Origin: a virus
Taxonomy: Duplodnaviria; Heunggongvirae; Uroviricota; Caudoviricetes
Length of the DNA stretch: 64,000 nucleotides
Virus record (IMG/VR): IMGVR_UViG_3300023202_000102
Span: 2,700 to 66,699 of that record
Reading direction: 5' to 3' (one strand)
The translations under genes were made by a program, and so were the position numbers. The notes below the pieces were generated by a model. The model made no database searches. It was not told the DNA's origin and saw only the letters and a program-made list of their open reading frames with translations. Below are positions 1 to 64,000 of the stretch, one piece after another. How positions within the stretch are numbered: position 1 is the first letter of the stretch; every line of letters begins with the position of its first letter.

Positions 1-310
1 TTGTTTCTGTTACGAACGGAGAGCCTTCAGCCCCACCTGTTCTAATAGTAATAGCTCCCAGGGTGTAGCCGTCATCCTGACCACCACCTGTACGAAGGAA
101 GATGTCACCTAGATGAAAGTCAGTGCCTGTTCCACCACCAAAGTTCTCAATGAACATATCTCCACCAAGCGCTGACGTACTCCATCCTGCTTGAATTCTA
201 ACGGCACCAGCAATTGTTGCACCAGAACCTGCGGTAATATCAATGTTCTTTAAGGTGAGGACGTTGGTATCATTCGCCCCTCTAAGTGTATTGGATTTCT
301 TGAATGACAT
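1..310 (-). CDS. Glycine-rich repeat structural (fiber-like) protein, N-terminal part only; the C-terminus lies beyond the window edge
   Basis: Minus-strand ATG at 308-310 with AGAGGA Shine-Dalgarno; translation MSFKKSNTLRGANDTNVLTLKNIDITAGSGATIAGAV...GGGTGTDFHLGDIF...TGGGQDDGY shows the same G-rich TGG/SGA repeats as downstream paralogs. Confidence 0.5.
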   Translation of the reverse strand, partial: MSFKKSNTLRGANDTNVLTLKNIDITAGSGATIAGAVRIQAGWSTSALGGDMFIENFGGGTGTDFHLGDIFLRTGGGQDDGYTLGAITIRTGGAEGSPFVTET

Positions 311-319
311 AAATTCCTC

Positions 320-2110
320 TTAGAAAGCAAGCCAGGTGCTAAGCGTAGCGTCCCAGATGTAAGTGACCGCCGCTCTATCATCTGAGATAACATCATCAGA
401 TGCATCATTATCTATAGTGTTTCCATTACGACCAACGGTAATGTTAGAGATGCTTGCTTCACGTCCATAGTCCTTGATAACAATACGCTCTCCATCAACT
501 GGCGTCGTTGGTAGGTTAATTGTGGCTGGACCATTAGTTCCAGAAGCTGATGTGTCCACCGGAATAAGTCTGTACCCCGCTGAAGATGCGTCAGCTATTG
601 TTGTTGGGGTTGATGTAACTACCGTATCAACATCAATACCTCCAGACACATCATCAAAAGATAGATTACCAGCGCCATCTGTAACCATTGCCTGACCAGC
701 AGTACCATCTGCTGTTGGCCAGGTAAGTGCGGTTCCAGCATCAAGAATGATGTCACCCTGGTTTCCGTTGGCATTACCAGTAGTGAGTGTGATGTGTCCT
801 GAGTTAGAACCACCTGATGTTAACGCATCACCAGTATCAATACTTACACTGGCTGAGTCTCCCGCGCCATTAGATCCTGCTGTGGCTATCTGTATTGCGC
901 CAGAAGCAAACCCTCCAAAACCAGTACCGGATGTAAGAATTACATCACCACCAGCTGCGCTTCCAGATGTAGTGTTACCTCCAAGTAGTCTAACCCTACC
1001 CGCAGCACCACCTCCAGCAGTAGAAACATTACCACCTCTAATCTCTACGTACCCACTGAGACCTGGTGATACTACTGGAGCATCAGAGTCTCCAGCGAAT
1101 AGCTCTAAGTATCCACCGAAGCCTCCGCCGCGACCAAAGCCAGCATAAACTCCTGTGTTACCACCCTGACCAACGCCACCAACCGGCATGTCACCGCCAT
1201 GGATAGCTGCCTTGCCTGCACGACCACCGCCCACACCAGACGAAGCTCCGTCACCAGCATAAATGTAACCATCACCACCAATAATTTGAGGGCTTCCTGT
1301 CAGAGCATCGTTACAGAATACTAAGAAAGATCCTGTCTTTGGGGTGGGTGCACCACCTCCTGGCCAACCCATGTTAACACGAACATCACCAGTAGAAGAA
1401 CCGGTTGTAGTTCGTCCTGTATTCAAAAACAGATCTCCAGTGGTAGAAGAGCCAAAAGCACCAGACTCTACCGTCACTGGCCCTGTAGTTGTTCCACCAT
1501 ACTGAGAGCGAATAGTTACACCACCAGTTGTTCCAGAGCCACCATTAGATTGAATGGTAACAAACCCAGAGTCTGTAAGGCCAGCGCCAGAAGTAATAGT
1601 AATAGCACCACCGGTTGCTCCAGTAGATGTACCACCTGTAATTTGAACGGGCTCAGGAGAACCAGCAGCAACGGCCGTTGTAATGCTTGAAAGGATCCCC
1701 TCCTCTCTGGTAAGAACAATGTCATACCCATCTGATGTGTTACCGAGGAAAAGCGTGACTCCTAGTGTTTCATCTCCACCGCCGCCTACGAACAGATTGT
1801 TTAAGGCATCTGAAATAGTTGTTCCGGCAACCGAGGAGTCATTGAACAATAGGTCAGATGAGTTTCCACCTAGGGTGATAGTGGTACCGGCTGAGTCTGT
1901 AAACTTAGGAAGTGTAGGACCGGTATCCTCTACCCAGAATGCTCCTTTGCTAGCCCCTGTGGTTGGATCGCCGCCAGGAGATAGGGCACGAGCAGTGTGG
2001 TTGACGCCAGAAACATCCTGTATTTCGGCATCGCTGGCTGTTACGAAGCCAGTGCCATCTTCATCTAGTATTGTAATTGCTCCAAGAAGCTCTTCTCTAG
2101 GTAGTACCAT
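320..2110 (-). CDS. Glycine-rich beta-helix-type repeat fiber protein (596 aa), paralog family
   Basis: Long ORF; N-terminus MVLPREELLGAITILDEDG conserved with the 6429 and 9121 genes; body made of GG(T/S)xGxxTGG-type repeats; 'GDPTTGASKGAFWVEDTG' module. Confidence 0.6.
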   Translation of the reverse strand: MVLPREELLGAITILDEDGTGFVTASDAEIQDVSGVNHTARALSPGGDPTTGASKGAFWVEDTGPTLPKFTDSAGTTITLGGNSSDLLFNDSSVAGTTISDALNNLFVGGGGDETLGVTLFLGNTSDGYDIVLTREEGILSSITTAVAAGSPEPVQITGGTSTGATGGAITITSGAGLTDSGFVTIQSNGGSGTTGGVTIRSQYGGTTTGPVTVESGAFGSSTTGDLFLNTGRTTTGSSTGDVRVNMGWPGGGAPTPKTGSFLVFCNDALTGSPQIIGGDGYIYAGDGASSGVGGGRAGKAAIHGGDMPVGGVGQGGNTGVYAGFGRGGGFGGYLELFAGDSDAPVVSPGLSGYVEIRGGNVSTAGGGAAGRVRLLGGNTTSGSAAGGDVILTSGTGFGGFASGAIQIATAGSNGAGDSASVSIDTGDALTSGGSNSGHITLTTGNANGNQGDIILDAGTALTWPTADGTAGQAMVTDGAGNLSFDDVSGGIDVDTVVTSTPTTIADASSAGYRLIPVDTSASGTNGPATINLPTTPVDGERIVIKDYGREASISNITVGRNGNTIDNDASDDVISDDRAAVTYIWDATLSTWLAF

Positions 2111-2151
2111 GGGACCTCATTTGCTAGAACTATGCTGGATTATTCCCTTTC

Positions 2152-5100
2152 TCAGATGGTTACTACTCCGTATTGTTGCTTCAAATACTCTACGTTTTTA
2201 GCTATTGCTTCGTTAGAATGAGCGCCTTGGCAGGCAATAAATCTAGTTGAGGTTGATTCATATTTAGAAGTTAAAAACTGGTTAGTAAGGATTCTCATAC
2301 CATTAGCTGGTGTAAATGAATTAAGAGTTCCATCAACAAGATCGGCGGACTGACCGTCAGGGTGAAGTTCGAACCTAGAATTAGAGCCGTCTATCCTAGC
2401 AACCCATACACAAACGGGAGTTCCAGATGGCTCAGCTGCCTTAATAGCAGATGGCGGAATAGATACTCCCGGAGCGCCACCAGATGTAAACCTAGCCATT
2501 ATCCACGTAGAGTTAGTGGAAGAGAAGATACCACCAGATGATGCTATGTATTTAGCTACAATGTAGAGTGTCATCTGGTTGTAATTTGGAACAGAGTTGT
2601 TCTGAAACCCATCGTTGTTAGATGGTGGAGATGCCCATGATGCATTGCCTCTGAAATCAGAATCGGATTGGTTCAGACCGACAGGTCCGTTCAAATCTTC
2701 AAACAAATATGCATTGGTAGAGGCGTCTGTTACTTCGTCGGTTGTTGTGGTTCCAACAGCGTTGTTAGCGTCAAGATCGATAATTATTCCAGAGAACAAA
2801 TCGCTTACACTTACACGCCCTAGAGCCTTGTCAGTTTCTTTGTTGATATCATAATCTGAAAGTGCTCTGTCAATAATTTTGACGTTTGATATTATCCCTT
2901 CAGATGTGGCCGTGTTGTATCCAATGGTAAGCAACCCAGAAGAACCACCAGTAGGGTCTGTAAGAGTTCCAGATTCTCCCACCAAAACCCCATTAAGATA
3001 GAAAGAAACAACAGAGCTTTCTCTCTTCATTGTACAATGGTATAGCTTGCCCTCTTCTATTACACCGGCTGATGTGGTGTATGAAATATTTGTTCCACCC
3101 GAATGTTCTGCAAAGTATTGAAGAGCACCGGTTGAAAGAACTGATGATTGGTACAAAACATTATCAGCACTTGAGTCCGATGGACCACCCATTCTAACAA
3201 ACTGATCCTCGCCAGAAGATGGTAGCTGCCTACAATAGTATGTCCATTCAACAGTGATGTCTCCTGTAATTTGAAGGTCTGAATCTGTTGATGATTGTCC
3301 AAACTCATTAGTGCCATCCATGTACGCACCATGAGCGCCAGACTCATAGCGAACATAGCTTTCAGAACCAGCTTCAACAGATAAGGTTTCTCTTCCATTA
3401 CTAGATTCATCTATAAGGTTTGTGTCTAGTGGAAATAAAGCTAGCGGATCATAATCTGTACCAAGCTTGCCTGCAGAGATTGGTAGTGTGTATCTTTGAA
3501 TGTTATATTTTGGACTGTTCTCTAAACGAACAGCTGACGGGTATGATGGAACTATTAAGGTTTTAGGAGCGTCCTCAATAATATCTCCGGAATCCATATC
3601 GGTCATAATTGCTGGGTTTGAATTACCAGAATAATCTAACAATGTTGGGAAGGTATCATCATCACCCATGTACCAATACCCTATTAGGTTTGAGAAAGCT
3701 GTAGTGTCTGTTACATTTTTTGTTGTTCCTCCATTGTAAATGGAGGTTATTTCTGTACCTGACAGTGGTCTGTCAAACATGGCAACATCATCCATTTGCC
3801 CTGTAAGCGTTGATTCTCCATCTGATCTAGAGCCCAGGTTATGTACAGCAGATGCATCTATACATGTTGAAGTAATTGAATCAGTGTCATCATTATCCAG
3901 GCTCTCACTGCGACCATCAACCCATATCTCAAAATCTGAAGCAACAACTGGTGACGAGTTTGAAACCTTGTTAAATACAACATGGTGCCACTCTCCATCA
4001 TTCCATCCTCCAGAGGATGTTGTGACAGTGAAATCATTGCCATCTGATACTTGTTCTAAGTAAGTTCTAAATTTTCCAGAATCTCTCATCTGAACACCAC
4101 ACTGACCTTCTGATGAAACGGCATCTGGATGATTATAAGCCCATAAATAATTGATCCCAGAGTCTGTAGATTTTACCCACAATGATATTGCCCATGTTGT
4201 ATCATAATCAAAAACATCAAGCTCGGCTGGAGCATTCAAATCAACCCATCCAGTGTTATCAAAATTAATTGAATAATTTGAGTGCGGAATAATAAGAGGG
4301 TTGTTGCACCATGATGTTAGTAATCTATTTTCTTTTGGTGGTGGAGCGAGGGGGCCAGCAAGATACATAGCCTCTCTGTCTTCAAGAGAGATGGTTCCGT
4401 TATAAACGGCTACCCAATAAATATTTCCCTCAAAAGTAACAAGGCCAGTATCTCTTGCGCCAATGCTAATATCCGTTGTTCCTCCATATGAAGTAGGTGA
4501 GTCGTTGCTTACATTTACAGATCCAATATCTATATTGTCTGCAGAAAAACTCATTCCAGAAGAGTCAGAAGATCCATCGTATTCACATGTAATAAAATGA
4601 GGAAGGTTATCATCTGGAAAAGCATCCGCATCTGAATCTCTTCCTCTGAAGGAACCTCCATCTTCTTGAGAGTGACGTATCTCCCCATTAGGATAAATGT
4701 AAATGCCCCAACCATCTAGTGATGTATTTCTTTTAGCTATTATGTGACCATCAGCTCCGCTTGGTCTAGATGCCCAGAACACTATTGTATACGGATCTGC
4801 TGTATCAAATGTTAATGATGGATCATGTGGTATCTCCCCATACTGATTAGTCCCATTAAGAACTAGAGAGTATGGATTAGCTCTAGAATCTCCTCCAGAT
4901 CTCAGTCCGTTTTCAACTAAAGAGTTATTGTAGTTTACTGTAGCGCCATCAAGTTCATAACCATCTAGGTCATAACCATCAGCTAGATGAGTGTGAAGTG
5001 GTCCGTCTTTAAGAGGCCAGTATCCTACCGGCATGTTACCAGATAGCTCCAACCCTTTTACATCAATCATACGTCCGCCATTATAAATGACGTTTACATC

Positions 5101-5634
5101 TGATTGTACTAGTTCATAATCATAGTACTGACCATGCTTAAGGTAACCAGTAAAAAACCTATCAGAGTTTCTTGCACCAATGTTAAGTGGCTCTGTATTG
5201 AGTGTGCTTCCTGTTAGGTTATTAGTATCAGTTGATGTTGGTTGAGCTGTTCCGTCAACGTAAATTGTAAGACCTGACACGTCAGAGTTTCCAGAGTATG
5301 TGACTATACAACAATGCCATTGTCCATTATTAAACCCGGACGTAGTGGTTCTAATCTGAAGACGAGCCGCTCCACCACCTACTCCCTCAAATCTAAACCA
5401 AATGTTTCCAGGCGTTGTATCCCCAACACCCCAGTAATACCCTCTAAAATCTCCGGTATTTTCTGCCTTAGATATCAATGATCCAAAGTCTGGATTGGAT
5501 GTTCTAAACCAGCACACCAGTGAGAACGGATCTAATCTATCTGGAGTTAAAAGATCGTTGTGCGGCACCTCGATGTGCTGATTGCCATTAAAAGACATGG
5601 CATTAGATGGTCTGTGTTTGAAAGTTAAGCTCAT
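2152..5634 (-). CDS. Large structural protein (1160 aa) with repeated concanavalin-A/LamG-like jelly-roll domains (tail fiber/baseplate-like)
   Basis: Repeated blocks such as 'LVCWFRTSNPDFGSLISKAEN...WHCCIVTYSGNSDVSGLTIYVDG' and 'WAISLWVKSTDSGINYLWAYN...EWHHVVFNKVSNSS...EIWVDG' are typical of LamG/ConA-like lectin folds. Confidence 0.5.
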   Translation of the reverse strand: MSLTFKHRPSNAMSFNGNQHIEVPHNDLLTPDRLDPFSLVCWFRTSNPDFGSLISKAENTGDFRGYYWGVGDTTPGNIWFRFEGVGGGAARLQIRTTTSGFNNGQWHCCIVTYSGNSDVSGLTIYVDGTAQPTSTDTNNLTGSTLNTEPLNIGARNSDRFFTGYLKHGQYYDYELVQSDVNVIYNGGRMIDVKGLELSGNMPVGYWPLKDGPLHTHLADGYDLDGYELDGATVNYNNSLVENGLRSGGDSRANPYSLVLNGTNQYGEIPHDPSLTFDTADPYTIVFWASRPSGADGHIIAKRNTSLDGWGIYIYPNGEIRHSQEDGGSFRGRDSDADAFPDDNLPHFITCEYDGSSDSSGMSFSADNIDIGSVNVSNDSPTSYGGTTDISIGARDTGLVTFEGNIYWVAVYNGTISLEDREAMYLAGPLAPPPKENRLLTSWCNNPLIIPHSNYSINFDNTGWVDLNAPAELDVFDYDTTWAISLWVKSTDSGINYLWAYNHPDAVSSEGQCGVQMRDSGKFRTYLEQVSDGNDFTVTTSSGGWNDGEWHHVVFNKVSNSSPVVASDFEIWVDGRSESLDNDDTDSITSTCIDASAVHNLGSRSDGESTLTGQMDDVAMFDRPLSGTEITSIYNGGTTKNVTDTTAFSNLIGYWYMGDDDTFPTLLDYSGNSNPAIMTDMDSGDIIEDAPKTLIVPSYPSAVRLENSPKYNIQRYTLPISAGKLGTDYDPLALFPLDTNLIDESSNGRETLSVEAGSESYVRYESGAHGAYMDGTNEFGQSSTDSDLQITGDITVEWTYYCRQLPSSGEDQFVRMGGPSDSSADNVLYQSSVLSTGALQYFAEHSGGTNISYTTSAGVIEEGKLYHCTMKRESSVVSFYLNGVLVGESGTLTDPTGGSSGLLTIGYNTATSEGIISNVKIIDRALSDYDINKETDKALGRVSVSDLFSGIIIDLDANNAVGTTTTDEVTDASTNAYLFEDLNGPVGLNQSDSDFRGNASWASPPSNNDGFQNNSVPNYNQMTLYIVAKYIASSGGIFSSTNSTWIMARFTSGGAPGVSIPPSAIKAAEPSGTPVCVWVARIDGSNSRFELHPDGQSADLVDGTLNSFTPANGMRILTNQFLTSKYESTSTRFIACQGAHSNEAIAKNVEYLKQQYGVVTI

Positions 5635-5643
5635 TACAACCTC

Positions 5644-6414
5644 TTAGATATGTTTTATTATGTGGTTACCACTAGACATAGCTATGTTATTTATAGCTTT
5701 GATGCCCTCAAAAGCCGCCTTAGCATCTAGCTTAATGGGATTTGATTTGTCTGGAATTAATGTTAGTTTATCTTCTGACCACTCTCCCTGGTGATATCCG
5801 CTACAGTTCCATACATGAGGTAAAGCATCGCCTGGAACTGGATAGGTGTGCTGGTGCCCTGACCATCTTACAAACGCATAGTCCTTTGATGAGCGTGGTA
5901 GGATTTTATATCCCTCATCAATCATCTCAGATACCCATACAGAATCTTCACCCCATGGCTGTTCTGTTTCTTTGAAATAGATAGATTTATCTATTCTCCC
6001 AGCCAAAGTGCCACCACAAGCACCTCGGAAAACCCTCTTTGACTCACAGTAATATAGGCTTCCACTCTCAGCTCTCACATACACACTAGGAATGCCCGTC
6101 CCATCAGCGCCCATTTTTCTAACACTATCAATCTCTGGTAAGTACTCTGGCCCGTAGTAATCATCAACATCGATTCGTACAAACCAATCACCAGGAGCGG
6201 ACTCTTTTTTCAGATGGTCGAAAGCACTCTGTAAAAATGGAACAACACCAACCTTATCCTGAGTAATGGCGTCGTCAAACAACCCCATAGCTTCGCCTGT
6301 TTCAACCACAAGAACCTGAACATTTAGATTACTTTTGTTAAGTCTATCCAGGTTCTTGTGAAGTTGTTTTTCAAATACTTTATCTTTGATTCCGATAACT
6401 AACCAATACTTCAT
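5644..6414 (-). CDS. Hypothetical protein, possible GT-A fold glycosyltransferase (DxD-like 'RIDVDDY')
   Basis: 256 aa ORF between structural genes; N-terminal 'YWLVIGIKDK...NVQVLVVETGE' followed by 'IDVDDYYG' resembles a nucleotide-sugar transferase Rossmann-like N-half; weak. Confidence 0.35.
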   Translation of the reverse strand: MKYWLVIGIKDKVFEKQLHKNLDRLNKSNLNVQVLVVETGEAMGLFDDAITQDKVGVVPFLQSAFDHLKKESAPGDWFVRIDVDDYYGPEYLPEIDSVRKMGADGTGIPSVYVRAESGSLYYCESKRVFRGACGGTLAGRIDKSIYFKETEQPWGEDSVWVSEMIDEGYKILPRSSKDYAFVRWSGHQHTYPVPGDALPHVWNCSGYHQGEWSEDKLTLIPDKSNPIKLDAKAAFEGIKAINNIAMSSGNHIIKHI

Positions 6415-6428
6415 GTCTTTCCATTGCC

Positions 6429-9110
6429 TTAGTCATCAACCATAGTGATAAGGGTTAGCTCTATTTGTACAAAGTATCTTGGCTGATCTGCTGTTCCAGC
6501 AGATCCGATTTGAACCCTTGGAGCAGCAGGAGAGTCGCCATCATTTGTTGCAACAAAGGTTAATGATCCGGCTGATGCTGCAAGAAGTTCGTCATCAATC
6601 CTATCAGAGGTGCTAGAATATCCATTAGAATCTCCTCCCCATGTCCAGGAGGCAACCCATTTAGATACATCGTATGACGATCCGTCAGCTCTTTGAACAG
6701 ATACAGTTACTGCTGCCATGAGCTTGGCATCATCGCTTCCAATTGGGGTTACACCACCAATTACAAAAGGAAGATCATAGTTAACTGCATCTTCATTATT
6801 GTTTTCCAAAACCACAAACAATGTCTCAGTGCCAACCTGGGCCGTTGTGGATGGAACATAATTATCAACATAACCATCAGACTCAAATGCAACTACATTG
6901 TCATTACCAGACTGATCTGTGAAAACCATCTTCTCATCATCACGGACCCAGAGTGTTCCCTCGTCTCCAGCTCCAGATGATGGATCGTATGGTGTTGTTG
7001 ATTGTTCAGAGAAAACCATTCCGGTTGGGTCTATTAGACCACCAACCGTAAGTTTGTTTGTTATCTCAAGGCTACCATTTACAAGAACAATACCATCTGT
7101 TCCTGATGTTGACGCTCCTGGATTAAGTTCAATATTACCAGAGTCACCACCATTTGTATCACCTGTTGATAATACAATAGATCCAGAGTTGGAGCTTGCT
7201 GCAGCTCTTGAGTTATCTCCGGTTGTAACAGAGAAACCTCCGGTTACAGTTGCGTCTGTGTCATCCGAGTCTCCAGATGTAAAGGTAAACCCTCCAGAAT
7301 CTCCTCCCTGTGCATCTCCAGTTGTTACATCAAAACCACCAGAGCCGCCTGTGTTTCCCGCTCCGGAAGTAAAAGAGAAACCACCAGACGTACCGCTACC
7401 ACCGGCACCAGTTACAACATCAAAAGAACCAGATCCTACGCTGTCACCAGACCCTGTTGTAAGAGTAATAGAACCAGAACCTCCAGAGTTTCCTGCTCCG
7501 GTAGTGACCGATACAGATCCTGAAGCTCCGCTTTGACCTGCGCCAGTAAGAATATCAACATCGCCCGAGCCGTTGGCTGGAGAACCTCCCGTTAAAGTAA
7601 TTGTTGTTGGATTGCCACCGCCGCCGGTATTGTTTGTTCTAAGAACAACACTTCCAGAATCAGAGCCTCCGTCTATCTGAAGGGCTTCAAGCAATACCTG
7701 CCCACCAGTTCCGGAAACTCCATTGGCTGATGTTCTAAGTATGATATCACCACCTTCATTACCAGAAGCATCTGTTTGAATTCTAATATTACCGCCAGCG
7801 GCTGAGCCAACACTAGGCGTTGCTGTTCCCGTTGTATAGTTACGAATTAGAATTTCATCACCAGGGCCGCCCTGTGATTGAGCTTGAATGGAAATTGGTC
7901 CGGAACCGCCACCATCTCCTGTGCTTTCAATAGTAATCGGAGCGCCGGGGCCGCCGCCGCCAGCATCAGTTCTAATAGTAATCTCACCTGAGATGCCCGA
8001 ACCAGTTGTGATTAGATCAATGGTACCAGAAGTTCCTCCGGTTGATGTTGTGGTTAATGAAATGTCTCCAGAGTTACCACCGGTTGTGGTACTAAAGTTA
8101 AAGTTACCACCATTACCACCTGGATTTGTGTTGATAAAGGATACATCGCCACCTCCAGTACCAGAACCATCTAGAGTTACTGTGAAGTTTCCAGGAGATC
8201 CAGAGCCGTTGTTTGAATCAAATACAAAATCACCACCTGTGGTGCCAGATCCGGTGAGCGTAACGTTAAGGTTTCCAGATGGCCCACCACCATTTGTGGA
8301 CTTTAAGTTTAAGTTACCACCAGCTGGCGCTCCTCCAGAGTAAGAGAAGATATCAATATCTCCCGATGGACCACCATTTGCACTAGAGAATAGGCTTACA
8401 TTACCAGCGGTTGAAGAGCTGATAGATGCGACAACTACATCACCAGATGGTGCAGCCGTACACTCGGAGGAAAGCTTTACCTGTCCAGAGGTGTTAGATG
8501 TTGAGAACGATCCGTAATAACCATCTCCAGATCTACCATTAGTAGACTCTGCTCTAACGGTTAGGGTTCCACCAAATCCAGAGTTTCCACTACCTGTTGT
8601 GATAGAGACATCACCAGAGTCTCCTGTTCCAACACTGGACCCTGTGCTAACAATAAAATCTCCACCATTATTGGTTCCAGTACCTGTTGTAAGAAATAAA
8701 TTACCAGAACTTCCCGCTCCATTATCTTTGGTTCTAATGGTTACCGCATCTGTTGCAAGTTCGCCAGTAATAGTATCGCCCGTTGACAGTTCTATACTTG
8801 TTCCTCCGGTAACATTTCCAAGACTTAAGGTCTCTGCCAGGTCTTCGTTGCCACCTGTACCTCCAACACCCGGTCCACCGATTACAAAATCAGTAGCAGT
8901 ACGGTCAGTATAAACTAAGTAACCATCATCTCTGGTCCATACCAACCCTTCTGTTCCTGAGGCTGATGGATCGTAAGGCGCAGAACCTTGCTCATTCATT
9001 GCGTTACCCGCAACGTTAGTCATGTTTGCACCAGAGGCATTTACACTGCCACCGTTGTCCTTATCGAGGATTGTAATTGGACCTAGTTGTTCTTCAATAG
9101 GGCGTACCAT
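6429..9110 (-). CDS. Glycine-rich repeat fiber protein (paralog), start placed at internal ATG 9110
   Basis: ORF 6429..9143. The ATG at 9110 (GGAGA Shine-Dalgarno) gives MVRPIEEQLGPITILDKDNGG, matching the conserved N-terminus of paralogs and avoiding overlap with the gene ending at 9121. Contains two copies of the 'PYDPS..G.EG.LWVRDD' module. Confidence 0.6.
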   Translation of the reverse strand: MVRPIEEQLGPITILDKDNGGSVNASGANMTNVAGNAMNEQGSAPYDPSASGTEGLVWTRDDGYLVYTDRTATDFVIGGPGVGGTGGNEDLAETLSLGNVTGGTSIELSTGDTITGELATDAVTIRTKDNGAGSSGNLFLTTGTGTNNGGDFIVSTGSSVGTGDSGDVSITTGSGNSGFGGTLTVRAESTNGRSGDGYYGSFSTSNTSGQVKLSSECTAAPSGDVVVASISSSTAGNVSLFSSANGGPSGDIDIFSYSGGAPAGGNLNLKSTNGGGPSGNLNVTLTGSGTTGGDFVFDSNNGSGSPGNFTVTLDGSGTGGGDVSFINTNPGGNGGNFNFSTTTGGNSGDISLTTTSTGGTSGTIDLITTGSGISGEITIRTDAGGGGPGAPITIESTGDGGGSGPISIQAQSQGGPGDEILIRNYTTGTATPSVGSAAGGNIRIQTDASGNEGGDIILRTSANGVSGTGGQVLLEALQIDGGSDSGSVVLRTNNTGGGGNPTTITLTGGSPANGSGDVDILTGAGQSGASGSVSVTTGAGNSGGSGSITLTTGSGDSVGSGSFDVVTGAGGSGTSGGFSFTSGAGNTGGSGGFDVTTGDAQGGDSGGFTFTSGDSDDTDATVTGGFSVTTGDNSRAAASSNSGSIVLSTGDTNGGDSGNIELNPGASTSGTDGIVLVNGSLEITNKLTVGGLIDPTGMVFSEQSTTPYDPSSGAGDEGTLWVRDDEKMVFTDQSGNDNVVAFESDGYVDNYVPSTTAQVGTETLFVVLENNNEDAVNYDLPFVIGGVTPIGSDDAKLMAAVTVSVQRADGSSYDVSKWVASWTWGGDSNGYSSTSDRIDDELLAASAGSLTFVATNDGDSPAAPRVQIGSAGTADQPRYFVQIELTLITMVDD

Positions 9111-9120
9111 AGTTCTCCGC

Positions 9121-12100
9121 TTATGCGTTATCCTCAGTTTCAATAGAGGCAGTGATCACAGTATTGGTTGTTGCTGTGCCTGTGTTGTTTGTAAATGTAA
9201 GAGTGATAACGTCTGATGCTTCTGATGCTACCAATGTATAGTTAGTATCATTGAAATCTAACACTGCATTGTCTGCGTGAATTGTGGTTCCATCTCCGGA
9301 ATCATCTCTGTGTACGAGCACGATTCCTCTATAGAAATCTCTGACGTTACCAGTGGATGTGTGTGTCTTAACTTTTACGTTGTAAGTGACAGTGTCTCCA
9401 TCTGCTACTGTTGGTAATGCGAGCGTTAGGGTTCCACTTGATGCGGAGACGGCTCCAGAGTTTACTTGTGTGGATGATAGTTGATTGATCTCTCCGGAAA
9501 GACCGTGAGCTTGTATTGCGCCATCAGCTCCAGAAGATGCTGTACCTGGAATTAAATCAATATCACCAGCGTCTGAAGATCCTGCGGCTGTTCCTGTTTG
9601 TATGGTAATTCCACCAGATCCAGAACCTCCGGTATTGTTCCCTGTTGCTATGGTAATTTCACCAGTATCATCAGCTGAAGCAGTTCCTGTTGTTAGGGAT
9701 ATGTATCCAGACAATGCTCCCTGACCAACGCCAGTTGTAACTTCAAAGTTACCGGAACCTAAATCACCACCGGGTCCTGTTGTAAATGTAACATCACCAG
9801 AGCCTCCAAAGGTTCCTCCGGCACCGGTTACAACATCAAAACCTCCGGCTCCTCTTGGTCCAATACCCTGGCCTGTTTCGAAGTAAAATCCTCCAGAGCC
9901 TCCACCGGATGTTCCAAGGCCTGTTGTAAGTGTAAACCCTCCAGAGTACCCATCATTACCAGAGTGATCGCCGGTTGAGAATGTTACATCTCCAGAATCA
10001 TATCCATCTGCTGAAACATCACCAGATGTAAATGAAAAGCCTCCAGAAGACATAGATCCACCAGTGCCTGTAACAAAACCAACCCCTCCTGAGCCTCCAC
10101 TATTTCCTGCTCCAGAAGTAAATGAGAATCCGCCCGACTCTCCACCATTACCATCTCCTGATGTTAATGTGAACCCTCCAGATCCAAGAGTAGAGCCTGC
10201 TCCAGTTGTAAATGTAAATGCACCTGAACCACCAGAGTTACCATGACCAGTAGTAAGTGATATTGAACCGGAGTCTCCTCCTGTTTGACCATTACCAGTT
10301 ACAACTGAGAAGTCACCCCCTCCACCATAACCATCGAAAGATGCGCCCTCTCCAGTAGTAATGGTAATGTCTCCACCGCCGCCCATTGTTCCAGAATCAA
10401 GGGTAGCTCCACGTCCTGATGTGATTTCTATATTTCCTGGAGAACCATAGATACCATCTCCAGAATAAATAAATACTGATCCGGATCCTCCTCCGTCTGT
10501 TCCACCATCTCCGGTAAACAAACTTAGATCACCAGACAAACCTCCATTACCGGCTCCAGAAGATAATGATACATCGCCAGAGCCAGAATCAGCACCAGAT
10601 CCAGAACCAATAGTGACAGCACCAGATAGCCCTAAAGGTCCACCACCTCCTGATTCAAGTATTACATCTCCACCTGGTCCACCTGAGTTTGCAGATCCAG
10701 ATCTCAAAGTTAAAGAGCCAGCGGTTCCCAAGAAGTTTCCGCTATTACCAGCAGATATTGAAACGCTTCCCGGACCAGAGTTTACAGATCCAGAGCTTGC
10801 TGCATTGACTGTTACCGAGCCGCCTGTTCCAGTTCCCTGTGCTTGTCCTGCAAAAAGCTGTAAGGATCCTCCATCTCCAGAGGTAGCACCACCTTGGCCG
10901 CCATTCCAAATGATGCCTCCACCATCTCCCGTTACACCTCCAGCTCCAGAGTTAAAAGTGTAACCTCCTCCATTTCCAGAGCCATCACCGCTACCTGGTT
11001 GGAAAATAAGATCGTTTCCAGATCCGCCACCAGTTCCATCTGGTGTTCTAAAGTTTGTCCCTCCAATCATATAAACATTGGAGTTCATATTGATTTGACC
11101 ATTGGAGCCTGGACCTGTTCCAGCAGTAAGCTCAATACTTCCACCATCAGACGAACCAGAGCCATTACCAGCGGTTACGTTAACAGCACCACCGTTACCA
11201 TTTCCTCCAGGGTTGGCTCCTGCTGTAATGTTTACATCACCACCTACCGCGACATTTCCAGAGTCACCAGCTGTAAGGGTTACATCACCACCTCTAACCG
11301 TTCCTGACGATCCGTCTCCCGCTGTAAGGGTTATGTCTCCCGCGTCAAAGTTAGATGATGCTCCGACCGCTACGCTGAAACCACCTGATGGTCCGCCATT
11401 TCCAAGCCCAGTAACAAAAGATACAGCCCCAGATCCATTTGCATTACCATTACCGGTAGTGAAGGTCATTGAACCTGATGCGCCTGCGCCTGGTCCCGAA
11501 CCGGTAGTTACAGAAAAATCACCACCATCACCAGAGGTACCCCCTCCAAGGCCAGTTGTAATTTCTACGTTGCCACCATTGCCAGTTCCGCCTGTCGCGG
11601 CGGACCTACCAGAGTTAATGAACACACCACCACCAACATCACTGGCTGCGCCATCTCCAGCCGTAGCATTGATTGAACCGCCTTCACCTGATGTTGTAGC
11701 AGTGCCAGGCGTTATGTTTACAGAGCCAGCATTACCTCCGGTATTGCCACCAGCAAAAAGATTTAATGCTCCTCCTGTTGTTGCGTCAACCTGAATTGAT
11801 ATTGTGGATCCAACAATAGGAATGCCGCCAACATCATTTCCAATGGCTAGGGTTTCCGCGAGAGTTTCTCCACCACCCGAACCACCACCAATACCATTCA
11901 AATCAATTGTATTGTCCGCACCACCTTGATCGGTGAACATGAGGTAGCCATCATCGCGAACCCAAATTAATCCCTCTGTTCCGGTAACAGAAGGATCATA
12001 AGGGGCCGATGCCTGTTCGGAGAATACTAAACCTGGAGGATCGATGAGGCCATTTACTGTTAGTTTTCCGGTAATTAATAGGTCATCATCAATGGTTACA

Positions 12101-12612
12101 TACCCATCAGGAGATGAAATTACAGACCCAAGGGTAAGAAGAATGTCCTCACCATCTGTAGAGTTTCCAGTTTGCAGTGTCTGAAATAAATCCTGAGATG
12201 GTACAATGGTGGCCGCACCATCAATGTCAGCTAGGTACCAAAACTCTACATCATCTGATGTAAGAAGCGTTGGTGGATATGTTCCAATGTAAGTTACGGA
12301 GTTTCCAGACTGAGTATAGTCTACTCCTTCGGCTAGCTTGATTCCGTTCAGGAACATCTGAACATACCCATCGGCAACCGGAACCGATGACAATGTAAAG
12401 TTTACCTGTCCGTTAAATGTGACTGGAACTATCTCTTGTTGCTGACCAACTGAGACGTTCAAAGCATCTACATAAGCTTTTGTTGCCGCATCCTGCGGGT
12501 CAATTGGGTCTGTAAGGTTGACAATTCTGGCTGTAAATGCATCAACAGTAGATGCTCCATCTTTTGCCAACAGCGTAATTTGCTGTAGGAATTTTTCGCT
12601 AACACGAACCAT
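9121..12612 (-). CDS. Glycine-rich repeat fiber protein (1163 aa, paralog)
   Basis: N-terminus MVRVSEKFLQQITLLAKDGAS; module 'LIDPPGLVFSEQASAPYDPSVTGTEGLIWVRDDGYLMFTDQ'; long GGFSFTSGAGNSGGSGG-type cassettes shared with the 6429 gene. Confidence 0.6.
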   Translation of the reverse strand: MVRVSEKFLQQITLLAKDGASTVDAFTARIVNLTDPIDPQDAATKAYVDALNVSVGQQQEIVPVTFNGQVNFTLSSVPVADGYVQMFLNGIKLAEGVDYTQSGNSVTYIGTYPPTLLTSDDVEFWYLADIDGAATIVPSQDLFQTLQTGNSTDGEDILLTLGSVISSPDGYVTIDDDLLITGKLTVNGLIDPPGLVFSEQASAPYDPSVTGTEGLIWVRDDGYLMFTDQGGADNTIDLNGIGGGSGGGETLAETLAIGNDVGGIPIVGSTISIQVDATTGGALNLFAGGNTGGNAGSVNITPGTATTSGEGGSINATAGDGAASDVGGGVFINSGRSAATGGTGNGGNVEITTGLGGGTSGDGGDFSVTTGSGPGAGASGSMTFTTGNGNANGSGAVSFVTGLGNGGPSGGFSVAVGASSNFDAGDITLTAGDGSSGTVRGGDVTLTAGDSGNVAVGGDVNITAGANPGGNGNGGAVNVTAGNGSGSSDGGSIELTAGTGPGSNGQINMNSNVYMIGGTNFRTPDGTGGGSGNDLIFQPGSGDGSGNGGGYTFNSGAGGVTGDGGGIIWNGGQGGATSGDGGSLQLFAGQAQGTGTGGSVTVNAASSGSVNSGPGSVSISAGNSGNFLGTAGSLTLRSGSANSGGPGGDVILESGGGGPLGLSGAVTIGSGSGADSGSGDVSLSSGAGNGGLSGDLSLFTGDGGTDGGGSGSVFIYSGDGIYGSPGNIEITSGRGATLDSGTMGGGGDITITTGEGASFDGYGGGGDFSVVTGNGQTGGDSGSISLTTGHGNSGGSGAFTFTTGAGSTLGSGGFTLTSGDGNGGESGGFSFTSGAGNSGGSGGVGFVTGTGGSMSSGGFSFTSGDVSADGYDSGDVTFSTGDHSGNDGYSGGFTLTTGLGTSGGGSGGFYFETGQGIGPRGAGGFDVVTGAGGTFGGSGDVTFTTGPGGDLGSGNFEVTTGVGQGALSGYISLTTGTASADDTGEITIATGNNTGGSGSGGITIQTGTAAGSSDAGDIDLIPGTASSGADGAIQAHGLSGEINQLSSTQVNSGAVSASSGTLTLALPTVADGDTVTYNVKVKTHTSTGNVRDFYRGIVLVHRDDSGDGTTIHADNAVLDFNDTNYTLVASEASDVITLTFTNNTGTATTNTVITASIETEDNA

Positions 12613-12844
12613 TTATGCTCCGATTTTTGCAGTTCTGCGGGTCCGTGATGATGCAGAGATATGCCCGTGCTAAAGAAACACAGCTTAAAAACCAAATGCT
12701 TTTGACGATCTGTGTTATTTTGGTTTGCAAACTCCCAGAAAACAAAGAGTTCATGTCCAAACTCTTTGAAAAATAAAAAGCGGGGCACTCTCAAGCTCAT
12801 AGAACTTTTACGGAAAATATCCTGCTCGTCCGTGCAGAAAAATC

Positions 12845-12872
12845 TTGACGTACCGTTTGCCATGAGTAGGGT
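12845..12872 (+). promoter_or_regulatory. Sigma70-like promoter TTGACG-16-TAGGGT upstream of the tRNA
   Basis: TCTTGACG at 12843-12850, 16 nt spacer, TAGGGT at 12867-72; same TCTTGAC(A/G) -35 family seen at 23129, 41670 and 49907. Confidence 0.3.
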
Positions 12873-12998
12873 TCTGGGCTGTAGTCAGTTCTTTTACTGA
12901 AGCACCAGGGATGGAGTGCTGGGGGTAAGGTGTTTTCACACCTATGCGTACATGTACTCTGCTGTAGGTACGGATTTAGGTGCAGACTAAATACTCAT

Positions 12999-13071
12999 GG
13001 GCCGATAGCACAACGGTCAGTGCGCCGGTCTCATAAACCGGTGGTTCTCAGTTCAAATCTGAGTCGGCCCA
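12999..13071 (+). tRNA. tRNA with anticodon CAT, elongator type, probably tRNA-Ile2 (lysidine substrate) rather than tRNA-Met; no encoded CCA
   Basis: Canonical cloverleaf: acceptor GGGCCGA/TCGGCCC, D-stem GCAC/GTGC, anticodon stem CCGGT/ACCGG with loop CTCATAA, T-arm CTCAG-TTCAAAT-CTGAG, discriminator A. G1-C72 is paired, so not an initiator. C4-G69 and C5-G68 match the TilS identity elements. Confidence 0.9.
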
Positions 13072-13084
13072 CTTGGAGGAAAAG

Positions 13085-13387
13085 ATGGAGTTGATAGTTG
13101 TTTCAAAAGAAGAACTGACACGGTTTGGGTGTCCCCACTGTGGTGGAGCAACAGAGGATGACTTTCTATCCTTTGGTTCTTGCTCTATCATTTGCTGTGA
13201 TGCTTGTGGACATCAGTGTGCAACTGTCAAGAACTCATGTGATGAGTTGGTATCTGTTCGTTCTGGTACTGACATTCAGAATTTGATTGGTCAGCACCCG
13301 TACAAGCGGCAGAATGATCGCATGATTGCTGCCCCTCTATTTGTTATCCCCAAATATTTCCCTTGCGCTTTTCGGCCGAAAGCGTAG
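13085..13387 (+). CDS. Small cysteine-rich hypothetical protein (Zn-binding?)
   Basis: ATG at 13085 with GGAGGA Shine-Dalgarno; MELIVVSKEELTRFGCPHCGG...CCDACGHQC multiple CxxC pairs. Confidence 0.4.
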   Translation: MELIVVSKEELTRFGCPHCGGATEDDFLSFGSCSIICCDACGHQCATVKNSCDELVSVRSGTDIQNLIGQHPYKRQNDRMIAAPLFVIPKYFPCAFRPKA

Positions 13388-13476
13388 GGTACTGAGCGGT
13401 ATGGCCAAGGACTGCCCCTCTCCTCACGGGCCCTTCGTACAGGTTCGTGGGGAGAATCTATTAAAGGAAATAAAAC

Positions 13477-13857
13477 ATGAGCGAAGTTACCAAAGAACAG
13501 GTTGTTGATTATCTTTCCAACCTTCCAGTCATTCAGATTTCAGAGCTTGTCAAAGAGCTTGAAGAGAAGTGGGGAGTGTCTGCCGCTCCTGTGATTCAGG
13601 GTGGTGTTGGGCCCGGACCTACTGATGAAGGTCCATCTGATGAAAAGACTGAGTTCGATGTTGTTCTGACTTCGTTTGGTTCTTCTAAGATGCCTATCAT
13701 TAAAGAGGTTCGTGCTCTCACTGGTCTTGGTTTGAAAGAAGCCAAGGAAAAGGTTGAGAGTGTTCCTTCAGTTCTCAAGGAAGGTATCTCCAAAGAGGAA
13801 GCCGAAGAGATCAAGGGCAAGATTGTCACAGCCGGTGGAGAGGTAGAGATCAAGTGA
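13477..13857 (+). CDS. rplL: Ribosomal protein bL12 (L7/L12)
   Basis: Near-collinear with bacterial L7/L12: N-terminal dimerisation helix, hinge '[18 protein letters not shown]', C-terminal domain '[40 protein letters not shown]...LKEG(I)[17 protein letters not shown]'. Confidence 0.88.
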
Positions 13858-14186
13858 ACCCCTCTCGTCGTGCATTGATTTCTATTCTTCATTCGAGAAA
13901 AACATCTCAGGTCATTCACGGCGAGAACCTTCTCACAACAGAGAAGGCTATAGAAGATGCTGCGCGGGATGCTCTTGATGAGTTTTCAGATCAGATAGAA
14001 GACGTTAGTCATGAGCAGTTAATTTCAATTTGCCAAGGGCTGTTTGTTCGAAGCATTGCAATGCTAGCTGTAACTTCTGAAGAAGACCCAGAACGTGGTG
14101 AGATCATTAATGAACTCACCAAAGATATCTGTTCAAAAGTTCTTGATGAAGAAGAGAGTGTTCCGCACCTACGTTTGGTAAGGTAG
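13854..14186 (+). CDS. Hypothetical protein (acidic; possibly a sigma-associated N-terminal region)
   Basis: GTG start overlapping the rplL stop; 110 aa ORF ending immediately at the sigma-factor start. Confidence 0.35.
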
Positions 14187-14810
14187 ATGGAATCACAGAT
14201 AGAAATATTCAATAAATACAAGAGGCTAGCATACAAGATAGCAAATCAGTTCTCTTATATTTGGCCTCATTACAAAGACGAAATAGAATCCGCTGCGATG
14301 TTTGGTCTTTGGGAGGCCGCTAAGAAAACAGAGTGTGATAATCCAATCAGCCTTTACTCTGCGATTATCAAAAATCATATCTTATATGTCTCAACTAAGT
14401 TTGATCCTATTTCAAAATGGTATAAAAGGAAAATCGCAGATGGAGAGATGGACGAGATAAGTTTTGTTTCTACAGACTCTCATTCTCAGTCAGATGATAG
14501 CTCTGGTTTTGAAAGTAAACTTTTTACAGAGATTGACTCAGCAATTGGACACTCCGAGACCATAGAAGATCAGCTCATTCAAAAAGAAATTGAACTAGAG
14601 CGTAGTAAGATTGTTCGCAGTGCAATCAAACAGCTCCCTCAAAAACAAAGGTTCATTGTTAGGTCTATCTTTTTTAAAGGCAAGAGTGGTAATGAGCTTG
14701 CCAAAGAATGGAACTGCTCTGGTGAAAATGTTCTAAGGCAAAAAAGAAACGCATTAAAAACAATGAGCCAATCAAACTCACTAAAGAAACTAAATACCAA
14801 ACTCAACTAG
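14187..14810 (+). CDS. Sigma-70 family RNA polymerase sigma factor (small, regions 2 and 4)
   Basis: Region 2 'IESAAMFGLWEAAKKTECDNPISLYSAIIKNHI' (compare DLIQEGNIGLMKAVEKFDP..FSTYA.WWI) and region 4 HTH 'LPQKQRFIVRSIFFKGKSGNELAKEWNCSGENVLRQKRNALKTM'. Confidence 0.7.
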   Translation: MESQIEIFNKYKRLAYKIANQFSYIWPHYKDEIESAAMFGLWEAAKKTECDNPISLYSAIIKNHILYVSTKFDPISKWYKRKIADGEMDEISFVSTDSHSQSDDSSGFESKLFTEIDSAIGHSETIEDQLIQKEIELERSKIVRSAIKQLPQKQRFIVRSIFFKGKSGNELAKEWNCSGENVLRQKRNALKTMSQSNSLKKLNTKLN

Positions 14811-14817
14811 AGGTAAG

Positions 14818-15552
14818 ATGCCCAAGCTAAATCAAATTGTAGCCATCGAAGATGGTACCAAAAAGCGTGACCATAAAGAGATCTCTGCCATCTACAAGTC
14901 ACTTCAGAAGCCTGACTTGTTTAATGGGTTCTTCAGAACCTATACCCCCATCAATGATGAGGATATTGTTTATCCGGCCGAGCAAAAGAATGTTCAGCAA
15001 AAATGCCATGAGCTTCTTGAGCTTGTCAAGTCTAACAAAATTGAGCTTTGGAATGTCATTGCCACTAAGGATTACGCCAACTGTCAGGCTAAGGCTGATA
15101 TTGTTGTAGATGGTGTCGCTCTTGCGAGCGACGTTCCTGTAACTCATCTTCTCTTCTTAGAGAAGCAGTTGAATGATCTGAAAGATTTTATACTAAAGCT
15201 TCCGGTCTTGGACCCTACAAAGACATGGGGCTTTGATTCAAACAAAGACCTCTACGTCTCACAGTTTGTAGAGGAAAGACTCAAGACTAAGAAGATTCAC
15301 AAATCTGTAATCAAGTTCGAGCCTTCTGAGCATACTCCTGGCGATGCGGATGTTGTTACAGTAGATGAGCCAGAAGGTCGTTGGAAACAGGAAGATGTAT
15401 CAGCAGCCTTCCCTGCTAACAAGATTCGTGAGGTAATGACACGAGTCACTAAGCTTCAAGAGGCAGTAAAGTTTGCTCGTGAAGAGGCGAACTCTCTTGA
15501 AGTAGAGAAGCAAAAGATTGCCGAAGGAATGCTTGAATACATCTTTGGATAA
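14818..15552 (+). CDS. Hypothetical protein (244 aa)
   Basis: Good ORF with AGAGG Shine-Dalgarno; follows the sigma gene; no recognisable motif. Confidence 0.5.
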   Translation: MPKLNQIVAIEDGTKKRDHKEISAIYKSLQKPDLFNGFFRTYTPINDEDIVYPAEQKNVQQKCHELLELVKSNKIELWNVIATKDYANCQAKADIVVDGVALASDVPVTHLLFLEKQLNDLKDFILKLPVLDPTKTWGFDSNKDLYVSQFVEERLKTKKIHKSVIKFEPSEHTPGDADVVTVDEPEGRWKQEDVSAAFPANKIREVMTRVTKLQEAVKFAREEANSLEVEKQKIAEGMLEYIFG

Positions 15553-15558
15553 GATTTT

Positions 15559-15606
15559 CATCGGAGAGTAATCTCCGGTGAGGAACCGGCCCCCGATGTC
15601 TGGGGG
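15559..15606 (+). other. Cluster of nested hairpins directly after a stop codon (terminator-like or small RNA 5' element)
   Basis: CATCGG[GGAGA-GTAA-TCTCC][CCGG-TGAGGAA-CCGG]CCGATG, then CCCCC-GATGTCT-GGGGG; no clear U-tract. Confidence 0.3.
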
Positions 15607-15677
15607 TCTTAGCAGACAAACTAAACCTCAAACTAAAACTGAGACTAACAAGACGCCACTACTGGGGCTTTGCCCTT

Positions 15678-15728
15678 GCAGGTTCGAGTCCTGCCCCTAT
15701 CACCACCGAAAGGTTATCTATGATAGGG
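15678..15728 (+). ncRNA. tRNA-like element: T-arm + acceptor 3' strand + CCA, then an 18-nt loop and the complementary 5' strand (permuted/tRNA-like arrangement)
   Basis: GCAGG-TTCGAGT-CCTGC (G53, TTCGA, C61 consensus), then CCCTATC-A-CCA, loop, GATAGGG. No canonical 5' half upstream. Lies in a 445-bp ORF-free region. Confidence 0.3.
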
Positions 15729-15836
15729 TACCCAAACAGGCACAGGGAGTTGTGGTACTCAATCAAGTTATTCTGCTAATCTCGTAAGGACACCGTATGT
15801 AAACTAATCAAGCTGTGTGTACAATTTTGAGAGGAT

Positions 15837-15928
15837 GTCCGTTCGATTCGGATCCTGTGGGCAAGGGACATGAGCAAGTTGCTCTCTCCGAGAGGTCAAC
15901 TAAACCACTGTTGATGTCTCTTGCCCAC
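15837..15928 (+). ncRNA. Second T-arm-like hairpin plus a 15-bp long-range helix (structured RNA candidate)
   Basis: GTCCG-TTCGATT-CGGAT at 15837-53; GTGGGCAAGGGACAT (15857-71) pairs with ATGTCTCTTGCCCAC (15914-28) with one G.U. Confidence 0.3.
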
Positions 15929-15998
15929 GGGTAGCTTAAGGGAAAAGCGTCTCATTTAAAAATGATGCATACATTAAACGTCGTAGTTTATATTACGG

Positions 15999-16652
15999 AT
16001 GGGCAGTGGAGTAGATAGGCTATCAACATCTCCGCTGCCCTTTCTATATTTGGAGCAAATACGACCAATGAAAGAATTCATAGAGCTTGTTCTCATATCT
16101 CTAGAGCGTGATAACCTCATCAAATTAGGTAGCATTCTCTTCCTTCTCAGTTTCTGTCACTTTGTTGTTGACTGGGGTTTTCAGAGCCATAAGGAAGCAA
16201 TGAACAAAGCCACGAATCATAACATAAGGTTCGTGCATTGTTGCGTGTACACCATTGGAATGCTACCGTTGGTAGCTCTTCTTATTGGAGATCACACAAG
16301 GATAGGGCAGGCTGTCCTTACATGCGCAAGCGTCATGTGGATTAGCCACTTTCTCATTGATACATATATCCCAGTGTATCTGTGGGTCAAGTACATTAGA
16401 AGACCACCAAGCAAAGATGTAACAGAACTTGAGTACTTCAAAGATTTCGCATCAACTCCAATAGGCCTCTTCCTGGTAATAGCAATGGACCAGGTGTTTC
16501 ATTTACTATTTCTAATCCCAGTTGCGCTAACAATTATGTGGCCAACCTTTTATTATTATTGGGGATTGGTCTCTGGTTTCTTTGTTTTATTACTGTGTTG
16601 GTCGGTAGTGTTTGGAGTGAAAAAACTATATGCCATTCAAGAGAACAGATAA
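15999..16652 (+). CDS. Integral membrane protein (multi-pass), hypothetical
   Basis: 217 aa with about 5 hydrophobic helices (e.g. ILFLLSFCHFVV, LPLVALLIGD, IGLFLVIAMDQVFHLLFLIPVALTIMW, GLVSGFFVLLLCWSVVF). Confidence 0.5.
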   Translation: MGSGVDRLSTSPLPFLYLEQIRPMKEFIELVLISLERDNLIKLGSILFLLSFCHFVVDWGFQSHKEAMNKATNHNIRFVHCCVYTIGMLPLVALLIGDHTRIGQAVLTCASVMWISHFLIDTYIPVYLWVKYIRRPPSKDVTELEYFKDFASTPIGLFLVIAMDQVFHLLFLIPVALTIMWPTFYYYWGLVSGFFVLLLCWSVVFGVKKLYAIQENR

Positions 16653-17466
16653 AGGAAAAGTTCAATACCCAAATGGAATTTCCTCAGAAGATAGAAGGTT
16701 CTGTAGAAAAGTGTTCAACGAAATGGGTGAATACATCGATGTAGACGGCGATCCTAATGCACAAAAAGAACTTATCATTGCATGCTCTGGTGGTTTGGAC
16801 AGCACTGTGCTTGCGCATGTGTTTGCGCAAATGTGTATTATCTCTGGTCTAAAAAAGAATCGTGTTAAACTTGTGTATGTTGACCATGGGCTCCGAAATT
16901 TGGTTGAGTTACACCGGGATGCAACACACGTTATCAACCTTGCCGAAATGCTTGGATTCAATGGAGAGGTAATTAAGGTCACCCTTAATGAGGGTAATGT
17001 TCAAGAACAAGCTCGCATTGCTAGGTATGATGCCCTGGCAGCAATGGCTGTCCAAACAAGTTCGGGAGATTATGCCGATGTTTTACTGGCTCACCATGCC
17101 AATGACGTTGCAGAAACAAAGCTGTTTCAATTCCTTACAGGTCGAAAGGTTACCGGGATTGAATCAAATCTTTCTTGGTATATCAAATCTGAGCACGAAA
17201 AAGATCCCAACCCATTGGTGCCAAAGTGTGAATACACCATTGATTTTTTCAGACCCTTTCTAAATCTTACACGTTCTGATTTAGAAAGATACGCTAGGAT
17301 TTGGAACCTACAATGGGTGGAAGATTCTACCAATGGTACTAACAAGTACACACGAAACCGTATCCGTCATGAACTAATTCCATGGATTGAAAAAAATGTA
17401 AACCCAGGTGTTATCAACACACTAGTGGGGCTTCATGAAAAAGAAAGAGAAGCTGACGATACCTGA
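16630..17466 (+). CDS. tilS: tRNA(Ile)-lysidine synthetase TilS (PP-loop ATPase), short form
   Basis: PP-loop 'ACSGGLDSTVLAHVF'; TilS-specific 'AHHANDVAETKLFQFLTGRKVTGIE' (compare aHHxDDQaET..lRl.RG). Confidence 0.78.
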   Translation: MPFKRTDKGKVQYPNGISSEDRRFCRKVFNEMGEYIDVDGDPNAQKELIIACSGGLDSTVLAHVFAQMCIISGLKKNRVKLVYVDHGLRNLVELHRDATHVINLAEMLGFNGEVIKVTLNEGNVQEQARIARYDALAAMAVQTSSGDYADVLLAHHANDVAETKLFQFLTGRKVTGIESNLSWYIKSEHEKDPNPLVPKCEYTIDFFRPFLNLTRSDLERYARIWNLQWVEDSTNGTNKYTRNRIRHELIPWIEKNVNPGVINTLVGLHEKEREADDT

Positions 17467-17576
17467 GCTAACCCAAAAAATGCTATCTCTTCCGGTAAAA
17501 GAGAGGGGCTGGTATGCTCATCAAATTCGCATCTTACAATCTAAACAGATAAAAGATAGTAAGAAAAAGGCATAGT

Positions 17577-17984
17577 TTGGTATCATGTCGTGGAGGAACC
17601 GACATGCTCAATGTACTAGTAGCCGCACTCATGGAAGTTGTTGACACCAGCAACGATCTAAAAACAGGTAACGTCGAAGCTGGAGAACTTACAGCTGCGA
17701 AGAAGCGTTTCTTTTCTGCGCTTAACGAGTTTGTTGATTACCGAGTTAAAGTTGCCATGGACCAACGCAGAAGGAACATCAGCCAGGAAAGAATAGCTGT
17801 TGCTGACTCTATCAATGCTGCTGTAAAGTCCACTGCGAGTACAATCAAAAGTATCTCTGCTCTTAACTCGGCTCCCGCTCCGTTTCCACCAGCAGACGCC
17901 ACTAAAGAAGAGATTGAAATTTGGTTTGCGGCTTATAAAGATTGGTATGAAAACAAGAGAAGGGAAGGCATTACAATAGAATAA
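17577..17984 (+). CDS. Hypothetical protein
   Basis: 135 aa ORF; the true start may be the ATG at about 17604 (MLNVLVAAL). Confidence 0.4.
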   Translation: MVSCRGGTDMLNVLVAALMEVVDTSNDLKTGNVEAGELTAAKKRFFSALNEFVDYRVKVAMDQRRRNISQERIAVADSINAAVKSTASTIKSISALNSAPAPFPPADATKEEIEIWFAAYKDWYENKRREGITIE

Positions 17985-18013
17985 TGCATATAGCAAAGTT
18001 CTAGCATATCAAT

Positions 18014-18859
18014 ATGACTGATTGGTATGCACATGAACAGTTCCTCATTGATGAGGTTAAGAAGCTTGAAGAGGCCGAAGCGGCTTACGCTTTGCGCGAG
18101 GCCTGGAAGAAAATTTATGGACAGTATCCAAGTGATAAATCACTGGCGGTTCTTTGGGCAAAGTCTGCCCTTGAAACTGGTCGTTGGAAGATTATTCATT
18201 GTTACAACTTTGGTAACATTAAAAAGCTAGGAACTCATCGCGGTAATGATGACGGACATTACTTTACAATGTACAGGTGCTCTGAGATTCTAAATGGTAA
18301 AGAGGTTTGGTTTGATCCTCCGCATTACCAAACACATTTCAGAGCCTACAAGACAGTTGAAGCTGGTGCTGAAGATTACATTAGGTTTGTATCTCAAAAG
18401 AAAAGATACCTCAAGGCATGGCAAGAAGTCATTAACGGTGACCCACGGGCATACTCTCATGAGTTGAAAAAGGCGGGGTATTATACTGCGTCTGAGTCAT
18501 TGTATACCGCTGGTGTTGTTAGATTGTTTGATTCATTTATGAAAAGAAAGGATGAGCTTTTGTCTTGGGAACCAGAAGATAAAATTGATACCATTCCATC
18601 TCCGGCCCCTGAACCAGCCAATCCTATTGAAGAGGAACCTGTCAAAGAAGATCCAGAGGAAAAGATTGATACCAACATTGACAATGGGCCTCCACCATCA
18701 AAAGACTTTGATAATGACAATGAGATCACTGATGTTGATGCCGGGGTCGAGACGAGTGCTTCTAAAGAAATTGGCAAAAGTGCTAAGCCTATGTTCCTGA
18801 TGGCTGTGATTGTTGCTGCCATTGCTTGGGTTTCGCAATTCTTTCAAAGCTGCCAATAA
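18014..18859 (+). CDS. GH73-family N-acetylglucosaminidase (peptidoglycan hydrolase / endolysin-like) with C-terminal TM anchor
   Basis: 'LAVLWAKSALETGRW...NFGNIK' and 'LKKAGYYTASESLYTAGVVRLFD' resemble FlgJ/GH73 motifs (AQAALESGWG..N.FGIK; AGYATDP.Y); C-terminal 'MFLMAVIVAAIAWVSQFF'. Confidence 0.6.
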   Translation: MTDWYAHEQFLIDEVKKLEEAEAAYALREAWKKIYGQYPSDKSLAVLWAKSALETGRWKIIHCYNFGNIKKLGTHRGNDDGHYFTMYRCSEILNGKEVWFDPPHYQTHFRAYKTVEAGAEDYIRFVSQKKRYLKAWQEVINGDPRAYSHELKKAGYYTASESLYTAGVVRLFDSFMKRKDELLSWEPEDKIDTIPSPAPEPANPIEEEPVKEDPEEKIDTNIDNGPPPSKDFDNDNEITDVDAGVETSASKEIGKSAKPMFLMAVIVAAIAWVSQFFQSCQ

Positions 18860-18923
18860 ACCTTTACAGCTGCACCAATACGGGGTAGGCTGATGAGGCT
18901 CTGGCATAACCGGAGAAGATCGA

Positions 18924-19517
18924 ATGAAGTCAGCCACCTACGGCAAAAATAAGCAGGAAGGAAAACCCCCTGCGGTGATCCTTACGAACCCCAAGTACTC
19001 GTACAATGTGGGTGGCGCACAGCGTGCGTGCTCTTGTTGGGGTGTTTCTCAGCTGTGGTGGACGGGCAATCGTGTACGTTTTGAAGCAACTGAATCTGGA
19101 AAAGGCAACAAGAAAAGACTTCCAAGAGAAGAGCGAATGAAAGGATACATGGATGTTGAACTGCGACAGTTCGATTATCCATTTGATCAGTTCGACAAAA
19201 GCGTAACAACTGTTGCTATTGAACTGATACCTGGAGCCGAACCTCTACCAACATTCGAACACCCCGAAAACGCCGTGTATGTTTTCGGGCCAGAAGATGG
19301 TTCAATTGATTCTGTTACCAGAAAGCATTGCCATCGTTTTGTTTCCATTCCTGCTCATCACTGTATGAATCTTTCTATGGCTGTTGGGCTTGTTCTGTAT
19401 GATAGGTTCATTAAGATGAACCAAGATGTTAGACTTGAGGATATCCTCAAGGAGAATCGATATGATTTCACTGACCATAGGTTGGCAGCGAAAGAAATGG
19501 GATTAGTTTCAAGATGA
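18924..19517 (+). CDS. SpoU/TrmH-family RNA 2'-O-ribose methyltransferase
   Basis: SpoU motifs 'ILTNPKYSYNVGGAQRA', 'VYVFGPEDGSIDSV', 'VSIPAHHCMNLSMAVGLVLYD'. Confidence 0.6.
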   Translation: MKSATYGKNKQEGKPPAVILTNPKYSYNVGGAQRACSCWGVSQLWWTGNRVRFEATESGKGNKKRLPREERMKGYMDVELRQFDYPFDQFDKSVTTVAIELIPGAEPLPTFEHPENAVYVFGPEDGSIDSVTRKHCHRFVSIPAHHCMNLSMAVGLVLYDRFIKMNQDVRLEDILKENRYDFTDHRLAAKEMGLVSR

Positions 19518-19705
19518 AGATTACTAGTATTAAGATTGACAAGACCAAGCTGGTTAACTCTGCTAAGTCCGTTGGCAATGCAGCTTGGAAAGTTGCCAAG
19601 TCTGAAGAGGCTCTTGGTGCTTTGAAAATCATTGCAGCCACAGTTGCTTTGATTCATGCCGTTGAAGAGCTTAGGCAAACAAGAAATAAAATTGGCTTCA
19701 AGTAA
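19514..19705 (+). CDS. Small hypothetical protein (63 aa)
   Basis: Overlaps the neighbouring start and stop (ATGA); helical. Confidence 0.35.
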   Translation: MKITSIKIDKTKLVNSAKSVGNAAWKVAKSEEALGALKIIAATVALIHAVEELRQTRNKIGFK

Positions 19706-20192
19706 TGAAGAAGATTTATCTTGCTGGTCCTACGTATTCAGGTCAGACTCAAAAGAGATAGGTAAGTTTCTCAAAGGGCTTTGTGAGGCTTTTGGTTTTG
19801 AAGGTGTGTATCCATTAGACAACGAGATATCAAACATCGAATCGAAACCAAGGCAAGCTCTTGGTAAAGAGATTGCTGAAGCAAATGTCGAACTCATTCA
19901 TGGGTGTGATTATGTTTTAGCAAACCTTGAACCTTTTCGAGGGCCAAGCGCAGACTGTGGAACAGTCTGGGAGTGTGCCTATGCTAAAGGTTTGGGAAAG
20001 ATGGTTGCTGGATACTCAAAGACAAAATCATTACCATACAAAGACAAAGTCCTCAACGTACTTCCTCATGATGGAATGATGGTAGAAGACTTTCACGCTT
20101 GGGATAACATCATGTTAGTGCATGGTATTGATTTTATGTGTAGTGACCCTCGTGTTGGTTTACAATGGCTTAGAGAACAGGACAAGAAATGA
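19705..20192 (+). pseudogene. Nucleoside 2-deoxyribosyltransferase-like (PF05014) gene with an apparent -1 frameshift after codon about 17
   Basis: ATG at 19705 gives the family N-terminus MKKIYLAGPTYSGQTQKR then TAG. The remainder (…EIGKFLKGLCEAFGFEGVYPLDNE…DCGTVWECAYAKGLGKMVAGY) is in the -1 frame (track ORF 19656..20192). The junction is in an A-run 'ACTCAAAAGAGATAG'. Confidence 0.55.
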
Positions 20193-20782
20193 TTCAAGAC
20201 ATATACCCTCCGGTTGTTGTTGAAACAACAATGAAAGGTGAGAAACATTGGGATATCTTTAGCCGTTTGATGAGGGACCGCATCATCATTCTTGGTGATG
20301 TAATAGATGATGATGTTGCTAACATCATTATTGCGCAGATGTTGTACCTTCAAAACGAGGATTCGGAGAAGGACATCGATCTTTACATCAACTCTCCCGG
20401 TGGAATCGTTACATCAGGTATGGCCATACTTGATACGATGAATTACATCAAGTGTAATGTGAAGACTATCTGTATGGGTCAAGCCTCATCAATGGGCGCT
20501 CTGCTTCTTGCCGCAGGAACCAAAGGCAAAAGAAAAGCATTACCCAATGCACGAGTAATGATCCACCAACCGCTTGGGGGTGTGCGAGGACAGGCCTCAG
20601 ACATTAAGATCCAAGCCGACGAGATAGATAAGATCAAGAATAAAATCACAGATATTCTGGTAAAAGCTACCGGACAAAATCGTGACAAGGTCTACCAAGA
20701 TATAGACCGTGACTTCTATCTATCAGCCGAAGAGGCCAAAGAGTATGGCCTTATTGATGAAGTAATTTCTTCTGGTGACTAA
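20189..20782 (+). CDS. clpP: ATP-dependent Clp protease proteolytic subunit ClpP (copy 1)
   Basis: Collinear with ClpP; catalytic Ser in '[11 protein letters not shown]', His in '[10 protein letters not shown]', Asp in '[12 protein letters not shown]'. Confidence 0.9.
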
Positions 20783-20809
20783 CCAGAAAGCAACCCAAGA
20801 GATATAAAA

Positions 20810-21928
20810 ATGCTGGAGCTAAGTAACAACAGACTAAATTTTTCATTCCCTGACACTCATGGTGAAGCCAATGTTGGAGTAGACTTCCAGCGAACTCTGC
20901 GCATCCCTGATGACGACAAGCAGTATAGTCTCCCTCCTGGACTGGGAAGTTTTCCAACCCGAAAGGTAGATGACCTTGACGAGGAGAAGACCCCAAAAGA
21001 GTGGAGGGAGCATGGTGGTGTTGTTATTCCAATGTTTCAATCCGAAGCAATGTGGATCAACTTTCACCCTAACCACACATGGAAGCGTGGCTCGTCCTAT
21101 CCTTTTGCTATTAAGGTATCAACAGGAAAGGTGAGCGCTCTTACTGGAAACCCCTATGTCAAAGAGTTGAGTCCTGGTAACTATCTTGTTATCCCACAGC
21201 AGCCATGGCTTGATGGGTTCGTAGTTGATGAGGGTTTCATCCGTCAGTTCATAGCATCACCTCTCGGTTCTGGAGTGTCTGTTGAGCAACAGATGACTGG
21301 AGAAGATAAGGTGGGAGGTCTTCAGATTGAAGTCATTCCTATGAAGGCTGAGGTGTATGATAAGAAGTTCCCGAAACGAAAGATGAATGGAAACGTACTG
21401 CGCTCTCAGAGCATGTCAAAAGTTGGTGAGACTCTTGATGGAAACGAGTTGTATGCAACATCTGCAGGAGCAACCATGGATTTCATGGAACAGGGAACGG
21501 ATAGTGATCGAGAAGAGCTAACTAAAGGATCTCCTATTCAAGAGATGTCTCTCGCTGCTGGTGGTAAGATGAAGCAACAGGTATTCGATGACCCATTTGA
21601 CATCAATGATTGGGATATCGAAACCAGTGAGCGTTGCTTTGTCCATCTTGTTAACTCCATGACATGGGAGTACTTAACAGGGGAGAAGCCACCTTCTGTT
21701 CCTCTCACCGCCGCTGATTACAATCAGCGTGGGATGCCTTGGTTTGATTACTACTCGGAGTCTCCGACGGTAAAACCAACAGACAAGATGAAAGATCTCA
21801 AGAGCATGAAAGAGATGCCTGGCGGCGAACACATGCTTCCTGAGAACGAATCCCTTGAAGAGAAGAATGTCAAAGACCTTTCTCCGAAGAAAAAGAACCC
21901 AAAAGAAGTTCATGATGGTAAGTGGTAA
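20810..21928 (+). CDS. Hypothetical protein (372 aa)
   Basis: Clean ORF with AGATATAAAA ... ATG start; no motif recognised. Confidence 0.5.
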   Translation: MLELSNNRLNFSFPDTHGEANVGVDFQRTLRIPDDDKQYSLPPGLGSFPTRKVDDLDEEKTPKEWREHGGVVIPMFQSEAMWINFHPNHTWKRGSSYPFAIKVSTGKVSALTGNPYVKELSPGNYLVIPQQPWLDGFVVDEGFIRQFIASPLGSGVSVEQQMTGEDKVGGLQIEVIPMKAEVYDKKFPKRKMNGNVLRSQSMSKVGETLDGNELYATSAGATMDFMEQGTDSDREELTKGSPIQEMSLAAGGKMKQQVFDDPFDINDWDIETSERCFVHLVNSMTWEYLTGEKPPSVPLTAADYNQRGMPWFDYYSESPTVKPTDKMKDLKSMKEMPGGEHMLPENESLEEKNVKDLSPKKKNPKEVHDGKW

Positions 21929-22116
21929 TGTCTTGGATATCTGTTCATAAAGCTCTACCACCAAGCGGTGTCATTGTTGATACTAAAATAGATGATGCTT
22001 CTGGTCCCAGAAATGAACAGCCATTGAAAAGGCAGGGAAGGTTATACTTCCACCCAGATGGGTCAACGTATGTTTATTATGAGCCTACCCATTGGAAACT
22101 AAGGAATACAGAATGA
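21922..22116 (+). CDS. Small hypothetical protein
   Basis: 64 aa ORF overlapping the upstream stop. Confidence 0.3.
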   Translation: MVMSWISVHKALPPSGVIVDTKIDDASGPRNEQPLKRQGRLYFHPDGSTYVYYEPTHWKLRNTE

Positions 22117-22247
22117 GTGAAGACACACAAGAGACACCACAGAAAGTCAAGCACTGGAAGCGTTTGCGTCCAATATTAAAGAAGAAAAAGGCTGACAAAA
22201 AAGCCAAGCGGAAAGCTCAACGCCAAGCTAGAAAAGCTCAGCGCTGA
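22113..22247 (+). CDS. Very small highly basic protein (44 aa)
   Basis: MSEDTQETPQKVKHWKRLRPILKKKKADKKAKRKAQRQARKAQR; below the ORF-track size cutoff; ATGA overlap with the upstream gene. Confidence 0.3.
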   Translation: MSEDTQETPQKVKHWKRLRPILKKKKADKKAKRKAQRQARKAQR

Positions 22248-22288
22248 TGTTGACAGCGCCGTCAATGGACGTAGGTTGATTGGACGAC

Positions 22289-22318
22289 GCTTTGGGATGG
22301 CTTTCGTTATCCCAAAGC
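22289..22318 (+). other. Perfect 10-bp stem hairpin (GCTTTGGGAT / ATCCCAAAGC, 10-nt loop)
   Basis: Read directly from the sequence; no U-tract follows; lies between convergent genes. Confidence 0.4.
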
Positions 22319-22329
22319 ACCGATCAAAT

Positions 22330-22481
22330 AGCGTATGGTATCTGGGGAGATCCTGGAACAAAGGTTGTATGATACCTTTCATGAAACAAAGCTATTTGAT
22401 CACCAACTCAGCGTATGGTGTCTAGGGAGATCCTAGGACAAGGTTTTTCATTCTTCTTGTTTTACCTCATGAAACAAAGCT
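22330..22481. repeat. Two tandem ~80-bp imperfect direct repeats
   Basis: Unit 'AGCGTATGGT(A/G)TCT(G/A)GGGAGATCCT(G/A)GGACAA(A)GGTT ... CATGAAACAAAGCT' at 22330-22393 and 22410-22481; each contains CTGGG/CTAGG flanking GAGATC. Confidence 0.5.
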
Positions 22482-22525
22482 GCTGTTGGGCTTATACATT
22501 ATACACTGTCATTTTGTGACACGCA

Positions 22526-23080
22526 TTAAAGATTTTCTTTCCAGCTGTTGAGCTTCTCAAGAGTTCTTTCAATACTGTTGATAAGATCTTCTACAACAAT
22601 TCTAGAACGCAGTGGCTCTTCATCGGAAGCATTCTTCTTTCGATTGTCTCGCCACTCTTTTTGCTTTGTCTTGTAGGCATCAACACACTTCTTGCACCGA
22701 CATTCGTGCTTTCGATACATCCAGTACGTACCGTGTTTGGACTTTGGAGTAGAGAAGTCCCAGGAGTCTTTGGTCTTCTTCTTGTGGCACTCTGCACAAA
22801 GCAACTGCAGAGCCTTCAGCTCCTGCTCAAACTTCTGTGAGTTGACAGAGTGCAAGTCTGATGCTCTCATTGTTTTGTTCTTCTTCTTTTTGTGATCAAA
22901 ATGCCATGGACCCTTCTTGGTTCCACAAGAGTTGCACTTCCCTCCCAGGCGATTTGCGATCTCCTCTCTCTTTGAGTGGTACCGATTTTTCATATACTCA
23001 CGCATGTACTCAGCACGAGGATGATTCGCAGCTTCCAGGAATATTTCTGCATACTTCAAGAGATTCTTTTTTGACCCCAT
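22526..23080 (-). CDS. HNH endonuclease (free-standing, opposite strand to neighbours)
   Basis: 'CNSCGTKKGPWHFDHKKKKNKTMRASDLHSVNSQKFEQELKALQLLCAECHKKK' is an H-N-H motif with paired Cys; a lone minus-strand gene in a plus-strand block. Confidence 0.7.
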   Translation of the reverse strand: MGSKKNLLKYAEIFLEAANHPRAEYMREYMKNRYHSKREEIANRLGGKCNSCGTKKGPWHFDHKKKKNKTMRASDLHSVNSQKFEQELKALQLLCAECHKKKTKDSWDFSTPKSKHGTYWMYRKHECRCKKCVDAYKTKQKEWRDNRKKNASDEEPLRSRIVVEDLINSIERTLEKLNSWKENL

Positions 23081-23128
23081 AGTTCGTATGCGGGAATATT
23101 CGGAGAGGAACTCTTGAAAAAAGAAGTC

Positions 23129-23157
23129 TTGACAGCGAGGCTTTTTTTGACTAACCT
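23129..23157 (+). promoter_or_regulatory. Sigma70-like promoter TTGACA-17-TAACCT
   Basis: AGTCTTGACA...TAACCT 10 nt before the ATG of 23167 (leaderless-type spacing). Confidence 0.35.
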
Positions 23158-23166
23158 GGAACCTGT

Positions 23167-23550
23167 ATGGATAAAAATCCCACTGAAAAACCAGCGAGCA
23201 ATGTACCCGAGGAGCTTCGTGAGCTTCTCAGAAAGTACGGCTGTAGCCTTCGGAAAGAGCCTACCTACATCATTCTAGGAACCTTCATCCCCGAGAAAGG
23301 ACGCCGCTTTATGGGCATCCTTGCCGGGGTAGACAATGAATTTCACACCCACCTGATTGCCCGAGAGGTCCGCAAGACCGGGGGCAATTGCGAAATCCAC
23401 AGAACTGAACATCATCCTGATGGCATGACGTTCAGTGTTGCTGATTATATGCGCGATGTAAAAGAACTGCGCGAGAGAAGAGCAACAGCAAATGCGCAGA
23501 AAGAAAACCGGCCTGACATTCGGCTGGTCAATTCAGAGAAAGATTCCTGA
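23167..23550 (+). CDS. Hypothetical protein (127 aa)
   Basis: ORF upstream of and co-oriented with the ligase. Confidence 0.45.
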   Translation: MDKNPTEKPASNVPEELRELLRKYGCSLRKEPTYIILGTFIPEKGRRFMGILAGVDNEFHTHLIAREVRKTGGNCEIHRTEHHPDGMTFSVADYMRDVKELRERRATANAQKENRPDIRLVNSEKDS

Positions 23551-23552
23551 AC

Positions 23553-25493
23553 ATGACATTCGATAAGAAGGAGTTCAAGAAACTCCTTGATGATATCGAT
23601 AAATACGACGACGCCTATTACAATAAAGACACCCAAATCGTATCCGATCAGGAATACGATGGGGTGAAGGACCGTCTTATATATATCTTCAAGAACAACG
23701 AATTCGTCCCTAAAGCTGGAAGCAAGATGGACGAGAGGTTGTTCTTCCGTCTTGAAGATGCGGTCACCCGTGTTGGTGCACCACCCCCTCTTGATGGTAA
23801 GTGGCAAAGAGTTACACACGAAGTCCCAATGGGATCGCTTCACAAATGTAACACCCCAGATGAATTTGATACCTGGGCTGCGAAGTGTGGGCTCAAGGCT
23901 GATGACGATGTGTTTGATACCGAGAAGCTGGACGGCATCTCTGTTGGAATGCAATACGTCAATGGTGAATTCATCATGGGATACACCCGTGGCAATGGTA
24001 TCTATGGTGAAGACATCACCCGCAATGTCAAAAAGATGAAGGGCGTACCACACAAACTCACCGAAGACTTTACTGGTCATGTACGTGGCGAGATTGTGCT
24101 TCGACATTCGGATTGGAAGAAGCACCTATCCTCAATGGAAAACCCTCGCAACGGTGCCTCTGGCGTTGCGAAACGCATATCTGGTAAGGACTCAGAACAC
24201 CTGACAGTTCTATCATACACCATTGATGGTAAGGACTTTGCTACCGAAGTCGAGGCTATCGAGGGTATCGAGGCTTTGGGTTTCCAGGTTCCAAACTGGT
24301 GTGTAACTAATGTCGCTGGAGCTAAGAAGCTCTGGCAGATCTACATGGACAAAACCCGTGAGTCATTGGACTATGACATTGATGGTAAGGTCATCCGTGT
24401 CAATGATATGGCTAAGCAGCTTGCGCTTGGTGAAGAAAGCAAGCGTCCTGTAGGTGCCATTGCATTCAAGTTTGAATCTCCCAAGGCTCGCACGGAATGT
24501 ACTGACATCACCGATCAGGTTGGGGATACTGGACACATTACTCCAGTAGCCATCTTTGATCCTGTAGAACTCCTGGGAGCTAAAGTAAAAAGAGCCTCGC
24601 TTCACAACTATTCTTTAGTAAAGAAGCTAGGTATCAATATTGGTGCAGAGATTATAGTAGAACGAGCCAATGACGTAATTCCTTACATCTCTGAGGTTAC
24701 CAAGAAGAATGGTGACGCCTACAAAGCTCCTTCCAAGTGTCCCGCTTGCGGTGCTAAGACCCACTTCGTTGGCGAGTATCTCGTCTGTCCTAACAAGAAA
24801 GACTGTCCTCCTCAGGTTATTGGACGGCTTAACAAATGGATCAAAGAGCTGGGCATTTTGGAGTGGGGTGAGTCAGTTCTTACCAAGCTGATTGATGCAG
24901 GACTGGTGTCTGATGTGGGTGATATCTATCGTTTAACCGCAGATGATATTGCTGGTCTTGACAGAATGGGCAAGAAAAGTGCAGACAATCTTATCAAGGA
25001 ACTTGATAAGTTCAGAGCTATTCCTCTTGAGAATTTCCTAGGTGGGCTTTGTATCGATGGTGTTGCTACCTCAACTGTCAAGTCAATTATCAAAGAGGGT
25101 CATGATACATTGGATGCTATCCTTGGCCTCAGCACCAAGGAACTTGAAAGTGTTCCTGGCTTTGCAGAGAAGCGAGCGCTTGCCTTCCATAATGGGCTCA
25201 TTGATAATGCAGACCGTATTGAAGATATCATCGATGCCGGTGTTACCATCAAGGCAAGAGCAAAGGGTAAGCTCACTGGTGCTACGTTCTGTTTTACTGG
25301 AGCAATGAAAACTCCTCGTGCTAAACTTCAAAAGATTGTTGAGGACAATGGTGGTGAGGTAAAGAAATCGGTAGGTAAGGGTCTCAAGTATCTCGTCATT
25401 GCAGATCCAACATCCACATCTTCGAAAGCTTCGGCGGCGAGAAAGAATAATACTACATTGATTTCTGAGGAAGATTTCCTAGGAATGATCTGA
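23553..25493 (+). CDS. ligA: NAD-dependent DNA ligase LigA
   Basis: Adenylation 'EKLDGISVGMQY' (KxDG), Zn finger 'CPACGAKTHFVGEYLVCPNKKDCPPQ', HhH region, C-terminal BRCT 'FCFTGAMKTPRAKLQKIVEDNGGEV'. Confidence 0.85.
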   Translation: MTFDKKEFKKLLDDIDKYDDAYYNKDTQIVSDQEYDGVKDRLIYIFKNNEFVPKAGSKMDERLFFRLEDAVTRVGAPPPLDGKWQRVTHEVPMGSLHKCNTPDEFDTWAAKCGLKADDDVFDTEKLDGISVGMQYVNGEFIMGYTRGNGIYGEDITRNVKKMKGVPHKLTEDFTGHVRGEIVLRHSDWKKHLSSMENPRNGASGVAKRISGKDSEHLTVLSYTIDGKDFATEVEAIEGIEALGFQVPNWCVTNVAGAKKLWQIYMDKTRESLDYDIDGKVIRVNDMAKQLALGEESKRPVGAIAFKFESPKARTECTDITDQVGDTGHITPVAIFDPVELLGAKVKRASLHNYSLVKKLGINIGAEIIVERANDVIPYISEVTKKNGDAYKAPSKCPACGAKTHFVGEYLVCPNKKDCPPQVIGRLNKWIKELGILEWGESVLTKLIDAGLVSDVGDIYRLTADDIAGLDRMGKKSADNLIKELDKFRAIPLENFLGGLCIDGVATSTVKSIIKEGHDTLDAILGLSTKELESVPGFAEKRALAFHNGLIDNADRIEDIIDAGVTIKARAKGKLTGATFCFTGAMKTPRAKLQKIVEDNGGEVKKSVGKGLKYLVIADPTSTSSKASAARKNNTTLISEEDFLGMI

Positions 25494-25530
25494 TGAAGTA
25501 GCGACATACCAGCTGCTTCTCGGGATATTT

Positions 25531-26775
25531 ATGGCTAAGCATAAACGAAAAGCAGCTGCGTATGAATCGTTGTCAGGCGGAAAGCGCATCAGATCAGAGC
25601 GTACCCGGCGCAAGCTGGAACAAATAGAAGAAAGGGAAAGATCTATCATTAATTCCTTGCATAACAGCAAGGAGAGGGAGCGTCCTGATTTTAATGAGGA
25701 GCTAGAGTTCTATAAAGAGCTTAAGAAAAAAGCTCCACGCCTAATGGACAAGCACCACAAACGCCTCTTAGAAGTGCTGCGTAAGCTCCCTCAGCAGCGT
25801 GACATTAAACAATGGAAGCCCAGGGGCAAGGGAAAGAATACGCTCTTGGTTGACCTTGCAGAGCATGTCCTAGCTAAATATAAAACACCCAGATTCATTT
25901 GGTCTGCTATGTGGGATAACCAATTCTATCTTGAAGACACTGGTCTGAAAGATGTCATGGTAAGAATTGCCGCAGGGGATTCCTTTGCGAAGATGTGTAA
26001 GAACGGAGAGTTCAACGTTCCTCTTACCAAAAAACAGTGTCATGAGTTCATGCAAACATCGAACGACTGGTCGTTCATGCGTGCTCTTCGGCGTGTCCAG
26101 ATCAAAACTTACAACGGATCTTACGACCTGTTTGAGGTGTGGATGCGCAAGATTGGTGATGTCATCCGCAGCAAAGATGATGAGATTTTTTGGGACTCAG
26201 CCCTTGCTTGGTTCTCCAGAATACCTATGTTGGATGCAACTCAGGTTGGCCCACTAATTGATTACATCACTCACCGAAAAGAAGAAGATGAGAACTTTTC
26301 ACTCAAGGGTAGAACATTCCAATCTCTTTCGAGAGGAATGTTTGAGTGGCATGGTGAGCTGAACCAACAGAGGGTTTGGCAGCGTGATAAAGCCTATCAA
26401 GTTAAGGTCTATGAACGTTCTGGGTTCAAGAACTTTCACTTCCACGAAGGTAAGCAGAAAAAGAAATGGGAGAAAAAACAACAAAGAGTTTGGAACATTA
26501 CTGAAGTACTTACACAAACTGCTCTCAAAGAAGAAGGAAGAGTGCATGGTCACTGTGTGTTCTCTTACGCACGATCAATTGTATCTAGAAGAGTTTCTAT
26601 CTGGTCTCTTACAGTGAATGGAAATCCACAGATTACGATTGAAGTAAGAAACTCTGACAAATCAATTGTTCAAGCCCGAGGACTTCGCAACAGAGTGACT
26701 ACAAGAGATGAAGACCGCATTATTAAGTTATGGGCAGAGGAGAACGGCCTGGAAGTACGCGGAAACAGCTGGTAA
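25531..26775 (+). CDS. Hypothetical protein (414 aa), basic N-terminus
   Basis: Clean ORF; no confident family. Confidence 0.5.
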   Translation: MAKHKRKAAAYESLSGGKRIRSERTRRKLEQIEERERSIINSLHNSKERERPDFNEELEFYKELKKKAPRLMDKHHKRLLEVLRKLPQQRDIKQWKPRGKGKNTLLVDLAEHVLAKYKTPRFIWSAMWDNQFYLEDTGLKDVMVRIAAGDSFAKMCKNGEFNVPLTKKQCHEFMQTSNDWSFMRALRRVQIKTYNGSYDLFEVWMRKIGDVIRSKDDEIFWDSALAWFSRIPMLDATQVGPLIDYITHRKEEDENFSLKGRTFQSLSRGMFEWHGELNQQRVWQRDKAYQVKVYERSGFKNFHFHEGKQKKKWEKKQQRVWNITEVLTQTALKEEGRVHGHCVFSYARSIVSRRVSIWSLTVNGNPQITIEVRNSDKSIVQARGLRNRVTTRDEDRIIKLWAEENGLEVRGNSW

Positions 26776-26799
26776 ACAGCACTGAATGTAGGTCCAGGT

Positions 26800-27102
26800 G
26801 TGTACAATCTGCTTGACAGGTACAGACAAATGTGGCAGCTTTATGAAGGAGGAGGAATCTCTAAGATAAAAAGTATGAACAAATTCAATAACGGACTTTT
26901 GACATGTAGTATTTGTGACTCCGATCTGGTTCCAGAAGGAAAGGATGGAGCTTTACTAAAGACTAAGTGTCCCAATTGCGGCATTACATCTGGGGAAATG
27001 AACCCATCATATGCTGCACAGGAGTCTATTTCACCGGTTCAAAAAGAATCAAAGGTGGAGGTATATCATATTCGTAGGGCTCCCGCGAGCGTCACTGGAT
27101 AG
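26800..27102 (+). CDS. Small zinc-ribbon protein
   Basis: 'CSICDSD...CPNCG' CxxC pair. Confidence 0.4.
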   Translation: MYNLLDRYRQMWQLYEGGGISKIKSMNKFNNGLLTCSICDSDLVPEGKDGALLKTKCPNCGITSGEMNPSYAAQESISPVQKESKVEVYHIRRAPASVTG

Positions 27103-27132
27103 TTCTATGCGGAGTCGTGCTCCGGAGAATGC

Positions 27133-27927
27133 ATGGCTCAAACAACATTACAGCAAAGGCAGATAGGATATGAAAAGATTACTGACCAACGAATCATGGG
27201 GAGAGTTCCTGTGGTTATCTCATTGGATGCGAAGAAATTCCTCACAGTAACTAAGTCTGTTCAAAAACCTTTCTGTCACAAGACAATGGCCCTCCTAAAT
27301 GACACAATGCTTTCTATGGTAAAACAAATAGATGGCTGTGTGTTGGGGTACCAATATAGTGATAAGATCATTTTGATTCTGAAGAATGACAAGAACGCTG
27401 ACCCCTGGTATGGGAACCGCACATTGCCAATGGCAACAGTTGCATCCTCAATGGCTACCTGGGAGTTCATGAGTAACTTTTATCAGATGGACAACCCTCC
27501 CGATCTGGAAGGATCCATTCTATGGAAAGGTCATGCATTTGGTTTGCCTGATCATAATGAGGTTGTGAACTATCTCATTCATCATCAGTATCAGTGCATG
27601 CATCATTCTGTAAACAAAGCTGTCTACTCTTTACTTGAAACAAGGTATGGAGATCAAACGGCCGAACTTCTCAAAGAGAAGAACATGGATGATAGGAAGC
27701 GGATTCTGGAAGAGGCGGGGCTAGACCTGTCCGACTTTCCCAGCTCTTATCTTCATGGTTCCTTAGTGTATAAGATCCCCAAGATGGAAGAGACATCTGA
27801 GGGTCATATGCAGAGGACCCGATGGATGTTAGATATGAAAATCCCGCTGTTCACAGAGATGCGGGAGATGATTCATACCATCCTAGATACTGGCAGTGAT
27901 GTGTTCAAGCCGGAGCGCGATGCGTGA
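27133..27927 (+). CDS. Thg1-like protein (tRNA-His guanylyltransferase family, 3'-5' nucleotidyltransferase)
   Basis: 'GRVPVVISLDAKKF' (compare VVVRLDGRNF), 'QYSDKIILILK' (compare GQSDEYSFVFK), 'TLPMATVASSMATWEF' (compare ASKFMTHVASQFAS); length 264 aa fits. Confidence 0.55.
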   Translation: MAQTTLQQRQIGYEKITDQRIMGRVPVVISLDAKKFLTVTKSVQKPFCHKTMALLNDTMLSMVKQIDGCVLGYQYSDKIILILKNDKNADPWYGNRTLPMATVASSMATWEFMSNFYQMDNPPDLEGSILWKGHAFGLPDHNEVVNYLIHHQYQCMHHSVNKAVYSLLETRYGDQTAELLKEKNMDDRKRILEEAGLDLSDFPSSYLHGSLVYKIPKMEETSEGHMQRTRWMLDMKIPLFTEMREMIHTILDTGSDVFKPERDA

Positions 27928-28265
27928 CCAGTATTAAACTAAAAGAACATCAGATCCAAATCCTCAAGTTGGTTCTCCAGGAAGTATGCCGCGAAGGCCT
28001 TGTGGTCAAACGCTCAAAGATCTTTGAGGTCTTTGAAGAACAGGCGAAGTCTGGTCTGGAACTGTACCAATTTGAGCGAGATCTTTCAAAACTAATTAGA
28101 GAAAAGAAGATCGTCGGGTACGATCTTAAGGTCGGTCGTGGAGGTGGCGTAGTAAAGACTGAGTCCATTGAAAGGGTGAGCATTGTTTGCTCTTCTGGTA
28201 AGTACGTTGGCTGTGTGCCAGCAAGCCAGTTATCCTTGATATTGGAGTCGCTCAAACGAGGATGA
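27924..28265 (+). CDS. Hypothetical protein
   Basis: 113 aa ORF, ATGA overlap with the upstream gene. Confidence 0.45.
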   Translation: MTSIKLKEHQIQILKLVLQEVCREGLVVKRSKIFEVFEEQAKSGLELYQFERDLSKLIREKKIVGYDLKVGRGGGVVKTESIERVSIVCSSGKYVGCVPASQLSLILESLKRG

Positions 28266-28313
28266 ACAATTAACCCCTCATCCCAAGGAAAGACATGAAC
28301 AGAGGTACGTAAA

Positions 28314-28811
28314 ATGACATTCAAAGTTGACCCCGAGGCCAAGAGTAAAGTTGAACTGACAAGACAACGAGACAAAGAAGGCCACTCATTCTATATTGGT
28401 AAGCTGCAATTCCCCGGCACATTGGAGTTCGATAAAGGTGCGTCCTTTATGATCTTCTTAAGTGACGATGGTTTTGAAGAGCTTCAAATCGCCCCGCTGG
28501 ATCCGACAAGGAAGCCTTTGCCAAAGCGTCACAGAGAAACCGCTGGCGTCTCTGGTGGTAGATTCTCCATCGACCTTCACCCAATGGTGGACAAAGATGG
28601 CGAGACCTATTACATTGGAGAAGCTCTCGGACCAGTTTCTATGAAGCTTCGTAAGGGAATCTTCTTCCATGTATTTACCTCTAGACCTGGCGTAGAGGAG
28701 TTACAAATCAGCCAGTTGAATCATGACATCTCTTTTCGAAAGAAGCACAGCTATCAGCGTATAGAAAAGTCTCCGCAAGGATGGACACCAAAGCTAGCGG
28801 ATGTGATGTAG
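28314..28811 (+). CDS. Hypothetical protein with internal tandem duplication
   Basis: Halves 'HSFYIGKLQFPGTLEFDKGASFMIFLSDDGFEELQIAPLD' and 'ETYYIGEALGPVSMKLRKGIFFHVFTSRPGVEELQISQLN' align. Confidence 0.5.
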   Translation: MTFKVDPEAKSKVELTRQRDKEGHSFYIGKLQFPGTLEFDKGASFMIFLSDDGFEELQIAPLDPTRKPLPKRHRETAGVSGGRFSIDLHPMVDKDGETYYIGEALGPVSMKLRKGIFFHVFTSRPGVEELQISQLNHDISFRKKHSYQRIEKSPQGWTPKLADVM

Positions 28812-28939
28812 AATTATCAAAGAACCGCATAGGAAAACCTCAACCTACTTAACGCCATCCCGAGTAGTGTACCAAGTTGAGGCTGCGGTGATTGTACTCT
28901 TCAAACTATTCAAAGCGAGGTGGCTCTCGCTTTTTCATT

Positions 28940-29404
28940 ATGAAGATCATATTTCTAGACATCGATGGTGTCCTAAATAGCTTACCCTTTCTGAAAAAGA
29001 AAGCGGAAGAGTACAAAGACGGAGTATGGGATAGCAACAATCTTGACATGATAGATCCTCTTGCTGTCAATTTGCTCAACCAACTTGTGCAAGATACTGG
29101 TGCCAACATAGTTGTTTCTTCGTCATGGCGCATAGGTTACACTGTTGTTTACTTGCAAAACATACTAATGGCTTCTGGTCTTGAGCATCCAGAAAGAATA
29201 ATAGGGACAACATCATCTCAAACTCATAAAGATCGTGGGTTTGAAATATCACTTTGGTTACAACAAGTTTCAGTTGATTCATTTGTTGTACTCGACGATG
29301 ATTCTGACATGACAGGGGTCATGGATAATTTAGTTCAAACCTCATTGGATAAAGGTTTGACACAACAAGATATTGATAAGGCTAGAAAGATTCTAAATGC
29401 ATAA
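28940..29404 (+). CDS. HAD-superfamily phosphatase-like protein
   Basis: 'MKIIFLDIDGVLNS' is HAD motif I (DxDG); the track ORF starts at 28892 but the motif-bearing Met is at 28940. Confidence 0.5.
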   Translation: MKIIFLDIDGVLNSLPFLKKKAEEYKDGVWDSNNLDMIDPLAVNLLNQLVQDTGANIVVSSSWRIGYTVVYLQNILMASGLEHPERIIGTTSSQTHKDRGFEISLWLQQVSVDSFVVLDDDSDMTGVMDNLVQTSLDKGLTQQDIDKARKILNA

Positions 29405-30491
29405 GAAAATTGATTCTAACATTGGCATGAGCATGTTCGGAGTGGTGTACCAAGCCGGTTCTTATTGGGAAGAGGATGGGAAACGGGGCACCTCTCACCT
29501 TATGGAGCACCTGATGTGTAAACCATATGAACATCTCTACTCAAAGATGCGCGCACTAGGCGTAGGAGATAACGCCTCAACCTCTGATAACAGGGTTGCG
29601 TTCTATTGTTATGGTTTAGACGAATGTATTGCAGAGATCTCCCAGGTTATCCTGGACTCTCTTACCAAACAAGAGAGTTTGTGGACCAAAGAGCAGTTCG
29701 ATAACGAAAAGAACATTGTGCTACAAGAATACAATGACTACTTCAATCGCCAAGACTATGGCGCGTTACTGAACTTTTTCAGGAAGTACTACAACTATTG
29801 CGATCCTATTGGTATTCGCTGTGACATTGAGGGGTTTACTTATGAAGATTCACTTGCTGCGGCAAAGGAAGTCTTCTCAAAACCTAAGATGATTGTAGAG
29901 GTTGGCACGCACTCTGTTAAATACAATGGAGAGTATGCTGATAAACCACTGGGTTCTAGGTTATCATTTGGTAACTACGACATCGAGCTTGAAGATGTCC
30001 CCAAGGGAACTCAGAGTTTAGTTACTGTTCTTCGCAAGAGTCCTCTAGGTCTTGACGATGCATCAAAGATGAAACTTCTTAACACTTGCATTGGTGATGG
30101 TTTAGAATCGCCACTCTACCAGGAGTTACGTGAGAAGCGCGGTCTTATTTACGGTGTCTGGGTAGATAATCAAATCGTAGGATCTGATCTTGTTCCATAC
30201 TCTAGCGCTCAGACATCAGAAAAGAATGCATCTGAGGTAAAGGATGTGTACCGAGAGTTGCTGTCCAAAGACATGTCTGAACTGATCTCTGAAGAACGAT
30301 TTGACATTTGCAAGCAGGGCATGCTATACGAGAAGAAAAAGGCTGACATTCTTCCACACCAAGGGGTGTGGACAACCGTCATGGGGAACTATAATCCCTA
30401 TGAAAATATTGAAGATTTCTCGTATGAGCAGGCTCTTGAACTGGCCCAGCGGGCCTACAGCATTGATAATTTTGAAGTTGTAGATTACTAG
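29397..30491 (+). CDS. M16-family (pitrilysin-like) zinc peptidase homolog
   Basis: Inverted zincin motif 'GTSHLMEHLMCK' (HxxEH) near the N-terminus; about 360 aa. Confidence 0.5.
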   Translation: MHKKIDSNIGMSMFGVVYQAGSYWEEDGKRGTSHLMEHLMCKPYEHLYSKMRALGVGDNASTSDNRVAFYCYGLDECIAEISQVILDSLTKQESLWTKEQFDNEKNIVLQEYNDYFNRQDYGALLNFFRKYYNYCDPIGIRCDIEGFTYEDSLAAAKEVFSKPKMIVEVGTHSVKYNGEYADKPLGSRLSFGNYDIELEDVPKGTQSLVTVLRKSPLGLDDASKMKLLNTCIGDGLESPLYQELREKRGLIYGVWVDNQIVGSDLVPYSSAQTSEKNASEVKDVYRELLSKDMSELISEERFDICKQGMLYEKKKADILPHQGVWTTVMGNYNPYENIEDFSYEQALELAQRAYSIDNFEVVDY

Positions 30492-30492
30492 T

Positions 30493-30819
30493 ATGGACAA
30501 AACCCAAGTCAAAGAACTCATTGTTGAGTACGTCACTGAAGTCGAAGGGTGCAAAGCCACGGACCTCATCACTGACTTGCCTATTCGTCAAATAGATCAT
30601 GAGACACTCATTGCATTAGGAGAACATGATCTTTCTATTCTTGTTACCGAATTGGTTCAAGAGAAGAAGCTAATTGAGATTGGTTATCAGCTTCCTCTTG
30701 AGGTTCATTGGGTCTCTTCCACTCCAGAAGAAATGACTCATAGAATGAAGAAGCAGGAGAGAAGCTACTTGGTTCCGGCCAATTGCGAAATTGTTATCAA
30801 GGGTGTGCAGAAAAACTGA
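30493..30819 (+). CDS. Hypothetical protein
   Basis: 108 aa ORF. Confidence 0.45.
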   Translation: MDKTQVKELIVEYVTEVEGCKATDLITDLPIRQIDHETLIALGEHDLSILVTELVQEKKLIEIGYQLPLEVHWVSSTPEEMTHRMKKQERSYLVPANCEIVIKGVQKN

Positions 30820-31079
30820 TGGGTAATGTAAGTACAGAAGCCATGGAGTGTGCCCTACACTTTACTGGACTAATGAGAGATTACTTTCATGTAAAGTGGA
30901 AAGAATCTTCCGGTCTTACCGATGAAGAAATTAGAAACATCATGACAAAAGAGCTTAGTCCGGAGCACGCTGCTCAGGATTATTTAAGAGCCAGAGGCGA
31001 GCTTCGGCCTGGTATGTTTAAAGACTTAGAGGATGGTGTAGCTATTTCTATTTTTCCAAAGAGTCCGGGTGAGAGATAA
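30783..31079 (+). CDS. Hypothetical protein
   Basis: 98 aa ORF. Confidence 0.4.
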   Translation: MRNCYQGCAEKLMGNVSTEAMECALHFTGLMRDYFHVKWKESSGLTDEEIRNIMTKELSPEHAAQDYLRARGELRPGMFKDLEDGVAISIFPKSPGER

Positions 31080-31350
31080 AATGATACGAACCCCACCGAT
31101 TGAAATTAAAGTGGGGATGGTTATCAGCGAACTAACCGTAAAGGAGGTTCGTAACAAGAGCGCTGTGTGTGAGTGTTCCTGTGGAAACAAACCAGTTATT
31201 CGATCTGTTGCCACGCTGCAAACAACTCTTAAAAAGAAAACTATTAGTTGCTGTTCTATTTGTAAGAAAAGCCTCAGGTTTAAAAGAATTAAATTCAAAT
31301 CTACACCAGTAGAACATTCGACTCTTGTAATACCGTCAGCAAGATCGTGA
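31069..31350 (+). CDS. Zinc-ribbon protein, tandem paralog A
   Basis: 'VCECSCGNKPVIRSVATLQTTLKKKTISCCSICKK'. Confidence 0.45.
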   Translation: MRDKMIRTPPIEIKVGMVISELTVKEVRNKSAVCECSCGNKPVIRSVATLQTTLKKKTISCCSICKKSLRFKRIKFKSTPVEHSTLVIPSARS

Positions 31351-31610
31351 CCGATAAAACAATCATCAAAGAGGGCATGCATGTAAGCATGCTCTTTGTC
31401 TGTTCTATAGATGGAAACTATGCAGTTTGCAGATGCAAATGCGGTAAGTTTCCTGTACGTCGTAGTGTCTCTACACTGCAAGGAACACTTAGAAAACCGC
31501 TTGCCATATCTTGTTGCAAGCAATGTATGCGAGACATTAAGCGAAAGAAATTTTCGCCACATACAACAAGGCCTCCTGGTTTTACATTACCACCAAAGGA
31601 AACAATATGA
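31347..31610 (+). CDS. Zinc-ribbon protein, tandem paralog B
   Basis: 'VCRCKCGKFPVRRSVSTLQGTLRKPLAISCCKQCMRD' is collinear with paralog A. Confidence 0.45.
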   Translation: MTDKTIIKEGMHVSMLFVCSIDGNYAVCRCKCGKFPVRRSVSTLQGTLRKPLAISCCKQCMRDIKRKKFSPHTTRPPGFTLPPKETI

Positions 31611-32464
31611 AAAACATAATAAGTACTATTTTAATCACACTTTTTAGTATTCTAAGTATTGGGTGTGTTGGAGACCATGCACGAATAGGCACGGGAGAGG
31701 TTGGAAAAATCATTAGCTCCTCTGGGGCTAATGGTGGTATCATCAAAACCTCTGCGTTCCGTATGCCCTACTGCGGTATGTTTGAGGCATGTCCTTACCT
31801 AGTCAGACTCCAGACAACTAAGTCTATGGAAACTATTGCTATCAAGCAAGTGTTTATTACCAAGTCCAAGGTGGATCTTGATAACGTTGAGGTTGCTGTG
31901 CAGTTTCGCATTCGCCCTGACGAAGCTAGCATCAACAAAGTTTTCAATGAAATTCGCCCTGGAGAAGACAGGATCATTACTTCTGATGAGGTCTGGGCAA
32001 CATACCTGCAACGAAAGGTTCCAGATGCTGTTGTTGGTGTGCTTCGTAATTATTCTGTGGATGATATTCTTGGTAAGATTCCAGAGATCTCTGCCGCTTG
32101 TCACAAGAAGTTATCCGAAGAAACCAAAGACATTCCTGTTGAGATTGCAGAGCTGAGTTTTCCCAATGGTATTGGTGACATCCCCGAGCAAGTCATTTTG
32201 TCTTACCGTAAGCTCTATGCGGTTGAGGCTGACAAGCAACGCTCAATCAAAGAGCTAGAAGCTGAGCTTGAAGTTGAAAAACAACGGCTTGCAGTGCAGC
32301 GTGTACGCGCCAATAATGACAGAGCAATTGCTGGTGAGCTTGGGGTTCCTGTTCAAGCATACATGGGTCTGAAAATTGATGAGAAGTACTCTGATGCTGT
32401 GGCGGACGCGGCTGATAACAATCAGCCATTTGCACTCGGATCATTCCCTATGGGAGGTAAGTAA
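31607..32464 (+). CDS. SPFH/band-7 (stomatin/prohibitin-like) domain lipoprotein
   Basis: Signal peptide + lipobox 'LFSILSIGC'; SPFH-like core 'AIKQVFITKSKVDLDNVEVAVQFRIRPD...', C-terminal coiled coil. Confidence 0.5.
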   Translation: MKNIISTILITLFSILSIGCVGDHARIGTGEVGKIISSSGANGGIIKTSAFRMPYCGMFEACPYLVRLQTTKSMETIAIKQVFITKSKVDLDNVEVAVQFRIRPDEASINKVFNEIRPGEDRIITSDEVWATYLQRKVPDAVVGVLRNYSVDDILGKIPEISAACHKKLSEETKDIPVEIAELSFPNGIGDIPEQVILSYRKLYAVEADKQRSIKELEAELEVEKQRLAVQRVRANNDRAIAGELGVPVQAYMGLKIDEKYSDAVADAADNNQPFALGSFPMGGK

Positions 32465-32814
32465 TGTCCGTCCTCTTTGGTAAGACTCTACTTCTGTGTG
32501 TTCTTATCGGAAGCATCATTGCGTTTGTTAGGGCAAGGTCCAAAGCCAAAGATGACGAGCAAATGCGAAAAGCATTGCTCATCCCTATTGGGTTCTTGTC
32601 AGTTCTCCTTGTTGGGTTCGTACTGTATTCGTTTGAGGTCTTTGGATTCGCACCAGTGATTGCTGATCATTGGGACGGGCCAAAGGATAACAAGCTTCCC
32701 TCTGCAGTGCCTGAGGCCCCCGACCCTCCAGAAGACAAATCAAAAACAAACAAGGAAGAGACTGCGCAAGCTGTTGAAGAACAGAAAAAACTTCTAGATG
32801 ATTTCGAGAGATGA
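32464..32814 (+). CDS. Small membrane protein
   Basis: Two hydrophobic helices then an acidic/basic tail. Confidence 0.45.
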   Translation: MSVLFGKTLLLCVLIGSIIAFVRARSKAKDDEQMRKALLIPIGFLSVLLVGFVLYSFEVFGFAPVIADHWDGPKDNKLPSAVPEAPDPPEDKSKTNKEETAQAVEEQKKLLDDFER

Positions 32815-32817
32815 CAA

Positions 32818-33069
32818 GTGACATATCTAGAAATTATCTTTTGGGTACTGATTACTGTTGTGAACATTTTCCTAATGTATCTCAATAACAAACGATCCAA
32901 TAAACTGTTCTTACGAGAGAAGAAGCTTATGGATGCAGAGTATGCCGTTGCCATAATGCAGGCCTCTGGAATTACACCAGAAGAGTTCATAAAAAGAGCC
33001 GCTGAAGCTGCGCCAAGAATGGAGAGAACATTCATCACTGCAGCTTTGGGAGACACTCTTAAGCACTAA
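32818..33069 (+). CDS. Small membrane protein
   Basis: N-terminal TM 'IIFWVLITVVNIFLMYL'. Confidence 0.4.
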   Translation: MTYLEIIFWVLITVVNIFLMYLNNKRSNKLFLREKKLMDAEYAVAIMQASGITPEEFIKRAAEAAPRMERTFITAALGDTLKH

Positions 33070-33123
33070 TGTCAGCGCTTCAAATCATCGAGGAGTCTAT
33101 TGTAGAAGTACAGCGCCGAGAGA

Positions 33124-33363
33124 TTGCAATCTGTCGTGGGGCCTTATATGTTTGGGGTCAGGCGTAACTTTCCTGAGGGCTGGCTCAAAGAGCTGCTAGA
33201 GATACTTGGAGAGGATTGGATATGGTTCTATAAATTCAACTATGGGTTCTACCAAAGACATATTCTTGAAACATATACTGTGCTCAAGGGTGGAGAGCGC
33301 AAATACCTTGAAGACAAAGTCAGCAAATCAGCCATTGAACTGGCCAAGAAATTAAATGTGTGA
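33124..33363 (+). CDS. Hypothetical protein
   Basis: 79 aa ORF. Confidence 0.4.
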   Translation: MQSVVGPYMFGVRRNFPEGWLKELLEILGEDWIWFYKFNYGFYQRHILETYTVLKGGERKYLEDKVSKSAIELAKKLNV

Positions 33364-34919
33364 TGCATAAAACAAAACTACAGCGTAGAAAGAAAAGTTG
33401 GTTAAATACTTTAAAGAAGGGTATTGATTTTACTCATAAGCTTGGGCGACTTGTTCCTGGTAAAGATGAAACTCGTCTTCAGACAACCATGAAAGCGATT
33501 GATTTTCTCAGCTCTTTCATTCCAAAAGAAGATGAAGATAAATTGCTTGTGGATTCCGGGTTTTCAATTAGAGATGATATACAGTTCGTGTCTATGTTCA
33601 AATCTCTTGACCTGGACAAGATGTTTGATAGTGAGATTGTAGAAGAAAACTCCAACTCAAGAATGTTAGAGAAGGTTCTTTACAATAAAGAGGTAGGAAC
33701 TCTTCTTTTGAGGTTTGGTGTAGAGTCTGGCATACAATCTCCGCTAACCAAGTTCTTCTACTCTCCGGATTTTGACTTTGAAAAGCTTGCAGAGGCTGCA
33801 TGGAAAGCTTGTGAAAGTCATATCCTTGTGTTCATTGAAAAAGAGAACTCACCTTCTAGAGTTGAGTTTAAATACCAACAGTTTAAACCTATTCTTGGTA
33901 AGCAATTTGGATCTTCCAAACAAAAGATGGAAGACTTCATCAAGCGTCATATCTCTTTCAAGGACAAGAAAATTTCTCGCTCTTATCTGTTCCTTGGCGA
34001 GCCAGGAACTGGAAAGAGTACCATGGCTCAGAGGTTTGCTACGGACAATCATAATAAGATTCTCCGCATGGAAGCCAAAACTCTACACAACATCTCAATG
34101 TGTTCACTGATGAATTTATTTGAGTTCCTCAAACCTGACTGCCTCATTGTAGATGAGATTGACAAGAGTGGTTTCTATTCTAACTACCAGACCGGTAATG
34201 ATATGCTTCAATTACTTGAAGCAATCAAAGAAAGCCATCCTGATGTAACCATGCTGTTCACTGCGAACTCCATTATGTCACTGCCAGAACCAATGATTCG
34301 TCCTGGTAGAATTGATGACATCATTGAGTTTGATCTTCCAGATGAAGAAGATCGTAAACAGATTCTTATAGGATATCTTGAGGGGTTAGAGGTTGATAAC
34401 AAGTTCCTTAATGAAATCGTTAAAGAGTGCGTTGGTCTTTCTCCAGCATACATCAAAGAGATTGCTCAGCTGATTCTCTCTGGTAACTCTAATGAAGCAC
34501 TACAAATGATTCACAAGCAGGTAAAGTTTATTCAGCGTCATCGAGGGAACAGGCACAAGTACAACTCTCTTGCTGACGAATACGAAGAACTTCAAGCAGA
34601 AGATGTTAACAGGTTCAAAAAGAACAGAAGAGAGAAAAACAAATCCAAAAATGCAGGAGATGAATCAAAGTCTTCCTTCGCAAACGTAGTTGGCGATTTT
34701 GTGCTAATGAACAAAATCCTTGATGGAAACAAGAAGGTTAGCATAAGTGAAATCAAAAAAGCTATCAAAGAGGCGAAGCGTCTTACAGGGGTAGAGGTAA
34801 CTCTTTCCGATGAGGATATTGAAAGGCTTTCATTGATTTCAGAGACTAAAGAGATGATTAAAGAAAGCGAAGAGCTAAATGAAGATAAGGAAGATAAGCG
34901 CCCTGGTAACTGGAACTAA
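33360..34919 (+). CDS. AAA+ ATPase
   Basis: Walker A 'LFLGEPGTGKST', Walker B 'CLIVDEIDK', sensor/arginine region 'MIRPGRIDDIIEF'. Confidence 0.7.
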   Translation: MMHKTKLQRRKKSWLNTLKKGIDFTHKLGRLVPGKDETRLQTTMKAIDFLSSFIPKEDEDKLLVDSGFSIRDDIQFVSMFKSLDLDKMFDSEIVEENSNSRMLEKVLYNKEVGTLLLRFGVESGIQSPLTKFFYSPDFDFEKLAEAAWKACESHILVFIEKENSPSRVEFKYQQFKPILGKQFGSSKQKMEDFIKRHISFKDKKISRSYLFLGEPGTGKSTMAQRFATDNHNKILRMEAKTLHNISMCSLMNLFEFLKPDCLIVDEIDKSGFYSNYQTGNDMLQLLEAIKESHPDVTMLFTANSIMSLPEPMIRPGRIDDIIEFDLPDEEDRKQILIGYLEGLEVDNKFLNEIVKECVGLSPAYIKEIAQLILSGNSNEALQMIHKQVKFIQRHRGNRHKYNSLADEYEELQAEDVNRFKKNRREKNKSKNAGDESKSSFANVVGDFVLMNKILDGNKKVSISEIKKAIKEAKRLTGVEVTLSDEDIERLSLISETKEMIKESEELNEDKEDKRPGNWN

Positions 34920-35254
34920 TGTCAGACGATCATCAAGTAGAATGGGTAAGGGCTGCCGAGGCTAAGAGAAACCCTGGGCCGGTCGAGAAATCCAATAGCG
35001 AAAAGTTTAAGGAAATTGACGATAAAGATCCTTGGTGCCTTGCGCGTAAAGCTTTACCTGATGGTCGTGTGGTTCGTCTTTATCAAATCATTGATGGTGT
35101 AAGTATTAATCTAGCGAAGGACGGTGAGGTTTTGGTATTTGATAGAACTTGGCACTACTTTGGAAAAGATATTAGACAGGGACTTGTTGAGTACATTAAG
35201 TACAACGGAGATTATGAACCAGAAGGGTGGACAAGAAAAAATGGAACTTCTTAG
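34919..35254 (+). CDS. Hypothetical protein, member of a two-copy family (paralog at 62155..62478)
   Basis: 'DPWCLARKALPDGRVVRLYQIIDGVSINLAKDGE...DYEPEGWTRKNG' aligns with 'DPFLLVRRVLADGRVVRLHKMLGNNTRITLAKDED...DPEGWYRHINSG'. Confidence 0.5.
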   Translation: MSDDHQVEWVRAAEAKRNPGPVEKSNSEKFKEIDDKDPWCLARKALPDGRVVRLYQIIDGVSINLAKDGEVLVFDRTWHYFGKDIRQGLVEYIKYNGDYEPEGWTRKNGTS

Positions 35255-35432
35255 CAAGGAAGAGTTTGATCGTTTGAACAACTCTCAGACAGCTGATGAA
35301 TGGAACACAATATGTGACGAAGTAAAAAAGAAAAGAGGTGGACATTATCCTCCTGATTGGTATCAGAAAATAATTGCAAGCGGTCTTGCTGGTAAGGCCA
35401 CATTAAAGTTCGTTAAACACACAGGGTGCTAG
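35241..35432 (+). CDS. Small hypothetical protein
   Basis: MELLSKEEFDRLNNSQTADEWNTICDEVKKKRGGHYPPDWYQK...; start taken at the first ATG after the upstream stop. Confidence 0.35.
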   Translation: MELLSKEEFDRLNNSQTADEWNTICDEVKKKRGGHYPPDWYQKIIASGLAGKATLKFVKHTGC

Positions 35433-35438
35433 TGGAAT

Positions 35439-37187
35439 ATGAAAAACAAGAAGGCACTGTGGATTGTTGGCTCTATGATTGCTATGTTACTGGTTGTTTA
35501 TCTATCAGTTCCAAGCATCATTAGGGCCATCATCGCATCAAAAGCGGAGGGTGTTGTCGTCAAAGATATCTCCTGGTCTTTGACATCGTTGACTCTCAAA
35601 AACATTTTCATCGATAGGAAAGAAGCAAAGGGTGCTGTCACCAAGGTTGAGGCTCGGTTCTCATGGGATAGCCTGAAGCCATCTGTAAGTGATATTCAGG
35701 TTCATGGTGGTAAGCTCACGGCCTTTATCTCAAAGCCCTCTGTGAAGCCCGCTGAGGCCAAGGACAAGGCCGAGCACCAAGAGCTGTCGGACAAGCTCAA
35801 AGAGCTGCCTGTATCGATAGTTGAGCTGGATGAGGTCAGTCTTGACCATAACTTTGGCCAGGCTCGGGTTCTGAAGCTGCAATACTTTCGTGACGCCCCC
35901 GTGATTCAAAAGTCAGGATTTGATCGTAAGCCCCTCACGGTTATGGCTGAACAAGTTATTGTAAAGCCCAAGTCTATATTCGGAGAGTTAAGTATTAACA
36001 ATGTAGAGTACTCTTTAGTAACGGAGTACTTGGACATTGGTGTAGTCCAGGGGAGTGTGCTCAACGTTGATCTTCCTGGACTACCAAAGGATGAGCTTGG
36101 GTTTACTCTCAATGAGGCCGAGATTGATCTTGCTCTCAAGACAGTTAACGCTGAACGTGCCACGATTCCTGGAGTTGGTGTTGCGGAGAAGATTACCTTC
36201 CGTGCATTTGATGAACACGCTCCTGCCTTTGCTATTGGCGAGCTACGTTCCGAACACCCTTGGTTCACAACTAACGTAAAGTTCATCTCAGGATCTGTTA
36301 GTTCTAGTGGCGAGTTCTTGATCGATGTTGGAGGGGTAAGAACAGAAGGCAACTACAAGAAGCTCCAAGTAAAAGGTTCGGGTTCCTGCTTTGATTGGAA
36401 CGAAGCTATCATGACAGGTGTGAATGATAGCATCTACAGTCACGCTGTGCATCCCCCTTTGTTTGAAAGTGGCAACATTGAGTTTGAGATTGACCCAACT
36501 AAATTAAAGCTAAGTCTCAAACAGGATTGTAAAGCTAGCTGCTCCAATCCTTTGATGACACAGCTGCGTCGAAGGAAGGGTAATGGGCCATCACATCTCA
36601 AAGGCCATGACGGGTTTGCTCATCTCACCTACACACCCGATGGTAAACCATCTAAGATGCGCAGCACTGGTAGGGGACATGTAAGATGGGCGTCTCTATC
36701 GCTCATGTCTCCACAAGTAAGGAATGCTTTTATTACGCTGGAGGACCCTACTTTCAATATACATGACGGCATTGTCATGGCTTCTGTTATTGCCTCGTTC
36801 AAGCAGAACATCAAGCTGGGTAAGTTTCATGTTGGTGGATCAACAATCACACAGCAACTTGCAAAAAACATCTGGCTCACCCGAGATAAAAATATTGTCC
36901 GTAAAGCTAAGGAAGCTTTGCTTGCCTGGGCATTAGAGGATTGCTTTTCCAAGGATGAGATCCTCGAACTGTATCTCAACGTGGTTGAGTTTGGTCCTAA
37001 TGTGTACGGTATCTATGATGGTGCGCAGTATCGGTTCGATAAATCATTCGTTGATCTTACCGAAGAGGAAGCTTTTTATCTCGCCAGTATTTTGCCACAA
37101 CCCAACTCTGCTCAACCTCCTGGTGATCTGTCTAGGACACAGAAGTTGATGACTAAGGTTGCTATTTTATTCGAAGATAATGAATAG
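35439..37187 (+). CDS. Membrane-anchored protein with a C-terminal GT51 peptidoglycan glycosyltransferase (MtgA / PBP transglycosylase) domain
   Basis: N-terminal TM 'LWIVGSMIAMLLVVYLSV'. C-terminal 'ITLEDPTFNIHDG', 'GGSTITQQLAKNIWL', 'EALLAWALEDCFSKDEILELYLNVVEFGPNVYGI', 'LTEEEAFYLASILPQPN' match all GT51 signature blocks. Confidence 0.8.
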   Translation: MKNKKALWIVGSMIAMLLVVYLSVPSIIRAIIASKAEGVVVKDISWSLTSLTLKNIFIDRKEAKGAVTKVEARFSWDSLKPSVSDIQVHGGKLTAFISKPSVKPAEAKDKAEHQELSDKLKELPVSIVELDEVSLDHNFGQARVLKLQYFRDAPVIQKSGFDRKPLTVMAEQVIVKPKSIFGELSINNVEYSLVTEYLDIGVVQGSVLNVDLPGLPKDELGFTLNEAEIDLALKTVNAERATIPGVGVAEKITFRAFDEHAPAFAIGELRSEHPWFTTNVKFISGSVSSSGEFLIDVGGVRTEGNYKKLQVKGSGSCFDWNEAIMTGVNDSIYSHAVHPPLFESGNIEFEIDPTKLKLSLKQDCKASCSNPLMTQLRRRKGNGPSHLKGHDGFAHLTYTPDGKPSKMRSTGRGHVRWASLSLMSPQVRNAFITLEDPTFNIHDGIVMASVIASFKQNIKLGKFHVGGSTITQQLAKNIWLTRDKNIVRKAKEALLAWALEDCFSKDEILELYLNVVEFGPNVYGIYDGAQYRFDKSFVDLTEEEAFYLASILPQPNSAQPPGDLSRTQKLMTKVAILFEDNE

Positions 37188-37334
37188 GGCAGGATACATA
37201 GTACTTCTCATCGCTTTGTTGATGGGTTTGTGGACGTTTAGTTACACAGGAATTTTCATGTTGTACCGCTTCGGACTTTTGCTTGGCGGGTTCGCCACTG
37301 GGTTTTTGGTGCACAAGATATTCTTTTCAAGGTA
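37182..37334 (+). CDS. Tiny membrane protein (50 aa) overlapping the GT51 stop
   Basis: MNRAGYIVLLIALLMGLWTFSYTGIFMLYRFGLLLGGFATGFLVHKIFFSR; below the track cutoff. Confidence 0.3.
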
Positions 37335-37385
37335 ATTGTGTTTAAGGAAATGATATGACTGATAAAGCAAAACAAACAGAGCAAG

Positions 37386-37904
37386 TTGTTGAACAGGTGC
37401 AACAGGCGCAGAAGACTTGGCCTGATGTTGCTGACAAAACTGTTGACAAAGTCTCTGACATGGTTGTTGCTATTAGAGACACTCTCACAAGCTCCTCAGG
37501 TATGGAATGGTCTGGTTAAGTACCACCAGACCATAGCCATTACTGAACTCATTACCGATCTTGCTATTATCAGTATCATCTTGGCCTTAATGTTCGGCGC
37601 ACGGAATATTATCAAGAAGGGTGATGAACGTCAAAAGGTCTATGATGAGATCTGGGATGACTACAAAGAAAGACTAGCTGCTGCCAAAAAAGAAGCAGAT
37701 GATACTGGCGTGCCAGCTCACAATGTAAGCGTTGATCGAAATACCTGTGAAGATGGTTTGGGCTATCACATTGGTGGATGGCTTCTGTTTGTAGCCATGA
37801 CTGTACTGTTTATGTTTAGGCTGAATGCTCTTAATGATTCAGTAGCTAAAATAATGGTTCCTGAACGAGCTGCTGCTTACGAGATTATCAAGTCTGTTCG
37901 CTAA
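37386..37904 (+). CDS. Membrane protein, start uncertain
   Basis: The track ORF N-terminus (RRRRLG...) looks out-of-frame; the credible part is 'TDLAIISIILALMFG...GWLLFVAMTVLFMF'. A separate 54-aa ORF (37355..37519) overlaps in another frame. Confidence 0.35.
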   Translation: MLNRCNRRRRLGLMLLTKLLTKSLTWLLLLETLSQAPQVWNGLVKYHQTIAITELITDLAIISIILALMFGARNIIKKGDERQKVYDEIWDDYKERLAAAKKEADDTGVPAHNVSVDRNTCEDGLGYHIGGWLLFVAMTVLFMFRLNALNDSVAKIMVPERAAAYEIIKSVR

Positions 37905-38152
37905 GGTAGAAGTTCAAGGATGTCAGAGTCATGAAGCTCGGTAACATCAGAGGGGTCGTACAACAAGAATCCTTTCTCAAATTTTGTTAACTGATTTGTT
38001 TTCTTGATGATGGTTATCAAATCATCTTTTCCAGTCACCTTTATATGACTTGTCATAATTCTGACAATTAATCCTCCCTCAGGGAAAAGTAAAAGCAGCT
38101 TGTCCGCTATCTTTTTTAGGAAAAACAAGTCAACATTCATAACAATATACAA
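37901..38152 (-). CDS. Small hypothetical protein on the minus strand
   Basis: 83 aa ORF in a gap on the plus strand. Confidence 0.3.
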   Translation of the reverse strand: MYIVMNVDLFFLKKIADKLLLLFPEGGLIVRIMTSHIKVTGKDDLITIIKKTNQLTKFEKGFLLYDPSDVTELHDSDILELLP

Positions 38153-38156
38153 AACT

Positions 38157-38954
38157 ATGTGTACTCTATCTGTAGCCTTCTATCCAAGAACTCCTCGGCC
38201 ATTTACTATTGTCGCTAATAGAGATGAAAATCCTGAGCGTCCATCTGAACCCTGGGGGTGGAGAAATTTTGGCGCTATTAATGGGTATATGGGTGGGGCC
38301 GGAGAGATGGTAAGAATATTTTCTCCTCTTGATGTTCTTGGTGGTACTTGGATTGGTGTAAATGACAGGGGTATGTTCTGCGCCATTACTAATTGGGATA
38401 TCGATCTTGATTGGGAAAGGCCAGCAGAAGGGTTCATATCAAGGGGTTATTTTGTTAACGACACACTGAGATGTACGTCTGTTTCTAACGCTAAGAATAT
38501 GTGGAACAAGCTTGACCATAAAAAATACAAACCATTCAATGCGATCTTTGGGTGGGTATCGAAAGAAGGATATACATCTGCCTGGTCAATTACCAATGAC
38601 ACTCAAAGTATAGTTTGTAAACGCCTGAATGCTGGTCTTCACATCTCCACTGGTGAGGGGTTAAATGTTTCAACAAATGAGCGTGATAAATACATTCGTA
38701 AAAGCATTAGGTTTGAAAGTTGGGAACAGCCTATTGATGTGGATGATCTGAAGGGCGTTCTAAAATCTCATCATATGGGTATCGGTGATGATAGGTCTGT
38801 GTGTCAGCATGACGAATCTCATAAATGGGAAACCAGATCACAATCAAGCATCATAATAATGCAAAGCACCATTTTAGTGGGTCATGTTGATGGTCACCCA
38901 TGTGAAGCTCAAGAGAAGGATTGGACACATGAAAGTCTTAGTGACGGCAGGTAG
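38157..38954 (+). CDS. NRDE/TANGO2-family protein
   Basis: Starts MCTLSV (the family's N-terminal Met-Cys) and carries the eponymous 'IVANRDENPERPS' motif. Confidence 0.5.
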   Translation: MCTLSVAFYPRTPRPFTIVANRDENPERPSEPWGWRNFGAINGYMGGAGEMVRIFSPLDVLGGTWIGVNDRGMFCAITNWDIDLDWERPAEGFISRGYFVNDTLRCTSVSNAKNMWNKLDHKKYKPFNAIFGWVSKEGYTSAWSITNDTQSIVCKRLNAGLHISTGEGLNVSTNERDKYIRKSIRFESWEQPIDVDDLKGVLKSHHMGIGDDRSVCQHDESHKWETRSQSSIIIMQSTILVGHVDGHPCEAQEKDWTHESLSDGR

Positions 38955-39630
38955 TACACAAACACCCATTGATAAGGTTCGGTGTATCTCTAACATCTTC
39001 AAAGGAAGTACTGGGTTTAATATTGCTAAGGCAATTGGTTACGCTGGAAACGAGGTTGTTCTGATTGCAAACAAAAAAGTTCTGTATGAATACCTCGGTG
39101 ATCTTCCAAACCGCTTTGACATACATACATATAAAACGTATGATGAACTTGCTGAATTAATGGCTAGACTAATTCCTGATGGAGAGTTTGATGCCATCAT
39201 TCATTCAGCAGCTGTGTCTGATTACAAAGCAACAGACGTAATGGTTGGTGAAAAGGTTACTATTGATGGGGTAACCAAACCGGTATACATGAAGTCTGTC
39301 ATGAAGGGTAAGGTTAAATCTGACCACGATGAATTGTACATCAAGCTTGAACGTACAGAGAAGCTTATAGATAAAATTAGAACTGAGTGGGGCTTCGAAG
39401 GAAAGCTCATCAAGTTCAAGCTTGAGGTAGATGTCACAGACGAAGAGTTGCTTTCCATCGCAAAGTCCAGTCGAGAGCACTCCGGCGCGGACTATATTGT
39501 TGCAAACGCTCTTGACACTTTCAAGGATTGGGACACGCCAAGTATGTTCATCCTTGGTAATGAACTGCAAGAAAAGACATCTCGTAGAGAGCTGCCAATG
39601 AAACTGCACAAACTTCTTGAAAAGAAATGA
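38929..39630 (+). CDS. coaB: Phosphopantothenate-cysteine ligase (CoaB domain, stand-alone)
   Basis: 'MKVLVTAGSTQTPIDKVRCISNIFKGSTGFNIAKA' (compare [29 protein letters not shown]), 'SAAVSDYKA', 'IVANAL'. Confidence 0.75.
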   Translation: MKVLVTAGSTQTPIDKVRCISNIFKGSTGFNIAKAIGYAGNEVVLIANKKVLYEYLGDLPNRFDIHTYKTYDELAELMARLIPDGEFDAIIHSAAVSDYKATDVMVGEKVTIDGVTKPVYMKSVMKGKVKSDHDELYIKLERTEKLIDKIRTEWGFEGKLIKFKLEVDVTDEELLSIAKSSREHSGADYIVANALDTFKDWDTPSMFILGNELQEKTSRRELPMKLHKLLEKK

Positions 39631-40244
39631 CAAACATTGTACTAGGTGTTTCTGGATCGATTGCCAGCATCATGACTCCAGAGATTGTAAAAGCTCTGAG
39701 ACCTATTGGTAATGTGAAGGTTGTACTGACAAAGTCTGCGCTCACTCTCATGCAAAAAGCTCCTGAGAAATTGCAGCATGAGATGGCCACATCTCTAGAA
39801 GAGCAAGACCTGTATGATGATCATGTTGAGTGGAAGTGGAAGAGGCTGGGTGATCCTATTCAGCATGTTGAGTTAAAGAAGTGGGGAGATGTTCTTGTTA
39901 TGGCTCCGCTTAGTGCTAATACATTGGCCAAGATGGCGGCCGGAATGTGTGATAATCTTTTGACTTCTGTGTACAGGGCCTGGCAAAGGAACAAGCCGAT
40001 TGTACTAGCTCCAGCAATGAACACAGATATGTGGGAACATCCCGTCACCGAAGAGAGCTTGTACAGACTTAGAAGCAGACATCACATTACAGTGCAAGAT
40101 GATGGGGTTTATCGATACTATGATAAGCTTAAAATTGTTAACCCTATCGTAAAGAAACTTGCGTGTGGAGATACTGGTACTGGTGCTTTGGCTAATGCAG
40201 AAGATATAGCCGGGGTTGTGAGGGAGGTTGTGAGTGCCCGTTAG
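39627..40244 (+). CDS. coaC: Phosphopantothenoylcysteine decarboxylase flavoprotein (CoaC domain)
   Basis: 'IVLGVSGSIASIMTPEIVKAL', 'VLVMAPLSANTLAKMAAGMCDNLLTSV', 'ACGDTGTGAL' match the CoaC/Dfp N-domain. Confidence 0.75.
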   Translation: MTNIVLGVSGSIASIMTPEIVKALRPIGNVKVVLTKSALTLMQKAPEKLQHEMATSLEEQDLYDDHVEWKWKRLGDPIQHVELKKWGDVLVMAPLSANTLAKMAAGMCDNLLTSVYRAWQRNKPIVLAPAMNTDMWEHPVTEESLYRLRSRHHITVQDDGVYRYYDKLKIVNPIVKKLACGDTGTGALANAEDIAGVVREVVSAR

Positions 40245-40653
40245 TACAGATGCAATATTGTTTTATGGGATTACATCCCAGGATGATGCAGATTCACCGG
40301 CAGAAGTTTGTCGTAGGTTGGATCTAATTACAGATGAAGAAGCTTTCGAAAAAGAAGGTGGTTCTTATGAAGAAACTCTCAAAGATTACCTCAAGCCAAA
40401 AGGTTTGGATTTCGGGATTCATGGTTCTAACAGCGCTGGGATTGTATACATATTCCCGTTGGATGAAAAAGAAGAAGCCAACCGATACTGCATTGTATCA
40501 GTTCGCGGATACTTCAACGAAATAGATTCATTAAAGCTTGGTAACTTAGCTAAAATATTATCACCAAAGATCATAAAGGCAATGAATGAAATTGCTCAAG
40601 AGCTTGGTTACTGGGCACCTTCTTGGAAGTTAGTAAGTTACTGGGAAGTATAA
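40234..40653 (+). CDS. Hypothetical protein
   Basis: 139 aa ORF. Confidence 0.45.
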   Translation: MPVSTDAILFYGITSQDDADSPAEVCRRLDLITDEEAFEKEGGSYEETLKDYLKPKGLDFGIHGSNSAGIVYIFPLDEKEEANRYCIVSVRGYFNEIDSLKLGNLAKILSPKIIKAMNEIAQELGYWAPSWKLVSYWEV

Positions 40654-40654
40654 T

Positions 40655-41170
40655 ATGATTTATATAGAAGATGAATACTCATACAATGGAACAGTACAAA
40701 TAGTAACATCATTGTATCGATACTACACAGACAAAGATGGAAAATACATTAGCGATCCTTCCGGTTCTAAAATACAAAATGGCGAGCTAATCCCACAGGA
40801 TCTTGCCTTTGGGTATGACTCAATCAACCAGGATTATGTCGCACTAAATACAGAGGCATGTGATAAGATTAAAGATCTTGCAGAAGGTCTTGATGATAAG
40901 ATATTCAATAAGTCCTTCAAAATAAAGAAGGTGTACGGTGAGCTTGAAATTTCTTCTATGATGAATGTTGATGATCAACCAGAGCAGAAGATTGACAACA
41001 AGCATTTCAAAAAGCTTGCCATGCAATATCTGAACGTGTCTGAGTTAGATATGAGAGCGGCAACTCCAATTGAAAAGAAACCCAAACCAATACAAAGCAT
41101 TCGTTTTAGTACCTCTTCATCAACAACACTTAATTATGTGACTTTTACATATGGAACGAATCAAAATTGA
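40655..41170 (+). CDS. Hypothetical protein
   Basis: 171 aa ORF. Confidence 0.45.
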   Translation: MIYIEDEYSYNGTVQIVTSLYRYYTDKDGKYISDPSGSKIQNGELIPQDLAFGYDSINQDYVALNTEACDKIKDLAEGLDDKIFNKSFKIKKVYGELEISSMMNVDDQPEQKIDNKHFKKLAMQYLNVSELDMRAATPIEKKPKPIQSIRFSTSSSTTLNYVTFTYGTNQN

Positions 41171-41408
41171 TGCCGAATCTCAATGGAAAGACAAACCATG
41201 TTGCTATTGTGCATCTGCAATGGCAATTGGTGACCGTGGTCTTGTGATTCCATTCTCAAAAGGAACTCCTGAAAAACCTGAGTGTTTATTAGAGCCTTGG
41301 CATGTAAACTGTTTCCTTCATTCTTGTGGTATCGATAAAAAACTTTCCGATGGTGGACCACAAGACCCAGAGAAAACATTTTTAGATAGAAACTCCAATG
41401 AAGATTAA
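41151..41408 (+). CDS. Small Cys-containing hypothetical protein
   Basis: 85 aa; CCYCAS...C..C. Confidence 0.4.
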
Positions 41409-41673
41409 ACCAATATTTGCATGGTACGATCTGTGGATTGGTTTCTTTTGGGATCAGCACAAGCGCAAGCTGTACTTCTTTCCAGTACCATGTCTTGGTC
41501 TTGTCTTTGAGTTCAAGAAAAAAGAACTCTCAGATTCGTACAGTCATCTAAAAGCAATTGGAAACCCAAAGCTAAAACCAGTCAAGCTTTCTGAAGAGTA
41601 CAAGAAGACTAAGGGAAATGTTCACGATGCATATTCACAAGTGCAAAAAGGCGCAATGAAAAAAAGATCTTGA
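41398..41673 (+). CDS. Hypothetical protein
   Basis: 91 aa ORF. Confidence 0.4.
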
Positions 41674-41698
41674 CAAGACTTCATGAGCCATGTACTAT
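41670..41698 (+). promoter_or_regulatory. Sigma70-like promoter TTGACA-17-TACTAT
   Basis: Best match to consensus in the window; followed by AGGAGA Shine-Dalgarno and the ATG at 41716. Confidence 0.45.
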
Positions 41699-41715
41699 GA
41701 CAGGAGATACTAGAG

Positions 41716-41994
41716 ATGCACTTTGAAACACTATGGAACATGGCTGAAAGCCTGGCCAAGTCCTACACAGACCTAGACCGCAAAGAGATTCTAAAGCTAT
41801 GTCGAAGCGGGATGGATGGTCTGGTAGACGGCACCGAACCTCAAGAGTTGCACGAAGCAATGGGAGATGTTCTTCTTGGACTGTGCGCTCTTTCGGCTCA
41901 CTTCGAAGAAAAGAAAGACATCCAAGTGAATTCATTTCTAGCTCTCAAAGATGCGATTGAAAGAAAACGAGCAGAACTATTAGACCCTGAATGA
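41716..41994 (+). CDS. MazG-like nucleotide pyrophosphohydrolase domain protein (tentative)
   Basis: All-helical 92 aa with 'ELHEAMGDVLLGLCALSAHF' resembling the MazG EExxE/D metal helix; weak. Confidence 0.4.
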   Translation: MHFETLWNMAESLAKSYTDLDRKEILKLCRSGMDGLVDGTEPQELHEAMGDVLLGLCALSAHFEEKKDIQVNSFLALKDAIERKRAELLDPE

Positions 41995-42563
41995 AATTCA
42001 TCACTACACTCCTTGCGATCCTTTTCGTTGCCAGCACGGCCCTTGCTGATCAGCGTATCGTTGGCCACATGACACCGCTCGATTCTGAGCGCCTTGCCAA
42101 CCCTGTGACCCTGGACTGTGGCGTAACGCTACAAGAAATCCGTGGTGGGCATCCGGACATTGCCAAGCTCAATGCTTTGTGTACCCATGCCATGTCGAAC
42201 TTCTTTGCATTCGTACAGCACAAAGGGCTCAAGGTGAGCCGCAAAGATAAGTTCAATTGGGATGCTTCCCTTCTTCCTATTGATAATAGGTATCGTTCGC
42301 TCAATGATGAAACGTACCGTTTCCGAAACCGTTTTGTTAAGGGAAACATCATCGGTTACACCGATTACGACACCAGATATATGTTCTCTATGGTAAATGC
42401 GAACCATCGTGAATTCAATACCACGTTTGTTCATGAGTTGTTCCATTCAATGAGCATGTACTATGGCGTTTATGACAATCATCCTGGCCCTCTCTCAGCT
42501 AAAACAAATGCGGATGAGGTGCTCGCCCAAGACTTTACAGAGGCACTCGGATACGGAAGGTAA
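41991..42563 (+). CDS. Secreted HExxH zinc metallopeptidase-like protein
   Basis: Signal peptide 'MKFITTLLAILFVASTALA'; 'FVHELFHSM' HExxH. Confidence 0.5.
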   Translation: MKFITTLLAILFVASTALADQRIVGHMTPLDSERLANPVTLDCGVTLQEIRGGHPDIAKLNALCTHAMSNFFAFVQHKGLKVSRKDKFNWDASLLPIDNRYRSLNDETYRFRNRFVKGNIIGYTDYDTRYMFSMVNANHREFNTTFVHELFHSMSMYYGVYDNHPGPLSAKTNADEVLAQDFTEALGYGR

Positions 42564-42686
42564 TTTCTTCTGCTGCGGTAAGTACGAACCTTATCGCGAG
42601 GGTGGTGAGTATCCCAATGGGGTATTCATTGACCCCTATGTGGACTTGATGGTATCCGGTCCTGACTCAACGCTTTGTAAAAAAGT

Positions 42687-43397
42687 ATGCAAACAATACA
42701 AGTGCCAAGAGGCAAAGAAGTAGTATTTATTGGTGACATCCATGAAAAGGAATGGCACTTCGATGAGATGGTAAGACGTACCGAGATTGGTACAAAAAGG
42801 ATCGGCGTCTTTGTTGGAGACTTTCTCGACAAAGGTGATGGACTTGAGGTAGGTAACTCAATTATTCGTAAGGTTACGACCCTGGCTAGAGACGGCTGGG
42901 CCTATGCAGTCCGTGGAAACCACGAAGCAAAACACATCAGACATTCTGAACGTGAAGGTGAGAAGCTCTCCGATGAACTCAAGTGGTGCCAGGGTCTACC
43001 CCTGGCGTTGTCATTTTTATTCTCTAATCAAAATAGAATCACAGTACTTCATGCCGGAGTCACTCCCAAACATACCTGGGCAGATCTCTCCAGCAATACC
43101 GAGCTGATGTACATCCGAACATTGGATGAAAAGAACAGGCCCATTCCACTCATCTGGGTAGAAGAAGACGGCAATCGTAAGCTCATTCCCAAGGACGAGA
43201 ATGGCGTACAATGGCACGAAAGATATGACGGGCGGTTCGGGTTCATCATATCTGGTCACGATTCTCAGAAGGATGGAGTACCTAAGTTCTACAAGCATTC
43301 CTGCAATCTTGATACAAGATGCTATGAAACCGGCATTTTGACTGGTCAAATCGTATCTGATGGTAAGTTAACAGAACTTGTAACTGTTCAAAAATAG
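42687..43397 (+). CDS. PPP-family (calcineurin-like) Ser/Thr/Tyr metallophosphatase
   Basis: 'VVFIGDIHE', 'GDFLDKGD', 'VRGNHE', 'VLHAGV', 'SGHD' motifs in canonical order. Confidence 0.7.
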   Translation: MQTIQVPRGKEVVFIGDIHEKEWHFDEMVRRTEIGTKRIGVFVGDFLDKGDGLEVGNSIIRKVTTLARDGWAYAVRGNHEAKHIRHSEREGEKLSDELKWCQGLPLALSFLFSNQNRITVLHAGVTPKHTWADLSSNTELMYIRTLDEKNRPIPLIWVEEDGNRKLIPKDENGVQWHERYDGRFGFIISGHDSQKDGVPKFYKHSCNLDTRCYETGILTGQIVSDGKLTELVTVQK

Positions 43398-43428
43398 CCA
43401 GACATTAGGCAATATCTAGCATTTAAAT

Positions 43429-45717
43429 ATGCTAGACAAGACCGGCAAACCATACAAGAAAGCATCCGGGGAACCAGATTGGCTTACAGAGTCAGAGGGT
43501 TTTCTAGATGATCTGTTTCCCTCTGAGCCCGATTACTCAGCACAGCAAGAGGAGGGTGCGTTCGAAGGTCCAACCACCCCAACTGCCCAGCCGGAGACTC
43601 AGCCACAAGAACAGCCTCAGACAGCTCCAGCTGCCCCTGAGTTGAGCGAGTTCAATGAGCTAGGGCTGGACAACCTCTTTGAAGAGGACGGCTCTGAGCC
43701 AGCGGCTGAGGAGCAGCCCGCTCAGACTGAATGGACGCGTCCAGAATGGTTGCCAAAAGAAAACTACATCTACTCTGATGAAGAGAAGGCCACGCTTCAA
43801 GAGGCGTTCAAAACAGACATCGTTCAGCTTCCTCCTCCGGATCTTTCCAAGGTCAAGAATCTTAAATCTGGTATCCGATATCTAAGCTCTCTTGGTGACA
43901 GAGGCGAGATCGTAGCGCAAAACGTACAAGAGGCCATGACTATGGTGGACTCTGCTACTGCGGATAGAGATAAAGAAGCAGTTAAGCGAGCAGCTCAAGC
44001 TGCCGCCTCGGCATCTATCAACCTACACACCCTTGCCAAAGAGGCTGAGAATGTCTTTGGTGATAAGGATACTGTGGGTAAGGTTCGTACCGCTGTTGAT
44101 ACAATGATTGCTCTCATTGCGGAAGAGGTAGGTTCAAAGCTCTCTGATAGGGGTCAGGATTTCTACAACAAGATGTTTGATAAGGAGACCATGGAGAGAG
44201 TAAGAAAGCGCAAGCCTCTTACTGGTCAGTACTATCCAGAGTGGTACATCAACCGTGACCTTCGCACCATCCAAATCATGGAGAACCAAGGCCTTACTGA
44301 GGACAAAGCCCTTGAAAAAGCAAAGAAAGAAACTGAACGAGCTGAAATTCTTATCGATCAGAACCTGAAAGACGCCTCAGTTAATGACAAAGAGCGATAC
44401 AAAGCTGAGTTTTCTCGTCAGCTTGTCTCTGGTTCTTCAATTGAAGATGCCGAGGAACACCTTATCAACCTAATGACTCGTGGTTCAAACGAAAAAATCT
44501 TTAGTGAGATTAACCTTCGACCATTTGTAGACAATGATGAGGCAATTCAAGATAAGATAGATCTTATCAAGGAACCTGAGGGTTTTGTTATTGACCTTAC
44601 AGAAGAGGGTATTGATACCAATGTGGCCACCAAGATTGGTGATCAGATTAGGGACTTCGCTCGTGCCGCTGATAGAACTTTGAAGTACATACTAAACGTA
44701 CCTGATACTGGTGCTGAATATGGTTCAGAAGAAAATGTCATGGGTAGAACTAACCTGGCTAGGGCCCATGCTTTGTTCAGTAAGCTCATGATGACTCCTA
44801 AGGAAATCATTGAGAACGAATATGTCAGAGAAACTTTTGATGACATTTACATCATTGATAGAACGCTCAGTGACTATGCTAAGAATGAAAGGTATGGACT
44901 TGGTGGTGCTGCCGGTCAGGAAACACCGGGTGGAGTCAGTTCTACCCTGAAAGATTTTGATGAGGACGTGAAGGGTCCAGAGGTTAATGAACAAACTCTG
45001 CAGGGTGGAACAGAAGACACTGGCTTTCAAGAGATTGGAACCAAGCCTTCGGGTGGTTCCACCACCACACCTCGTCCTAAAGAGAAGCGTGAGCAACATG
45101 ACAAGGACTATCAACGCCGTCAGCGCGAGTCTGGTGCGTACCAAGCTAAGCTTGAAAGAGATAAGAAAAAATTAGAGGCAGATGCTGAGCGAGCTGCAGC
45201 TCACAATGAGCGTGCCTTCTTGGATGGAACCATCTCTAGAGACAACTACAACAACTCAAAGAGATGGCTCAACCTAACTCGTGGCAGAAAACTACGAGGC
45301 TCTGATGAATACGTTGAGTTTGAGAACCTAGCTAAGCTAGACTCTGCAATTGCAAAGAACACAGCAAAGACTAGAGATTTGATTAGTAAGTACGTTCAAA
45401 AGGTTACTGGCTCTTGGTTTGATGAAGAAGAGAAGAAAAGAAGAATAGTCAATATGGTTGCAAAACTAATTGGCTCTCTTGAAAAAACAAAGGAAAAGAT
45501 AGATGGATCTGAAAAATATGCATCGGAAGTTTCCACAGCTATTGACTCTCTTATTCAAAACATACCAATACTCACAGCTCAAGTTAAAGAAAAAGCAAAC
45601 AAACTAGACATACCAGTAAGAGAGAAAGATTTCAAGGTTAGAGATGGTAGAAAGAAAAGATCAGACGATCTCTTTCGGTTAATTGATATGTTTGCAAAGT
45701 ATGCTGAGACCATATAA
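43429..45717 (+). CDS. Large hypothetical protein (762 aa), PQ/E-rich N-terminus, coiled-coil regions
   Basis: Clean ORF; possibly an ejected or virion protein; no motif recognised. Confidence 0.5.
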   Translation: MLDKTGKPYKKASGEPDWLTESEGFLDDLFPSEPDYSAQQEEGAFEGPTTPTAQPETQPQEQPQTAPAAPELSEFNELGLDNLFEEDGSEPAAEEQPAQTEWTRPEWLPKENYIYSDEEKATLQEAFKTDIVQLPPPDLSKVKNLKSGIRYLSSLGDRGEIVAQNVQEAMTMVDSATADRDKEAVKRAAQAAASASINLHTLAKEAENVFGDKDTVGKVRTAVDTMIALIAEEVGSKLSDRGQDFYNKMFDKETMERVRKRKPLTGQYYPEWYINRDLRTIQIMENQGLTEDKALEKAKKETERAEILIDQNLKDASVNDKERYKAEFSRQLVSGSSIEDAEEHLINLMTRGSNEKIFSEINLRPFVDNDEAIQDKIDLIKEPEGFVIDLTEEGIDTNVATKIGDQIRDFARAADRTLKYILNVPDTGAEYGSEENVMGRTNLARAHALFSKLMMTPKEIIENEYVRETFDDIYIIDRTLSDYAKNERYGLGGAAGQETPGGVSSTLKDFDEDVKGPEVNEQTLQGGTEDTGFQEIGTKPSGGSTTTPRPKEKREQHDKDYQRRQRESGAYQAKLERDKKKLEADAERAAAHNERAFLDGTISRDNYNNSKRWLNLTRGRKLRGSDEYVEFENLAKLDSAIAKNTAKTRDLISKYVQKVTGSWFDEEEKKRRIVNMVAKLIGSLEKTKEKIDGSEKYASEVSTAIDSLIQNIPILTAQVKEKANKLDIPVREKDFKVRDGRKKRSDDLFRLIDMFAKYAETI

Positions 45718-45881
45718 ATTTCCTGTCGAGTCCTCCCTGGATGATCGGCTTACAGCAGTGGTCATGTGTCATAGTGTCATAGTGGATCTAAATATAAGAT
45801 CAAATAGATCATATATACTAGGGTAGCTTTTACAATTAAGTTATTTATTACAAAAAAGATCCTGAAACATTAGAAACAAAA

Positions 45882-46214
45882 ATGGAAGAGTTTGAGGGGT
45901 TACCAGGAATAAAAGAATACCTTTCGGCGCAAGGAGACGGGGTTCCCGTCGAGGTGCCCGAGCTTGAACATGTTGCAGATGAACTTGTAGCATACACAGG
46001 ACTTACCAAAGAACAATCATACAGAATCATATCTCTGTTATTTCAAGAGATCAGATCAACTATGCTCAATGGTGATCAAGTAGACATAAGAGGGTTTGGA
46101 ACTTTTCTCGTGTCGAGTCCGGCTACTACTGGAAATGCTAAGCGGGTATTTCCAAAATTCAAACCCAAGAAATCTCTACTGCAACGTATCAATAATGACA
46201 GAAAAGACACTTGA
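45882..46214 (+). CDS. HU/IHF-family DNA-binding protein with about 35-aa N-terminal extension
   Basis: 'TKEQSYRIISLLFQEIRSTMLNGDQVDIRGFGTFLV...KRVFPKFKPKK' (GFGxF arm); AT-rich promoter-like region upstream. Confidence 0.7.
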   Translation: MEEFEGLPGIKEYLSAQGDGVPVEVPELEHVADELVAYTGLTKEQSYRIISLLFQEIRSTMLNGDQVDIRGFGTFLVSSPATTGNAKRVFPKFKPKKSLLQRINNDRKDT

Positions 46215-46518
46215 ACAACTTAACATAGTGGATGAGGGAGATCCTCCACAGTCAATGCCACCTGATAAAGAACCAGGTGATGAGAGATCATCAGAAGCAT
46301 TAGCGGCTATCATAGTTGCTCATCGTGCTCTTGGTGCATTCAAAGAAGAATCTAGATCGGCAATGATTGAACTCATGAAACGTAAGAAAGCTGGTGATGA
46401 TTTTGATTTTGATGGATATATTACTAAAAGATTAGGGGAAGTTCCTAAGTCTAAGTTCTCACCAGAGATAGCTAGGTTTATGAATAACCTTTCACGAATG
46501 GGAGGAGTGGGTAAATGA
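46195..46518 (+). CDS. Hypothetical acidic protein
   Basis: MTEKTLEQLNIVDEGDPPQ...; start taken at the internal Met of track ORF 46096..46518 to avoid overlapping the HU gene. Confidence 0.4.
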   Translation: MTEKTLEQLNIVDEGDPPQSMPPDKEPGDERSSEALAAIIVAHRALGAFKEESRSAMIELMKRKKAGDDFDFDGYITKRLGEVPKSKFSPEIARFMNNLSRMGGVGK

Positions 46519-47054
46519 CTGACAAAGTTCTATGTAATGAGTTGACAAAGAAGTTTTTGAAAGACATTGGTGGCACTCCTTATTCTTTTGGTAAAGCTGG
46601 TCTGACACATAAAGATCTCAGAAGAAAAGAGACACTGAAACTTTCTGAAGAAAAAGGGGTTGTGCAAACAGTTCCGATGTGGTACGGTGAAGCTCAAGGT
46701 CTTTCTGCAAAGACTTGTGCACTGATTTGTTCTCTGTCACATCAGGGCGATGATCTCGAAGTTGCCGGTGTTGTTGGCTTTCGTTCTGGTACTGGTGAGA
46801 TCATGAAAGGATCTGGGTGTATTGGTTTTTACTTTGACTGGAAAAATGAACAAGAACTTTTGAAGATAAAGCTTCAAGACAAATGGTTGCCACTAGATAT
46901 GTCTGCCCGTCTTCGGCTTGGGCTGGGGTTCGAAACTATGGTACAGGAAGGTGTGCTGTGGAACACTTCTCCCTCGATCCCAGAACCTTTCCTCAAGAAT
47001 CTTCAAGAGATGATTGAGGTTGACGAAGAGGTTGACGAAGAGGTTGAAGAGTGA
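46515..47054 (+). CDS. Hypothetical protein
   Basis: 179 aa; C-terminal 'EVDEEVDEEVEE' acidic repeat. Confidence 0.5.
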   Translation: MTDKVLCNELTKKFLKDIGGTPYSFGKAGLTHKDLRRKETLKLSEEKGVVQTVPMWYGEAQGLSAKTCALICSLSHQGDDLEVAGVVGFRSGTGEIMKGSGCIGFYFDWKNEQELLKIKLQDKWLPLDMSARLRLGLGFETMVQEGVLWNTSPSIPEPFLKNLQEMIEVDEEVDEEVEE

Positions 47055-47087
47055 TAGGGTCGCCATCCGGTTGCTTTTGCAGCACAT

Positions 47088-47327
47088 ATGAAGATGGTAT
47101 TCTATATTCTCACTCCCAATAAGATCACTGAGTTTGATTGCTCTCAGGAAGACTTTCTCCCTGATGCGATCATGTATGCCCTTCAATCGGCAAACAATAA
47201 GATTGCTACTAATGAGCAATCTTTTGCTGCGCTGCAGGAAGCGTATCCAAGTTTCCATCAATACCGAATACAAGTCGGACAAGTAGAAAAAAAGATAGAT
47301 GTCATCACACAATCGTTTTATCGTTAA
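47088..47327 (+). CDS. Hypothetical protein
   Basis: 79 aa ORF. Confidence 0.4.
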   Translation: MKMVFYILTPNKITEFDCSQEDFLPDAIMYALQSANNKIATNEQSFAALQEAYPSFHQYRIQVGQVEKKIDVITQSFYR

Positions 47328-47739
47328 GTACATTGCTGATGCGGTAAAAAACAATCTCGATCCTACTGATGCTGCTATTGCAGAAATAGAAGAGATCGAT
47401 GAGAAGCTGCACGCTGCGGAAGAACTTAAGATTCGCCGCATGAAAGTCCTCAAGGTACTTGATCATTTTGGTAACGATACCTTTCGAAGGAGGCGTACCG
47501 TATCTGTTCCGGCATCAGAAGATGTTGATGAGGATGAGCAGCTTCAAGAATTGCAGAAGAAGATTCTGGATGTACTTTCACAGTACCCTGATCGTGCATT
47601 GGATATGCGAACGATTATCCAGAAGGTTGGATCTTATGATAAGGATGCGCTTGTCATCCGTGCTGTGAAAAACCTTGGTGATGAAGAGCTTGTTACTCGC
47701 GATGATGAGAAGCGAGTAATGCTGTCACCTCAAAAATGA
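47299..47739 (+). CDS. Hypothetical protein
   Basis: 146 aa ORF. Confidence 0.45.
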   Translation: MSSHNRFIVKYIADAVKNNLDPTDAAIAEIEEIDEKLHAAEELKIRRMKVLKVLDHFGNDTFRRRRTVSVPASEDVDEDEQLQELQKKILDVLSQYPDRALDMRTIIQKVGSYDKDALVIRAVKNLGDEELVTRDDEKRVMLSPQK

Positions 47740-47758
47740 AACAAGAAAGAATACAAAT

Positions 47759-48586
47759 ATGTCACAAGTAGTTATCATTGGAGATGTAGATTGGCTTCGT
47801 AACGATTACGTTTCACCAATCAAACTCAATGGGATTACATATCCCACTGCGGAGCATGCCTACCAGGCATCCAAGTTCAATGACAATAATCTGAAGCAAG
47901 ACATTGCTGATATGGATCTTCGCAGGGCGCGGCACACTGGCCGACACGCCAAGATCCGTGATGATTGGATGTCTATCCGTGAGATTGTTATGGAAACAAT
48001 CTTGCGTGAGAAGTTCTCAGATGATCTTCTCGGTGATCGTTTGGCCAAGACTGGCAGTGATGACATTGTAATGACTGGTTACGATGACTTCTGGGGCCAA
48101 GATGATAATGGTAGCGGCTCCAATCGTCTAGGTGAAATTCTTCAGAACATTCGTCGAGAGATTCAGTTCAAGAGGAACATCAACCCAGATGATTATTCGT
48201 CTACCGCATCAAGCGTGCGAGATACATCGCTCTCTGATGAGCTTCGTGATGAGCCTTCGGAAGATCTTTTCGATGTCGTTCAGGACCTGTTTACCTCTGT
48301 AAAAGATGTTCTTTCGCTGGTAGATGCAGATGATACTAATGTGGACCTGATGTCCAGAATGACAGGGCAGCCATCCTCTGTTGTGCAGGATGCTATCTCT
48401 AAGGTAAGGGAGCTGAAGTCCTCGGTGAATGCGATTCGTTCGCTCCTCGGTGAAGATGTTAATGATGTCAGCGTAGCTGACGATCATTCACAATCAACCT
48501 CATTTGATCCTAGAGGTTTTGGTAACATGGAGCAGAATGATATCGATGACATCGACAATTTCGACTTCCATGGTTACCTAGATTAA
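47759..48586 (+). CDS. NADAR (YbiA/DUF1768) domain protein with acidic C-terminal tail
   Basis: 'ITYPTAEHAYQASKF', 'RARHTGRHAKIRDDWMSIREIVMETILREKF', 'GDRLAKTGSDDIVMTGYDDFWG' match the NADAR/N-glycosidase fold signature. Confidence 0.6.
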   Translation: MSQVVIIGDVDWLRNDYVSPIKLNGITYPTAEHAYQASKFNDNNLKQDIADMDLRRARHTGRHAKIRDDWMSIREIVMETILREKFSDDLLGDRLAKTGSDDIVMTGYDDFWGQDDNGSGSNRLGEILQNIRREIQFKRNINPDDYSSTASSVRDTSLSDELRDEPSEDLFDVVQDLFTSVKDVLSLVDADDTNVDLMSRMTGQPSSVVQDAISKVRELKSSVNAIRSLLGEDVNDVSVADDHSQSTSFDPRGFGNMEQNDIDDIDNFDFHGYLD

Positions 48587-48708
48587 GTTGGGTAGTGTAA
48601 GGCGTGGGGTTTGGAGCAGGGTAGCTCTCCACCACACAAGTTTCGGCTCGCCTCCTTTCCGTCTTGCGCGGTATCTAGGCAAGAAATAAGCGCCCACTGG
48701 ATACATTA

Positions 48709-48758
48709 GGAACCCTGACCAATACTGTGATGCAGCCACAGGGTCAGGGTTCTTTTTT
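48709..48758 (+). terminator. Rho-independent terminator
   Basis: GAACCCTGACC...GGTCAGGGTTC (11-bp stem) followed by TTTTTT, then GGAGGAG Shine-Dalgarno and the next ATG. Confidence 0.6.
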
Positions 48759-48767
48759 GGAGGAGTC

Positions 48768-49211
48768 ATGAAGATAGCAGAGTTTCCAAAGTTTTGTCAT
48801 GAGGTGTATGCGGTTCATGAATCGTTCATGCGTTTCGGATTTAAGTCAGATGATATCTTTGTTGTGGTTAACAATGTGATAGGTCTGGGTAAAAACATTC
48901 TATGTGTTGAGCTTCGTGCTCAGGGTAAGAAGTTTGTTGTTCCGATAACTCCGTGTATGGATGGAAAAGATAGAATGTTTAATGATTGGCGTGCGTTCAT
49001 CAATTGTGTTGCTGATGAGAATACAACTGATGAGGAGCTTGATGCCTCTTTCAGATCTACCACCATGGGAGTATCACCCATGGGGATGGGTATTCTTGCT
49101 GGTACACTATCTAAGCGTGGGTTTGTGGTTCCTTCGCTTGTAGATGGTGGTAAGTCCATGGAGGTTTTTGCCGGAGAACAACCAGGTTTGAGTAAGGGTG
49201 GCGATGCTTGA
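48768..49211 (+). CDS. Hypothetical protein
   Basis: 147 aa ORF with a strong Shine-Dalgarno. Confidence 0.5.
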   Translation: MKIAEFPKFCHEVYAVHESFMRFGFKSDDIFVVVNNVIGLGKNILCVELRAQGKKFVVPITPCMDGKDRMFNDWRAFINCVADENTTDEELDASFRSTTMGVSPMGMGILAGTLSKRGFVVPSLVDGGKSMEVFAGEQPGLSKGGDA

Positions 49212-49380
49212 TGATTTCAATTATGAAGTAAACAATCATCAAGCAAAATCTATTTGGTGGTATCGGCGTAGGTTGTTGTGGGAGAAAGCTTTGCCATTTA
49301 GATTGTGGTATGGAAGAACTATATGGAAGCTTAGGTATTATCGAGCCTGTCTCAAACGAGCTTACAGAGACGATGATTAA
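49198..49380 (+). CDS. Small hypothetical protein (W/R-rich)
   Basis: 60 aa ORF. Confidence 0.3.
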   Translation: MAMLDDFNYEVNNHQAKSIWWYRRRLLWEKALPFRLWYGRTIWKLRYYRACLKRAYRDDD

Positions 49381-49401
49381 TGGATATAGTCACATTAGTA
49401 T

Positions 49402-49910
49402 ATGCAGTCTTATGTTCCAGGGGTTGGGGAAGTGCCTAGAGACTTATCTGAAATCTCCGAAGAGGAGTTGAAGCGTTGGAGACGAACGTTATACGGGCAG
49501 AAACAAAAGCACCGTAGAGAGATGGACAACATAGATACTGAGCTGATTGGGATTAAGGAGGAGTTACGAAAGCGAAACGAAAGAACGTTGGCCGAACAGA
49601 GCTTACCCAGAAACTACACGAAAGATTAGGCTGTGCCATTTCTTATCGTAAGGTTCATCAAGCCGTTCAGCTGATATTCAATTCGTTATCTTTGGATCTT
49701 ATAGAGGATCATGTAATAACCGTTAAGAACTTTGGTACTTTATCTCCTCATACCAGAGCATCGCACTCTGCACATGACGTTTCTTCTGGACAGATTCGTA
49801 CCATATCTGCTAAAAGGGCGGTCAAGTTTCACCCACATGAGTCCTTCCTCTCTTTGCTGAAGGATCGGGAGGAACTATTTCGAGAGAAAGAAGACGAAAA
49901 AAAGTCTTGA
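49402..49910 (+). pseudogene. Second HU/IHF-family paralog split across two frames (apparent -1 frameshift or 1-nt loss)
   Basis: Frame 1 (49402..49629) gives MQSYVPGVGEVPRDL..., resembling the HU1 N-extension 'GVPVEVPEL'. Frame 0, open from 49557, reads ...RTELTQKLHERLGCAISYRKVHQAVQLIFNSLSLDLIEDHVITVKNFGTL...KRAVKFHPHESF, a complete HU fold with no in-frame canonical start until a TTG at 49692. The junction lies in 'CGAAAGCGAAACGAAAGAACG'. Confidence 0.4.
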
Positions 49911-49935
49911 CGGGAATGATTCCCTGATGTACCTT
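49907..49935 (+). promoter_or_regulatory. Sigma70-like promoter TTGACG-17-TACCTT
   Basis: GTCTTGACG ... TACCTT; the spacer contains the palindrome GGGAATGATTCCC; precedes the gene at 50003. Confidence 0.35.
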
Positions 49936-50002
49936 CGGCTTCTCTTCAAAGGGCAAGGCCCCACACCAACACACTCATTCAATCAAGAAAGAGCTATACC
50001 AA

Positions 50003-50545
50003 ATGTCAAAGCAAAACCCCGCAGAAGCAGCAGTTGAACAGACTGAAGCTGAGAACAACCCCCGTGCACGTAACCGATACTACATGCTTGCGGCACAGTC
50101 AGGTGAAAAGAAGAACCCCATCATCCTTGATTGCCTTTGCGCAAACTCTCTCGATGAAGCCAAGGAGTCTTTTGAAGACCTTCATGGGAAGGCTCCTATG
50201 GCCTGGCATGACGGCTCTGATGTCGAGAAGGGCAAGGGAGGCAATGGTTTCTATCTAGCAATGGGAACCGGCGCATCTGCCGCTCAGCGCATCTCTGTGA
50301 CTGTCACTCCGAAGCAGCTTGCTAAGCGCACCGACTATGCTTTCGAGGCTCACTTCCAGGGATGGAAGGTGTATGGAAATGGACTTGCAGCATGTACCAT
50401 TAACAAGACTGAGTATGATGACAATGAGTTGGTCTCAATCGAGTTCGATGAACTTGTTGACAAGAACAACAAGGTGGACAAGCCCAAGCTCAAGAAGAAG
50501 GAGGTTGTGCGCCTCTCTTCTCTGAGCAACATCGAGCAGCTCTAA
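50003..50545 (+). CDS. Hypothetical protein (180 aa) in a stand-alone transcription unit
   Basis: Own promoter upstream and a perfect terminator downstream; no motif recognised. Confidence 0.55.
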   Translation: MSKQNPAEAAVEQTEAENNPRARNRYYMLAAQSGEKKNPIILDCLCANSLDEAKESFEDLHGKAPMAWHDGSDVEKGKGGNGFYLAMGTGASAAQRISVTVTPKQLAKRTDYAFEAHFQGWKVYGNGLAACTINKTEYDDNELVSIEFDELVDKNNKVDKPKLKKKEVVRLSSLSNIEQL

Positions 50546-50569
50546 AGAAGTCCCATCCGTCACAGGATC

Positions 50570-50603
50570 AAAGCCCCTTGGTAATCCAAGGGGCTTTTTT
50601 TGT
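50570..50603 (+). terminator. Rho-independent terminator (perfect 12-bp stem, TAAT loop, U-tract)
   Basis: AAAGCCCCTTGG-TAAT-CCAAGGGGCTTT-TTTTTGTT. Confidence 0.85.
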
Positions 50604-50619
50604 TCAGAATACGTTCTAT

Positions 50620-50865
50620 TTAGTCGAATAATCCAGTTCTACATTGGACCGGGTGTTTCTTTATGAAGCCATCTAGATAGTCTCTGAGTTCTATCACCTT
50701 GTCAGTATTGAGCATGACCTTCCCCAACGCCCGATTATCGTAGTCATAAATAACCAAGATGATCTGCTCATCTTCGTTGTTCTTGTACGTCTCGGCGCGA
50801 AGGGTGCTGCCATGCTTTTTGCTGTGTTTCCAGCTCGGCGGAAATGTGCTATTTACTCGAATCAT
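50620..50865 (-). CDS. Small hypothetical protein (minus strand)
   Basis: 81 aa ORF divergent from the dksA-like gene. Confidence 0.4.
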   Translation of the reverse strand: MIRVNSTFPPSWKHSKKHGSTLRAETYKNNEDEQIILVIYDYDNRALGKVMLNTDKVIELRDYLDGFIKKHPVQCRTGLFD

Positions 50866-50870
50866 ATTTA

Positions 50871-50965
50871 CCTACATGTAGGATATCTACATACCGTATC
50901 CCACATTATGCCTAGAAAGTCAACTTGCTACTTGAACATTTAGTTGCGACCTGAGCTTTCTAGGC
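50871..50965. promoter_or_regulatory. Divergent intergenic region with a 12-bp palindrome and a 10-bp inverted repeat (operator-like)
   Basis: CCTACATGTAGG (50871-82); GCCTAGAAAG (50910-19) ... CTTTCTAGGC (50956-65) flanking TTGCTA/TTGCGA hexamers. Confidence 0.4.
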
Positions 50966-51017
50966 ATGATTTCTCATTGTGGTCGAGCGCGCCAAGGATG
51001 CGTGCAGAGAGGTCACG

Positions 51018-51368
51018 ATGAAAACGAAAGAAATAAAGGCTTTGCAGGACAAGTATCACCTCATCATTGATGAGCTGGTTATGTCAATCAATAAGTCAGA
51101 CTGTGAAATAGACATTGCAGGAGATTCGGTGGATAAGATCCAAGGAAGTTCTCTTGCAAGTATACACAACACTATTCTTCGTAAGAATATAGTAAGACTG
51201 GAACTGTTAAAAGCAGCGGTCGAGAGGATTGAAGACGGCACATTTGATGGTGCCTGTGAAGAATGCGGAGAGGATATTGGAATCAAAAGACTTGAGGTTC
51301 TTCCTGGAGCTGTAATGTGCATTAAATGTGCAGAGCAAGCTGAATATTATCAGAGAAATTCAGTGTAA
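51018..51368 (+). CDS. DksA/TraR-family C4 zinc-finger transcription factor
   Basis: 'CEECGEDIGIKRLEVLPGAVMCIKCAE' is the DksA/TraR C4 finger; coiled-coil N-terminus; ATG at 51018 with AGAGAGG Shine-Dalgarno (the track ORF starts at GTG 50979). Confidence 0.65.
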   Translation: MKTKEIKALQDKYHLIIDELVMSINKSDCEIDIAGDSVDKIQGSSLASIHNTILRKNIVRLELLKAAVERIEDGTFDGACEECGEDIGIKRLEVLPGAVMCIKCAEQAEYYQRNSV

Positions 51369-51416
51369 GTACAACTCGTACCAGTGAATATCACTGTATA
51401 GTACGGGAGCCTAAGT

Positions 51417-52085
51417 ATGCGAAAAACCAATCTTAATCCGATATTCTTTGAGAAAACAAAAGACGGCGAGGCGATGTATGATGTATCATCTCGTCTAGTA
51501 AAAGACAGAGTCATCTACATTGACTGTGAGATAGATGAAGAGATAGCTGCACAAGTGACTGCATTGTTATTCCTACTTGATAGAGAAGCTGATGATAAGC
51601 CAATCAAGATGTGGATCAATTCACCTGGTGGCGACCTTACAGGTTTCTTTGCTATCTATGACATGATGCATCGAGTCAGGGCTCCTATTAGAACTGTTTG
51701 TGTTGGGCAGGCGTGCTCTGCCAGTGCCCTTCTCTTAGCCTCAGGTTCTCCTGGGATGCGATATGTAATGCCTAACTCCCGTATTATGATTCATCAGATT
51801 CAGATTGGTGGGCTGGAAGGGTCTAACGCAGAGATTGAGATAGAAACAAAAGAATTGAACCAGGTTCAAGATCGTCTTACAGAAATCCTTGCTCGTCATT
51901 CTGGTCATACCAAAGCAAAGATTAAGAGAGATACCAAGATGGATAAGTGGTTCAGTGCGGAAAGAGCTATTGAGTATGGGCTGGCAGATAAAATTCTTAA
52001 TCCCATCAAGGAAGCTCCCGACCTCATTACCAGAGAGCCTAAGAGAGGTAAAAAGGTTGAGGTAGATGATGGTACAGAGGAATGA
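51417..52085 (+). CDS. clpP: ClpP protease subunit (copy 2, divergent paralog)
   Basis: 'WINSPGGDLTGFFAIYD', Ser in 'VGQACSASALLLA', His in 'SRIMIHQ', Asp in 'KIKRDTKMDKWFSAERAIEYGLAD'. Confidence 0.85.
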   Translation: MRKTNLNPIFFEKTKDGEAMYDVSSRLVKDRVIYIDCEIDEEIAAQVTALLFLLDREADDKPIKMWINSPGGDLTGFFAIYDMMHRVRAPIRTVCVGQACSASALLLASGSPGMRYVMPNSRIMIHQIQIGGLEGSNAEIEIETKELNQVQDRLTEILARHSGHTKAKIKRDTKMDKWFSAERAIEYGLADKILNPIKEAPDLITREPKRGKKVEVDDGTEE

Positions 52086-52359
52086 TCTGAAGCCTAAGAT
52101 ACGACTCCAGGCGAACCGATTGCGGTGTCCTGAATGTCATGCAGGGGCTGATGATTTTGTCTTTATCATTGGGGATGATTTACGTTTTCGATTTGTTATC
52201 AGACAGGGTGGGTTAAAATCTCCCGTGTATATCCGGGATGGTAAGTATCGAAAAGTAATGGGTGTGAACAAAGCTCAAGCACTAGACACTGGTAAGTTTC
52301 TTACCATGATTTGTTTGCAGTGTGGCCACTCAAGAAAGACTGGAATACCGAATATCTAG
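52066..52359 (+). CDS. Small zinc-ribbon protein
   Basis: 'CPECHAGADDF...CLQCGH'. Confidence 0.4.
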   Translation: MMVQRNDLKPKIRLQANRLRCPECHAGADDFVFIIGDDLRFRFVIRQGGLKSPVYIRDGKYRKVMGVNKAQALDTGKFLTMICLQCGHSRKTGIPNI

Positions 52360-54325
52360 GCATTGTAGTATGATTGAGAAGTCCGCTATCAGACAGAGAG
52401 CAAGGCGTATTGAACCGGCTCAGGAGGAGATTGTTTCTGGCAAGGATGCCTTAAATGAAAGGATCTCTAAACTCATCACGTTCCTTATTGAGTTGAAGCG
52501 TGGGATGAATGGTGGACCTGCGCCAGGAATTGGCGTACCAAAGTATAAACTTACTCAACCTATGCCTGACCAGGTGGTATCATCAGGTGATCGTGCATCT
52601 CAAGAACTAGATGCCATCATCCAAGAGCTGAAGGGTATTGATACCAAGCAAGATCAGTATGCTAAGAATAAGTTTGAGCAGTTGAACCAGCGAGTTCAGC
52701 AGTTTCAGAACCTTCAAGAGCAGGCTCAAGAGCGGCAGGCGGTTGCATCTATTGAGCACGAGTTGAAGAAGCTTGCCTCTTCAAAGTTATCACGGCTATG
52801 GGCACACATTGCTGGTCCATTTACTTTCTCTGAGAAGGGTGTTCAGGAAAGATTAGCCCTTCTTCGTACCCTGGCAAGGATGAATTCTAACCTAAAAGAC
52901 CTTGAAGACAAGGTTCTAAGCGGGTCTTCTTCCTCATTAGACGCCGTTGAAGAGGCTAAGGCTTTGTATCTTGATGCGAGAATAAATTTCTTTCAAGAGT
53001 ACCGTGAGAACCTTAACAGAATGCTCTCAACCACAGAAAGAGAGGCCAAGAAGTTAGAGTTAGAGGCTGATAACCTTCTTGATTATGCTAAGGCTACCCT
53101 TTCTGGCGACAAAAACCAACCAGAGGGCAAGGGAACTATCGATTTAAGCGGTAAGAAAGACAAGACTCCTACCAATAAAGGGCTCCAAGGCAAGCCAGAA
53201 GCTTCAACCACCAGGTCAACACCTCTTTCTGGTACAGATCAGGGTGTAGTAGATGCTTTAGAGGGTATTGTTAACACACTTTCTGGAATGCAGAATCGAA
53301 TTGACACATTACAAAGCACCCAGCACCCAGATGTTGTCTCAGATACTGAAGGTGAGGGTACTGAAACCGCAGATCCACCACCAGAAACCACTTCCGAAGC
53401 ACCAGAAGCCGGTGAAGAGGCATCAACACAGCCGGAAGAGGTCTCAGTTCCACAGGGAGAAGAGTTCAAAGCCGCTCAGTACGTCGCAGACTCAGCAAAA
53501 AGAATCTACGAAGGAGTAAAACAACAGATCGGAGACTCTTACGAAGAAGAAGAGCCATGGGGACCAAGGGTTTACCACCAATGGAACGCTATCAATGAGA
53601 GATTCCAAGCTCTAGGACAGATAGGCGAGCGTGATGACCTTGTTAGGAACTATGATATGTACACCAAAGCTGTTGGTGACCTTCTTCAAACGCTTAATAA
53701 GCTCAATGAGGAGCGACAGGCGAGAGAAAGCAAGCCTGATCTCTCACTTGGAGTGAGCATTGATGAGAATGAGATGCACAACCAGGCTCTTAAGTACATG
53801 CAGGCACGTAATGCAGAGCTGCAACGAGTATATGCCGGTGATGTTTTACAGGCAAACGCTTCAAGGTTTGGTCGTTGGTTCAAGAGGATGATGACTAACC
53901 TGTCCGGATCAAAGGACAAGCACATCAGACTTAAGATTGCTAAGGATATTAAAGATGCTCGTTCCGGATTGTCACGTATGATGGACAGCTTAGAGAAGAG
54001 ACACCTAAATTTCAGGTCTTTGTTTGATGATAGCAATGCTTTCTACAACTCAATCATCAATGTATTTGGTAACATGGCAGACCTTGCTGAGCATTACAAC
54101 TCTCAAATGAGAATTGACAAGGCAAAGCACAAGTACGATAAAGAAAGGTTCAAGTACGATTTGATTCCATCGGGTGATATCAACTTTCTACGTAAGGTTC
54201 GCACTGGGTTTTATCATGACACTCGTAAGATTCTTGAACTGGCTCAGGCAGAGAACAGATTGGAGAAAGCAACGACTTATCTTGATAAACTTAAGAAGAG
54301 AATGGGAGTACAAGATGCTGCATGA
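52322..54325 (+). CDS. Large coiled-coil protein (667 aa) with acidic/PE-rich central segment
   Basis: Q/E/K/L-rich heptad-like stretches; 'TEGEGTETADPPPETTSEAPEAGEEASTQPEE'. Confidence 0.5.
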   Translation: MATQERLEYRISRHCSMIEKSAIRQRARRIEPAQEEIVSGKDALNERISKLITFLIELKRGMNGGPAPGIGVPKYKLTQPMPDQVVSSGDRASQELDAIIQELKGIDTKQDQYAKNKFEQLNQRVQQFQNLQEQAQERQAVASIEHELKKLASSKLSRLWAHIAGPFTFSEKGVQERLALLRTLARMNSNLKDLEDKVLSGSSSSLDAVEEAKALYLDARINFFQEYRENLNRMLSTTEREAKKLELEADNLLDYAKATLSGDKNQPEGKGTIDLSGKKDKTPTNKGLQGKPEASTTRSTPLSGTDQGVVDALEGIVNTLSGMQNRIDTLQSTQHPDVVSDTEGEGTETADPPPETTSEAPEAGEEASTQPEEVSVPQGEEFKAAQYVADSAKRIYEGVKQQIGDSYEEEEPWGPRVYHQWNAINERFQALGQIGERDDLVRNYDMYTKAVGDLLQTLNKLNEERQARESKPDLSLGVSIDENEMHNQALKYMQARNAELQRVYAGDVLQANASRFGRWFKRMMTNLSGSKDKHIRLKIAKDIKDARSGLSRMMDSLEKRHLNFRSLFDDSNAFYNSIINVFGNMADLAEHYNSQMRIDKAKHKYDKERFKYDLIPSGDINFLRKVRTGFYHDTRKILELAQAENRLEKATTYLDKLKKRMGVQDAA

Positions 54326-54686
54326 TGTTGTTTCACTTAAAGGTAAATCATTTAAAACTCTTGTTGTAGAGTCGGAACAGGAACATCAGACAGGATTGAT
54401 GTGGCAACAGTGGCCACCACCAGTCATGACATTCCCATATAAGTATGCATCTTACAGAAAGTTCTGGATGAAGAACACTGTGTCTCCATTGGACATCATC
54501 TTTTGCAGAGCAGGAAAGATAGTTGGAATCTTCAAGGGAGAACCTCTTAGTACAACAATGGTTGGTCCTGAAGAGATGTCCGATCTGGTTATCGAATTGC
54601 CTCATGGAACGGCAAAAGACCTGGGTCTTGAAGTGGGGGACTATGTAGGTTTCAACCCTACTGAACAGAAAAACACGACACTATAA
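54315..54686 (+). CDS. DUF192 (COG1430) family protein
   Basis: 'GLMWQ', 'FWMKNTVSPLDIIFCRAGKIVGI', 'IELPHGTAKDLGLEVGDYV' match the DUF192 pattern (GLM...WMKNT.iPLDiiF...vLE...G.....G.). Confidence 0.5.
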   Translation: MLHDVVSLKGKSFKTLVVESEQEHQTGLMWQQWPPPVMTFPYKYASYRKFWMKNTVSPLDIIFCRAGKIVGIFKGEPLSTTMVGPEEMSDLVIELPHGTAKDLGLEVGDYVGFNPTEQKNTTL

Positions 54687-54912
54687 GATGTAGTTTTTCT
54701 GGGTATGGTTTTTGAAAACAATCCGAGATTCTTTAAAAAAAAACATACGATCTTGCATACTTGGTTGCGCTCTGGCAGGTTGGTTTAACCTGGGAGGCTG
54801 AGGGAATGTCACACAGATTATACTCAACTGGCTACTCCCTCCTGGATATGTCCACTGAATACAATCGGTGGTCGAGGTTTGCAGCCGCTGTGCATACAGA
54901 CCTCTATATTAA

Positions 54913-56409
54913 ATGCTGGAGAGTAAATTGGATAGTCCCGTAAAGAGGGTGAACGCACAAGCGTCCACATTAAAGGAAGAAGACGTAGACTGGATTGTAT
55001 CAGAGATGATGGATCATTTCTCCGGAAAGATTCATTCTCTTGCAACATATGTGTATGGTTCCGAACAAGGAGTTGCACTTGCTGCATTCAAAGAATACGC
55101 TTCTCAAACATTAGAGAATGGAACAAAAACATTTCTCTTTAAGTCTGAGCATTGGCGAACGGGCCGCTCTATTGGGCCATATCTATCCGCATGTCTTGGA
55201 AAGCTAGCCGACTCTTTGAAGTCAGACATTGACTTTGTCAAGAAGGTTTCGATTCCCATCTGTCCCGCATGCAAGACATTAAGCAGTAGAGAGTACCTTA
55301 CCTATGAAGGCAAGCTGTTGCGCTGCCCAACATGCACTAAGGAAAGTATTCGTCTTGCTGATAAGGAACGCTCCTCAAGGGAGGAATATGAGTACAGACT
55401 TCGTAAGGTTTTTTCACTGCATTCTCGTAAGGGTTATCGGTGCCCTGACTGTGAGCGTTTCGTACCTCACTCAACAATAGATGGGGCAGAGAGAACTTCA
55501 TGTCCTTACGATGACTGCGGTTGGTTTGGTAAGGCAACCGATCTTAAGTTGATGTCTCACCCCGTTGGGCAAAGCTCAGGTGTAACTGTGAGCTTGAATG
55601 CCACGGTGGGCGAAGGCTCTGAAGCCATGTCTCAGAAGTTCCAAGAGTTTGGAGACATGCTCGATGCAAACGAAGTAACTCCAGACATTCGCATTGAGCA
55701 AGCTGAGAAGTATTTGCGAGAGCTTGAAGTAACTCGTGCCGTTCTCTCAACTCAGAGAGAGCGCCTGTCACGCCAGCCAAGTCCGAAGACCATCAAAAAG
55801 TACTTGATGTATAAAGCGTTTGAGTCATTACTTGAGCACGACCCAGAGGGAATGATTGCGTATCTTATCCATGGTAAGTCCAGAGGTGAGCGTCCAATAC
55901 AATCTCTTATCTTTCAGAGATACATTCAGTTGGTTGAGAACCATCTGCCTTTTGATGTATATGGAGAAGATGGTATACTGGAAGCTTATTCACTGCTAGA
56001 TCCTAACCTAGATCTGTTCCTGGGGGTGAGCGAGTACCAAACTCATGTGCGTGAAAGTGGTTTCGTAGCTAACAATACCCACGAAATCTTTCAGGGAAGC
56101 AAGTGCAACGGCCCATGTTTTATTGGAATGTTGTGTGATATCACTGACGGAGATGACAATTCTCTGATGTCAGAGGTGGAGTACTATACATTCTCAAGCA
56201 TTAAGATGAAGGATACGGTGCAGCCGAACACCCTAGTGAAGGTAACTCATTTCAGGATTCCACCACACTATGAAATGTATTCTTTGGTAAATTTACAGCG
56301 TGTACGGCGCAAAGTAGTTGATTCTATCTACAAGCGTTTGCATGGTGAGAAGAGGCCACTCAAGAGTAATGAAAGCAGTAAAGTCATTTCCCAGGTATCT
56401 GATCGATAA
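54913..56409 (+). CDS. Hypothetical protein (498 aa) with several zinc-ribbon-like CxxC pairs
   Basis: 'CPACKTL...CPTCTKE', 'CPDCERF...CPYDDCGW'. Confidence 0.5.
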   Translation: MLESKLDSPVKRVNAQASTLKEEDVDWIVSEMMDHFSGKIHSLATYVYGSEQGVALAAFKEYASQTLENGTKTFLFKSEHWRTGRSIGPYLSACLGKLADSLKSDIDFVKKVSIPICPACKTLSSREYLTYEGKLLRCPTCTKESIRLADKERSSREEYEYRLRKVFSLHSRKGYRCPDCERFVPHSTIDGAERTSCPYDDCGWFGKATDLKLMSHPVGQSSGVTVSLNATVGEGSEAMSQKFQEFGDMLDANEVTPDIRIEQAEKYLRELEVTRAVLSTQRERLSRQPSPKTIKKYLMYKAFESLLEHDPEGMIAYLIHGKSRGERPIQSLIFQRYIQLVENHLPFDVYGEDGILEAYSLLDPNLDLFLGVSEYQTHVRESGFVANNTHEIFQGSKCNGPCFIGMLCDITDGDDNSLMSEVEYYTFSSIKMKDTVQPNTLVKVTHFRIPPHYEMYSLVNLQRVRRKVVDSIYKRLHGEKRPLKSNESSKVISQVSDR

Positions 56410-56674
56410 AGGACTCATCTTCCAGATCAATAAGGAAGTTCTGCATAAGTTCGGCCTGGCTCTGGTGGTGGACATCGATCCTAACAACAAGAAGCAGCTA
56501 GCGATTACAGCACTGCTTGAGACAGAAGACCCGGAAGGGTTTCTGTATGAGACTGATGCTTATAATGTTGGTCAGCAGAACTATGAGCGCTTCCTGAAAA
56601 AGGAAGGTCAAGAGAAACTGGATGCCAGAAAGGAGAAGTATGGGTTCCTTGTTCAGGAGTCTGACGATGTTTGA
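56369..56674 (+). CDS. Hypothetical protein (start uncertain)
   Basis: Track ORF 56318..56674 overlaps the upstream gene; an internal Met was chosen. Confidence 0.3.
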   Translation: MKAVKSFPRYLIDKGLIFQINKEVLHKFGLALVVDIDPNNKKQLAITALLETEDPEGFLYETDAYNVGQQNYERFLKKEGQEKLDARKEKYGFLVQESDDV

Positions 56675-57038
56675 GCATCCAGTTTACCAGAGAATGGTCG
56701 AGTTTCTTAAGAAGAAAGAAGAGAATGATATGGCAGATACACTTGGAAGTTTAATTGATAAGTTGATTACAGCAGACCTTAAGATGTGGAACGGACAGGA
56801 AGTTCTATATGAAATTAGGCGCATGACATTTGATGAGTTCAAAGAAAAATATTGGACTGATGAAGATGGGGCTGAAAAATTATGGGAAATATTGAAGCGT
56901 GCATGTGATCTTAATGTTCAGCGTAATCAATTGATTGACGAAATTGACCAAAAGATTGTTGAGATAGCAAGTGACGCTGCGGCTGGAGAAGATTTGGATG
57001 CCGGAAAGCATATCCAACGAAAGCACAAGACATACTGA
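56622..57038 (+). CDS. Hypothetical protein
   Basis: 138 aa ORF. Confidence 0.4.
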   Translation: MPERRSMGSLFRSLTMFEHPVYQRMVEFLKKKEENDMADTLGSLIDKLITADLKMWNGQEVLYEIRRMTFDEFKEKYWTDEDGAEKLWEILKRACDLNVQRNQLIDEIDQKIVEIASDAAAGEDLDAGKHIQRKHKTY

Positions 57039-57546
57039 GCTTCCACTCGGAAAGATAAGGCAGGTACAAGAGGGTGATGTTGACTCTCTTGTACTTGTGT
57101 ATGACGAGATAGTTTCTTCTGGAGCTTACGAGTTCTTTCATCCACACGAGATGAGTGCTGAGTATGCTGAGGGAATTTGTCGTTACAACAAGTACAATAA
57201 TGATAGATACTATCTATGGATACATGATGGTGTTCCGGTAGCCTACGGCATGATGAGGTACTTCGGGTACGATGTTCCTTCTCTCGGCATCTATGTCTGT
57301 GAAGAGTTTCGAGGCAAGGGTGTTGGAAGAGCATTGATGCTAGAGATGCATAGACAGTCTGAGATTCTTGGAGATAATAGTATTCGTCTCACTGTTGAAA
57401 AAGGAAATGAAAAAGCTATATCTCTGTATAAGTCTCTCGGATATTCAATGCAAGATTGCGGAGACTATCTCCTTGGAATGAAGTACTTCCAAGGTGAAGA
57501 GTTGGCAGAGGAAGAAAGATTTGACATAGAGGAAAATCCCTGCTAG
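56971..57546 (+). CDS. GNAT-family N-acetyltransferase
   Basis: Motif A 'VCEEFRGKGVGRALMLEM' and motif B 'LTVEKGNEKAISLYKSLGY'. Confidence 0.6.
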   Translation: MTLRLEKIWMPESISNESTRHTELPLGKIRQVQEGDVDSLVLVYDEIVSSGAYEFFHPHEMSAEYAEGICRYNKYNNDRYYLWIHDGVPVAYGMMRYFGYDVPSLGIYVCEEFRGKGVGRALMLEMHRQSEILGDNSIRLTVEKGNEKAISLYKSLGYSMQDCGDYLLGMKYFQGEELAEEERFDIEENPC

Positions 57547-57594
57547 AACCCCGCTGGGTTTCGGCCCATCATATTCAATTTAGCAAAGGGTCAG

Positions 57595-57804
57595 ATGGAT
57601 GATCTGATTGAAGCTTTGGGCATCTTTCGCAAGTATATTTCTGATACGAACGAAAGGTCACCCCTGAACTGTGTCCACGATGAGCTGTGGATTATGACCG
57701 TCGATCCAGAGGACGTGTCAGAGGCGGACCTCAAGAAGCTGAAGGAACTTGGTTTCTTTGTTGACGAAGGTGCATTCAAATCTTTCAGGTTTGGTTCGGC
57801 GTAA
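57595..57804 (+). CDS. Small hypothetical protein
   Basis: 69 aa acidic ORF. Confidence 0.35.
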   Translation: MDDLIEALGIFRKYISDTNERSPLNCVHDELWIMTVDPEDVSEADLKKLKELGFFVDEGAFKSFRFGSA

Positions 57805-57808
57805 AGCC

Positions 57809-58033
57809 ATGGAAAAAGTATTTGTCGTGTTTGTTGCACTGTTTTGCTGTGCGTGTGAGGATAGCCCACGCAACAAAGGTGAGCAGCCAATGACGAAATT
57901 TGATTATATCAAAGATGATGCCACTGGCCTGTGTTTTGCCATGACAAGAGTAAACTTAACATCAGCAGTGTATGGTGAGGGATCGTCTATTGCTCACGTT
58001 CCGTGTGAAAAGGTAGAGAAATTCATCAAATGA
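57809..58033 (+). CDS. Small secreted/lipoprotein-like protein
   Basis: MEKVFVVFVALFCCACEDSPRNK signal peptide with Cys (lipobox-like LFCC-AC). Confidence 0.4.
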   Translation: MEKVFVVFVALFCCACEDSPRNKGEQPMTKFDYIKDDATGLCFAMTRVNLTSAVYGEGSSIAHVPCEKVEKFIK

Positions 58034-58046
58034 TTGGTTTAATATA

Positions 58047-58241
58047 ATGGTGCATGTAATACCACGACTAGGCACTTCTAAAGGAACAACCATTGCGGTT
58101 TCATTTATTCTTATTTCTGTGGTGGTGTGGTCATGCTCCTCAGTTGTAAAGTCTGTGGCTGGTATCTATCGAGACGTAGCGAAAGCTGAACAGTTAGAAG
58201 CTGAGATTGAAAAACTCAAGGCAGAAAAAGAAGCTCAATGA
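58047..58241 (+). CDS. Small membrane protein with C-terminal coiled coil
   Basis: TM 'IAVSFILISVVVWSCSSVV' then 'AEQLEAEIEKLKAEKEAQ'. Confidence 0.4.
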   Translation: MVHVIPRLGTSKGTTIAVSFILISVVVWSCSSVVKSVAGIYRDVAKAEQLEAEIEKLKAEKEAQ

Positions 58242-58332
58242 TAATCATTGGATTGGATTGGAAAACAACAATTGCCCTGATGGCATTCGCGTTTGTGATT
58301 GCCGTCATTGCTAAGGCGCTTGGAGCAAACGA

Positions 58333-59445
58333 ATGATTCTTTTCGTACAGTTATTCATTCCAGCAATCATTGCGCTCGTTGGTTTCTTTTTCCTGAAGGA
58401 CAAGGGCGGCAAGCAAACCATTGATTGGAAAGAGTTCTTGGCACAGATGGCGGCACAGCTTTTGATTGCTGGCATCACTGTGGCAATCATTCTAAGCTCT
58501 AATACTTCTGACGTTGAAACCATCTCCGGTTACGTTACTGACAAAAAGAAGAATAAGGTTTCATGTGAACACTCTTATGATTGTAATTGTCGTGAAGAGT
58601 GTACCGGATCTGGTGAGAGTAAAAGTTGTTATCAAGTATGTGATACCTGTTATGATCACTCTTATGATTGGGACTGGGATGTGTATACAACGGTGGGAGG
58701 GTTTACAATTTCCCGCATTGATAGTCGGGGCACTCGCCAACCATCGCGCTGGAGTGCTGTAAGGATTTCTGAGCCTGTTGTAAGACATCACTCATTCACA
58801 AATTACATCAAATCTGCGCCGGATACTTTGTTTCGCCAGGAGGGTTACAAAGGAATCGCTGTTCCTGCCTATCCTGATAACATATACGATTACTGGCATA
58901 TCAATCGGTTCGTAGGAGATGCACCTGTTCGTAATGCCAAGGCATGGAACAATGATCTGATGAAGATCAATGCAGACATTGGAGCGAAGAAGCAGGTAAA
59001 CATGATCATTGTCACGACCACTAAAGGTCATGACTTTTACTTTGCCCTCAAACAAGCTTGGCTTGGCGGCAAGAAGAACGATGTTGTTCTTGTCTTGGGC
59101 TTGCAGGGTGAGGAGATTGCCTGGGCTGATGCCTTGGCATGGTCACAAGATGAATCTATCAAGGTGGAGCTTCGTGAAGCCATGATGGAGATTGGTGTAA
59201 TGGACCGAACGAAAGTCATTAGTGCTTTCAAAGCGAACGTTCTCAACCACTACAAGCGTAAACCCATGAAGGACTTTGAATACTTGAAGTCCTCAATCAC
59301 ACCAACAACAACCCAGTGGATTGTGTCCCTTGTTATTGGGATCATTGTCTCGGTGGGTCTAACAATTCTATTCCACATTTACGATCCCTTTGAACCAAAT
59401 AGGCGTTTCGGCTATCGTTCAAGGCTTTACAGAAGAAGGTACTAA
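58333..59445 (+). CDS. Bitopic membrane protein with Cys-rich extracytoplasmic domain
   Basis: N-terminal TMs, '[39 protein letters not shown]', C-terminal TM + basic tail; directly upstream of the LemA-like gene. Confidence 0.5.
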
Positions 59446-60020
59446 TGTCAAAAGGTTTAATGATTGCACTTGGTCTCGGCGTATTCGTACTGCTTTTTGG
59501 AGCAGTCGGTTGCGGGACTGTAGTCTCTTTTAACAATGGTTGTGTTCGGCAAGAGGCTGGGCTTGAAGCCCAGTACAAGCAGAACCAGAATAACTATGCT
59601 TCGTACTTCAACAAGATCAAAGAAATGGCTCAGGTTCCTGAGATGTATTCAGATGATCTTAAGAAGGTTTACGACTCAGCCATCCAAGGTCGTTACGGTC
59701 AGGACGGCTCCAAAGCGATGTTCAATTGGATCCAGGAGCACAACCCGAACTTTGATGCAAGCCTGTACAAGCAGCTTCAGCGCGCCATGGAGTCTGGTCG
59801 TGATTCATTTGAGGCGAATCAAAAAATGCTTCTTGACAAGAAGCAGGTTTATGAGGTTAAATTGCAGTCATTCCCCGGCAATATTTTGGCCGGATTCTTG
59901 GGGTGGCCGAAGAAGGACATCTCCAAGTTTGATATTGTGATTAATGAACAGACTGAGAAGGCCTTTGAGACAAAGAAGGCCGGACCAATCTCACTACGAG
60001 ATGAAACCAAGTCAGATTAA
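59445..60020 (+). CDS. LemA-family membrane protein (tentative)
   Basis: N-terminal TM; C-terminal '[19 protein letters not shown]' resembles the LemA '...FPnnlvA..fGF' end motif. Confidence 0.45.
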
Positions 60021-60237
60021 GTCTATCAAGATGACCTGTGTATCATGTGATAACACAGAGGTTGTTGATTTAGAGGATAGAGTACGGAATGCACTTCGGG
60101 ATCTTACTGATGATGCAGCTTGTACTGTTCTAAAATCTTTGCATATAGAGGAAGCGCCAGATGGAGAATACATTTTTACTGGCGTTTGTCCTTTGTGTGA
60201 AAAGAGAAACAAACAAAAGAAAGTTGTGTGGAATTAA
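59944..60237 (+). CDS. Small zinc-ribbon protein
   Basis: 'CVSCDNT...CPLCEK'. Confidence 0.4.
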
Positions 60238-60358
60238 TGTTCAAGAAACTATTGATTGCTGGTGGTGTTATTGCTGCTGTAGTGGTTGCTGCAAAGGTCT
60301 TGGCGGTGGAAAAGACCAAGGATGAAAATAAAGATCAAGAAGATCAAGCTTAAAGGAG

Positions 60359-60547
60359 ATGGACATGTCTATCTCTAATATGATCAGTTCTGGTCATATG
60401 TGTAAGAGATGTAAAGGTATGCTTCCATCTGTAAAAGGATACCCAGCTCTTTGTGTTAAATGTGTTAGGAAAAAGATAGATGCACTTGAAAAAGAAGGCA
60501 AAGTCTATTCTGGAACAGGGAAAAGAAGAGACAAGAAAATCTTTTAG
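60359..60547 (+). CDS. Small zinc-ribbon protein
   Basis: 'CKRCKGM...CVKCVRKK'. Confidence 0.35.
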   Translation: MDMSISNMISSGHMCKRCKGMLPSVKGYPALCVKCVRKKIDALEKEGKVYSGTGKRRDKKIF

Positions 60548-60836
60548 AGCTGGTGATGCAAGCATTATTGTTTCCTGGTGTTACACAAGTGGCTATATTA
60601 TCAGTGAAAATTCTTGTGAGCCAGCCAAGCAAATGTTTGAAAAGGTTTTTGAGCACGGAGAAGATGCTGCAGTAGATACATTCGAAGCAGTATTTGCAAT
60701 GCCAATTAATGCTTTTGTTGAAGACGAACAATTTGCATATGCAAGAAATTTGATACTCAAAGGTGGCGGCATAGCACTTCTTATTCTTGGTGTCTTCCTA
60801 TTGTTTACCACCTGTACAGCGTTGATGAGTTTATAA
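60480..60836 (+). CDS. Hypothetical protein with C-terminal TM (start uncertain)
   Basis: Overlaps the previous ORF in another frame; C-terminal 'GIALLILGVFLLFTTCTALM'. Confidence 0.35.
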   Translation: MHLKKKAKSILEQGKEETRKSFRAGDASIIVSWCYTSGYIISENSCEPAKQMFEKVFEHGEDAAVDTFEAVFAMPINAFVEDEQFAYARNLILKGGGIALLILGVFLLFTTCTALMSL

Positions 60837-61423
60837 TGAGAGAGTTTCAAGAGATTAGGCTGAACATTTCAAACCCTCCACAAAATGGTTCGTCTTTAAC
60901 CAAGGTTCGTACAATCGATCCAAAGGAGGACATGTATGAAATAGCTAAATCTATTGAAGATCATTACCTTGATGCATGTAATATTTTGTCAAAGATGACA
61001 GAGTATCCTCTGCTTTCTAAGATTGGTATCGATACCAAGAACCTGATTGAAGCTGGACATCTCAGAGTTTCCATATCTCAAAACTTTCCATCGCTTACAT
61101 TCTTCATGATTGGAATGGGAGGCAAGACCATGGCAAGAATTGCAAGCCCTATGAATTGGATTGATATGAGTTTGGAAAATCCACTTCATGAATTTGGAGC
61201 GGTGGTATTCACAGGCTCTCAGGGAATTGATATTCATCATGGTAGGCTTCTAATCGATGGCTCTGACAAGATAAAGCAAAGAGCTTTGTCTTATGAGTCA
61301 GAGTATGTGAAAACAATATCTCCTGAACATAGAAATGATCATCATAAAAAAGTTATTGAGATGTATCCAAATGGATTTGATAGCAAACTCAAATACTCAC
61401 TAGACACTTCGAACATGAACTAA
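60836..61423 (+). CDS. Hypothetical protein (195 aa)
   Basis: Clean ORF with ATGA overlap. Confidence 0.5.
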   Translation: MREFQEIRLNISNPPQNGSSLTKVRTIDPKEDMYEIAKSIEDHYLDACNILSKMTEYPLLSKIGIDTKNLIEAGHLRVSISQNFPSLTFFMIGMGGKTMARIASPMNWIDMSLENPLHEFGAVVFTGSQGIDIHHGRLLIDGSDKIKQRALSYESEYVKTISPEHRNDHHKKVIEMYPNGFDSKLKYSLDTSNMN

Positions 61424-61629
61424 TGACAGAGGAAGAGAAAAGGGCAGTGGTAAAGACCTACACCCCTGTGTTAGAGAGCATGGTTAACTTGACGGCAAAG
61501 GATTCAAGCCTTGAACACGATCCTGGTCGAGCACTTCCCCAGGACGATGGAGCTTTTCAATGAAGGAGGGTGAAGGAACTGACATGAAAACCTGTGACTG
61601 CTGGATCGAAGCTTCGAAGGAGCTGGTCA

Positions 61630-61842
61630 ATGCCTGACGAGACGCTACCTGACCGACTACTTCGCATGCGGGACTACACCCGAGACGAGGTACTGAAGAA
61701 CTACGAGAGCATAGGGGTCCTCAATGGGATCGTAGGGGTCATCCAGGACGGTCCCAAAAAGGACTGGGGGTTTGTCACGGCGTTCTACGACGATGAGACT
61801 GGCGACCTCTTGAGGTTTGAGCGTACAAATGAAAACACCTGA
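61630..61842 (+). CDS. Small hypothetical protein in the GC-rich island
   Basis: MPDETLPDRLLRMRDYTRDEVLKNYESIGVLNGIVGVIQDGPKKDWGFVTAFYDDETGDLLRFERTNENT; GC3-rich codons. Confidence 0.35.
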   Translation: MPDETLPDRLLRMRDYTRDEVLKNYESIGVLNGIVGVIQDGPKKDWGFVTAFYDDETGDLLRFERTNENT

Positions 61843-62164
61843 AGAAGACCCGCCCGAAGCACTCGGGCCTGAAGACAGGTGGGAATACGATACCCATAAA
61901 ACGAACGTCTACCTGTCGTGGAGCACCATCGTTGGTGCGTTGGGCCGCATGGAGGTCAGCAAATACTACTACTACCTCTACCCTACCGGGGAGGTGCGTA
62001 GCATCTCATGGAGCTACTCCATCAAGAAGGAAAACGTCTCTGGAGGAGCTGCAACCAAAGAGCAGGCGGTTCAGTACCTCAAGAGCTACATCGAAGACTC
62101 CATCGATGAGCTGCTTGCCTATGCGGGTGTCGGCCCCTGCCTCCAGGAGCTGCGGGATGCTTGA
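61826..62164 (+). CDS. Hypothetical protein in the GC-rich island
   Basis: MKTPEEDPPEALGPEDRWEYDTHKTNVYLSWSTIVGALGRMEVSKYYYYLYPTGE... Confidence 0.4.
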   Translation, partial: QMKTPEEDPPEALGPEDRWEYDTHKTNVYLSWSTIVGALGRMEVSKYYYYLYPTGEVRSISWSYSIKKENVSGGAATKEQAVQYLKSYIEDSIDELLAYAGVGPCLQELRDA

Positions 62165-62478
62165 CCCGGCGGATAACTACCCCGCCACCGGTGAGTACGA
62201 CAAGAGCGACCCGTTCCTGTTGGTCAGGCGTGTCCTGGCTGACGGACGAGTGGTGCGGCTTCACAAGATGCTGGGGAACAACACGCGCATCACGCTGGCC
62301 AAGGACGAGGACGACTACTGCTTCGAGCAGATGTACTGCTACCACGACGTGGCTCGGTCCATCAAAGAAGCGAACACCTGGGACGGCAACGGCGACCCGG
62401 AAGGGTGGTACCGACACATCAACTCAGGAAGGCGTCGCCCCCACGGTGACCCAGAACAGGAGTACGTTGCGTCGTAAA
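62155..62478 (+). CDS. Hypothetical protein, GC-rich paralog of 34919..35254
   Basis: MLDPADNYPATGEYDKSDPFLLVRRVLADGRVVRLHKMLGNNTRITLAKDED...DPEGWYRHINSG. The track's longer overlapping ORFs (61932.., 62161.., 62079.. minus) are GC-skew artefacts. Confidence 0.45.
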
Positions 62479-62659
62479 TACAACAAACACAACCTGATGG
62501 GCACAGAGAAGAACGAAGACAAGCATTGGACAAAACAACAAGCCGACCCGAAAACTGCGCCCGAGCGAGTGGTTGTCCCTAGTGATTTGTAAGTCAATCA
62601 AAGATACAAGCAAAGGGTGGTCTGCCAGGACTTCCTGATGCATAAAACAAAGGAAGAAA

Positions 62660-63334
62660 ATGTCAGACCTAAAATCTCGTGTGAAAAGAATCATCACCGG
62701 AAGTGCAAGCGCTTTGATCTCAAGCATCGAAGACATGGCACCAGAGATGATCATGGAAGAAGCAATCCGTGAGATTGAACTTGCTGCTGAAGATGTTCGA
62801 GCAGAACACGGAAAGGAGATGTCATCTAGACATCTAGTAAGGCTTCGTCTTGAGGAAGAGCAGACCAAGCATGAAGAGCTTCAGAAAGAGATTGCTCTTG
62901 CTGCCAAGGAAGGGCGTGATGATCTTGCTGAGGCAGGCATCGAGAAGCAGCTGAGTATTGAAGCACAGTTTCCTATCCTGGAAACCTCCATTCAAGAACA
63001 CACGAACAACATTGCTGAGCTTGAAGGGTTCACCGATGCGCTCAAAGGTAAGCGTTCAGAGATGCAGGCAGACTTAATCACCTTCCGTAAGGAGAACAAA
63101 AAGGTGAAGGCTCTTGAGTCCAGTGGTCAGTCTGGAGACAAAAAGATCACAGCACATGTCAAGGCAGAGAAAGCATCAAATGTTTTTGATAGAATGCTTG
63201 CTCGGCAGGCAAACCTTCCCAGTAGGTCAGAGACTGGTAATGCAAAGCAACTTGCAGAACTGAGCGAGCTGTCTCGAAAGAACAAGATCAAGGAACGTCT
63301 CGCTCAGGTCAAAGCCTTACCATCAGCAGAGTGA
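62660..63334 (+). CDS. pspA: PspA/IM30/Vipp1-family (ESCRT-III-like) membrane-stress protein
   Basis: Collinear with PspA: 'RVKRIITGSASALISSIED', 'RDDLAEAGIEKQ' (compare REDLARAALIEKQ), 'ILETSIQEHTNNIAELEGFTDALKGKRSEMQ'; all-helical coiled coil of about 220 aa. Confidence 0.7.
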   Translation: MSDLKSRVKRIITGSASALISSIEDMAPEMIMEEAIREIELAAEDVRAEHGKEMSSRHLVRLRLEEEQTKHEELQKEIALAAKEGRDDLAEAGIEKQLSIEAQFPILETSIQEHTNNIAELEGFTDALKGKRSEMQADLITFRKENKKVKALESSGQSGDKKITAHVKAEKASNVFDRMLARQANLPSRSETGNAKQLAELSELSRKNKIKERLAQVKALPSAE

Positions 63335-63888
63335 AGACTCTCATATTAACTGTAGGTTTACCTCGTTCTGGTAAATCAACATGGGCTAAGAGACAGGGTG
63401 TTCCCGTTGTTAGTCCTGATTCGATACGCTTGGCATTACACGGCCAGGCATGGGAACCCTTAGCTGAGGGTTTTGTGTGGGCCATTGCGAAGGTGATGGT
63501 CCGCGCTCTATTTATCTCTGGGCATGATGTGGTCATTCTTGACAGCACTGGTAATACAGTAGCGCGCAGAGGTGACTTTAGATCCAAGAGCTGGAGCAGG
63601 ATGTACAAGGTGATTGATACAGATAAGGAGACTTGTATGGTCAGAGCCAAAGACACTGACCAAGAATATCTGATACCAGTTATCGAGAAGATGGTGGAAG
63701 AACATAACCCCGTTCGATATGATGAGCTTGAAGTGTATGACGAGGAGGTCTGTTCAGCTTGTAGCGGCAATGGTGGTCGTACCGAACCAGCAATAGCTCA
63801 TACAGATATGTGGATTCCATGTGATCGGTGCGATAAAGGCAAGGCAAGGATTCAAAAACCGCTTCCGATAGGTGAAGACAATGGGTGA
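63331..63888 (+). CDS. P-loop kinase (AAA_33 / polynucleotide-kinase-like) with C-terminal zinc ribbon
   Basis: Walker A 'TVGLPRSGKSTWA'; 'CSACSGNGG...CDRCDKGKA'. Confidence 0.55.
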   Translation: MKTLILTVGLPRSGKSTWAKRQGVPVVSPDSIRLALHGQAWEPLAEGFVWAIAKVMVRALFISGHDVVILDSTGNTVARRGDFRSKSWSRMYKVIDTDKETCMVRAKDTDQEYLIPVIEKMVEEHNPVRYDELEVYDEEVCSACSGNGGRTEPAIAHTDMWIPCDRCDKGKARIQKPLPIGEDNG

Positions 63889-63897
63889 AAAACTACG

Positions 63898-64000
63898 ACA
63901 TCATGTAACCATGAATGAGATCTGGGAAGCGATCTATCTTTATTGGGAGACAAAGGGCTTTAAAATTAACAAGTTCTCATACTGGGTTAGGAATCGTAAT
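63898..64000 (+). CDS. Start of a further hypothetical gene (truncated by the window end)
   Basis: ATG at 63898 after GAAGACA/GGGTGA Shine-Dalgarno-like context; MGEKLRHHVTMNEIWEAIYLYWETKGF... Confidence 0.3.

Follow-up and report, generated by a model that had tools for sequence, protein, structure and literature searches.

The window analysed here, a stretch of 64 kb of DNA from a large uncultured phage, contains a single tRNA gene (ARAGORN), which has the anticodon CAT, and, on the same strand, an ORF for a protein of 278 amino acids related to the lysidine synthetase TilS; 3.56 kb separate the end of the tRNA from the start of the ORF. The features and the evidence for each are:

12999..13072, + strand: tRNA, anticodon CAU, Ile2-type, presumed TilS substrate (ARAGORN, Rfam, stem pairs, covariance models)
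16630..17466, + strand: predicted minimal TilS, PP-loop catalytic N-terminal domain (NTD) only, without the C-terminal domains CTD1 and CTD2 (Pfam, NCBIfam, PDB, fold matches)
16630..16752, + strand: family-specific N-terminal extension of about 40 amino acids, MPFKRTDKGKVQYPNGISSEDRRFCRKVF... (consensus, pLDDT, profile comparison)
16786..16803, + strand: PP-loop motif SGGLDS, residues 53-58, predicted to act in binding of the ATP α-phosphate and C34 adenylation (translation, conservation)
17089..17115, + strand: TilS block HHANDVAET (translation, conservation)

Judged from its sequence and predicted fold, the ORF is a homologue of the TilS catalytic domain. PF01171 is the sole Pfam match (136 bits, residues 48-248), the score against TIGR02432 (lysidine_TilS_N, equivalog_domain) is 141.2 bits at a trusted cutoff of 93.6, and the runner-up PP-loop family, NcsA, reaches 18.8 bits. 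Sequence matches in the PDB are TilS from A. aeolicus, E. coli and G. kaustophilus, restricted to the NTD, and with the AF2 model (pLDDT 91) the top Foldseek matches are the solved TilS structures 1wy5, 1ni5, 2e89 and 3a2k. Identity to cellular TilS is 24-35%, and hhalign aligns the family of close homologues with columns 17-228 of the 444 columns of the cellular TilS profile (E = 5e-53). S53, G55, D57 and S58, located in the stretch ACSGGLDST, do not vary among the 32 aligned family members or in cellular TilS. Within the family the same holds for H155, D159 and E162, which align with H, D and E residues that are invariant in cellular TilS, and all 32 members keep the PP-loop, ARxxRY, HxxDxxET, RP, WxEDxSN and YxRNxxR residues. 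We infer that the protein makes lysidine at C34 with ATP and lysine.

The protein stops at the start of the linker helix, which corresponds to column 228 in the 444-column TilS profile. Pfam gives no match to the substrate-binding CTD1 (PF09179), Pfam and NCBIfam searches give none to PF11734, and against the full-length TilS model NF007942 the ORF scores 81 bits, below the cutoff of 606. A downstream ORF of 126 amino acids was considered as a detached CTD and rejected, as its hhalign probability is 0.1, its model is an all-α three-helix fold and it travels with a glucosaminidase gene, not with tilS. In characterised TilS enzymes CTD2 reads the acceptor-stem pairs; all of them have at least one appended domain, no active one is known without CTD1, removal of CTD2 alone results in a strong loss of activity, and BcTilS without CTD2 shows relaxed substrate discrimination (PMC11947777). 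The N-terminal extension of the phage protein is basic and conserved (consensus RTDxGKIxWPxGISxxDRRFCR), with pLDDT 83-97 for residues 1-30. It lacks a counterpart in the cellular TilS profile, the alignment beginning at family column 37, and in an exhaustive search the matches starting at profile position 1-2 were short proteins only. We speculate that it may be a substitute tRNA-contact element.

The tRNA matches Rfam RF00005 over 12999..13071 with 71.9 bits (gathering score 29). Its acceptor stem, read off the sequence, is GGGCCGA/TCGGCCC, i.e. G1-C72, G2-C71, G3-C70, C4-G69, C5-G68, G6-C67 and A7-U66. A73 serves as discriminator; it is followed by CTT, and CCA is not encoded in the gene. 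In the D stem GCAC pairs with GUGC (C11-G24, A12-U23), in the anticodon stem CCGGU with ACCGG, and the loop reads CUCAUAA. Thus, none of the initiator marks is present in these stems (1-72 mismatch, three consecutive G-C pairs 29-31/39-41, A11-U24/G12-C23). The discriminators for initiators and for Ile2 versus Met were taken from Silva et al. [quoted passage not shown] All three pairs are present in the window tRNA. In the Ile2-like reference set C29-G41 (alignments A4, A6) and G30-C40 are invariant; position 29-41 of the window tRNA is G29-C41 instead, as in the sister phage tRNA L038, and A29-U41 in L035. C29-G41 is an identity element for E. coli IleRS.

Isotype covariance models were home-made from 6-9 training sequences each, labelled by sequence rules or genomic context except for the E. 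coli genes, and none of the models included the window tRNA. The Ile2-like models R1 and R3, the latter trained solely on E. coli ileX plus the tRNA neighbours of distant phage TilS genes, score the window tRNA at 80.5 and 77.0 bits, and the elongator-Met-like model R2 at 54.5 bits, i.e. a lead of 22-26 bits. Likewise, 7/7 family-associated tRNAs score higher with the Ile2-like model, the margin being +6 to +22 bits. From its pairs and these scores the window tRNA is classified as an Ile2-type tRNA(CAU), neither elongator Met nor initiator. The observation made in the initial annotation is thus confirmed: a non-initiator tRNA(CAT) with C4-G69 and C5-G68, assigned to Ile2 and not Met (now by published discriminators and the models), about 3.5 kb from a gene with the PP-loop SGGxDS and HHANDVAET.

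The arrangement recurs. At ten distinct loci with a close homologue of the ORF, ARAGORN finds nine tRNAs within ±10 kb, seven of them tRNA-CAT, all upstream and on the same strand; the other two are a tRNA(TAT) called by ARAGORN only and a tRNA-Leu, and at two loci (L001, L041) no CAT tRNA was found within 10 kb. At 8/10 loci the sole tRNA within ±10 kb is of the AUA type; it is encoded on the strand of tilS and precedes this gene at a distance of 10 nt to 8.8 kb. Clustering at 50% identity divides the short TilS family into about 30 groups, every one of them from large uncultured contigs; the proteins have 228-270 amino acids (one outlier, 347), and a single Ile2-type tRNA-CAT is nearly always located just upstream. 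Distant phage TilS-like genes (MIJ3/PA5oct-like, about 200 amino acids) are also often located beside an Ile2-type tRNA-CAT and abut it at L011b, L012/13 and L025; in the 40-tRNA array of L011 the Ile2-type copy immediately follows tilS, with initiator-like and Met-like CAT tRNAs elsewhere. G3-C70 is carried by 12 of the 13 distinct phage tRNAs neighbouring tilS. These data support an evolutionary linkage of the tRNA and tilS.

The main new evidence comes from codon usage. Ten family tilS genes with 188 Ile codons contain 7 AUA codons versus 42-46 expected (P about 1e-12 to 1e-14), AUA being their single most depleted codon; other rare codons, e.g. CUA and AGG, are not depleted in these genes, nor is AUA in the conserved neighbours (126-aa ORF, glucosaminidase, SpoU). 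Distant phage TilS-like genes, including that of MIJ3, are depleted of AUA, whereas 74 cellular tilS genes are not (observed/expected 1.14). In phage genes AUA accounts for about 11 of every 1000 codons in the window and for 13-21 per 1000 in relatives. The counts support an AUA-specific codon signature of phage tilS, from which this codon is almost purged.

Based on these findings we consider it likely that the phage carries an AUA-decoding module composed of its own tRNA-Ile2 and a minimal TilS that consists of the catalytic domain only. The phage would transcribe its own tRNA-Ile2 precursor with the anticodon CAU, the minimal TilS would adenylate C34 using ATP and then exchange AMP for lysine, and the resulting lysidine at position 34 would shift the identity of the tRNA from Met/AUG to Ile/AUA, so that host IleRS could charge it and AUA decoding would be supplied for phage genes. 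Recognition may proceed via the anticodon loop (C32...A38), possibly together with the N-terminal extension, and not via the acceptor stem. C4-G69 and C5-G68, determinants of E. coli-type TilS (PMC11947777), had been described in the initial annotation as TilS identity elements; as both C-terminal tRNA-binding domains are missing, the phage enzyme should be unable to read these pairs in the known way, and they are not kept in the sister phage tRNAs L035, L038 and L040, which have A4-U69 or G4-C69/U5-A68. Nor would the system be 'self-contained', as had been suggested, since it continues to depend on host IleRS, on the addition of CCA and probably on t6A37. The overall interpretation of that annotation is therefore partly supported: of the two findings it had named as speaking against itself, assignment to elongator Met by covariance models was not obtained, the Ile2-like models being favoured, whereas the C-terminal region is indeed missing, which is one half of the second (the other being failed complementation).

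The module would matter in a host that decodes AUA poorly, as the host of this phage presumably does. TilS is very inefficient in high-GC, AUA-poor bacteria (PMC12514573), and MIJ3 and the chloroviruses, which also carry TilS, are low-GC viruses of high-GC hosts (PMC6892783, PMC7589089). A broader proposal, which we regard as evenly balanced, is that phage short TilS constitutes a third, minimal class of lysidine synthetase, i.e. the catalytic domain alone, which dispenses with C-terminal domains, selects its tRNA by the anticodon loop and/or a new element at the N-terminus, and arrives together with its own tRNA so that hosts which read AUA poorly become able to decode it. In such hosts the mRNA of the enzyme would itself have to be AUA-free for the enzyme to be made first, and this translational 'bootstrap' would explain the nearly AUA-free tilS mRNA.

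Alternatively, the two genes could be functionally separate, with full-length host TilS reading C4-G69/C5-G68 and maturing the tRNA, and the short protein acting elsewhere, e.g. on host tRNA-Ile2 or another RNA. The E. coli-type determinants in the window tRNA (PMC11947777), the existence of T4-like and lambdoid phages that have tRNA-Ile(CAU) without TilS (PMC1524935) and the lack of domains known for binding the tRNA body would agree with this. However, sister phages keep the tRNA-tilS pair despite their different acceptor pairs, so that acceptor-stem readout by the host is not a conserved feature, the close linkage with the tRNA upstream is repeated in independent lineages, and the AUA-specific purge ties tilS to AUA decoding, rendering this explanation unlikely.

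We consider it quite unlikely that the NTD-only enzyme lacks selectivity or has a different one, i.e. that it modifies any CAU loop, including those of host elongator or initiator tRNA-Met, or uses an amine other than lysine, and thus serves as a factor that reprograms or shuts off host translation. Discrimination by BcTilS is relaxed on loss of CTD2 (PMC11947777), 5-aminovaleramide, if supplied in vitro at a high concentration, can be used by TilS (PMC13602947), and beyond the CUCAUAA loop the family-associated tRNAs have no conserved nucleotide in common. Yet conversion of tRNA-Met would also hurt translation of the phage, ATG being used at 24 per 1000 codons in the window, a dedicated Ile2-type tRNA is co-inherited, and all TilS-invariant catalytic residues are kept. 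Moreover, loop position 32 and/or 38 differs from the Ile2 type in 7/9 elongator tRNA-Met, a small sample, and TmcAL discriminates the same tRNAs by exactly these positions, so that specificity based on the loop alone is feasible.

It is very unlikely that the gene encodes a normal phage elongator tRNA-Met, the type called most often among phage tRNAs, and merely happens to lie near a PP-loop gene. ARAGORN and most phage annotations name such a tRNA as tRNA-Met, and by plain distance the window tRNA is nearly equidistant from E. coli ileX, metT and metZ (30/36/31 differences), but G3-C70 is reported absent in Met/fMet tRNAs (PMC1635315). Furthermore, 11 CAT tRNAs that lie near cellular tilS by chance have C3-G70, bar one mis-registered initiator, and both the lead of the Ile2-like models and the recurrent linkage to tilS oppose a Met assignment. 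Least probable of all is a dominant-negative or hijacking partner that forms an NTD heterodimer with host TilS, either to block it or to make use of its CTDs in trans: the protein is NTD only and TilS dimerises through its NTD, but an inhibitor would starve AUA-rich phage genes and would not need strictly conserved catalytic residues, and identity to cellular TilS is only 24-35%.

The proposed module of tRNA-Ile2 and minimal TilS can be compared with known systems. Bacterial TilS of type I (E. coli, G. kaustophilus, B. cenocepacia) and type II (A. aeolicus, M. smegmatis) shares the PP-loop domain, the invariant motifs, the fold and presumably the chemistry, i.e. ATP-dependent addition of lysine to C34 of tRNA-Ile2, with the phage ORF. 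CTD1 is present in both types, whereas the phage protein has neither CTD1 nor CTD2 but a family-specific N-terminal extension, and its gene, in contrast to cellular tilS, is purged of AUA. The putative TilS of the Pseudomonas jumbo phages MIJ3/PA5oct is, like the window protein, phage-encoded and N-domain only, with a length of 203 amino acids (PMC6892783). Its gene is similarly AUA-depleted (2/15 Ile codons vs 9.1 expected), and at a distance of 7-10 kb there is a cluster of tRNAs, among them an Ile2-type tRNA-CAT with G3-C70; however, the protein is 24.5% identical to the window ORF and lacks the extension, and the cluster has 12 tRNAs, whereas one tRNA is paired with tilS in the window. The report on these phages neither draws the TilS-tRNA link nor notes the missing domains (PMC6892783). 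Pelagimyophages (PMPs) of group PMP-A are large phages that have a ribosomal L12 homologue and TilS, as does the window, their TilS being known at annotation level only (PMC7029224); the GC content is 33% in PMPs and 44% in the window. The named nearest homologues of the window L12 are from Myxococcota MAGs, the only hint on the host. TilS of the large Ralstonia phage RsoM2USA, also known from annotation only, has 349 amino acids, long enough for a C-terminal domain (PMC8504454). That phages can encode tRNA-Ile(CAU) is known from the T4-like genomes onwards, these phages relying on host TilS (PMC1524935), and in chloroviruses and plastids tilS occurs with trnI(CAU) or tRNA clusters (PMC13494906, PMC7589089). 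In all of these a mobile or reduced genome carries the enzyme or the AUA-reading tRNA in line with the AU-rich codon usage of that genome. With these precedents, annotated TilS in MIJ3/PA5oct, RsoM2USA, pelagimyophages and chloroviruses (PMC6892783, PMC8504454, PMC7029224, PMC7589089) and about 30 family clusters, nearly always with tRNA-CAT, the pairing is not 'unusual', as it had been called; it recurs in many big phages and is therefore a real, yet moderately novel translation add-on. On the evidence of its sequence, the window pair is probably a genuine module for decoding AUA and represents a known system in a new architectural form.

TilS is a textbook example of an anticodon-modifying enzyme that depends on extra domains, because tRNA-Ile2 has to be told from a tRNA-Met with the same anticodon. 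The window encodes a TilS that consists of the catalytic N-terminal domain (NTD) only, together with a tRNA of the Ile2 type. The initial annotation had described a tRNA(CAT) and an ORF with TilS motifs, and ARAGORN, Rfam and translation found all of these where it had placed them:

12999..13072, plus strand: tRNA with anticodon CAT (ARAGORN), the sole tRNA in the 64 kb window
13477..13857, plus strand: full-length homologue of bL12 (L7/L12), between tRNA and tilS (TIGR00855, 144.7 bits)
16630..17466, plus strand: TilS catalytic-domain ORF of 278 aa with SGGLDS and HHANDVAET (translation)

PF01171 (PP-loop family, 136 bits) is the sole Pfam domain of the ORF, which passes the NCBIfam equivalog model of the TilS N-domain, TIGR02432 (141 bits vs. 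a cutoff of 93.6), and fails the full-length TilS model (81 bits vs. 606), other PP-loop enzyme models staying below 20 bits. By sequence, TilS from A. aeolicus, E. coli and G. kaustophilus are its sole relatives of known structure, and the alignments are confined to their N-terminal domains; the structures of these three are also the best Foldseek matches of its AlphaFold2 model (pLDDT 91), TtuA and NcsA coming after them with ~14% identity. In a profile-profile alignment with 17 cellular TilS, the family of short phage TilS proteins around the ORF covers columns 17-228 of 444 (E = 5e-53), and the alignment ends at the start of the linker helix leading to the C-terminal domains. Thus, domain searches, structure matches and profile alignment identify the protein as a TilS catalytic domain without the C-terminal tRNA-binding domains CTD1 or CTD2. 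The 126-aa ORF at 17604..17984 was considered as the detached C-terminal domain of a split TilS and rejected, as profile comparison gave no similarity to TilS CTDs, its model is an all-α three-helix bundle, and in two related loci (L001 and L041) it stays beside the glucosaminidase gene, 4-5 kb from tilS.

Judged by sequence, the NTD-only architecture is a family trait and not a truncation. A word-indexed search yielded ~65 homologues of 235-278 aa with 36-54% identity, located on contigs of up to 454 kb, after which scores fall sharply to those of cellular TilS. An exhaustive search gave ~30 clusters at 50% identity, all of 228-270 aa except one of 347 aa and all aligning from profile position 1-2; below these short clusters, after a step in score, come full-length enzymes, in which the N-terminal extension is missing. 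In the family alignment this extension (RTDxGKIxWPxGISxxDRRFCR) is conserved, the C-terminal end (LIPWIExxxNPGxVKML) is shared and all TilS-invariant residues are kept. P0259 (347 aa) is the only member with ~100 extra C-terminal residues, an Asn/Lys/Ile-rich tail that may represent either an ORF fusion or a new appended domain. Viral contigs scanned with a single-protein query gave nothing, and an alignment-based query recovered family members. Close members were absent from 185,579 GTDB species genomes (best match 35% identity), and no member was found in isolated phages (INPHARED) or in PHROGs. Phage TilS-like genes at a greater distance (21-30% identity) are mostly ORFs of ~200 aa, i.e. 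NTD-only too.

The Rfam tRNA model matches the window at 12999..13071 with 71.9 bits, and the sequence can be read as a standard cloverleaf with acceptor stem GGGCCGA/TCGGCCC (i.e. G1-C72, G3-C70, C4-G69 and C5-G68), discriminator A73, D stem GCAC/GUGC, anticodon stem CCGGU/ACCGG and anticodon loop CUCAUAA; CCA is not encoded. In a classification of 1,070 CAT tRNAs (Silva et al. 2006, PMC1635315) C4-G69 and C5-G68 are frequent among tRNA-Ile(CAT), G3/A3 or C70/U70 mark tRNA-Ile(CAT), being absent from all tRNA-Met and fMet, and A11-U24/G12-C23 is an initiator mark. By these rules the window tRNA is of the Ile type and has no initiator feature. We further built three covariance models, all with the window tRNA held out: R1 from nine Ile2-like tRNAs (E. 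coli ileX and phage-TilS-adjacent tRNAs), R3 from six Ile2-like tRNAs, none drawn from family TilS loci, and R2 from nine elongator-Met-like tRNAs (E. coli metT and non-initiator C3-G70 CAT tRNAs from bacterial loci). With these small training sets, whose labels are rule- or context-based except for the E. coli genes, the window tRNA scores 80.5 bits (R1), 77.0 bits (R3) and 54.5 bits (R2), so that home-made models of 6-9 sequences favour Ile2 over Met, in line with the initial annotation. R3 is preferred over R2 by 7/7 family-associated tRNAs, with a margin of 6-22 bits. By plain distance the result is nearly flat for the window tRNA (30, 36 and 31 differences to E. coli ileX, metT and metZ) and clear for relatives such as L002 (12 vs. 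27). It carries G29-C41, the Ile2-like reference set invariantly C29-G41. BLAST revealed no match to the tRNA in E. coli genomes, and matching phage tRNAs carry the label 'tRNA-Met', an ARAGORN-style annotation that is uninformative on isotype.

Linkage of tRNA and tilS was analysed in ten distinct close-family loci (the window, i.e. L034, L001-L004, L035 and L038-L041). ARAGORN finds nine tRNAs within ±10 kb of tilS, seven of which are tRNA-CAT, all located upstream on the same strand at distances of 10 nt to 8.8 kb; the remaining two are a tRNA-Leu and a tRNA(TAT):

L003 9443..9514: tRNA-Ile(TAT) call (ARAGORN only), ~490 nt upstream of the family tilS

The latter combines an Ile-type acceptor stem (G3-C70, C4-G69, C5-G68) with an aberrant D arm and is not matched by the Rfam tRNA model, even with a threshold of E ≤ 10. 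Mycoplasma mobile has a CAU-to-UAU switch of the tRNA-Ile anticodon, and the L003 tRNA, if real, would be such a switch; because of its aberrant D arm and the missing Rfam support it was set aside as an independent sign of AUA function.

An Ile2-type tRNA-CAT also lies 18-36 nt downstream of the distant TilS-like genes in L012/L013 and L011, and directly upstream of that in L025. In the L011 array it is the G3-C70 CAT tRNA that abuts tilS, initiator-like and Met-like CAT tRNAs being located elsewhere. Distant TilS-like genes occur in or beside large translation islands (L011 7757..20126, L012 8097..8402, L033 5072..5431), the L011 island being an array of 39 tRNAs plus a tmRNA; tmRNA genes are also present in L012 and L033. 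The isolated phage MIJ3 has a cluster that includes three CAT tRNAs, one with G3-C70, and encodes a 203-aa TilS at a distance of 7-10 kb from it. The CAT tRNAs that occur by chance near cellular tilS in 80 bacterial loci all carry C3-G70 (Met/fMet type), with one mis-registered initiator as the exception. The initial annotation had taken C4-G69 and C5-G68 as TilS identity elements; both are present in the window tRNA but not conserved across the family, as L035 and L038 have A4-U69 in place of C4-G69, and L040 has G4-C69/U5-A68. This variation fits an enzyme that has no acceptor-stem-reading domain.

The window has a GC content of 44% and 10.7 AUA per 1000 codons (17% of its Ile codons), and related loci have 13-21 per 1000 codons, values at the upper end of the bacterial range (PMC12514573). 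AUA is absent from the 17 Ile codons of the window tilS and rare in tilS throughout the family.

AUA codons in tilS and neighbouring genes (gene; AUA observed; AUA expected; Ile codons)
tilS, ten family loci pooled; 7; 42-46; 188
conserved 126-aa ORF (neighbour); 21; 16.5; 70
glucosaminidase (neighbour); 16; 17.1; 76
SpoU (neighbour); 5; 6.8; 32
tilS, 74 diverse bacterial loci; 397; 349; 1847

The pooled deficit corresponds to a binomial P of ~1e-12 to 1e-14, values that overstate independence because the family sequences are related; at the protein identity of the family (36-54%), saturation of synonymous sites is to be expected. Among all codons of family tilS, AUA shows the strongest depletion (observed/expected 0.15), CUA and AGG are not depleted, and neither the conserved neighbour genes nor cellular tilS genes show AUA depletion. 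Distant phage TilS-like genes, including that of MIJ3, are AUA-depleted as well, with L015 as single outlier; its TilS-like gene (6908..7303) is very AUA-rich (21/40 Ile codons) in an AUA-poor contig of 32% GC and possibly represents a different kind of element from the other phage tilS genes. In the window, the gene of a DUF3307 membrane protein (15999..16652, plus strand), the last 23 nt of which overlap the start of tilS, is AUA-rich (7/18 Ile codons vs. 0/17 in the adjacent tilS). An ECF-type σ70 family factor (14187..14810, plus strand; TIGR02937, 54 bits) has AUA at 6/21 Ile codons, i.e. AUA avoidance is not common to every gene of the tRNA-tilS block. We read the AUA-poor tilS as a putative bootstrap constraint, i.e. 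translation of the enzyme must be possible before AUA is read adequately, which would imply that AUA decoding by the host is limiting.

The tRNA heads a rightward gene block and is followed by rplL, the σ factor, other genes and then tilS; a promoter and terminator scan revealed no σ70 promoters above shuffled expectation around the tRNA. We suggest that the tRNA and the tilS block are co-transcribed and that trimming of the tRNA and CCA addition fall to host enzymes, the latter because CCA is missing from the gene. By homology, the NTD-only TilS would convert C34 to lysidine; IleRS would next charge the lysidine-bearing tRNA and AUA would be read, as in established TilS biology. Recognition probably proceeds through the anticodon loop: all Ile2-type tRNAs compared have the loop CUCAUAA, 7/9 elongator-Met-like tRNAs deviate from it at position 32, 38 or both, and TmcAL has been reported to separate Met from Ile2 tRNA by positions 32 and 38. 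Additional tRNA contacts may be provided by the conserved basic N-terminal extension.

Searched against phage DNA, only rplL and tRNA fragments of the region gave matches. All four named matches (4/4) among the best 120 listed for L12 are Myxococcales/Polyangiaceae MAGs (63-67% identity), a weak hint at a high-GC host from the Myxococcota. A SpoU-family RNA 2'-O-methyltransferase (18924..19517, plus strand; best subfamily TrmJ/YjtD, below its cutoff) is usually encoded within a few kb of tilS; with 71-78% identity in L039 and L040, this protein exceeds TilS (46-49%) in conservation, and its target may likewise be the Ile2-type tRNA, perhaps at position 32 or 34. The Thg1-like protein (27133..27927, plus strand; PF04446, 55.9 bits) belongs to a tRNA 3'-5' nucleotidyl-transferase/repair family and is a further predicted tRNA-directed function of the phage. 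Directly after the tRNA lies a Cys-rich 100-aa ORF (13085..13387, plus strand; CPHCGG...CCDACGHQC) with no Pfam match and with a 44%-identical homologue between tRNA and tilS in L040. A host-like gene set (19656..37187, plus strand) comprises a nucleoside 2-deoxyribosyltransferase, ClpP, an NAD-dependent DNA ligase, a PcfJ-like protein, an M16 peptidase, SPFH/Band 7, an AAA ATPase and a 582-aa protein with a peptidoglycan transglycosylase domain. On the minus strand, 320..12612 holds five large leftward ORFs (256-1163 aa), with AUA counts above those of all other genes in the window. One of them gave weak tail-related matches in PHROGs; the ORF at 9121..12612 (1163 aa) is Gly/Ser/Thr-rich and repetitive, and all five are presumably tail fibres.

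A natural family that has no extra domain and nearly always comes with its own tRNA offers a minimal system for testing recognition requirements, and its architecture bears on the open question of TilS specificity. Large phages supply the maturation enzyme besides the rare-codon tRNA, and the short TilS and its tRNA could serve as a compact orthogonal pair for AUA-codon engineering. Moreover, the AUA-free tilS gives a codon-decoding dependency a simple signature at the sequence level, which could be sought elsewhere.

Every TilS is described as having at least one appended domain, CTD1 in type II and CTD1 plus CTD2 in type I; CTD2 reads the acceptor stem, its deletion strongly lowers activity and relaxes discrimination, and how type II TilS manages with one extra domain is an open question (PMC11947777). 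Whereas types I and II have CTD1, the family protein is without any appended domain. Reports of tRNA-Ile(CAU) in phages go back to the T4-like genomes (PMC1524935), and TilS was annotated in MIJ3/PA5oct in 2019 as having 'not been reported in phages' (PMC6892783), in RsoM2USA (PMC8504454) and, alongside L12, in pelagimyophages (PMC7029224). Like that of the window, the MIJ3 TilS is short (203 aa), encoded near a G3-C70 CAT tRNA and by an AUA-depleted gene. TilS is carried by 39/41 chloroviruses, for which a role in AUA decoding on a high-GC host has been argued (PMC7589089), and a plastid tilS-trnI(CAU) module has been described (PMC13494906). In full-text searches of open-access papers we found no analysis of the missing C-terminal domains of phage TilS, of its systematic pairing with an Ile2-type tRNA or of the AUA purge of phage tilS. 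Taken together, the concept is already familiar, and the minimal enzyme architecture is the new element.

Follow-up and report, generated by a model that had tools for sequence, protein, structure and literature searches.

Virus-encoded ribosomal proteins blur the boundary between virus and cell, and the stalk protein bL12 (L7/L12) is one of them. In bacteria, the N-terminal domain of bL12 binds bL10 and dimerizes. Phage bL12, with a possible use as an interface to translation factors, was published in 2019 (Mizuno et al., Nat Commun 10:752, PMC6375957), and L7/L12 has also been listed for huge phages (Al-Shayeb et al. 2020, Nature 578:425, PMC7162821). The examples from cultivated phages consist mostly of a C-terminal domain (CTD) only, with about 30-40% identity to cellular homologues, and this domain often lies in proteins of up to 724 aa and in genomes under 80 kb (PMC6375957). 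The role proposed for them is exchange into host ribosomes, as it is here. The published test case was a CTD module within a 418-aa protein, and ribosomes could not be purified by means of tagged phage bL12 (PMC6375957), so that incorporation is not firmly established even there, and direct evidence for phage bL12 on ribosomes is thin.

In this study, we examine a bL12 gene (rplL) in a 64-kb window, by which we mean the whole stretch of DNA analyzed, taken from a 193.8-kb contig. The gene resembles those of the 2019 study in that it is cell-derived, under purifying selection, lineage-specific in its context and separated from the rest of the stalk operon (PMC6375957). Unlike those examples, its product comprises N-terminal domain, hinge and CTD, and the genome is about 194 kb. 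Of the explanations considered, supplementation of the host stalk by a complete and functional phage bL12 is the best, and we judge it probable as a whole. The find extends a known class, that of virus-encoded ribosomal proteins, and leaves the general picture unchanged. It is, however, a much cleaner candidate than the published CTD-module case, being complete, under selection, clade-specific in its docking domain and altered in its factor-binding half.

Results and Discussion

The phage gene encodes a complete bL12

The features of the locus are collected in Table 1. A Shine-Dalgarno sequence, AAGGA, lies ahead of rplL at 13464-13468. Both Pfam families of the protein are recognized in its product, PF16320 Ribosomal_L12_N at residues 5-42 (E 4e-14, 52.4 bits against a gathering score of 25) and PF00542 Ribosomal_L12 at residues 60-126 (E 3e-28, 98.4 bits against 25.9, over profile positions 1-67 of 67). 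The NCBIfam equivalog for bL12, TIGR00855, scores 144.7 bits against a cut-off of 84.4 and aligns residues 1-126 with profile positions 1-125 of 125. A preliminary description of this DNA had called the gene a near-full-length rplL homologue; the homology stands, and the length is full. Identity to cellular bL12 is 63-67%, and E. coli bL12 chains in the PDB match with 108 bits. The AlphaFold model of the CTD (residues 60-126, pLDDT 83-88) has the beta-alpha-alpha-beta-alpha-beta topology, and Foldseek places it on E. coli 1ctf with an rmsd of 0.9 Å and a TM score of 0.94, and on 3j9y_7 with 1.1 Å. The N-terminal domain is poorly modeled in the monomer (pLDDT 45-56), as expected of an obligate dimer.

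Table 1. Features of the rplL locus (positions are those of the window)
Feature	Position	Strand	Description
tRNA, CAT anticodon	12999..13072	+	ARAGORN and Rfam; heads the rightward gene block
Cys-rich small ORF	13085..13387	+	100 aa from ATG; upstream of rplL; no Pfam, PHROG or NCBIfam family
Hairpin, 12 bp	13361..13389	+	spans the stop codon of the upstream ORF; -14.9 kcal/mol
Untranslated leader	13388..13476	+	89 nt; no real ORF, only mechanical out-of-frame ORF overlaps
Leader hairpin	13419..13455	+	perfect 14 bp (8 G-C pairs, some G-U), 9-nt loop; -22.4 kcal/mol
rplL	13477..13857	+	full-length ribosomal protein bL12; ATG start, 126 aa plus TGA stop
N-terminal domain, residues 1-39	13477..13593	+	dimerization and bL10-binding module in cellular bL12
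Hinge, residues 40-55	13594..13641	+	Gly, Pro and acidic residues in place of Ala
C-terminal domain, residues 56-126	13642..13854	+	translation-factor-binding module in cellular bL12
orf110	13854..14186	+	110 aa, GTG start; downstream of rplL; no Pfam, PHROG or NCBIfam family
Sigma factor gene	14187..14810	+	phage sigma-70-family (ECF-like); start abuts the orf110 stop
DUF7873 protein gene	14818..15552	+	PF25283, E 3.5e-84; syntenic anchor for finding related phages

The gene had also been described as standing alone, without rplJ, and this agrees with the search made here: an HMM trained on the products of 74 rplJ genes from cells found no bL10 gene among the six-frame ORFs of the 64-kb window (best E 0.53; positive control 2e-60). 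Within the window, rplL therefore lies outside the rplJ-rplL stalk operon context typical of cells, which is expected of a virus-borne copy and has no bearing on its membership in the bL12 family.

Divergence is concentrated in the hinge and C-terminal domain

Residues 4-38 of the phage protein are 89-94% identical to those of 114 cellular bL12 proteins of one clade, and the N-terminal domain departs from the consensus of that clade at S2, V4 and S22 only. In contrast, the CTD has about 60% (maximum 65%) identity to the same clade. Against four cellular sequences (P0029, P0036, L042 and L004), 2-3 of the 35 positions in residues 4-38 differ, as compared to 26-27 of the 71 in the CTD (Fisher p 4e-4 to 2e-3). 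Measured against L004, L042 and L014, dN amounts to 0.05-0.06 for the N-terminal domain, and the CTD, at 0.31-0.33, is about 5-6 times higher. The ratio of N-terminal to C-terminal divergence between phage and clade is 0.13-0.22, whereas cellular pairs with a C-terminal divergence of at least 30% have a median ratio of 1.22, with 1.6% of pairs at or below 0.20; these asymmetry statistics could be inflated, the comparison set having been chosen by similarity to the query. A recent recombinational swap of the N-terminal half was ruled out as the cause of the asymmetry, third-codon-position identity there being only 0.34-0.49 and GC3 0.44.

The hinge was rebuilt through a 15-nt tandem duplication at 13615-13644, where two adjacent copies are 80% identical (direct repeat family D7). 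Its residues I40, Q41, P48, T49, S54 and D55 are rare (<3%) among 196 cellular sequences, and its pLDDT in the AlphaFold model is below 50.

Within the CTD, the changes lie among residues that have been kept. K71, I75, K76, R79, L84-K90, V93, P97, K101, E102 and K106 are retained. At M72, I74, I116, V117 and G121, the phage protein departs from a residue that 85% or more of the 196 cellular sequences have in common, and P73, K92 and S98 are uncommon in that set (4-5%). M72 aligns with V66 of E. coli, at a position that is Ile in 187 of the 196 sequences, and is a hydrophobic replacement; P73 stands at the start of helix 4, K92 takes the place of Leu, and V117 that of Glu. The factor-binding residues in helices 4 and 5 of E. 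coli bL12 we take to be K65, V66, I69, K70, R73, L80, K81, E82 and K84, a list said to go back to Helgstrand and colleagues in 2007 and Diaconu and colleagues in 2005. The phage protein is identical at eight of these positions, namely K71, I75, K76, R79, L86, K87, E88 and K90. The preliminary description had drawn attention to the CTD residues that contact translation factors and had suggested that a phage copy could bias factor recruitment. The core of helices 4 and 5 is kept, which favors ordinary bL12 activity; the excess divergence of the CTD and the altered hinge speak the other way, and such a bias may or may not exist.

Proposed role at the host stalk

We propose that an ancestor of the phage took rplL, without rplJ, from a bacterium of the clade that carries Myxococcales and Polyangiaceae labels. 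The gene would have settled near the start of a rightward block, in a slot that is variable. The block consists of tRNA(CAT), the small Cys-rich ORF, rplL, orf110, the sigma factor gene and the DUF7873 gene, and rplL is probably co-transcribed with orf110 and the sigma factor gene and coupled to them in translation. Its product would dimerize, with itself or with host bL12, and these homodimers or heterodimers would attach to the C-terminal helix of the host's bL10 by means of the host-like N-terminal domain. No ribosomal protein exchanges more readily than bL12, and a swap on existing ribosomes would therefore be possible. The flexible hinge and the CTD would then bring in host IF2, EF-Tu, EF-G and RF3 in the ordinary way, so that stalk occupancy, and hence translation capacity, would be kept or topped up while host expression is redirected. 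The timing of expression, docking on bL10, incorporation into ribosomes and benefit to the phage are parts of this scheme that we infer; binding to bL10 is argued indirectly, from the 89-94% identity of the N-terminal domain to cellular bL12. From that domain a host can also be predicted for this uncultured phage of 194 kb, and the phage bL12 and the host bL10 and bL12 make up a defined pair with which to ask whether the stalk is topped up or rewired.

The latter question arises because, with a diverged CTD and a new hinge, plain supplementation may not be the whole story. The stalk could instead be remodeled, in that docking stays host-like and the altered CTD and hinge change what the stalk captures; this might favor translation during infection, or might block the delivery of host stalk-dependent effectors to the ribosome. 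Such a change would fit the excess of nonsynonymous divergence in the CTD (5-6 times that of the N-terminal domain), the substitutions M72, P73, I74, K92 and S98 beside the factor-binding face, and a hinge rebuilt through tandem duplication. However, the strictly conserved core (K71, I75, K76, R79, L86, K87, E88 and K90) is intact, the CTD is still under purifying selection (dN/dS 0.13-0.17 in between-lineage comparisons), the large ORFs of the window show no evident translational GTPase of the phage's own, and faster change in the CTD could simply mean that constraint is relaxed when a copy acts beside host bL12. We consider remodeling unlikely. The CRISPR-associated RNase Cami1 is reportedly captured by the ribosomal stalk. 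One structure returned by the fold search, PDB 8phj, shows Cami1 together with the bL12 CTD on the 70S ribosome and lends remodeling some support. A use of the phage protein as an anti-defense or host-takeover device, for instance by denying Cami1-type nucleases access to the A site or by tuning factor recruitment for phage mRNAs, we regard as more doubtful still; if true, the phage bL12 would be more than a spare part.

Comparison with other viral and cellular bL12 proteins

Viral bL12 loci in IMG/VR were recovered only by an alignment-based scan, and none is syntenic with the window. Most of the 47 bL12-like loci are CTD-only modules in unrelated proteins, as in the published set (PMC6375957). 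Phage contigs carry stand-alone, full-length bL12 genes, 111-138 aa long and with no adjacent rplJ, at L084, L086, L087, L088, L090, L096 and L098, and the contigs of L084, L086, L087 and L096 measure 241-529 kb. Full-length bL12 genes of huge phages and of IMG/VR have tRNAs and tRNA-modification genes alongside. The IMG/VR genes share no synteny with the window, and their proteins are 32-53% identical to the one described here, which points to separate acquisitions. Excess conservation of the N-terminal domain is absent from four of the five compared (L084, L086, L087 and L089) and milder in the fifth (L088, 0.72 versus 0.55), in a comparison made with the cellular set of the window's bL12, which was not chosen for these five. 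When IMG/VR was scanned with one protein at a time (bL12, DUF7873 or the sigma factor), no relatives came up. A tblastn search of 50,697 phage records with bL12 gave only distant matches, at most 49% identical over full-length matches, and most of the matches were bacterial contamination; a DNA search with the rplL neighborhood yielded nothing useful.

The prevalence of CTD-only modules in unrelated phage proteins shows that this domain is reused off the ribosome, and viral bS21 strongly impaired translation in vitro (PMC6375957). A decoy or dominant-negative protein could be imagined on these grounds, its free dimers or its heterodimers with host bL12 titrating factors or poisoning the stalk to shut off the host, or else a protein with a non-ribosomal job, such as the CTDs built into larger phage proteins may have. 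The preliminary description had tied a non-ribosomal role to an N-terminal helix too divergent for the host stalk. The bL10-binding domain is instead 89-94% identical to that of the 114 cellular proteins although synonymous sites are saturated, a result that speaks for a ribosomal role, and conservation so extreme is expected of a protein that fits host bL10 and bL12. The three-part architecture of the window's bL12 is, moreover, complete, and the phage requires working ribosomes throughout infection. We therefore hold a decoy or non-ribosomal function to be improbable.

The nearest cellular counterparts, including the Myxococcota-labeled P0029, P0036, P0040 and P0058, together with L042 and L004, have the same length, architecture and TIGR00855 assignment as the phage protein and an N-terminal sequence nearly identical to it. 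The cellular rplL genes of the clade follow rplJ in the rplKAJL-rpoBC region and have a GC3 of 0.71-0.86 and an Ala-rich hinge, whereas the phage gene stands alone, with a GC3 of 0.41, a duplicated hinge of Gly, Pro and acidic residues, and 26-27 substitutions in the 71 positions of its CTD. The two top-scoring database matches, P0002 and P0003 (198 and 201 aa), were rejected as phage relatives: they are cellular and adjoin rplJ, and they owe their higher bit scores to a duplicated C-terminal domain.

Origin of the gene and selection on it

The GC3 of rplL equals that of the phage, and dS between the phage gene and cellular rplL (L004, L042 and L014) is saturated or about 2. Over the same comparisons, the dN/dS of the CTD is at most 0.17, a between-lineage figure and not a population pN/pS. 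Phage-like GC3, saturated dS and low dN/dS together indicate that the transfer was old and that the gene has been maintained, evidently under purifying selection since.

These data bear on the idea that rplL is a neutral passenger, captured from a host by chance and without a role in infection. Close relatives of the phage manage without the gene and the slot is variable, as a passenger would have it. The composition has nevertheless been fully ameliorated (GC3 0.41 versus 0.71-0.86). Despite saturation at synonymous sites, rplL retains an intact reading frame, 94% conservation of its N-terminal domain and a dN/dS far below 1. Its Shine-Dalgarno sequence is a good one, and it is probably coupled to the ORF that follows. 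A passenger is thus very unlikely.

Alignment, suggested beforehand as a route to the closest host clade, leads to genomes labeled Myxococcales or Polyangiaceae, which are the named metagenome-assembled genomes (MAGs) in the clade that matches the N-terminal domain. The labels are few and mixed (four Myxococcales or Polyangiaceae, one 'Gammaproteobacteria' MAG and one 'Proteobacteria' MAG), and the scan of the genome collection was biased by its exact peptide seeds and is not a true nearest-neighbor list. The GC content of the phage, 44%, as compared to 62-64% at the loci of the closest cellular rplL genes, is a large gap for a phage-host pair.

Gene neighborhood and related phages

The rplL gene is carried on a bona fide viral genome, that of a large phage. 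The phage context noted in the preliminary description is borne out by two ClpP-type prohead proteases (phrog_94, E 1.5e-47 and 3e-36), the virion structural family phrog_1383 (E 1.7e-65), phrog_2087, which is common to 501 phage records, a tail-terminator-like domain, fibre-like genes, and synteny with phage-like contigs. No terminase or major capsid gene was found in the 64-kb window. The exact bL12 protein is present both on the 193.8-kb JGI contig and in a Logan assembly, with 20,381 nt identical. That the gene is an artefact, whether of chimeric assembly or of a bacterial chromosome fragment taken for phage, is hardly credible: many database 'phage' records with rplL are bacterial contigs, and rplJ adjoins rplL in one IMG/VR locus (L089), but here a second assembler produced the identical 20.4-kb stretch, the composition of rplL is like that of the flanking phage genes and unlike that of cellular homologues, the gene shares a 4-nt overlap with the phage ORF that follows, and neither rplJ nor rpoB nor any other gene of the ribosomal operons lies near it.

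The overlap (GTGA) joins the stop codon of rplL to the start of orf110, about 10 nt downstream of GGAGAGG, and orf110 is probably translationally coupled to rplL. The neighboring sigma factor gene, also noted earlier, is separated from rplL by this one 110-aa ORF and matches TIGR02937 (54.1 bits against 42.9) and phrog_351, RNA polymerase sigma factor (E 3e-11); its Pfam region 4 match is weak.

Three related contigs (L131, L133 and L134) have DUF7873 proteins with 52-57% identity and are syntenic with the window, sharing with it the fibre gene, the small ORF, the tRNA, DUF7873, TilS and SpoU. Counterparts of the small Cys-rich ORF in L131 and L133 are 38-43% identical, and homologues of the tRNA(CAT) occur in L131 and L134. 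All three contigs carry different genes in the slot of rplL, orf110 and the sigma factor, and the lack of rplL at this position points to a lineage-specific acquisition. The orf110 and sigma factor genes were considered as a split form of the 332-aa ORF that fills the slot in L131; there is no similarity, and the 332-aa ORF belongs to no Pfam family. No convincing flanking repeats that would mark an insertion were found around rplL.

The leader of rplL

The preliminary description had given rplL a structured leader with about 90 nt of untranslated sequence. The length is close to the 89 nt found; of the structure, one perfect 14-bp hairpin stands, and nothing beyond it is supported. Folding of the whole leader was matched or bettered by 15 of 200 shuffles (z -1.5; z -2.2 with flanks), so that statistically the case is marginal, and cmscan of 12900-14000 against Rfam at E<=10 found no leader family and no L10_leader, its sole real match being the tRNA. 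The nearest known element is the L10 leader (RF00557), through which the rplJL operon of bacteria is autoregulated. The phage leader is like it in being untranslated, partly base-paired and upstream of a stalk-protein gene; it differs in preceding rplL and not rplJ, in having a single hairpin, and in lacking a covariance-model match at that threshold.

Two further origins were rejected for the leader: it has no similarity elsewhere in the window, as a repeated regulatory element would have, and none to any fetched locus, as a remnant of a host rplJ-rplL spacer would have, and no homologue of it was found in either place. The 14-bp hairpin is followed by ATCTATTAAAGG, with no U-tract, and the terminator scan did not report an intrinsic (Rho-independent) terminator there. 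It is present in both the MFE and the centroid folds and, of all perfect hairpins on this strand of the window, ranks in the top three or four by strength.

A complete bL12 gene

The product of rplL carries both domains of bL12. Pfam Ribosomal_L12_N matches residues 5-42 (52.4 bits against a cut-off of 25) and Ribosomal_L12 matches residues 60-126 with its profile covered entirely (98.4 bits against 25.9). The NCBIfam equivalog TIGR00855 is matched end to end (144.7 bits against 84.4), and E. coli bL12 chains of ribosome structures align with the phage product over its full length (108 bits). In an AlphaFold model that took 40 homologues as input, the C-terminal domain (pLDDT 83-88) has a beta-alpha-alpha-beta-alpha-beta topology and fits the 1.7-Å E. 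coli structure 1ctf to 0.9 Å (TM 0.94); low confidence in the N-terminal helices of this monomer is expected because on bL10 the domain is dimeric. The two Pfam domains, TIGR00855, the E. coli alignment and the C-terminal fold therefore identify a complete rplL, where the preliminary description had recognized a near-full-length homolog. The start codon has an AAGGA Shine-Dalgarno sequence 8 nt 5' of it. An antisense 107-aa ORF inside the gene, at 13596-13919 (-), has tblastn matches to other bL12 loci, but was rejected as a gene since these are the mirror image of rplL conservation.

The gene is solitary, as had been proposed: a profile of 74 rplJ products from the fetched cellular loci found no rplJ in six-frame ORFs of the 64-kb window (best E 0.53), as compared to 2e-60 for a control locus.

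Unequal divergence of the two domains

In a search of 5.8 billion proteins, the only match at 100% identity was the phage bL12 itself, followed by cellular bL12 proteins that level off at 60-67%. Organism names, available for 4 of the best 120 matches, are all Myxococcales or Polyangiaceae metagenome-assembled genomes (MAGs); two more members of the same sequence clade are from MAGs labelled "Proteobacteria" and "Gammaproteobacteria", and a query for further names yielded none. The N-terminal bL10-binding helix, for which excessive divergence had been considered, proved well conserved, residues 4-38 being 89-94% identical to 114 cellular proteins. Against the same proteins, residues 56-126 are about 60% identical (maximum 65%). 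Differences from four cellular bL12 sequences (P0029, P0036, L042, L004) number 2-3 of 35 N-terminal positions versus 26-27 of 71 C-terminal positions (Fisher p 4e-4 to 2e-3). In cellular pairs with C-terminal divergence of at least 30%, the N-terminal domain is usually the faster (median divergence ratio 1.22); the ratio is 0.20 or less in only 1.6% of such pairs and 0.13-0.22 between the phage and its clade, a comparison to be read with the caveat that the cellular sequences were selected for their similarity to the phage protein.

In the DNA, synonymous sites have reached saturation (third-position identity 0.34-0.49). Values of dN are 0.05-0.06 for the N-terminal domain and 0.31-0.33 for the C-terminal one; in the latter, dN/dS is 0.13-0.17 for the comparisons with finite dS (cellular loci L004 and L042). 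With these results, a recent replacement of the 5' half of rplL by recombination is ruled out. The GC3 of rplL (0.41) equals that of its phage neighbors, whereas the nearest cellular rplL genes have 0.71-0.86; overall GC is 44% in the phage versus 62-64% in the candidate donor clade, a mismatch that poses a problem. Combined, the divergence, saturated synonymous sites, dN/dS and GC3 show an old transfer, fully ameliorated and under continuing purifying selection.

The C-terminal residues predicted to contact translation factors are conserved, with positions mapped to factor contacts as reportedly described by Helgstrand et al. (2007) and Diaconu et al. (2005). All factor-face residues of helices 4 and 5 that are invariant among 196 cellular sequences are present in the phage protein (K71, I75, K76, R79, T82, L84-G85-L86-K87-E88-A89-K90, V93, P97, K101, E102 and K106). 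Where at least 85% of these sequences share a residue, the phage protein departs from it at M72 (Ile or Val in cellular sequences; E. coli V66), I74, I116, V117 (Glu in cellular sequences) and G121; its P73, K92 and S98 are uncommon (4-5% of the cellular sequences). The hinge is of usual length, has abundant Gly, Pro and acidic residues in place of Ala, and holds a 15-nt tandem duplication (13615-13644) encoding ten residues.

Gene order and leader

Features of the window, with the evidence for each
Feature	Position	Strand	Evidence or description
Very large Gly-rich fibre-like proteins	2152-12612	-	
tRNA(CAT)	12999-13072	+	
Cys-rich 100-aa ORF	13085-13387	+	
Second hairpin	13361-13389	+	12 bp, spans upstream stop codon
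Perfect hairpin	13419-13455	+	14 bp, 9-nt loop, -22.4 kcal/mol
rplL	13477-13857	+	ATG start, 126 codons, TGA stop
orf110 (110 aa)			GTG start overlaps rplL stop (GTGA); GGAGAGG ~10 nt upstream
Sigma-70-family factor	14187-14810	+	TIGR02937, 54.1 bits vs 42.9
TilS-like protein (278 aa)	16630-17466	+	N-terminal equivalog-domain model TIGR02432, 141 bits vs 93.6
SpoU/TrmJ-like 2'-O-methyltransferase	18924-19517	+	~71% identical to L134 counterpart
ClpP-type prohead protease	20189-20782	+	phrog_94, E 1.5e-47
Thg1-like tRNA-His guanylyltransferase	27133-27927	+	phrog_4717, E 1.5e-31
M16 (insulinase/pitrilysin-type) peptidase homologue	29397-30491	+	Active-type and inactive-type domains
Glycosyltransferase-domain protein (582 aa)	35439-37187	+	C-terminal Pfam Transgly PF00912, E 6e-46
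G+C-rich palindromic hairpin	50570-50597		Perfect, 12 bp, -21 kcal/mol, T-run on plus strand
ClpP-type prohead protease	51417-52085	+	phrog_94, E 3e-36
phrog_2087 protein	58333-59445		Homologues in 501 phage records
Virion structural protein	59445-60020		phrog_1383, E 1.7e-65

Between the leftward fibre genes and a rightward block lies a divergent intergenic region (12613-12998). The block comprises, in order, tRNA(CAT), the Cys-rich ORF, an 89-nt spacer, rplL, orf110, the sigma factor gene and a DUF7873 gene. The proximity of a sigma factor gene, already remarked upon, is thus confirmed with one 110-aa ORF intervening; the sigma gene starts immediately past the orf110 stop. We infer that rplL probably shares a transcript with orf110 and the sigma factor gene, with translational coupling to orf110.

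The spacer, 89 nt from the upstream stop to the rplL start, agrees with the roughly 90 nt of untranslated sequence first described. That this leader is structured holds for its 14-bp hairpin, among the top three or four by strength on this strand of the 64 kb, but not for its overall stability, which does not significantly exceed that of shuffled sequence (z -1.5; equalled by 15 of 200 shuffles). No Rfam family, the L10 leader included, was matched at E<=10. With flanks included, z is -2.2 (4 of 200). Neither of the two hairpins is followed by a U-tract, no promoter-like site was reported in the leader, and the leader resembles no fetched cellular, viral or related-phage locus, nor any other part of the window. 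At most, the transcript probably has a stable stem-loop located 21 nt 5' of the ribosome-binding site; processing or stabilization after tRNA maturation, or attenuation, are guesses at its role. Elsewhere, the hairpin at 50570-50597 is, of the window's strong hairpins, the one that resembles a canonical intrinsic terminator.

Phage setting and related contigs

No terminase or major capsid gene lies within the 64-kb window, so the phage assignment rests on the tabulated phage genes and on synteny with phage-like contigs. Homologues of the phrog_2087 protein include those of T4-like Aeromonas phages and Xanthomonas jumbo phages. The two head maturation proteases are ClpP-like paralogues 31 kb apart. 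The leftward genes comprise three successive very large ORFs (1160, 904 and 1163 aa) and a 256-aa ORF, with long Gly/Ser/Thr-rich repeats that give many spurious opposite-strand ORFs; they are presumably tail fibres, and the 1160-aa product also has Laminin_G_3 domains. Other products of the window are an NAD-dependent ligase, the Thg1-like enzyme, a glucosaminidase and the M16 peptidase homologue. The Transgly domain is of the cell-wall-synthesizing type, not lytic, and a 34%-identical homologue adjoins the bL12 gene of a 529-kb IMG/VR contig (L086, 4162-4953). The exact phage bL12 occurs on a 193.8-kb JGI contig and in a Logan assembly of SRR23862437, which matches the window without a difference over 20,381 nt.

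With the DUF7873 gene as anchor, the closest relatives (52-57% identity) were found on contigs of 71-454 kb, which share with the window the fibre gene N terminus, DUF7873 and a 135-aa ORF (17577-17984). The small Cys-rich ORF recurs in L131 and L133, the tRNA in L131 (6618-6693) and L134 (4944-5017), and TilS (9809-10531, 47% identity) and the SpoU methylase in L134. Between the small ORF or tRNA and DUF7873, the related contigs carry unrelated genes with no similarity to bL12 or sigma factors and no Pfam family; accordingly, the trio of rplL, orf110 and sigma factor gene sits in a variable slot, with rplL gained in this lineage.

The tRNA, TilS, methyltransferase, Thg1-like enzyme and bL12 together are a translation-oriented gene set. 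The tRNA (acceptor pairs C4-G69 and C5-G68) lies 3.5 kb upstream of the TilS-like gene. Together they probably form a phage tRNA-Ile2 (lysidine)/TilS pair that serves to decode AUA; in 20 window ORFs, ATA accounts for 11% of Ile codons. Papers on Pseudomonas jumbo phages also discuss TilS.

Proposed role of the phage bL12

Dimers of bL12 bind helix alpha-8 of bL10 via their N-terminal domains, at 4-6 copies per ribosome, and their C-terminal domains, tethered by flexible hinges, bring in IF2, EF-Tu, EF-G and RF3 and promote hydrolysis of GTP. The protein readily exchanges on and off ribosomes. A docking domain near-identical to that of one clade despite synonymous saturation is the pattern that would be expected if fit to a host partner must persist. 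We favor, with somewhat better than even confidence, a role in which the phage protein would enter host stalks and work there as bL12, sustaining translation capacity in infection. A modified function, for example a different choice of partners or evasion of effectors that the stalk captures, such as Cami1, would be compatible with the faster evolution of the C-terminal domain and the rebuilt hinge, and the Cami1-ribosome complex 8phj was among the fold-search matches; we regard it as unlikely. Less likely than either is a decoy or dominant-negative protein, which we doubt more strongly. That rplL is a neutral passenger is improbable, and that it is an artefact is very improbable.

Other virus-encoded bL12 proteins

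The gene belongs to an already known class: in Mizuno et al. 2019 (PMC6375957), bL12 ranks second in frequency among virus-encoded ribosomal proteins, and Al-Shayeb et al. 2020 (PMC7162821) include L7/L12 in their list of huge-phage genes. The former describe repeated acquisition, and purifying selection on the gene. Their examples are mostly C-terminal-domain modules of 30-40% identity, and a single peptide is the support for one of these joining E. coli 70S ribosomes, whereas the bL12 here is complete, gives a clear donor or host signal from its docking domain and has halves diverged to measurably different degrees, making it a good substrate for a biochemical test of phage bL12. An alignment-based IMG/VR scan found 47 viral loci with bL12-like sequences, none syntenic with the window. 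About nine are full-length (four on contigs of 241-529 kb, and only one with adjacent rplJ); the remainder are C-terminal-domain modules inside unrelated proteins. This distribution fits the repeated independent acquisition of the literature.

Two cellular bL12 proteins of 198-201 aa, P0002 (L001, 918-1514) and P0003 (L002, 1477-2082), have a duplicated C-terminal domain, and in P0003 the N-terminal motif is also repeated in part. Their genes lie directly 3' of rplJ on short metagenome contigs, and they are either true tandem-domain variants or assembly collapses; the second domain is the sole reason that they outscore every normal homologue. A viral homologue of 197 aa (L085, 6001-6384, IMG/VR UViG_3300048586_000896) extends ~70 residues past the normal C-terminal end.

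Follow-up and report, generated by a model that had tools for sequence, protein, structure and literature searches.

In the 64,000-nucleotide stretch of viral DNA analyzed here (hereafter the window), a gene for a 244-aa DUF7873 protein (14818–15552) is followed by an intergenic gap and then by the gene for a DUF3307 membrane protein (16068–16652), which sets the downstream limit and lies outside the element; both genes and the parts of the element described below lie on the + strand. An open reading frame beginning at 15999 also covers the DUF3307 gene, although its match to PF11750 starts at residue 46 and its ATG falls within the RNA described here; the gene start was placed at 16068 from the 194-aa length of the gene called in the source contig. 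The gap holds a strongly conserved non-coding RNA of ~440 nt with two circularly permuted ("inside-out") tRNA-like units. An ORF-free structured RNA of permuted tRNA-like order had been proposed for this region in the original prediction, and covariation in more than 80 non-redundant homologs now supports that proposal; the open reading frame at 15578–15787, judged implausible at the time, is not conserved in the homologs. The element reaches ~16051, past the end at 15998 first given for it, and the RNA-encoding interval is taken as 15609–16051, possibly with the 5′ hairpins from 15559 included. The minimum free energy (MFE) of 15553–16068 is −194 kcal/mol, compared with −146 ± 6 in shuffles (z = −7.56), and the − strand of the same region gives z = −3.6 against its shuffles. 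As G-U pairs are frequent in the family alignment and would become A-C pairs if read from the other strand, the RNA is assigned to the + strand. The structure exceeds chance in its fold z-score, and all of its elements recur, with compensatory changes, in dozens of homologs.

Two hairpins (span 15559–15608), which had been noticed right after the stop and are present in the sequence and the MFE fold, sit between the DUF7873 stop codon (15552) and the RNA core: one at 15559–67/15572–80 and a GC-rich one at 15588–95/15601–08. A GC-rich hairpin just 5′ of the core is also found in close homologs (L002, L005, L006, and L080), and the hairpins may represent either the terminator of the upstream gene or the 5′ part of the RNA. 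At the other end, a terminal hairpin (16001–11/16030–40) with an apical GGCUA (16018–22), followed by a U-rich run (16041–51; span 16001–16051), is the probable 3′ end of the RNA; its loop motif, RGGCUAY, is found again across the family. The equivalent hairpin is scored as an intrinsic terminator in bacterial loci L317 and L240, and a sigma70-like promoter is located just 5′ of the RNA in bacterial locus L249; these predicted signals are evidence that the RNA may be an independent gene in bacteria. A promoter scan of the phage window returned no site 5′ of the RNA, which may therefore be merely the 3′ part of the DUF7873 transcript in this genome.

Domain 1 (15609–15779) is closed by two helices, namely P-outer (15609–16/15772–79), with changes on both sides in five of six pairs, and P-hex (15619–22/15766–69), which is 91% paired (family alignment A5 in both cases). 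Over the whole domain, 91.0% of alignment cells are paired versus 75.2% in shuffles, 24 of 32 pairs are compensatory, and the covariation score is 0.445 versus 0.170, with 0 of 500 shuffles as good in either pairing or covariation. The internal loop of the domain-1 arm carries five hexamer repeats (15618–15647: AAACTA, AACCTC, AAACTA, AAACTG, and AGACTA), which have a family consensus of A-R-N-Y-U-N and are seen in every member examined; they lack a conserved start or stop, and the first repeat is base-paired in P-hex. Module 1 (15655–15756), the tRNA-like unit of this domain, was delineated with a module finder, the family alignment, and ARAGORN on the de-permuted sequence. It comprises AC1, the analog of an anticodon stem (15655–63/15748–56; compensatory changes in 5/5 pairs); a variable arm (15664–76); a T arm, GCAGG-TTCGAGT-CCTGC (15678–94; 100% paired); and an acceptor hairpin with a 7-bp stem, in which CCCTATC (15695–701) faces its exact complement GATAGGG (15722–28), with compensatory changes in all seven pairs (99.4% paired). 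A73 (15702), CCA (15703–05), and a 16-nt linker (15706–21) lie between the acceptor strands, and U8 A9 (15729–30) and a canonical D arm (15731–47) follow. The T arm, acceptor 3′ strand, discriminator A, CCA, and downstream complement on which the permuted reading was originally built are thus all in the sequence.

The domain 2 arm (15793–15998; family alignment A4) consists of P-base (15793–97/15994–98), Px (15800–06/15984–90), P-mid (15814–21/15966–73), and AC2 (15828–32/15950–54), together with the conserved boxes AUCAA (15807–11) and UUAAACG (15974–80). In alignment A4, 91.2% of its cells are paired (63.7% in shuffles), 40 of 43 pairs show changes on both sides, and the covariation score is 0.752 versus 0.233, with 0 of 500 shuffles as good and slid controls at or below 0.16. 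Module 2 (15837–15948), delineated in the same three ways, begins with the T arm GTCCG-TTCGATT-CGGAT (15837–53), the second T-arm hairpin of the original prediction. The long helix reported next to it as 15 bp (15857–71/15914–28) is real, although it in fact measures 18 bp (15854–71/15914–31) and constitutes the closed acceptor-like hairpin of module 2, here without CCA; it is followed by U8 A9 (15932–33) and a canonical D arm, GCUU AAGGGAA AAGC (15934–48). The T, acceptor, and D helices of module 2 are 100%, 99%, and 98.3% paired, respectively, with compensatory changes in each. The comparative alignment that had been recommended as a check was run, and both domains covary, with 0 of 500 shuffles as good. 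The second D arm, the two-domain architecture, and the resemblance to YrlA Y RNAs had escaped the earlier description.

Because a closed acceptor hairpin, U8-A9, and a canonical D arm come after each T arm, the two domains are shown to be two complete, circularly permuted tRNA cores, each with a variable region, T arm, loop-closed acceptor stem, U8-R9, and D arm. The permuted order (anticodon-type stem from distal strands, optional variable region, T arm, closed acceptor stem-loop, and D arm) holds for both modules in the window and in 86 non-redundant homologs. Where a tRNA would have its anticodon stem, each core instead bears an extended helical arm whose internal loops are conserved (AUCGA/CUUAAACG), and AC1 and AC2 run through such loops into further covarying helices (P-hex/P-outer and P-mid/Px/P-base, respectively). 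Conserved tRNA positions include U8, A14, G18 G19, A21, and U48, along with a T-loop of UUCRANY, and ARAGORN calls a tRNA on all four in silico de-permuted modules tested, both window modules included. CCA follows the discriminator in 30/86 members in module 1 and in 25/86 in module 2 (~1.6% expected by chance), and the module-1 discriminator is A in 72/86; U is enriched at position −1 (43–56%). The acceptor loop opens with NCCA in about one-third of members; given that CCA is missing in about two-thirds and that many loops are short (just 6–8 nt, with their own consensus, N-C-Y-N..C-R-U), the loop may work closed, and cleavage may not be general.

Access to this family has depended on its protein neighbor. 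Neither blastn with the region as query, run on 50,697 phage records, nor a pattern search of IMG/VR with a single protein recovered anything, and exact-pattern motif scans of IMG/VR and JGI metagenomes yielded mostly chance hits along with three new members (L080, L133, and L143). Close relatives were found 3′ of DUF7873 genes in metagenomic contigs, and a consensus fold of 38 aligned members has 45 pairs, 40 of them compensatory. As homologs were reached only by retrieval anchored on DUF7873, the adjacency counts refer to DUF7873 loci: a broader HMM places the RNA directly 3′ of DUF7873, on its strand, in 76/78 of the viral and 73/79 of the bacterial loci (~55/80 viral loci with the first family HMM), 50–130 nt past the stop codon. 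The expected site is without the RNA in two of the 78 viral and six of the 79 bacterial loci, and two of those six carry the RNA nearby. In locus L242, two tandem copies are found farther downstream, ~800 nt from the DUF7873 gene, and in L287 the RNA is nearby and on the strand opposite to DUF7873.

The window protein matches PF25283 over its full length (residues 1–243 of 244; E = 3.5e-84; 282.8 bits versus a cut-off of 27). The DUF7873 family encompasses 2529 clusters at 50% identity, all of ~243–266 aa; no fusion occurs among the top 150. Bacterial species with the protein number at least 542 (Streptomyces, Sorangium, Ktedonobacteria, and cyanobacteria are represented), and many jumbo phages encode it as well. 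A structure model (pLDDT 81.5) revealed no informative structural or sequence relative. All-versus-all ORF clustering of 166 loci identified DUF7873 as the only conserved neighbor; the remaining large ORF clusters were taken as probable shadow ORFs or translated RNA sequence, and a nucleotidyltransferase gene found upstream in a single Streptomyces locus was not a conserved neighbor among the 166 loci. The translation-related neighbors invoked earlier are accordingly not conserved, although phage loci often do lie in tRNA arrays: 197 tRNAs were counted in 505 kb of viral loci, and the phage copies of the pair are often located within such arrays, as in Gordonia phage GodonK and Rhodococcus phage NiceHouse, where the RNA is unannotated. 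GenBank records of these and other cultured phages omit the ~400-nt RNA gene, which in one case is overlain by a spurious CDS.

The Infernal/Rfam scan proposed for the locus (tmRNA, tRNA-like, and group I intron models) produced no family match; at E ≤ 10, Rfam 15 (4227 models) returned only two chance-level snoRNA matches (E = 3.5 and 5.7), far under gathering scores, and it holds no entry for this RNA family. A group I intron was discarded, with no Rfam model match at E ≤ 10. As originally stated, no canonical tRNA can be assembled at the locus, where ARAGORN finds neither tRNA nor tmRNA; the only tRNA of normal order in the window is a tRNA-Met at 12999–13072 (ARAGORN and RF00005), and a normal-order fold that ARAGORN proposed for the 5′ part in Streptomyces loci (5757–5850) has only 5/7 acceptor pairs and was judged spurious. 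No description of the RNA was found in the literature on DUF7873, on tandem or permuted tRNA-like RNAs, or in structured ncRNA surveys.

To our knowledge, the sole RNA of such a design is the Ro60-bound Y RNA YrlA. Its layout consists of an anticodon-type stem, variable region, T arm, closed acceptor stem, D arm, and the returning strand of the anticodon-type stem (PMC4201824; 10.1101/312249), and it has been suggested to descend from tandem tRNA genes (10.1101/312249). The module order of YrlA (RF02553; PDB 6CU1) is identical to that of each of the two modules described here, the nucleotides of the tertiary pairs are conserved, and in both RNAs a stem of distal strands replaces the anticodon arm. 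Like YrlA, which occurs in bacteria and phages on the same strand as the gene of its protein partner and within ~4 kb of it, the present RNA adjoins a presumed partner in both settings. In M. smegmatis, where the acceptor stem of YrlA is 7 bp long, RNase P cleaves the RNA and CCA is added; window module 1 has the same sequence features, with CCA encoded. The YrlA of phage ET08 even carries, after its D arm, an 11-mer, CUUAAACGCCG, identical to that of the RNA family. Nevertheless, YrlA is a single module of ~110 nt, whereas the present RNA contains two modules in ~350–450 nt and possesses additional helices (P-outer, P-hex, P-base, Px, and P-mid), hexamer repeats, and a GGCUA hairpin; likewise, the gene adjoining YrlA encodes TROVE/Ro60, and the gene here encodes DUF7873 (244 aa, no known fold). 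More distant parallels are offered by MALAT1 mascRNA, NEAT1 menRNA, and the TYMV TLS, in which tRNA mimicry within a larger transcript is recognized by RNase P or the CCA-adding enzyme, although these are of normal order, single, eukaryotic or RNA-viral, and without a dedicated adjacent protein gene.

Taken together, it appears reasonably probable that the locus encodes a new tRNA-mimicking RNA, stable and non-coding, that works with DUF7873; its binding, processing, and function are inferred. DUF7873 would be the protein partner, and the two may form an RNP, as gene adjacency suggests, with the conserved non-tRNA parts (the AUCGA/CUUAAACG loop, the hexamer-repeat loop, and the GGCUA hairpin) as the likely protein-binding surface. 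The two L-shaped heads could then offer tRNA elbows and acceptor arms to tRNA-recognizing machinery, for which RNase P, the CCA-adding enzyme, TruB/Dus-type modifiers, and possibly the ribosome or other tRNA-binding proteins are candidates; such presentation would parallel the mode of action of YrlA-Ro60. For window module 1, with its 7-bp stem, A73, encoded CCA, 16-nt linker, and U at −1, opening by RNase P and trimming back to CCA are predicted; the outcome would be an RNA nicked into two pieces, its tRNA-like 3′ end free, as has been shown for M. smegmatis YrlA. Candidate cellular purposes include tRNA quality control or repair, translation control, and a tRNA decoy function. A bolder proposal, to which slightly less than an even chance may be given, is that DUF7873 and its RNA constitute an unrecognized, widespread, Ro60-independent RNP counterpart of the Y RNA system in bacteria and large phages, in which a ~350–450-nt scaffold shows two permuted tRNA mimics to the tRNA/translation machinery. 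In many members, RNase P cleavage would free a CCA end on one or both mimics, which might even be aminoacylatable, and phages may keep the pair in tRNA arrays to reprogram or protect tRNA metabolism.

Several other explanations merit consideration. The RNA may be a cis-acting 3′ UTR element of the DUF7873 mRNA, serving as an RNase P/RNase Z processing or stabilizing signal (cf. tRNA punctuation and MALAT1-mascRNA) or as an autoregulatory operator, with no trans function. Processing at tRNA-like 3′ ends is an established mechanism (bioRxiv 10.1101/312249), and the position of the RNA on the DUF7873 strand, 50–130 nt past the stop codon in a phage window with no detected promoter, would suit it. 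Such a role is nonetheless unlikely, given that ~350 nt with two full tRNA cores, five more covarying helices, and invariant loops exceed the needs of a processing signal, that in some bacterial loci a promoter-like site intervenes between DUF7873 and the RNA, which a terminator follows, and that the tandem copies of L242 (~800 nt away) and the opposite-strand RNA of L287 are ill placed for it. A decoy or sponge for tRNA-targeting factors (anticodon or acceptor-stem nucleases, tRNA-modifying toxins, or tRNA-sensing defense), acting in phages as counter-defense, would account for the near-perfect tRNA cores and for the occurrence of the RNA in many large phages, inside tRNA arrays; phage-borne tRNAs are also known to substitute for host tRNAs that have been cleaved. 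We consider it quite improbable, however, for the RNA lacks an anticodon loop, at which most known tRNA nucleases act, more than 500 bacterial species have the RNA-protein pair in ordinary chromosomal settings, and DUF7873 matches no PADLOC defense model.

The remaining candidates equate the RNA with classes already described. That it is a divergent true Y RNA of the YrlA type, bound by the Ro60 ortholog Rsr, with DUF7873 adjacency secondary, is suggested by the shared module order, by the 11-mer of ET08 YrlA, and by the resemblance of an invariant A-U-C-G-A-(A/C)-N-G box on the 5′ side of the internal loop to the proposed Rsr contact motif near the YrlA 5′ end, GNCGAAN0-1G; the exact motif does not occur in 15553–16068, and A replaces its first G in ~90% of members. 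The Rfam YrlA model, however, which recovers ET08 YrlA as a positive control (E = 7.3e-6; 37 bits), finds nothing in window 15300–16300 (E ≤ 10) or in seven family loci (gathering threshold). Moreover, no TROVE domain is present in the ten neighboring genes (13477–20192) or in the ten window ORFs of at least 498 aa, no second gene is conserved across the 166 loci, none of the 74 phage records positive for DUF7873 is a mycobacteriophage (the phage group with documented Ro60/YrlA), and YrlA has one module, not two, all of which renders this identity very doubtful. A tmRNA-like gene in two (permuted) pieces, whose product would tag stalled proteins, was the alternative first envisaged; it has been largely refuted and retains only a slim chance. 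The T arm, acceptor 3′ strand, and (A)CCA precede the 5′ strand across an intervening segment, an order also seen in the permuted ssrA genes of alpha-proteobacteria, cyanobacteria, and some beta-proteobacteria, and a large structured RNA paired with a dedicated small protein (SmpB) recalls the RNA and DUF7873; nevertheless, no SmpB-like partner was found, neither ARAGORN nor any Rfam tmRNA model (E ≤ 10) reports a match, and the diagnostic G3-U70 gives way to U3-A70 in the window, with G-U at 3:70 in 1/86 members in module 1 and 5/86 in module 2. Two tRNA-like parts, a full D arm, and at times a variable arm are likewise foreign to tmRNA. One candidate tag frame, GCU AAU..UAA (15775–15807), survives a 3-nt indel in the five closest relatives, although it is confined to that clade, the UAA "stop" in CUAAUCAAG being CGGAUCGAC in the wider family; the other (GCA GAC AAA CUA..), in which the hexamer repeats translate as (K/N/R)(L/F) dipeptides, lacks a start and any conserved stop, contains AGA even in genomes rich in GC, and is base-paired in part. 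Finally, the RNA could be the precursor of genuine circularly permuted tRNAs or the decayed relic of three tandem tRNA genes. Its 3′ half (T arm, acceptor 3′ strand) precedes its 5′ half (acceptor 5′ strand, D arm) around a closed acceptor loop, as in the permuted tRNA genes of Cyanidioschyzon merolae, other algae, and one archaeon, the de-permuted cores pass ARAGORN, a tandem-tRNA origin is proposed for YrlA, and the phage setting is a tRNA array. Permuted tRNA genes, however, yield normal tRNAs once RNase P and RNase Z have opened the acceptor loop and the ends have been circularized at a splicing motif, a step for which we know of no enzyme in bacteria. The present RNA has neither a BHB splicing motif nor an anticodon loop, which excludes a joinable 5-bp anticodon stem with a 7-nt loop, and its "anticodon stems" extend into long, covarying, family-specific helices with invariant loops. 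Pseudogenes are excluded by purifying selection across phyla and by the fixed linkage to DUF7873, and this last explanation is exceedingly improbable.

A stable tRNA-mimicking RNA that works with DUF7873 accordingly remains the favored reading, and it bears on both the RNA and its neighbor. Large, highly structured bacterial ncRNAs of unknown function are rare, and several of them (OLE, GOLLD, ROOL, and raiA) have grown into research fields. The RNA described herein is widespread, has an unusually clear architecture of two permuted tRNA cores, and comes with one obvious candidate protein partner, for which it is in turn the first functional lead; it also extends YrlA-type tRNA mimicry past the Ro60 system. 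As tractable hosts and phages carry both DUF7873 and the RNA, the function of the pair is directly testable.

The structural elements claimed in the original prediction for the region 3' of the DUF7873 gene (14818-15552; Pfam PF25283, E=3.5e-84) were found on reading 15300-16300. The nested hairpins after the stop at 15552 are two in number (15559-67/15572-80 and 15588-95/15601-08, + strand) and are followed on the same strand by T arm 1 (GCAGG-TTCGAGT-CCTGC, 15678-94), an acceptor 3' strand CCCTATC with A and CCA (15695-15705), a 16-nt linker, and the exact complement GATAGGG (15722-28). The second T arm is likewise present (15837-53, +), and the long helix described as 15 bp exists with a length of 18 bp (15854-71/15914-31, +). 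Overlooked in that first reading was that after each T arm come a closed acceptor hairpin, 'UA', and a canonical D arm (CCC-AAACAGGCACA-GGG at 15731-47 and GCUU-AAGGGAA-AAGC at 15934-48, both +), so that the locus, present as a single copy in the window, contains a pair of complete, permuted tRNA cores. On the + strand, 15553-16068 folds with a minimum free energy of -194 kcal/mol versus -146 +/- 6 in dinucleotide shuffles (z = -7.56; - strand, z = -3.6); given this value and the confirmed sequence features, the observation is real and not a product of chance. The automatically called ORF 15999..16652 begins within the terminal hairpin region of the RNA, yet its Pfam match starts at residue 46 and the corresponding gene of the source contig encodes 194 aa; the true downstream start is thus the ATG at 16068, and the non-coding stretch accordingly spans 15553-16067.

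A blastn search of the region against deposited phages returned zero matches. Contigs encoding DUF7873 relatives (52-57% identity) possess ORF-free gaps of 445-630 nt 3' of the gene, the sequences of which are alignable with the window RNA. An nhmmer profile built from six close members matched immediately 3' of DUF7873 in ~55/80 IMG/VR loci that carry the gene, on the same strand every time, and for almost all of them a structural finder (T arm, 7-nt strand, loop, 7-nt complement, then U) returned a tandem pair of modules. DUF7873 is also chromosomally encoded in at least 542 bacterial species, among them members of Streptomyces, Ktedonobacteria, Sorangium, Deinococcales, Herpetosiphon, cyanobacteria, Armatimonadota, and Pirellulales, and there too the RNA lies 3' of the gene. 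With a family-wide profile, the RNA was detected directly behind DUF7873 in 76/78 viral and 73/79 bacterial loci; exceptions include a Ktedonobacterales contig (L242) with two tandem copies (6109-6504 and 6775-7089) ~800 nt downstream of DUF7873 and a Ktedonobacter contig (L287) in which the RNA runs antisense to the gene (5787-6149, -). Clustering of all ORFs from 166 loci revealed no conserved neighbor other than DUF7873, and Rfam gave no match on seven family loci. The element belongs to an RNA family that is both new and widespread, and we consider it very probable that this is a genuine structured family linked to DUF7873.

Covariation among homologues, which had been proposed as a check, bears out the fold. 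For 38 compact members (alignment A3), RNAalifold predicted 45 pairs, 40 of which show compensatory changes. The halves were then aligned separately, and pairs were counted for a structure that we specified. Domain 2 (alignment A4, 30 sequences), comprising P-base, Px, a 2-bp C-G/G-C mini-helix, P-mid, AC2, T2, Acc2, and D2, has 91.2% paired cells (63.7% shuffled), both-side changes in 40/43 pairs, and a covariation score of 0.752 (0.233 shuffled; 0/500 shuffles as high), while controls in which partners were slid by 1-3 columns scored at most 0.16. Domain 1 (alignment A5, 25 sequences), comprising P-outer, P-hex, AC1, T1, Acc1, and D1, has 91.0% paired cells (75.2% shuffled), both-side changes in 24/32 pairs, and a score of 0.445 (0.170 shuffled, 0/500; slid controls at most 0.13). 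Phylogeny is corrected for by the slid controls, with their far lower scores, and not by the shuffles. G-U pairs are common (e.g., in 7-8 sequences at several Px positions of domain 2) and would become A-C if read from the other strand, which places the RNA on the + strand. Each domain is a tRNA core in which a long composite helix replaces the anticodon arm. Conserved, unpaired elements comprise A-R-N-Y-U-N hexamer repeats in the domain-1 arm (15618-47), AUCGA (AUCAA in the window; 15807-11) opposite CUUAAACG (15974-80) in the domain-2 arm, the interdomain linker CUCAGCAU, and a GGCUA at the apex of the terminal hairpin (16018-22). The RNA can, judging from sequence, be its own transcription unit, since one bacterial locus (L249) has a sigma70-like promoter just 5' of it (10/12 match, extended TG) and two others (L317 and L240) have terminator-like terminal hairpins; no promoter of this type is visible upstream of the RNA in the phage window.

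The tRNA likeness of the modules extends to individual positions (86 non-redundant members unless otherwise given). The 7-bp acceptor stems retain near-perfect complementarity despite diverse sequences (50 and 44 distinct ones among 56 viral members), a U occupies position 48, 5' of the T stem, in 79/86 and 68/86 and matches the D-loop A15, the T loops read UUCRANY, and the D arms contain A14, G18 G19, and A21. At the 'discriminator' position, module 1 has A in 72/86, and module 2 has U or G; this base is succeeded by CCA in 30/86 members for module 1 and 25/86 for module 2, versus a chance expectation of ~1.6%, and position -1, the last loop base, is U in 43-56%. When strands were rejoined in normal order with an artificial anticodon loop, both modules of the window and of a Streptomyces locus (L244) were all recognized as tRNAs by ARAGORN, the 'Leu' label being a product of the inserted loop alone. 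Acceptor loops range from 6 to ~290 nt. The module-1 loop accommodates inserts of 105-290 nt (L158, 4137-4370; L185/L187, ~3995-4260; L006, 4896-5000), and the 230-nt insert of L158 contains an extra T-arm-like hairpin (GATGG TTCAAGT CCATC). Short loops of both modules (A4 columns 79-93, A5 columns 87-102) follow the consensus N-C-Y-N..C-R-U (e.g., UCCACGU, ACCACGU, and GCUCGA), and the self-complementary ACGU/CACGUG found in many could permit loop-loop kissing between modules or between molecules. In Streptomyces loci L264-L289 (~5757-5852), ARAGORN reports 'tRNA-Phe/Leu/Ala' overlapping the 5' part of the RNA, built from T arm 1, a 5/7-paired acceptor stem with an upstream hairpin, and the hexamer repeats AAGCUG-AAACUG-AAGCUU as an anticodon-like stem-loop; these calls are probably false positives, or could reflect an alternative fold.

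Several known identities were weighed against these features. The permuted, tRNA-like reading in the original prediction stands, but its tmRNA-like alternative does not: tmRNA models yielded zero matches, G3-U70 occurs in 1/86 members, and both candidate tag frames break down in the wider family. No canonical tRNA lies at the locus, as had been stated; ARAGORN finds tRNA-Met (12999-13072) alone in the window, and the suggested Infernal/Rfam scan recovered that same tRNA alone at the gathering threshold and nothing meaningful in 15300-16300 at E<=10. A permuted tRNA precursor would contain an anticodon loop, which is lacking here, the AC stems continuing instead into conserved helices. ORF 15578..15787, already deemed implausible, is not conserved, and indel lengths are not multiples of three, contrary to a protein-coding region. 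As for YrlA proper, the Rfam YrlA model is silent on the window and on seven family loci yet detects the YrlA beside the Ro-like gp220 of Mycobacterium phage ET08 (E=7e-6), on which the profile of the DUF7873-linked family scores weakly, at the level of tandem tRNAs; no TROVE gene was found among the ten neighboring genes scanned (13477-20192) or the ten window ORFs of at least 498 aa, nor did one emerge as a conserved neighbor in the 166 loci.

The only described RNAs with such a permuted layout are YrlA-type Y RNAs, which occur in bacteria and phages. [quoted passage not shown] The DUF7873-linked RNA shares this module layout but has two, elaborated modules and, instead of Ro60/Rsr, an adjacent gene for a different protein without assigned function; it is a doubled, elaborated design variant of the YrlA-type tRNA mimic. 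Real kinship is hinted at by the box AUCGA(A/C)NG, which resembles the proposed Rsr-contact motif GNCGAAN0-1G of YrlA, and by the 11-mer CUUAAACGCCG, which lies directly 3' of the D arm in ET08 YrlA (L320 28268-28280 = GQ303260 ~128268) and is an invariant box of the DUF7873-linked RNA (e.g., in L162 and L181); these resemblances may stem from homology or be coincidental, and the 11-mer could mark either a site for protein binding common to both RNAs or shared descent. By analogy with YrlA, the RNA would be the partner of DUF7873, its non-tRNA boxes binding the protein and its two tRNA-like heads engaging tRNA-recognizing machinery, a mechanism that we favor with moderate confidence. Module 1 of the window (7 bp, A73, CCA, 16-nt linker, and U at -1) would on paper be a good RNase P substrate, unlike module 2, with its 18-bp hairpin lacking CCA; cleavage would be expected to leave a two-piece RNA, nicked and bearing a single free CCA end, although such RNase P/CCA processing in the window phage is considered rather doubtful.

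The window derives from a large phage, whose source contig is a metagenomic assembly (Logan/JGI) reaching up to 194 kb, and a sigma-like factor and a DUF3307 membrane protein are also encoded around the gap. Full-length ribosomal protein L7/L12 with both Pfam domains (13477-13857), a TilS N-domain-like PP-loop ATPase (16630-17466; TIGR02432, E=3.6e-41), and a SpoU-type RNA methylase (18924-19517) form, with tRNA-Met, a translation/tRNA-modification cluster within 6 kb that is unusual in a phage. Farther away, a 1160-aa protein with four Laminin_G_3/concanavalin-like lectin domains (2152-5634, -) and adjoining very large ORFs (904-1163 aa) without a Pfam match are probably tail-fiber or host-recognition proteins.

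Among deposited phages, tblastn identified DUF7873 in 74, with hosts including Gordonia, Rhodococcus, Arthrobacter, Pseudanabaena, Klebsiella/Serratia (jumbo phages), Vibrio, and Rhizobium. DUF7873 lies amid a tRNA array in NiceHouse, a Rhodococcus phage (gp119), and in GodonK, a Gordonia phage (gp152), followed in each by a ~500-nt unannotated gap harboring the RNA (E=1e-50, L321 6860-7268, and E=6e-52, respectively); the 42-aa antisense 'hypothetical protein' gp151 of GodonK (L322 7003-7131 = MK620899 81412-81540) falls wholly inside the conserved RNA and was probably miscalled as a gene. A phage contig of 114 kb (L318) encodes, 4 kb 3' of DUF7873, a 368-aa protein (12903-14009) matching the Major Vault Protein shoulder (PF11978) and, weakly, Vault_3, and NiceHouse encodes a band-7-like protein two genes downstream; these may be mere SPFH-type membrane proteins. 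ARAGORN counted 197 tRNAs in 505 kb of viral loci, with at least one in 38/80, and made only 17 calls in bacterial loci, of which the inspected ones overlap the RNA and seem spurious. These arrays and viral counts indicate that the phage RNA/DUF7873 pair travels with tRNA genes, a setting in keeping with a function in tRNA or translation biology and with processing alongside tRNAs.
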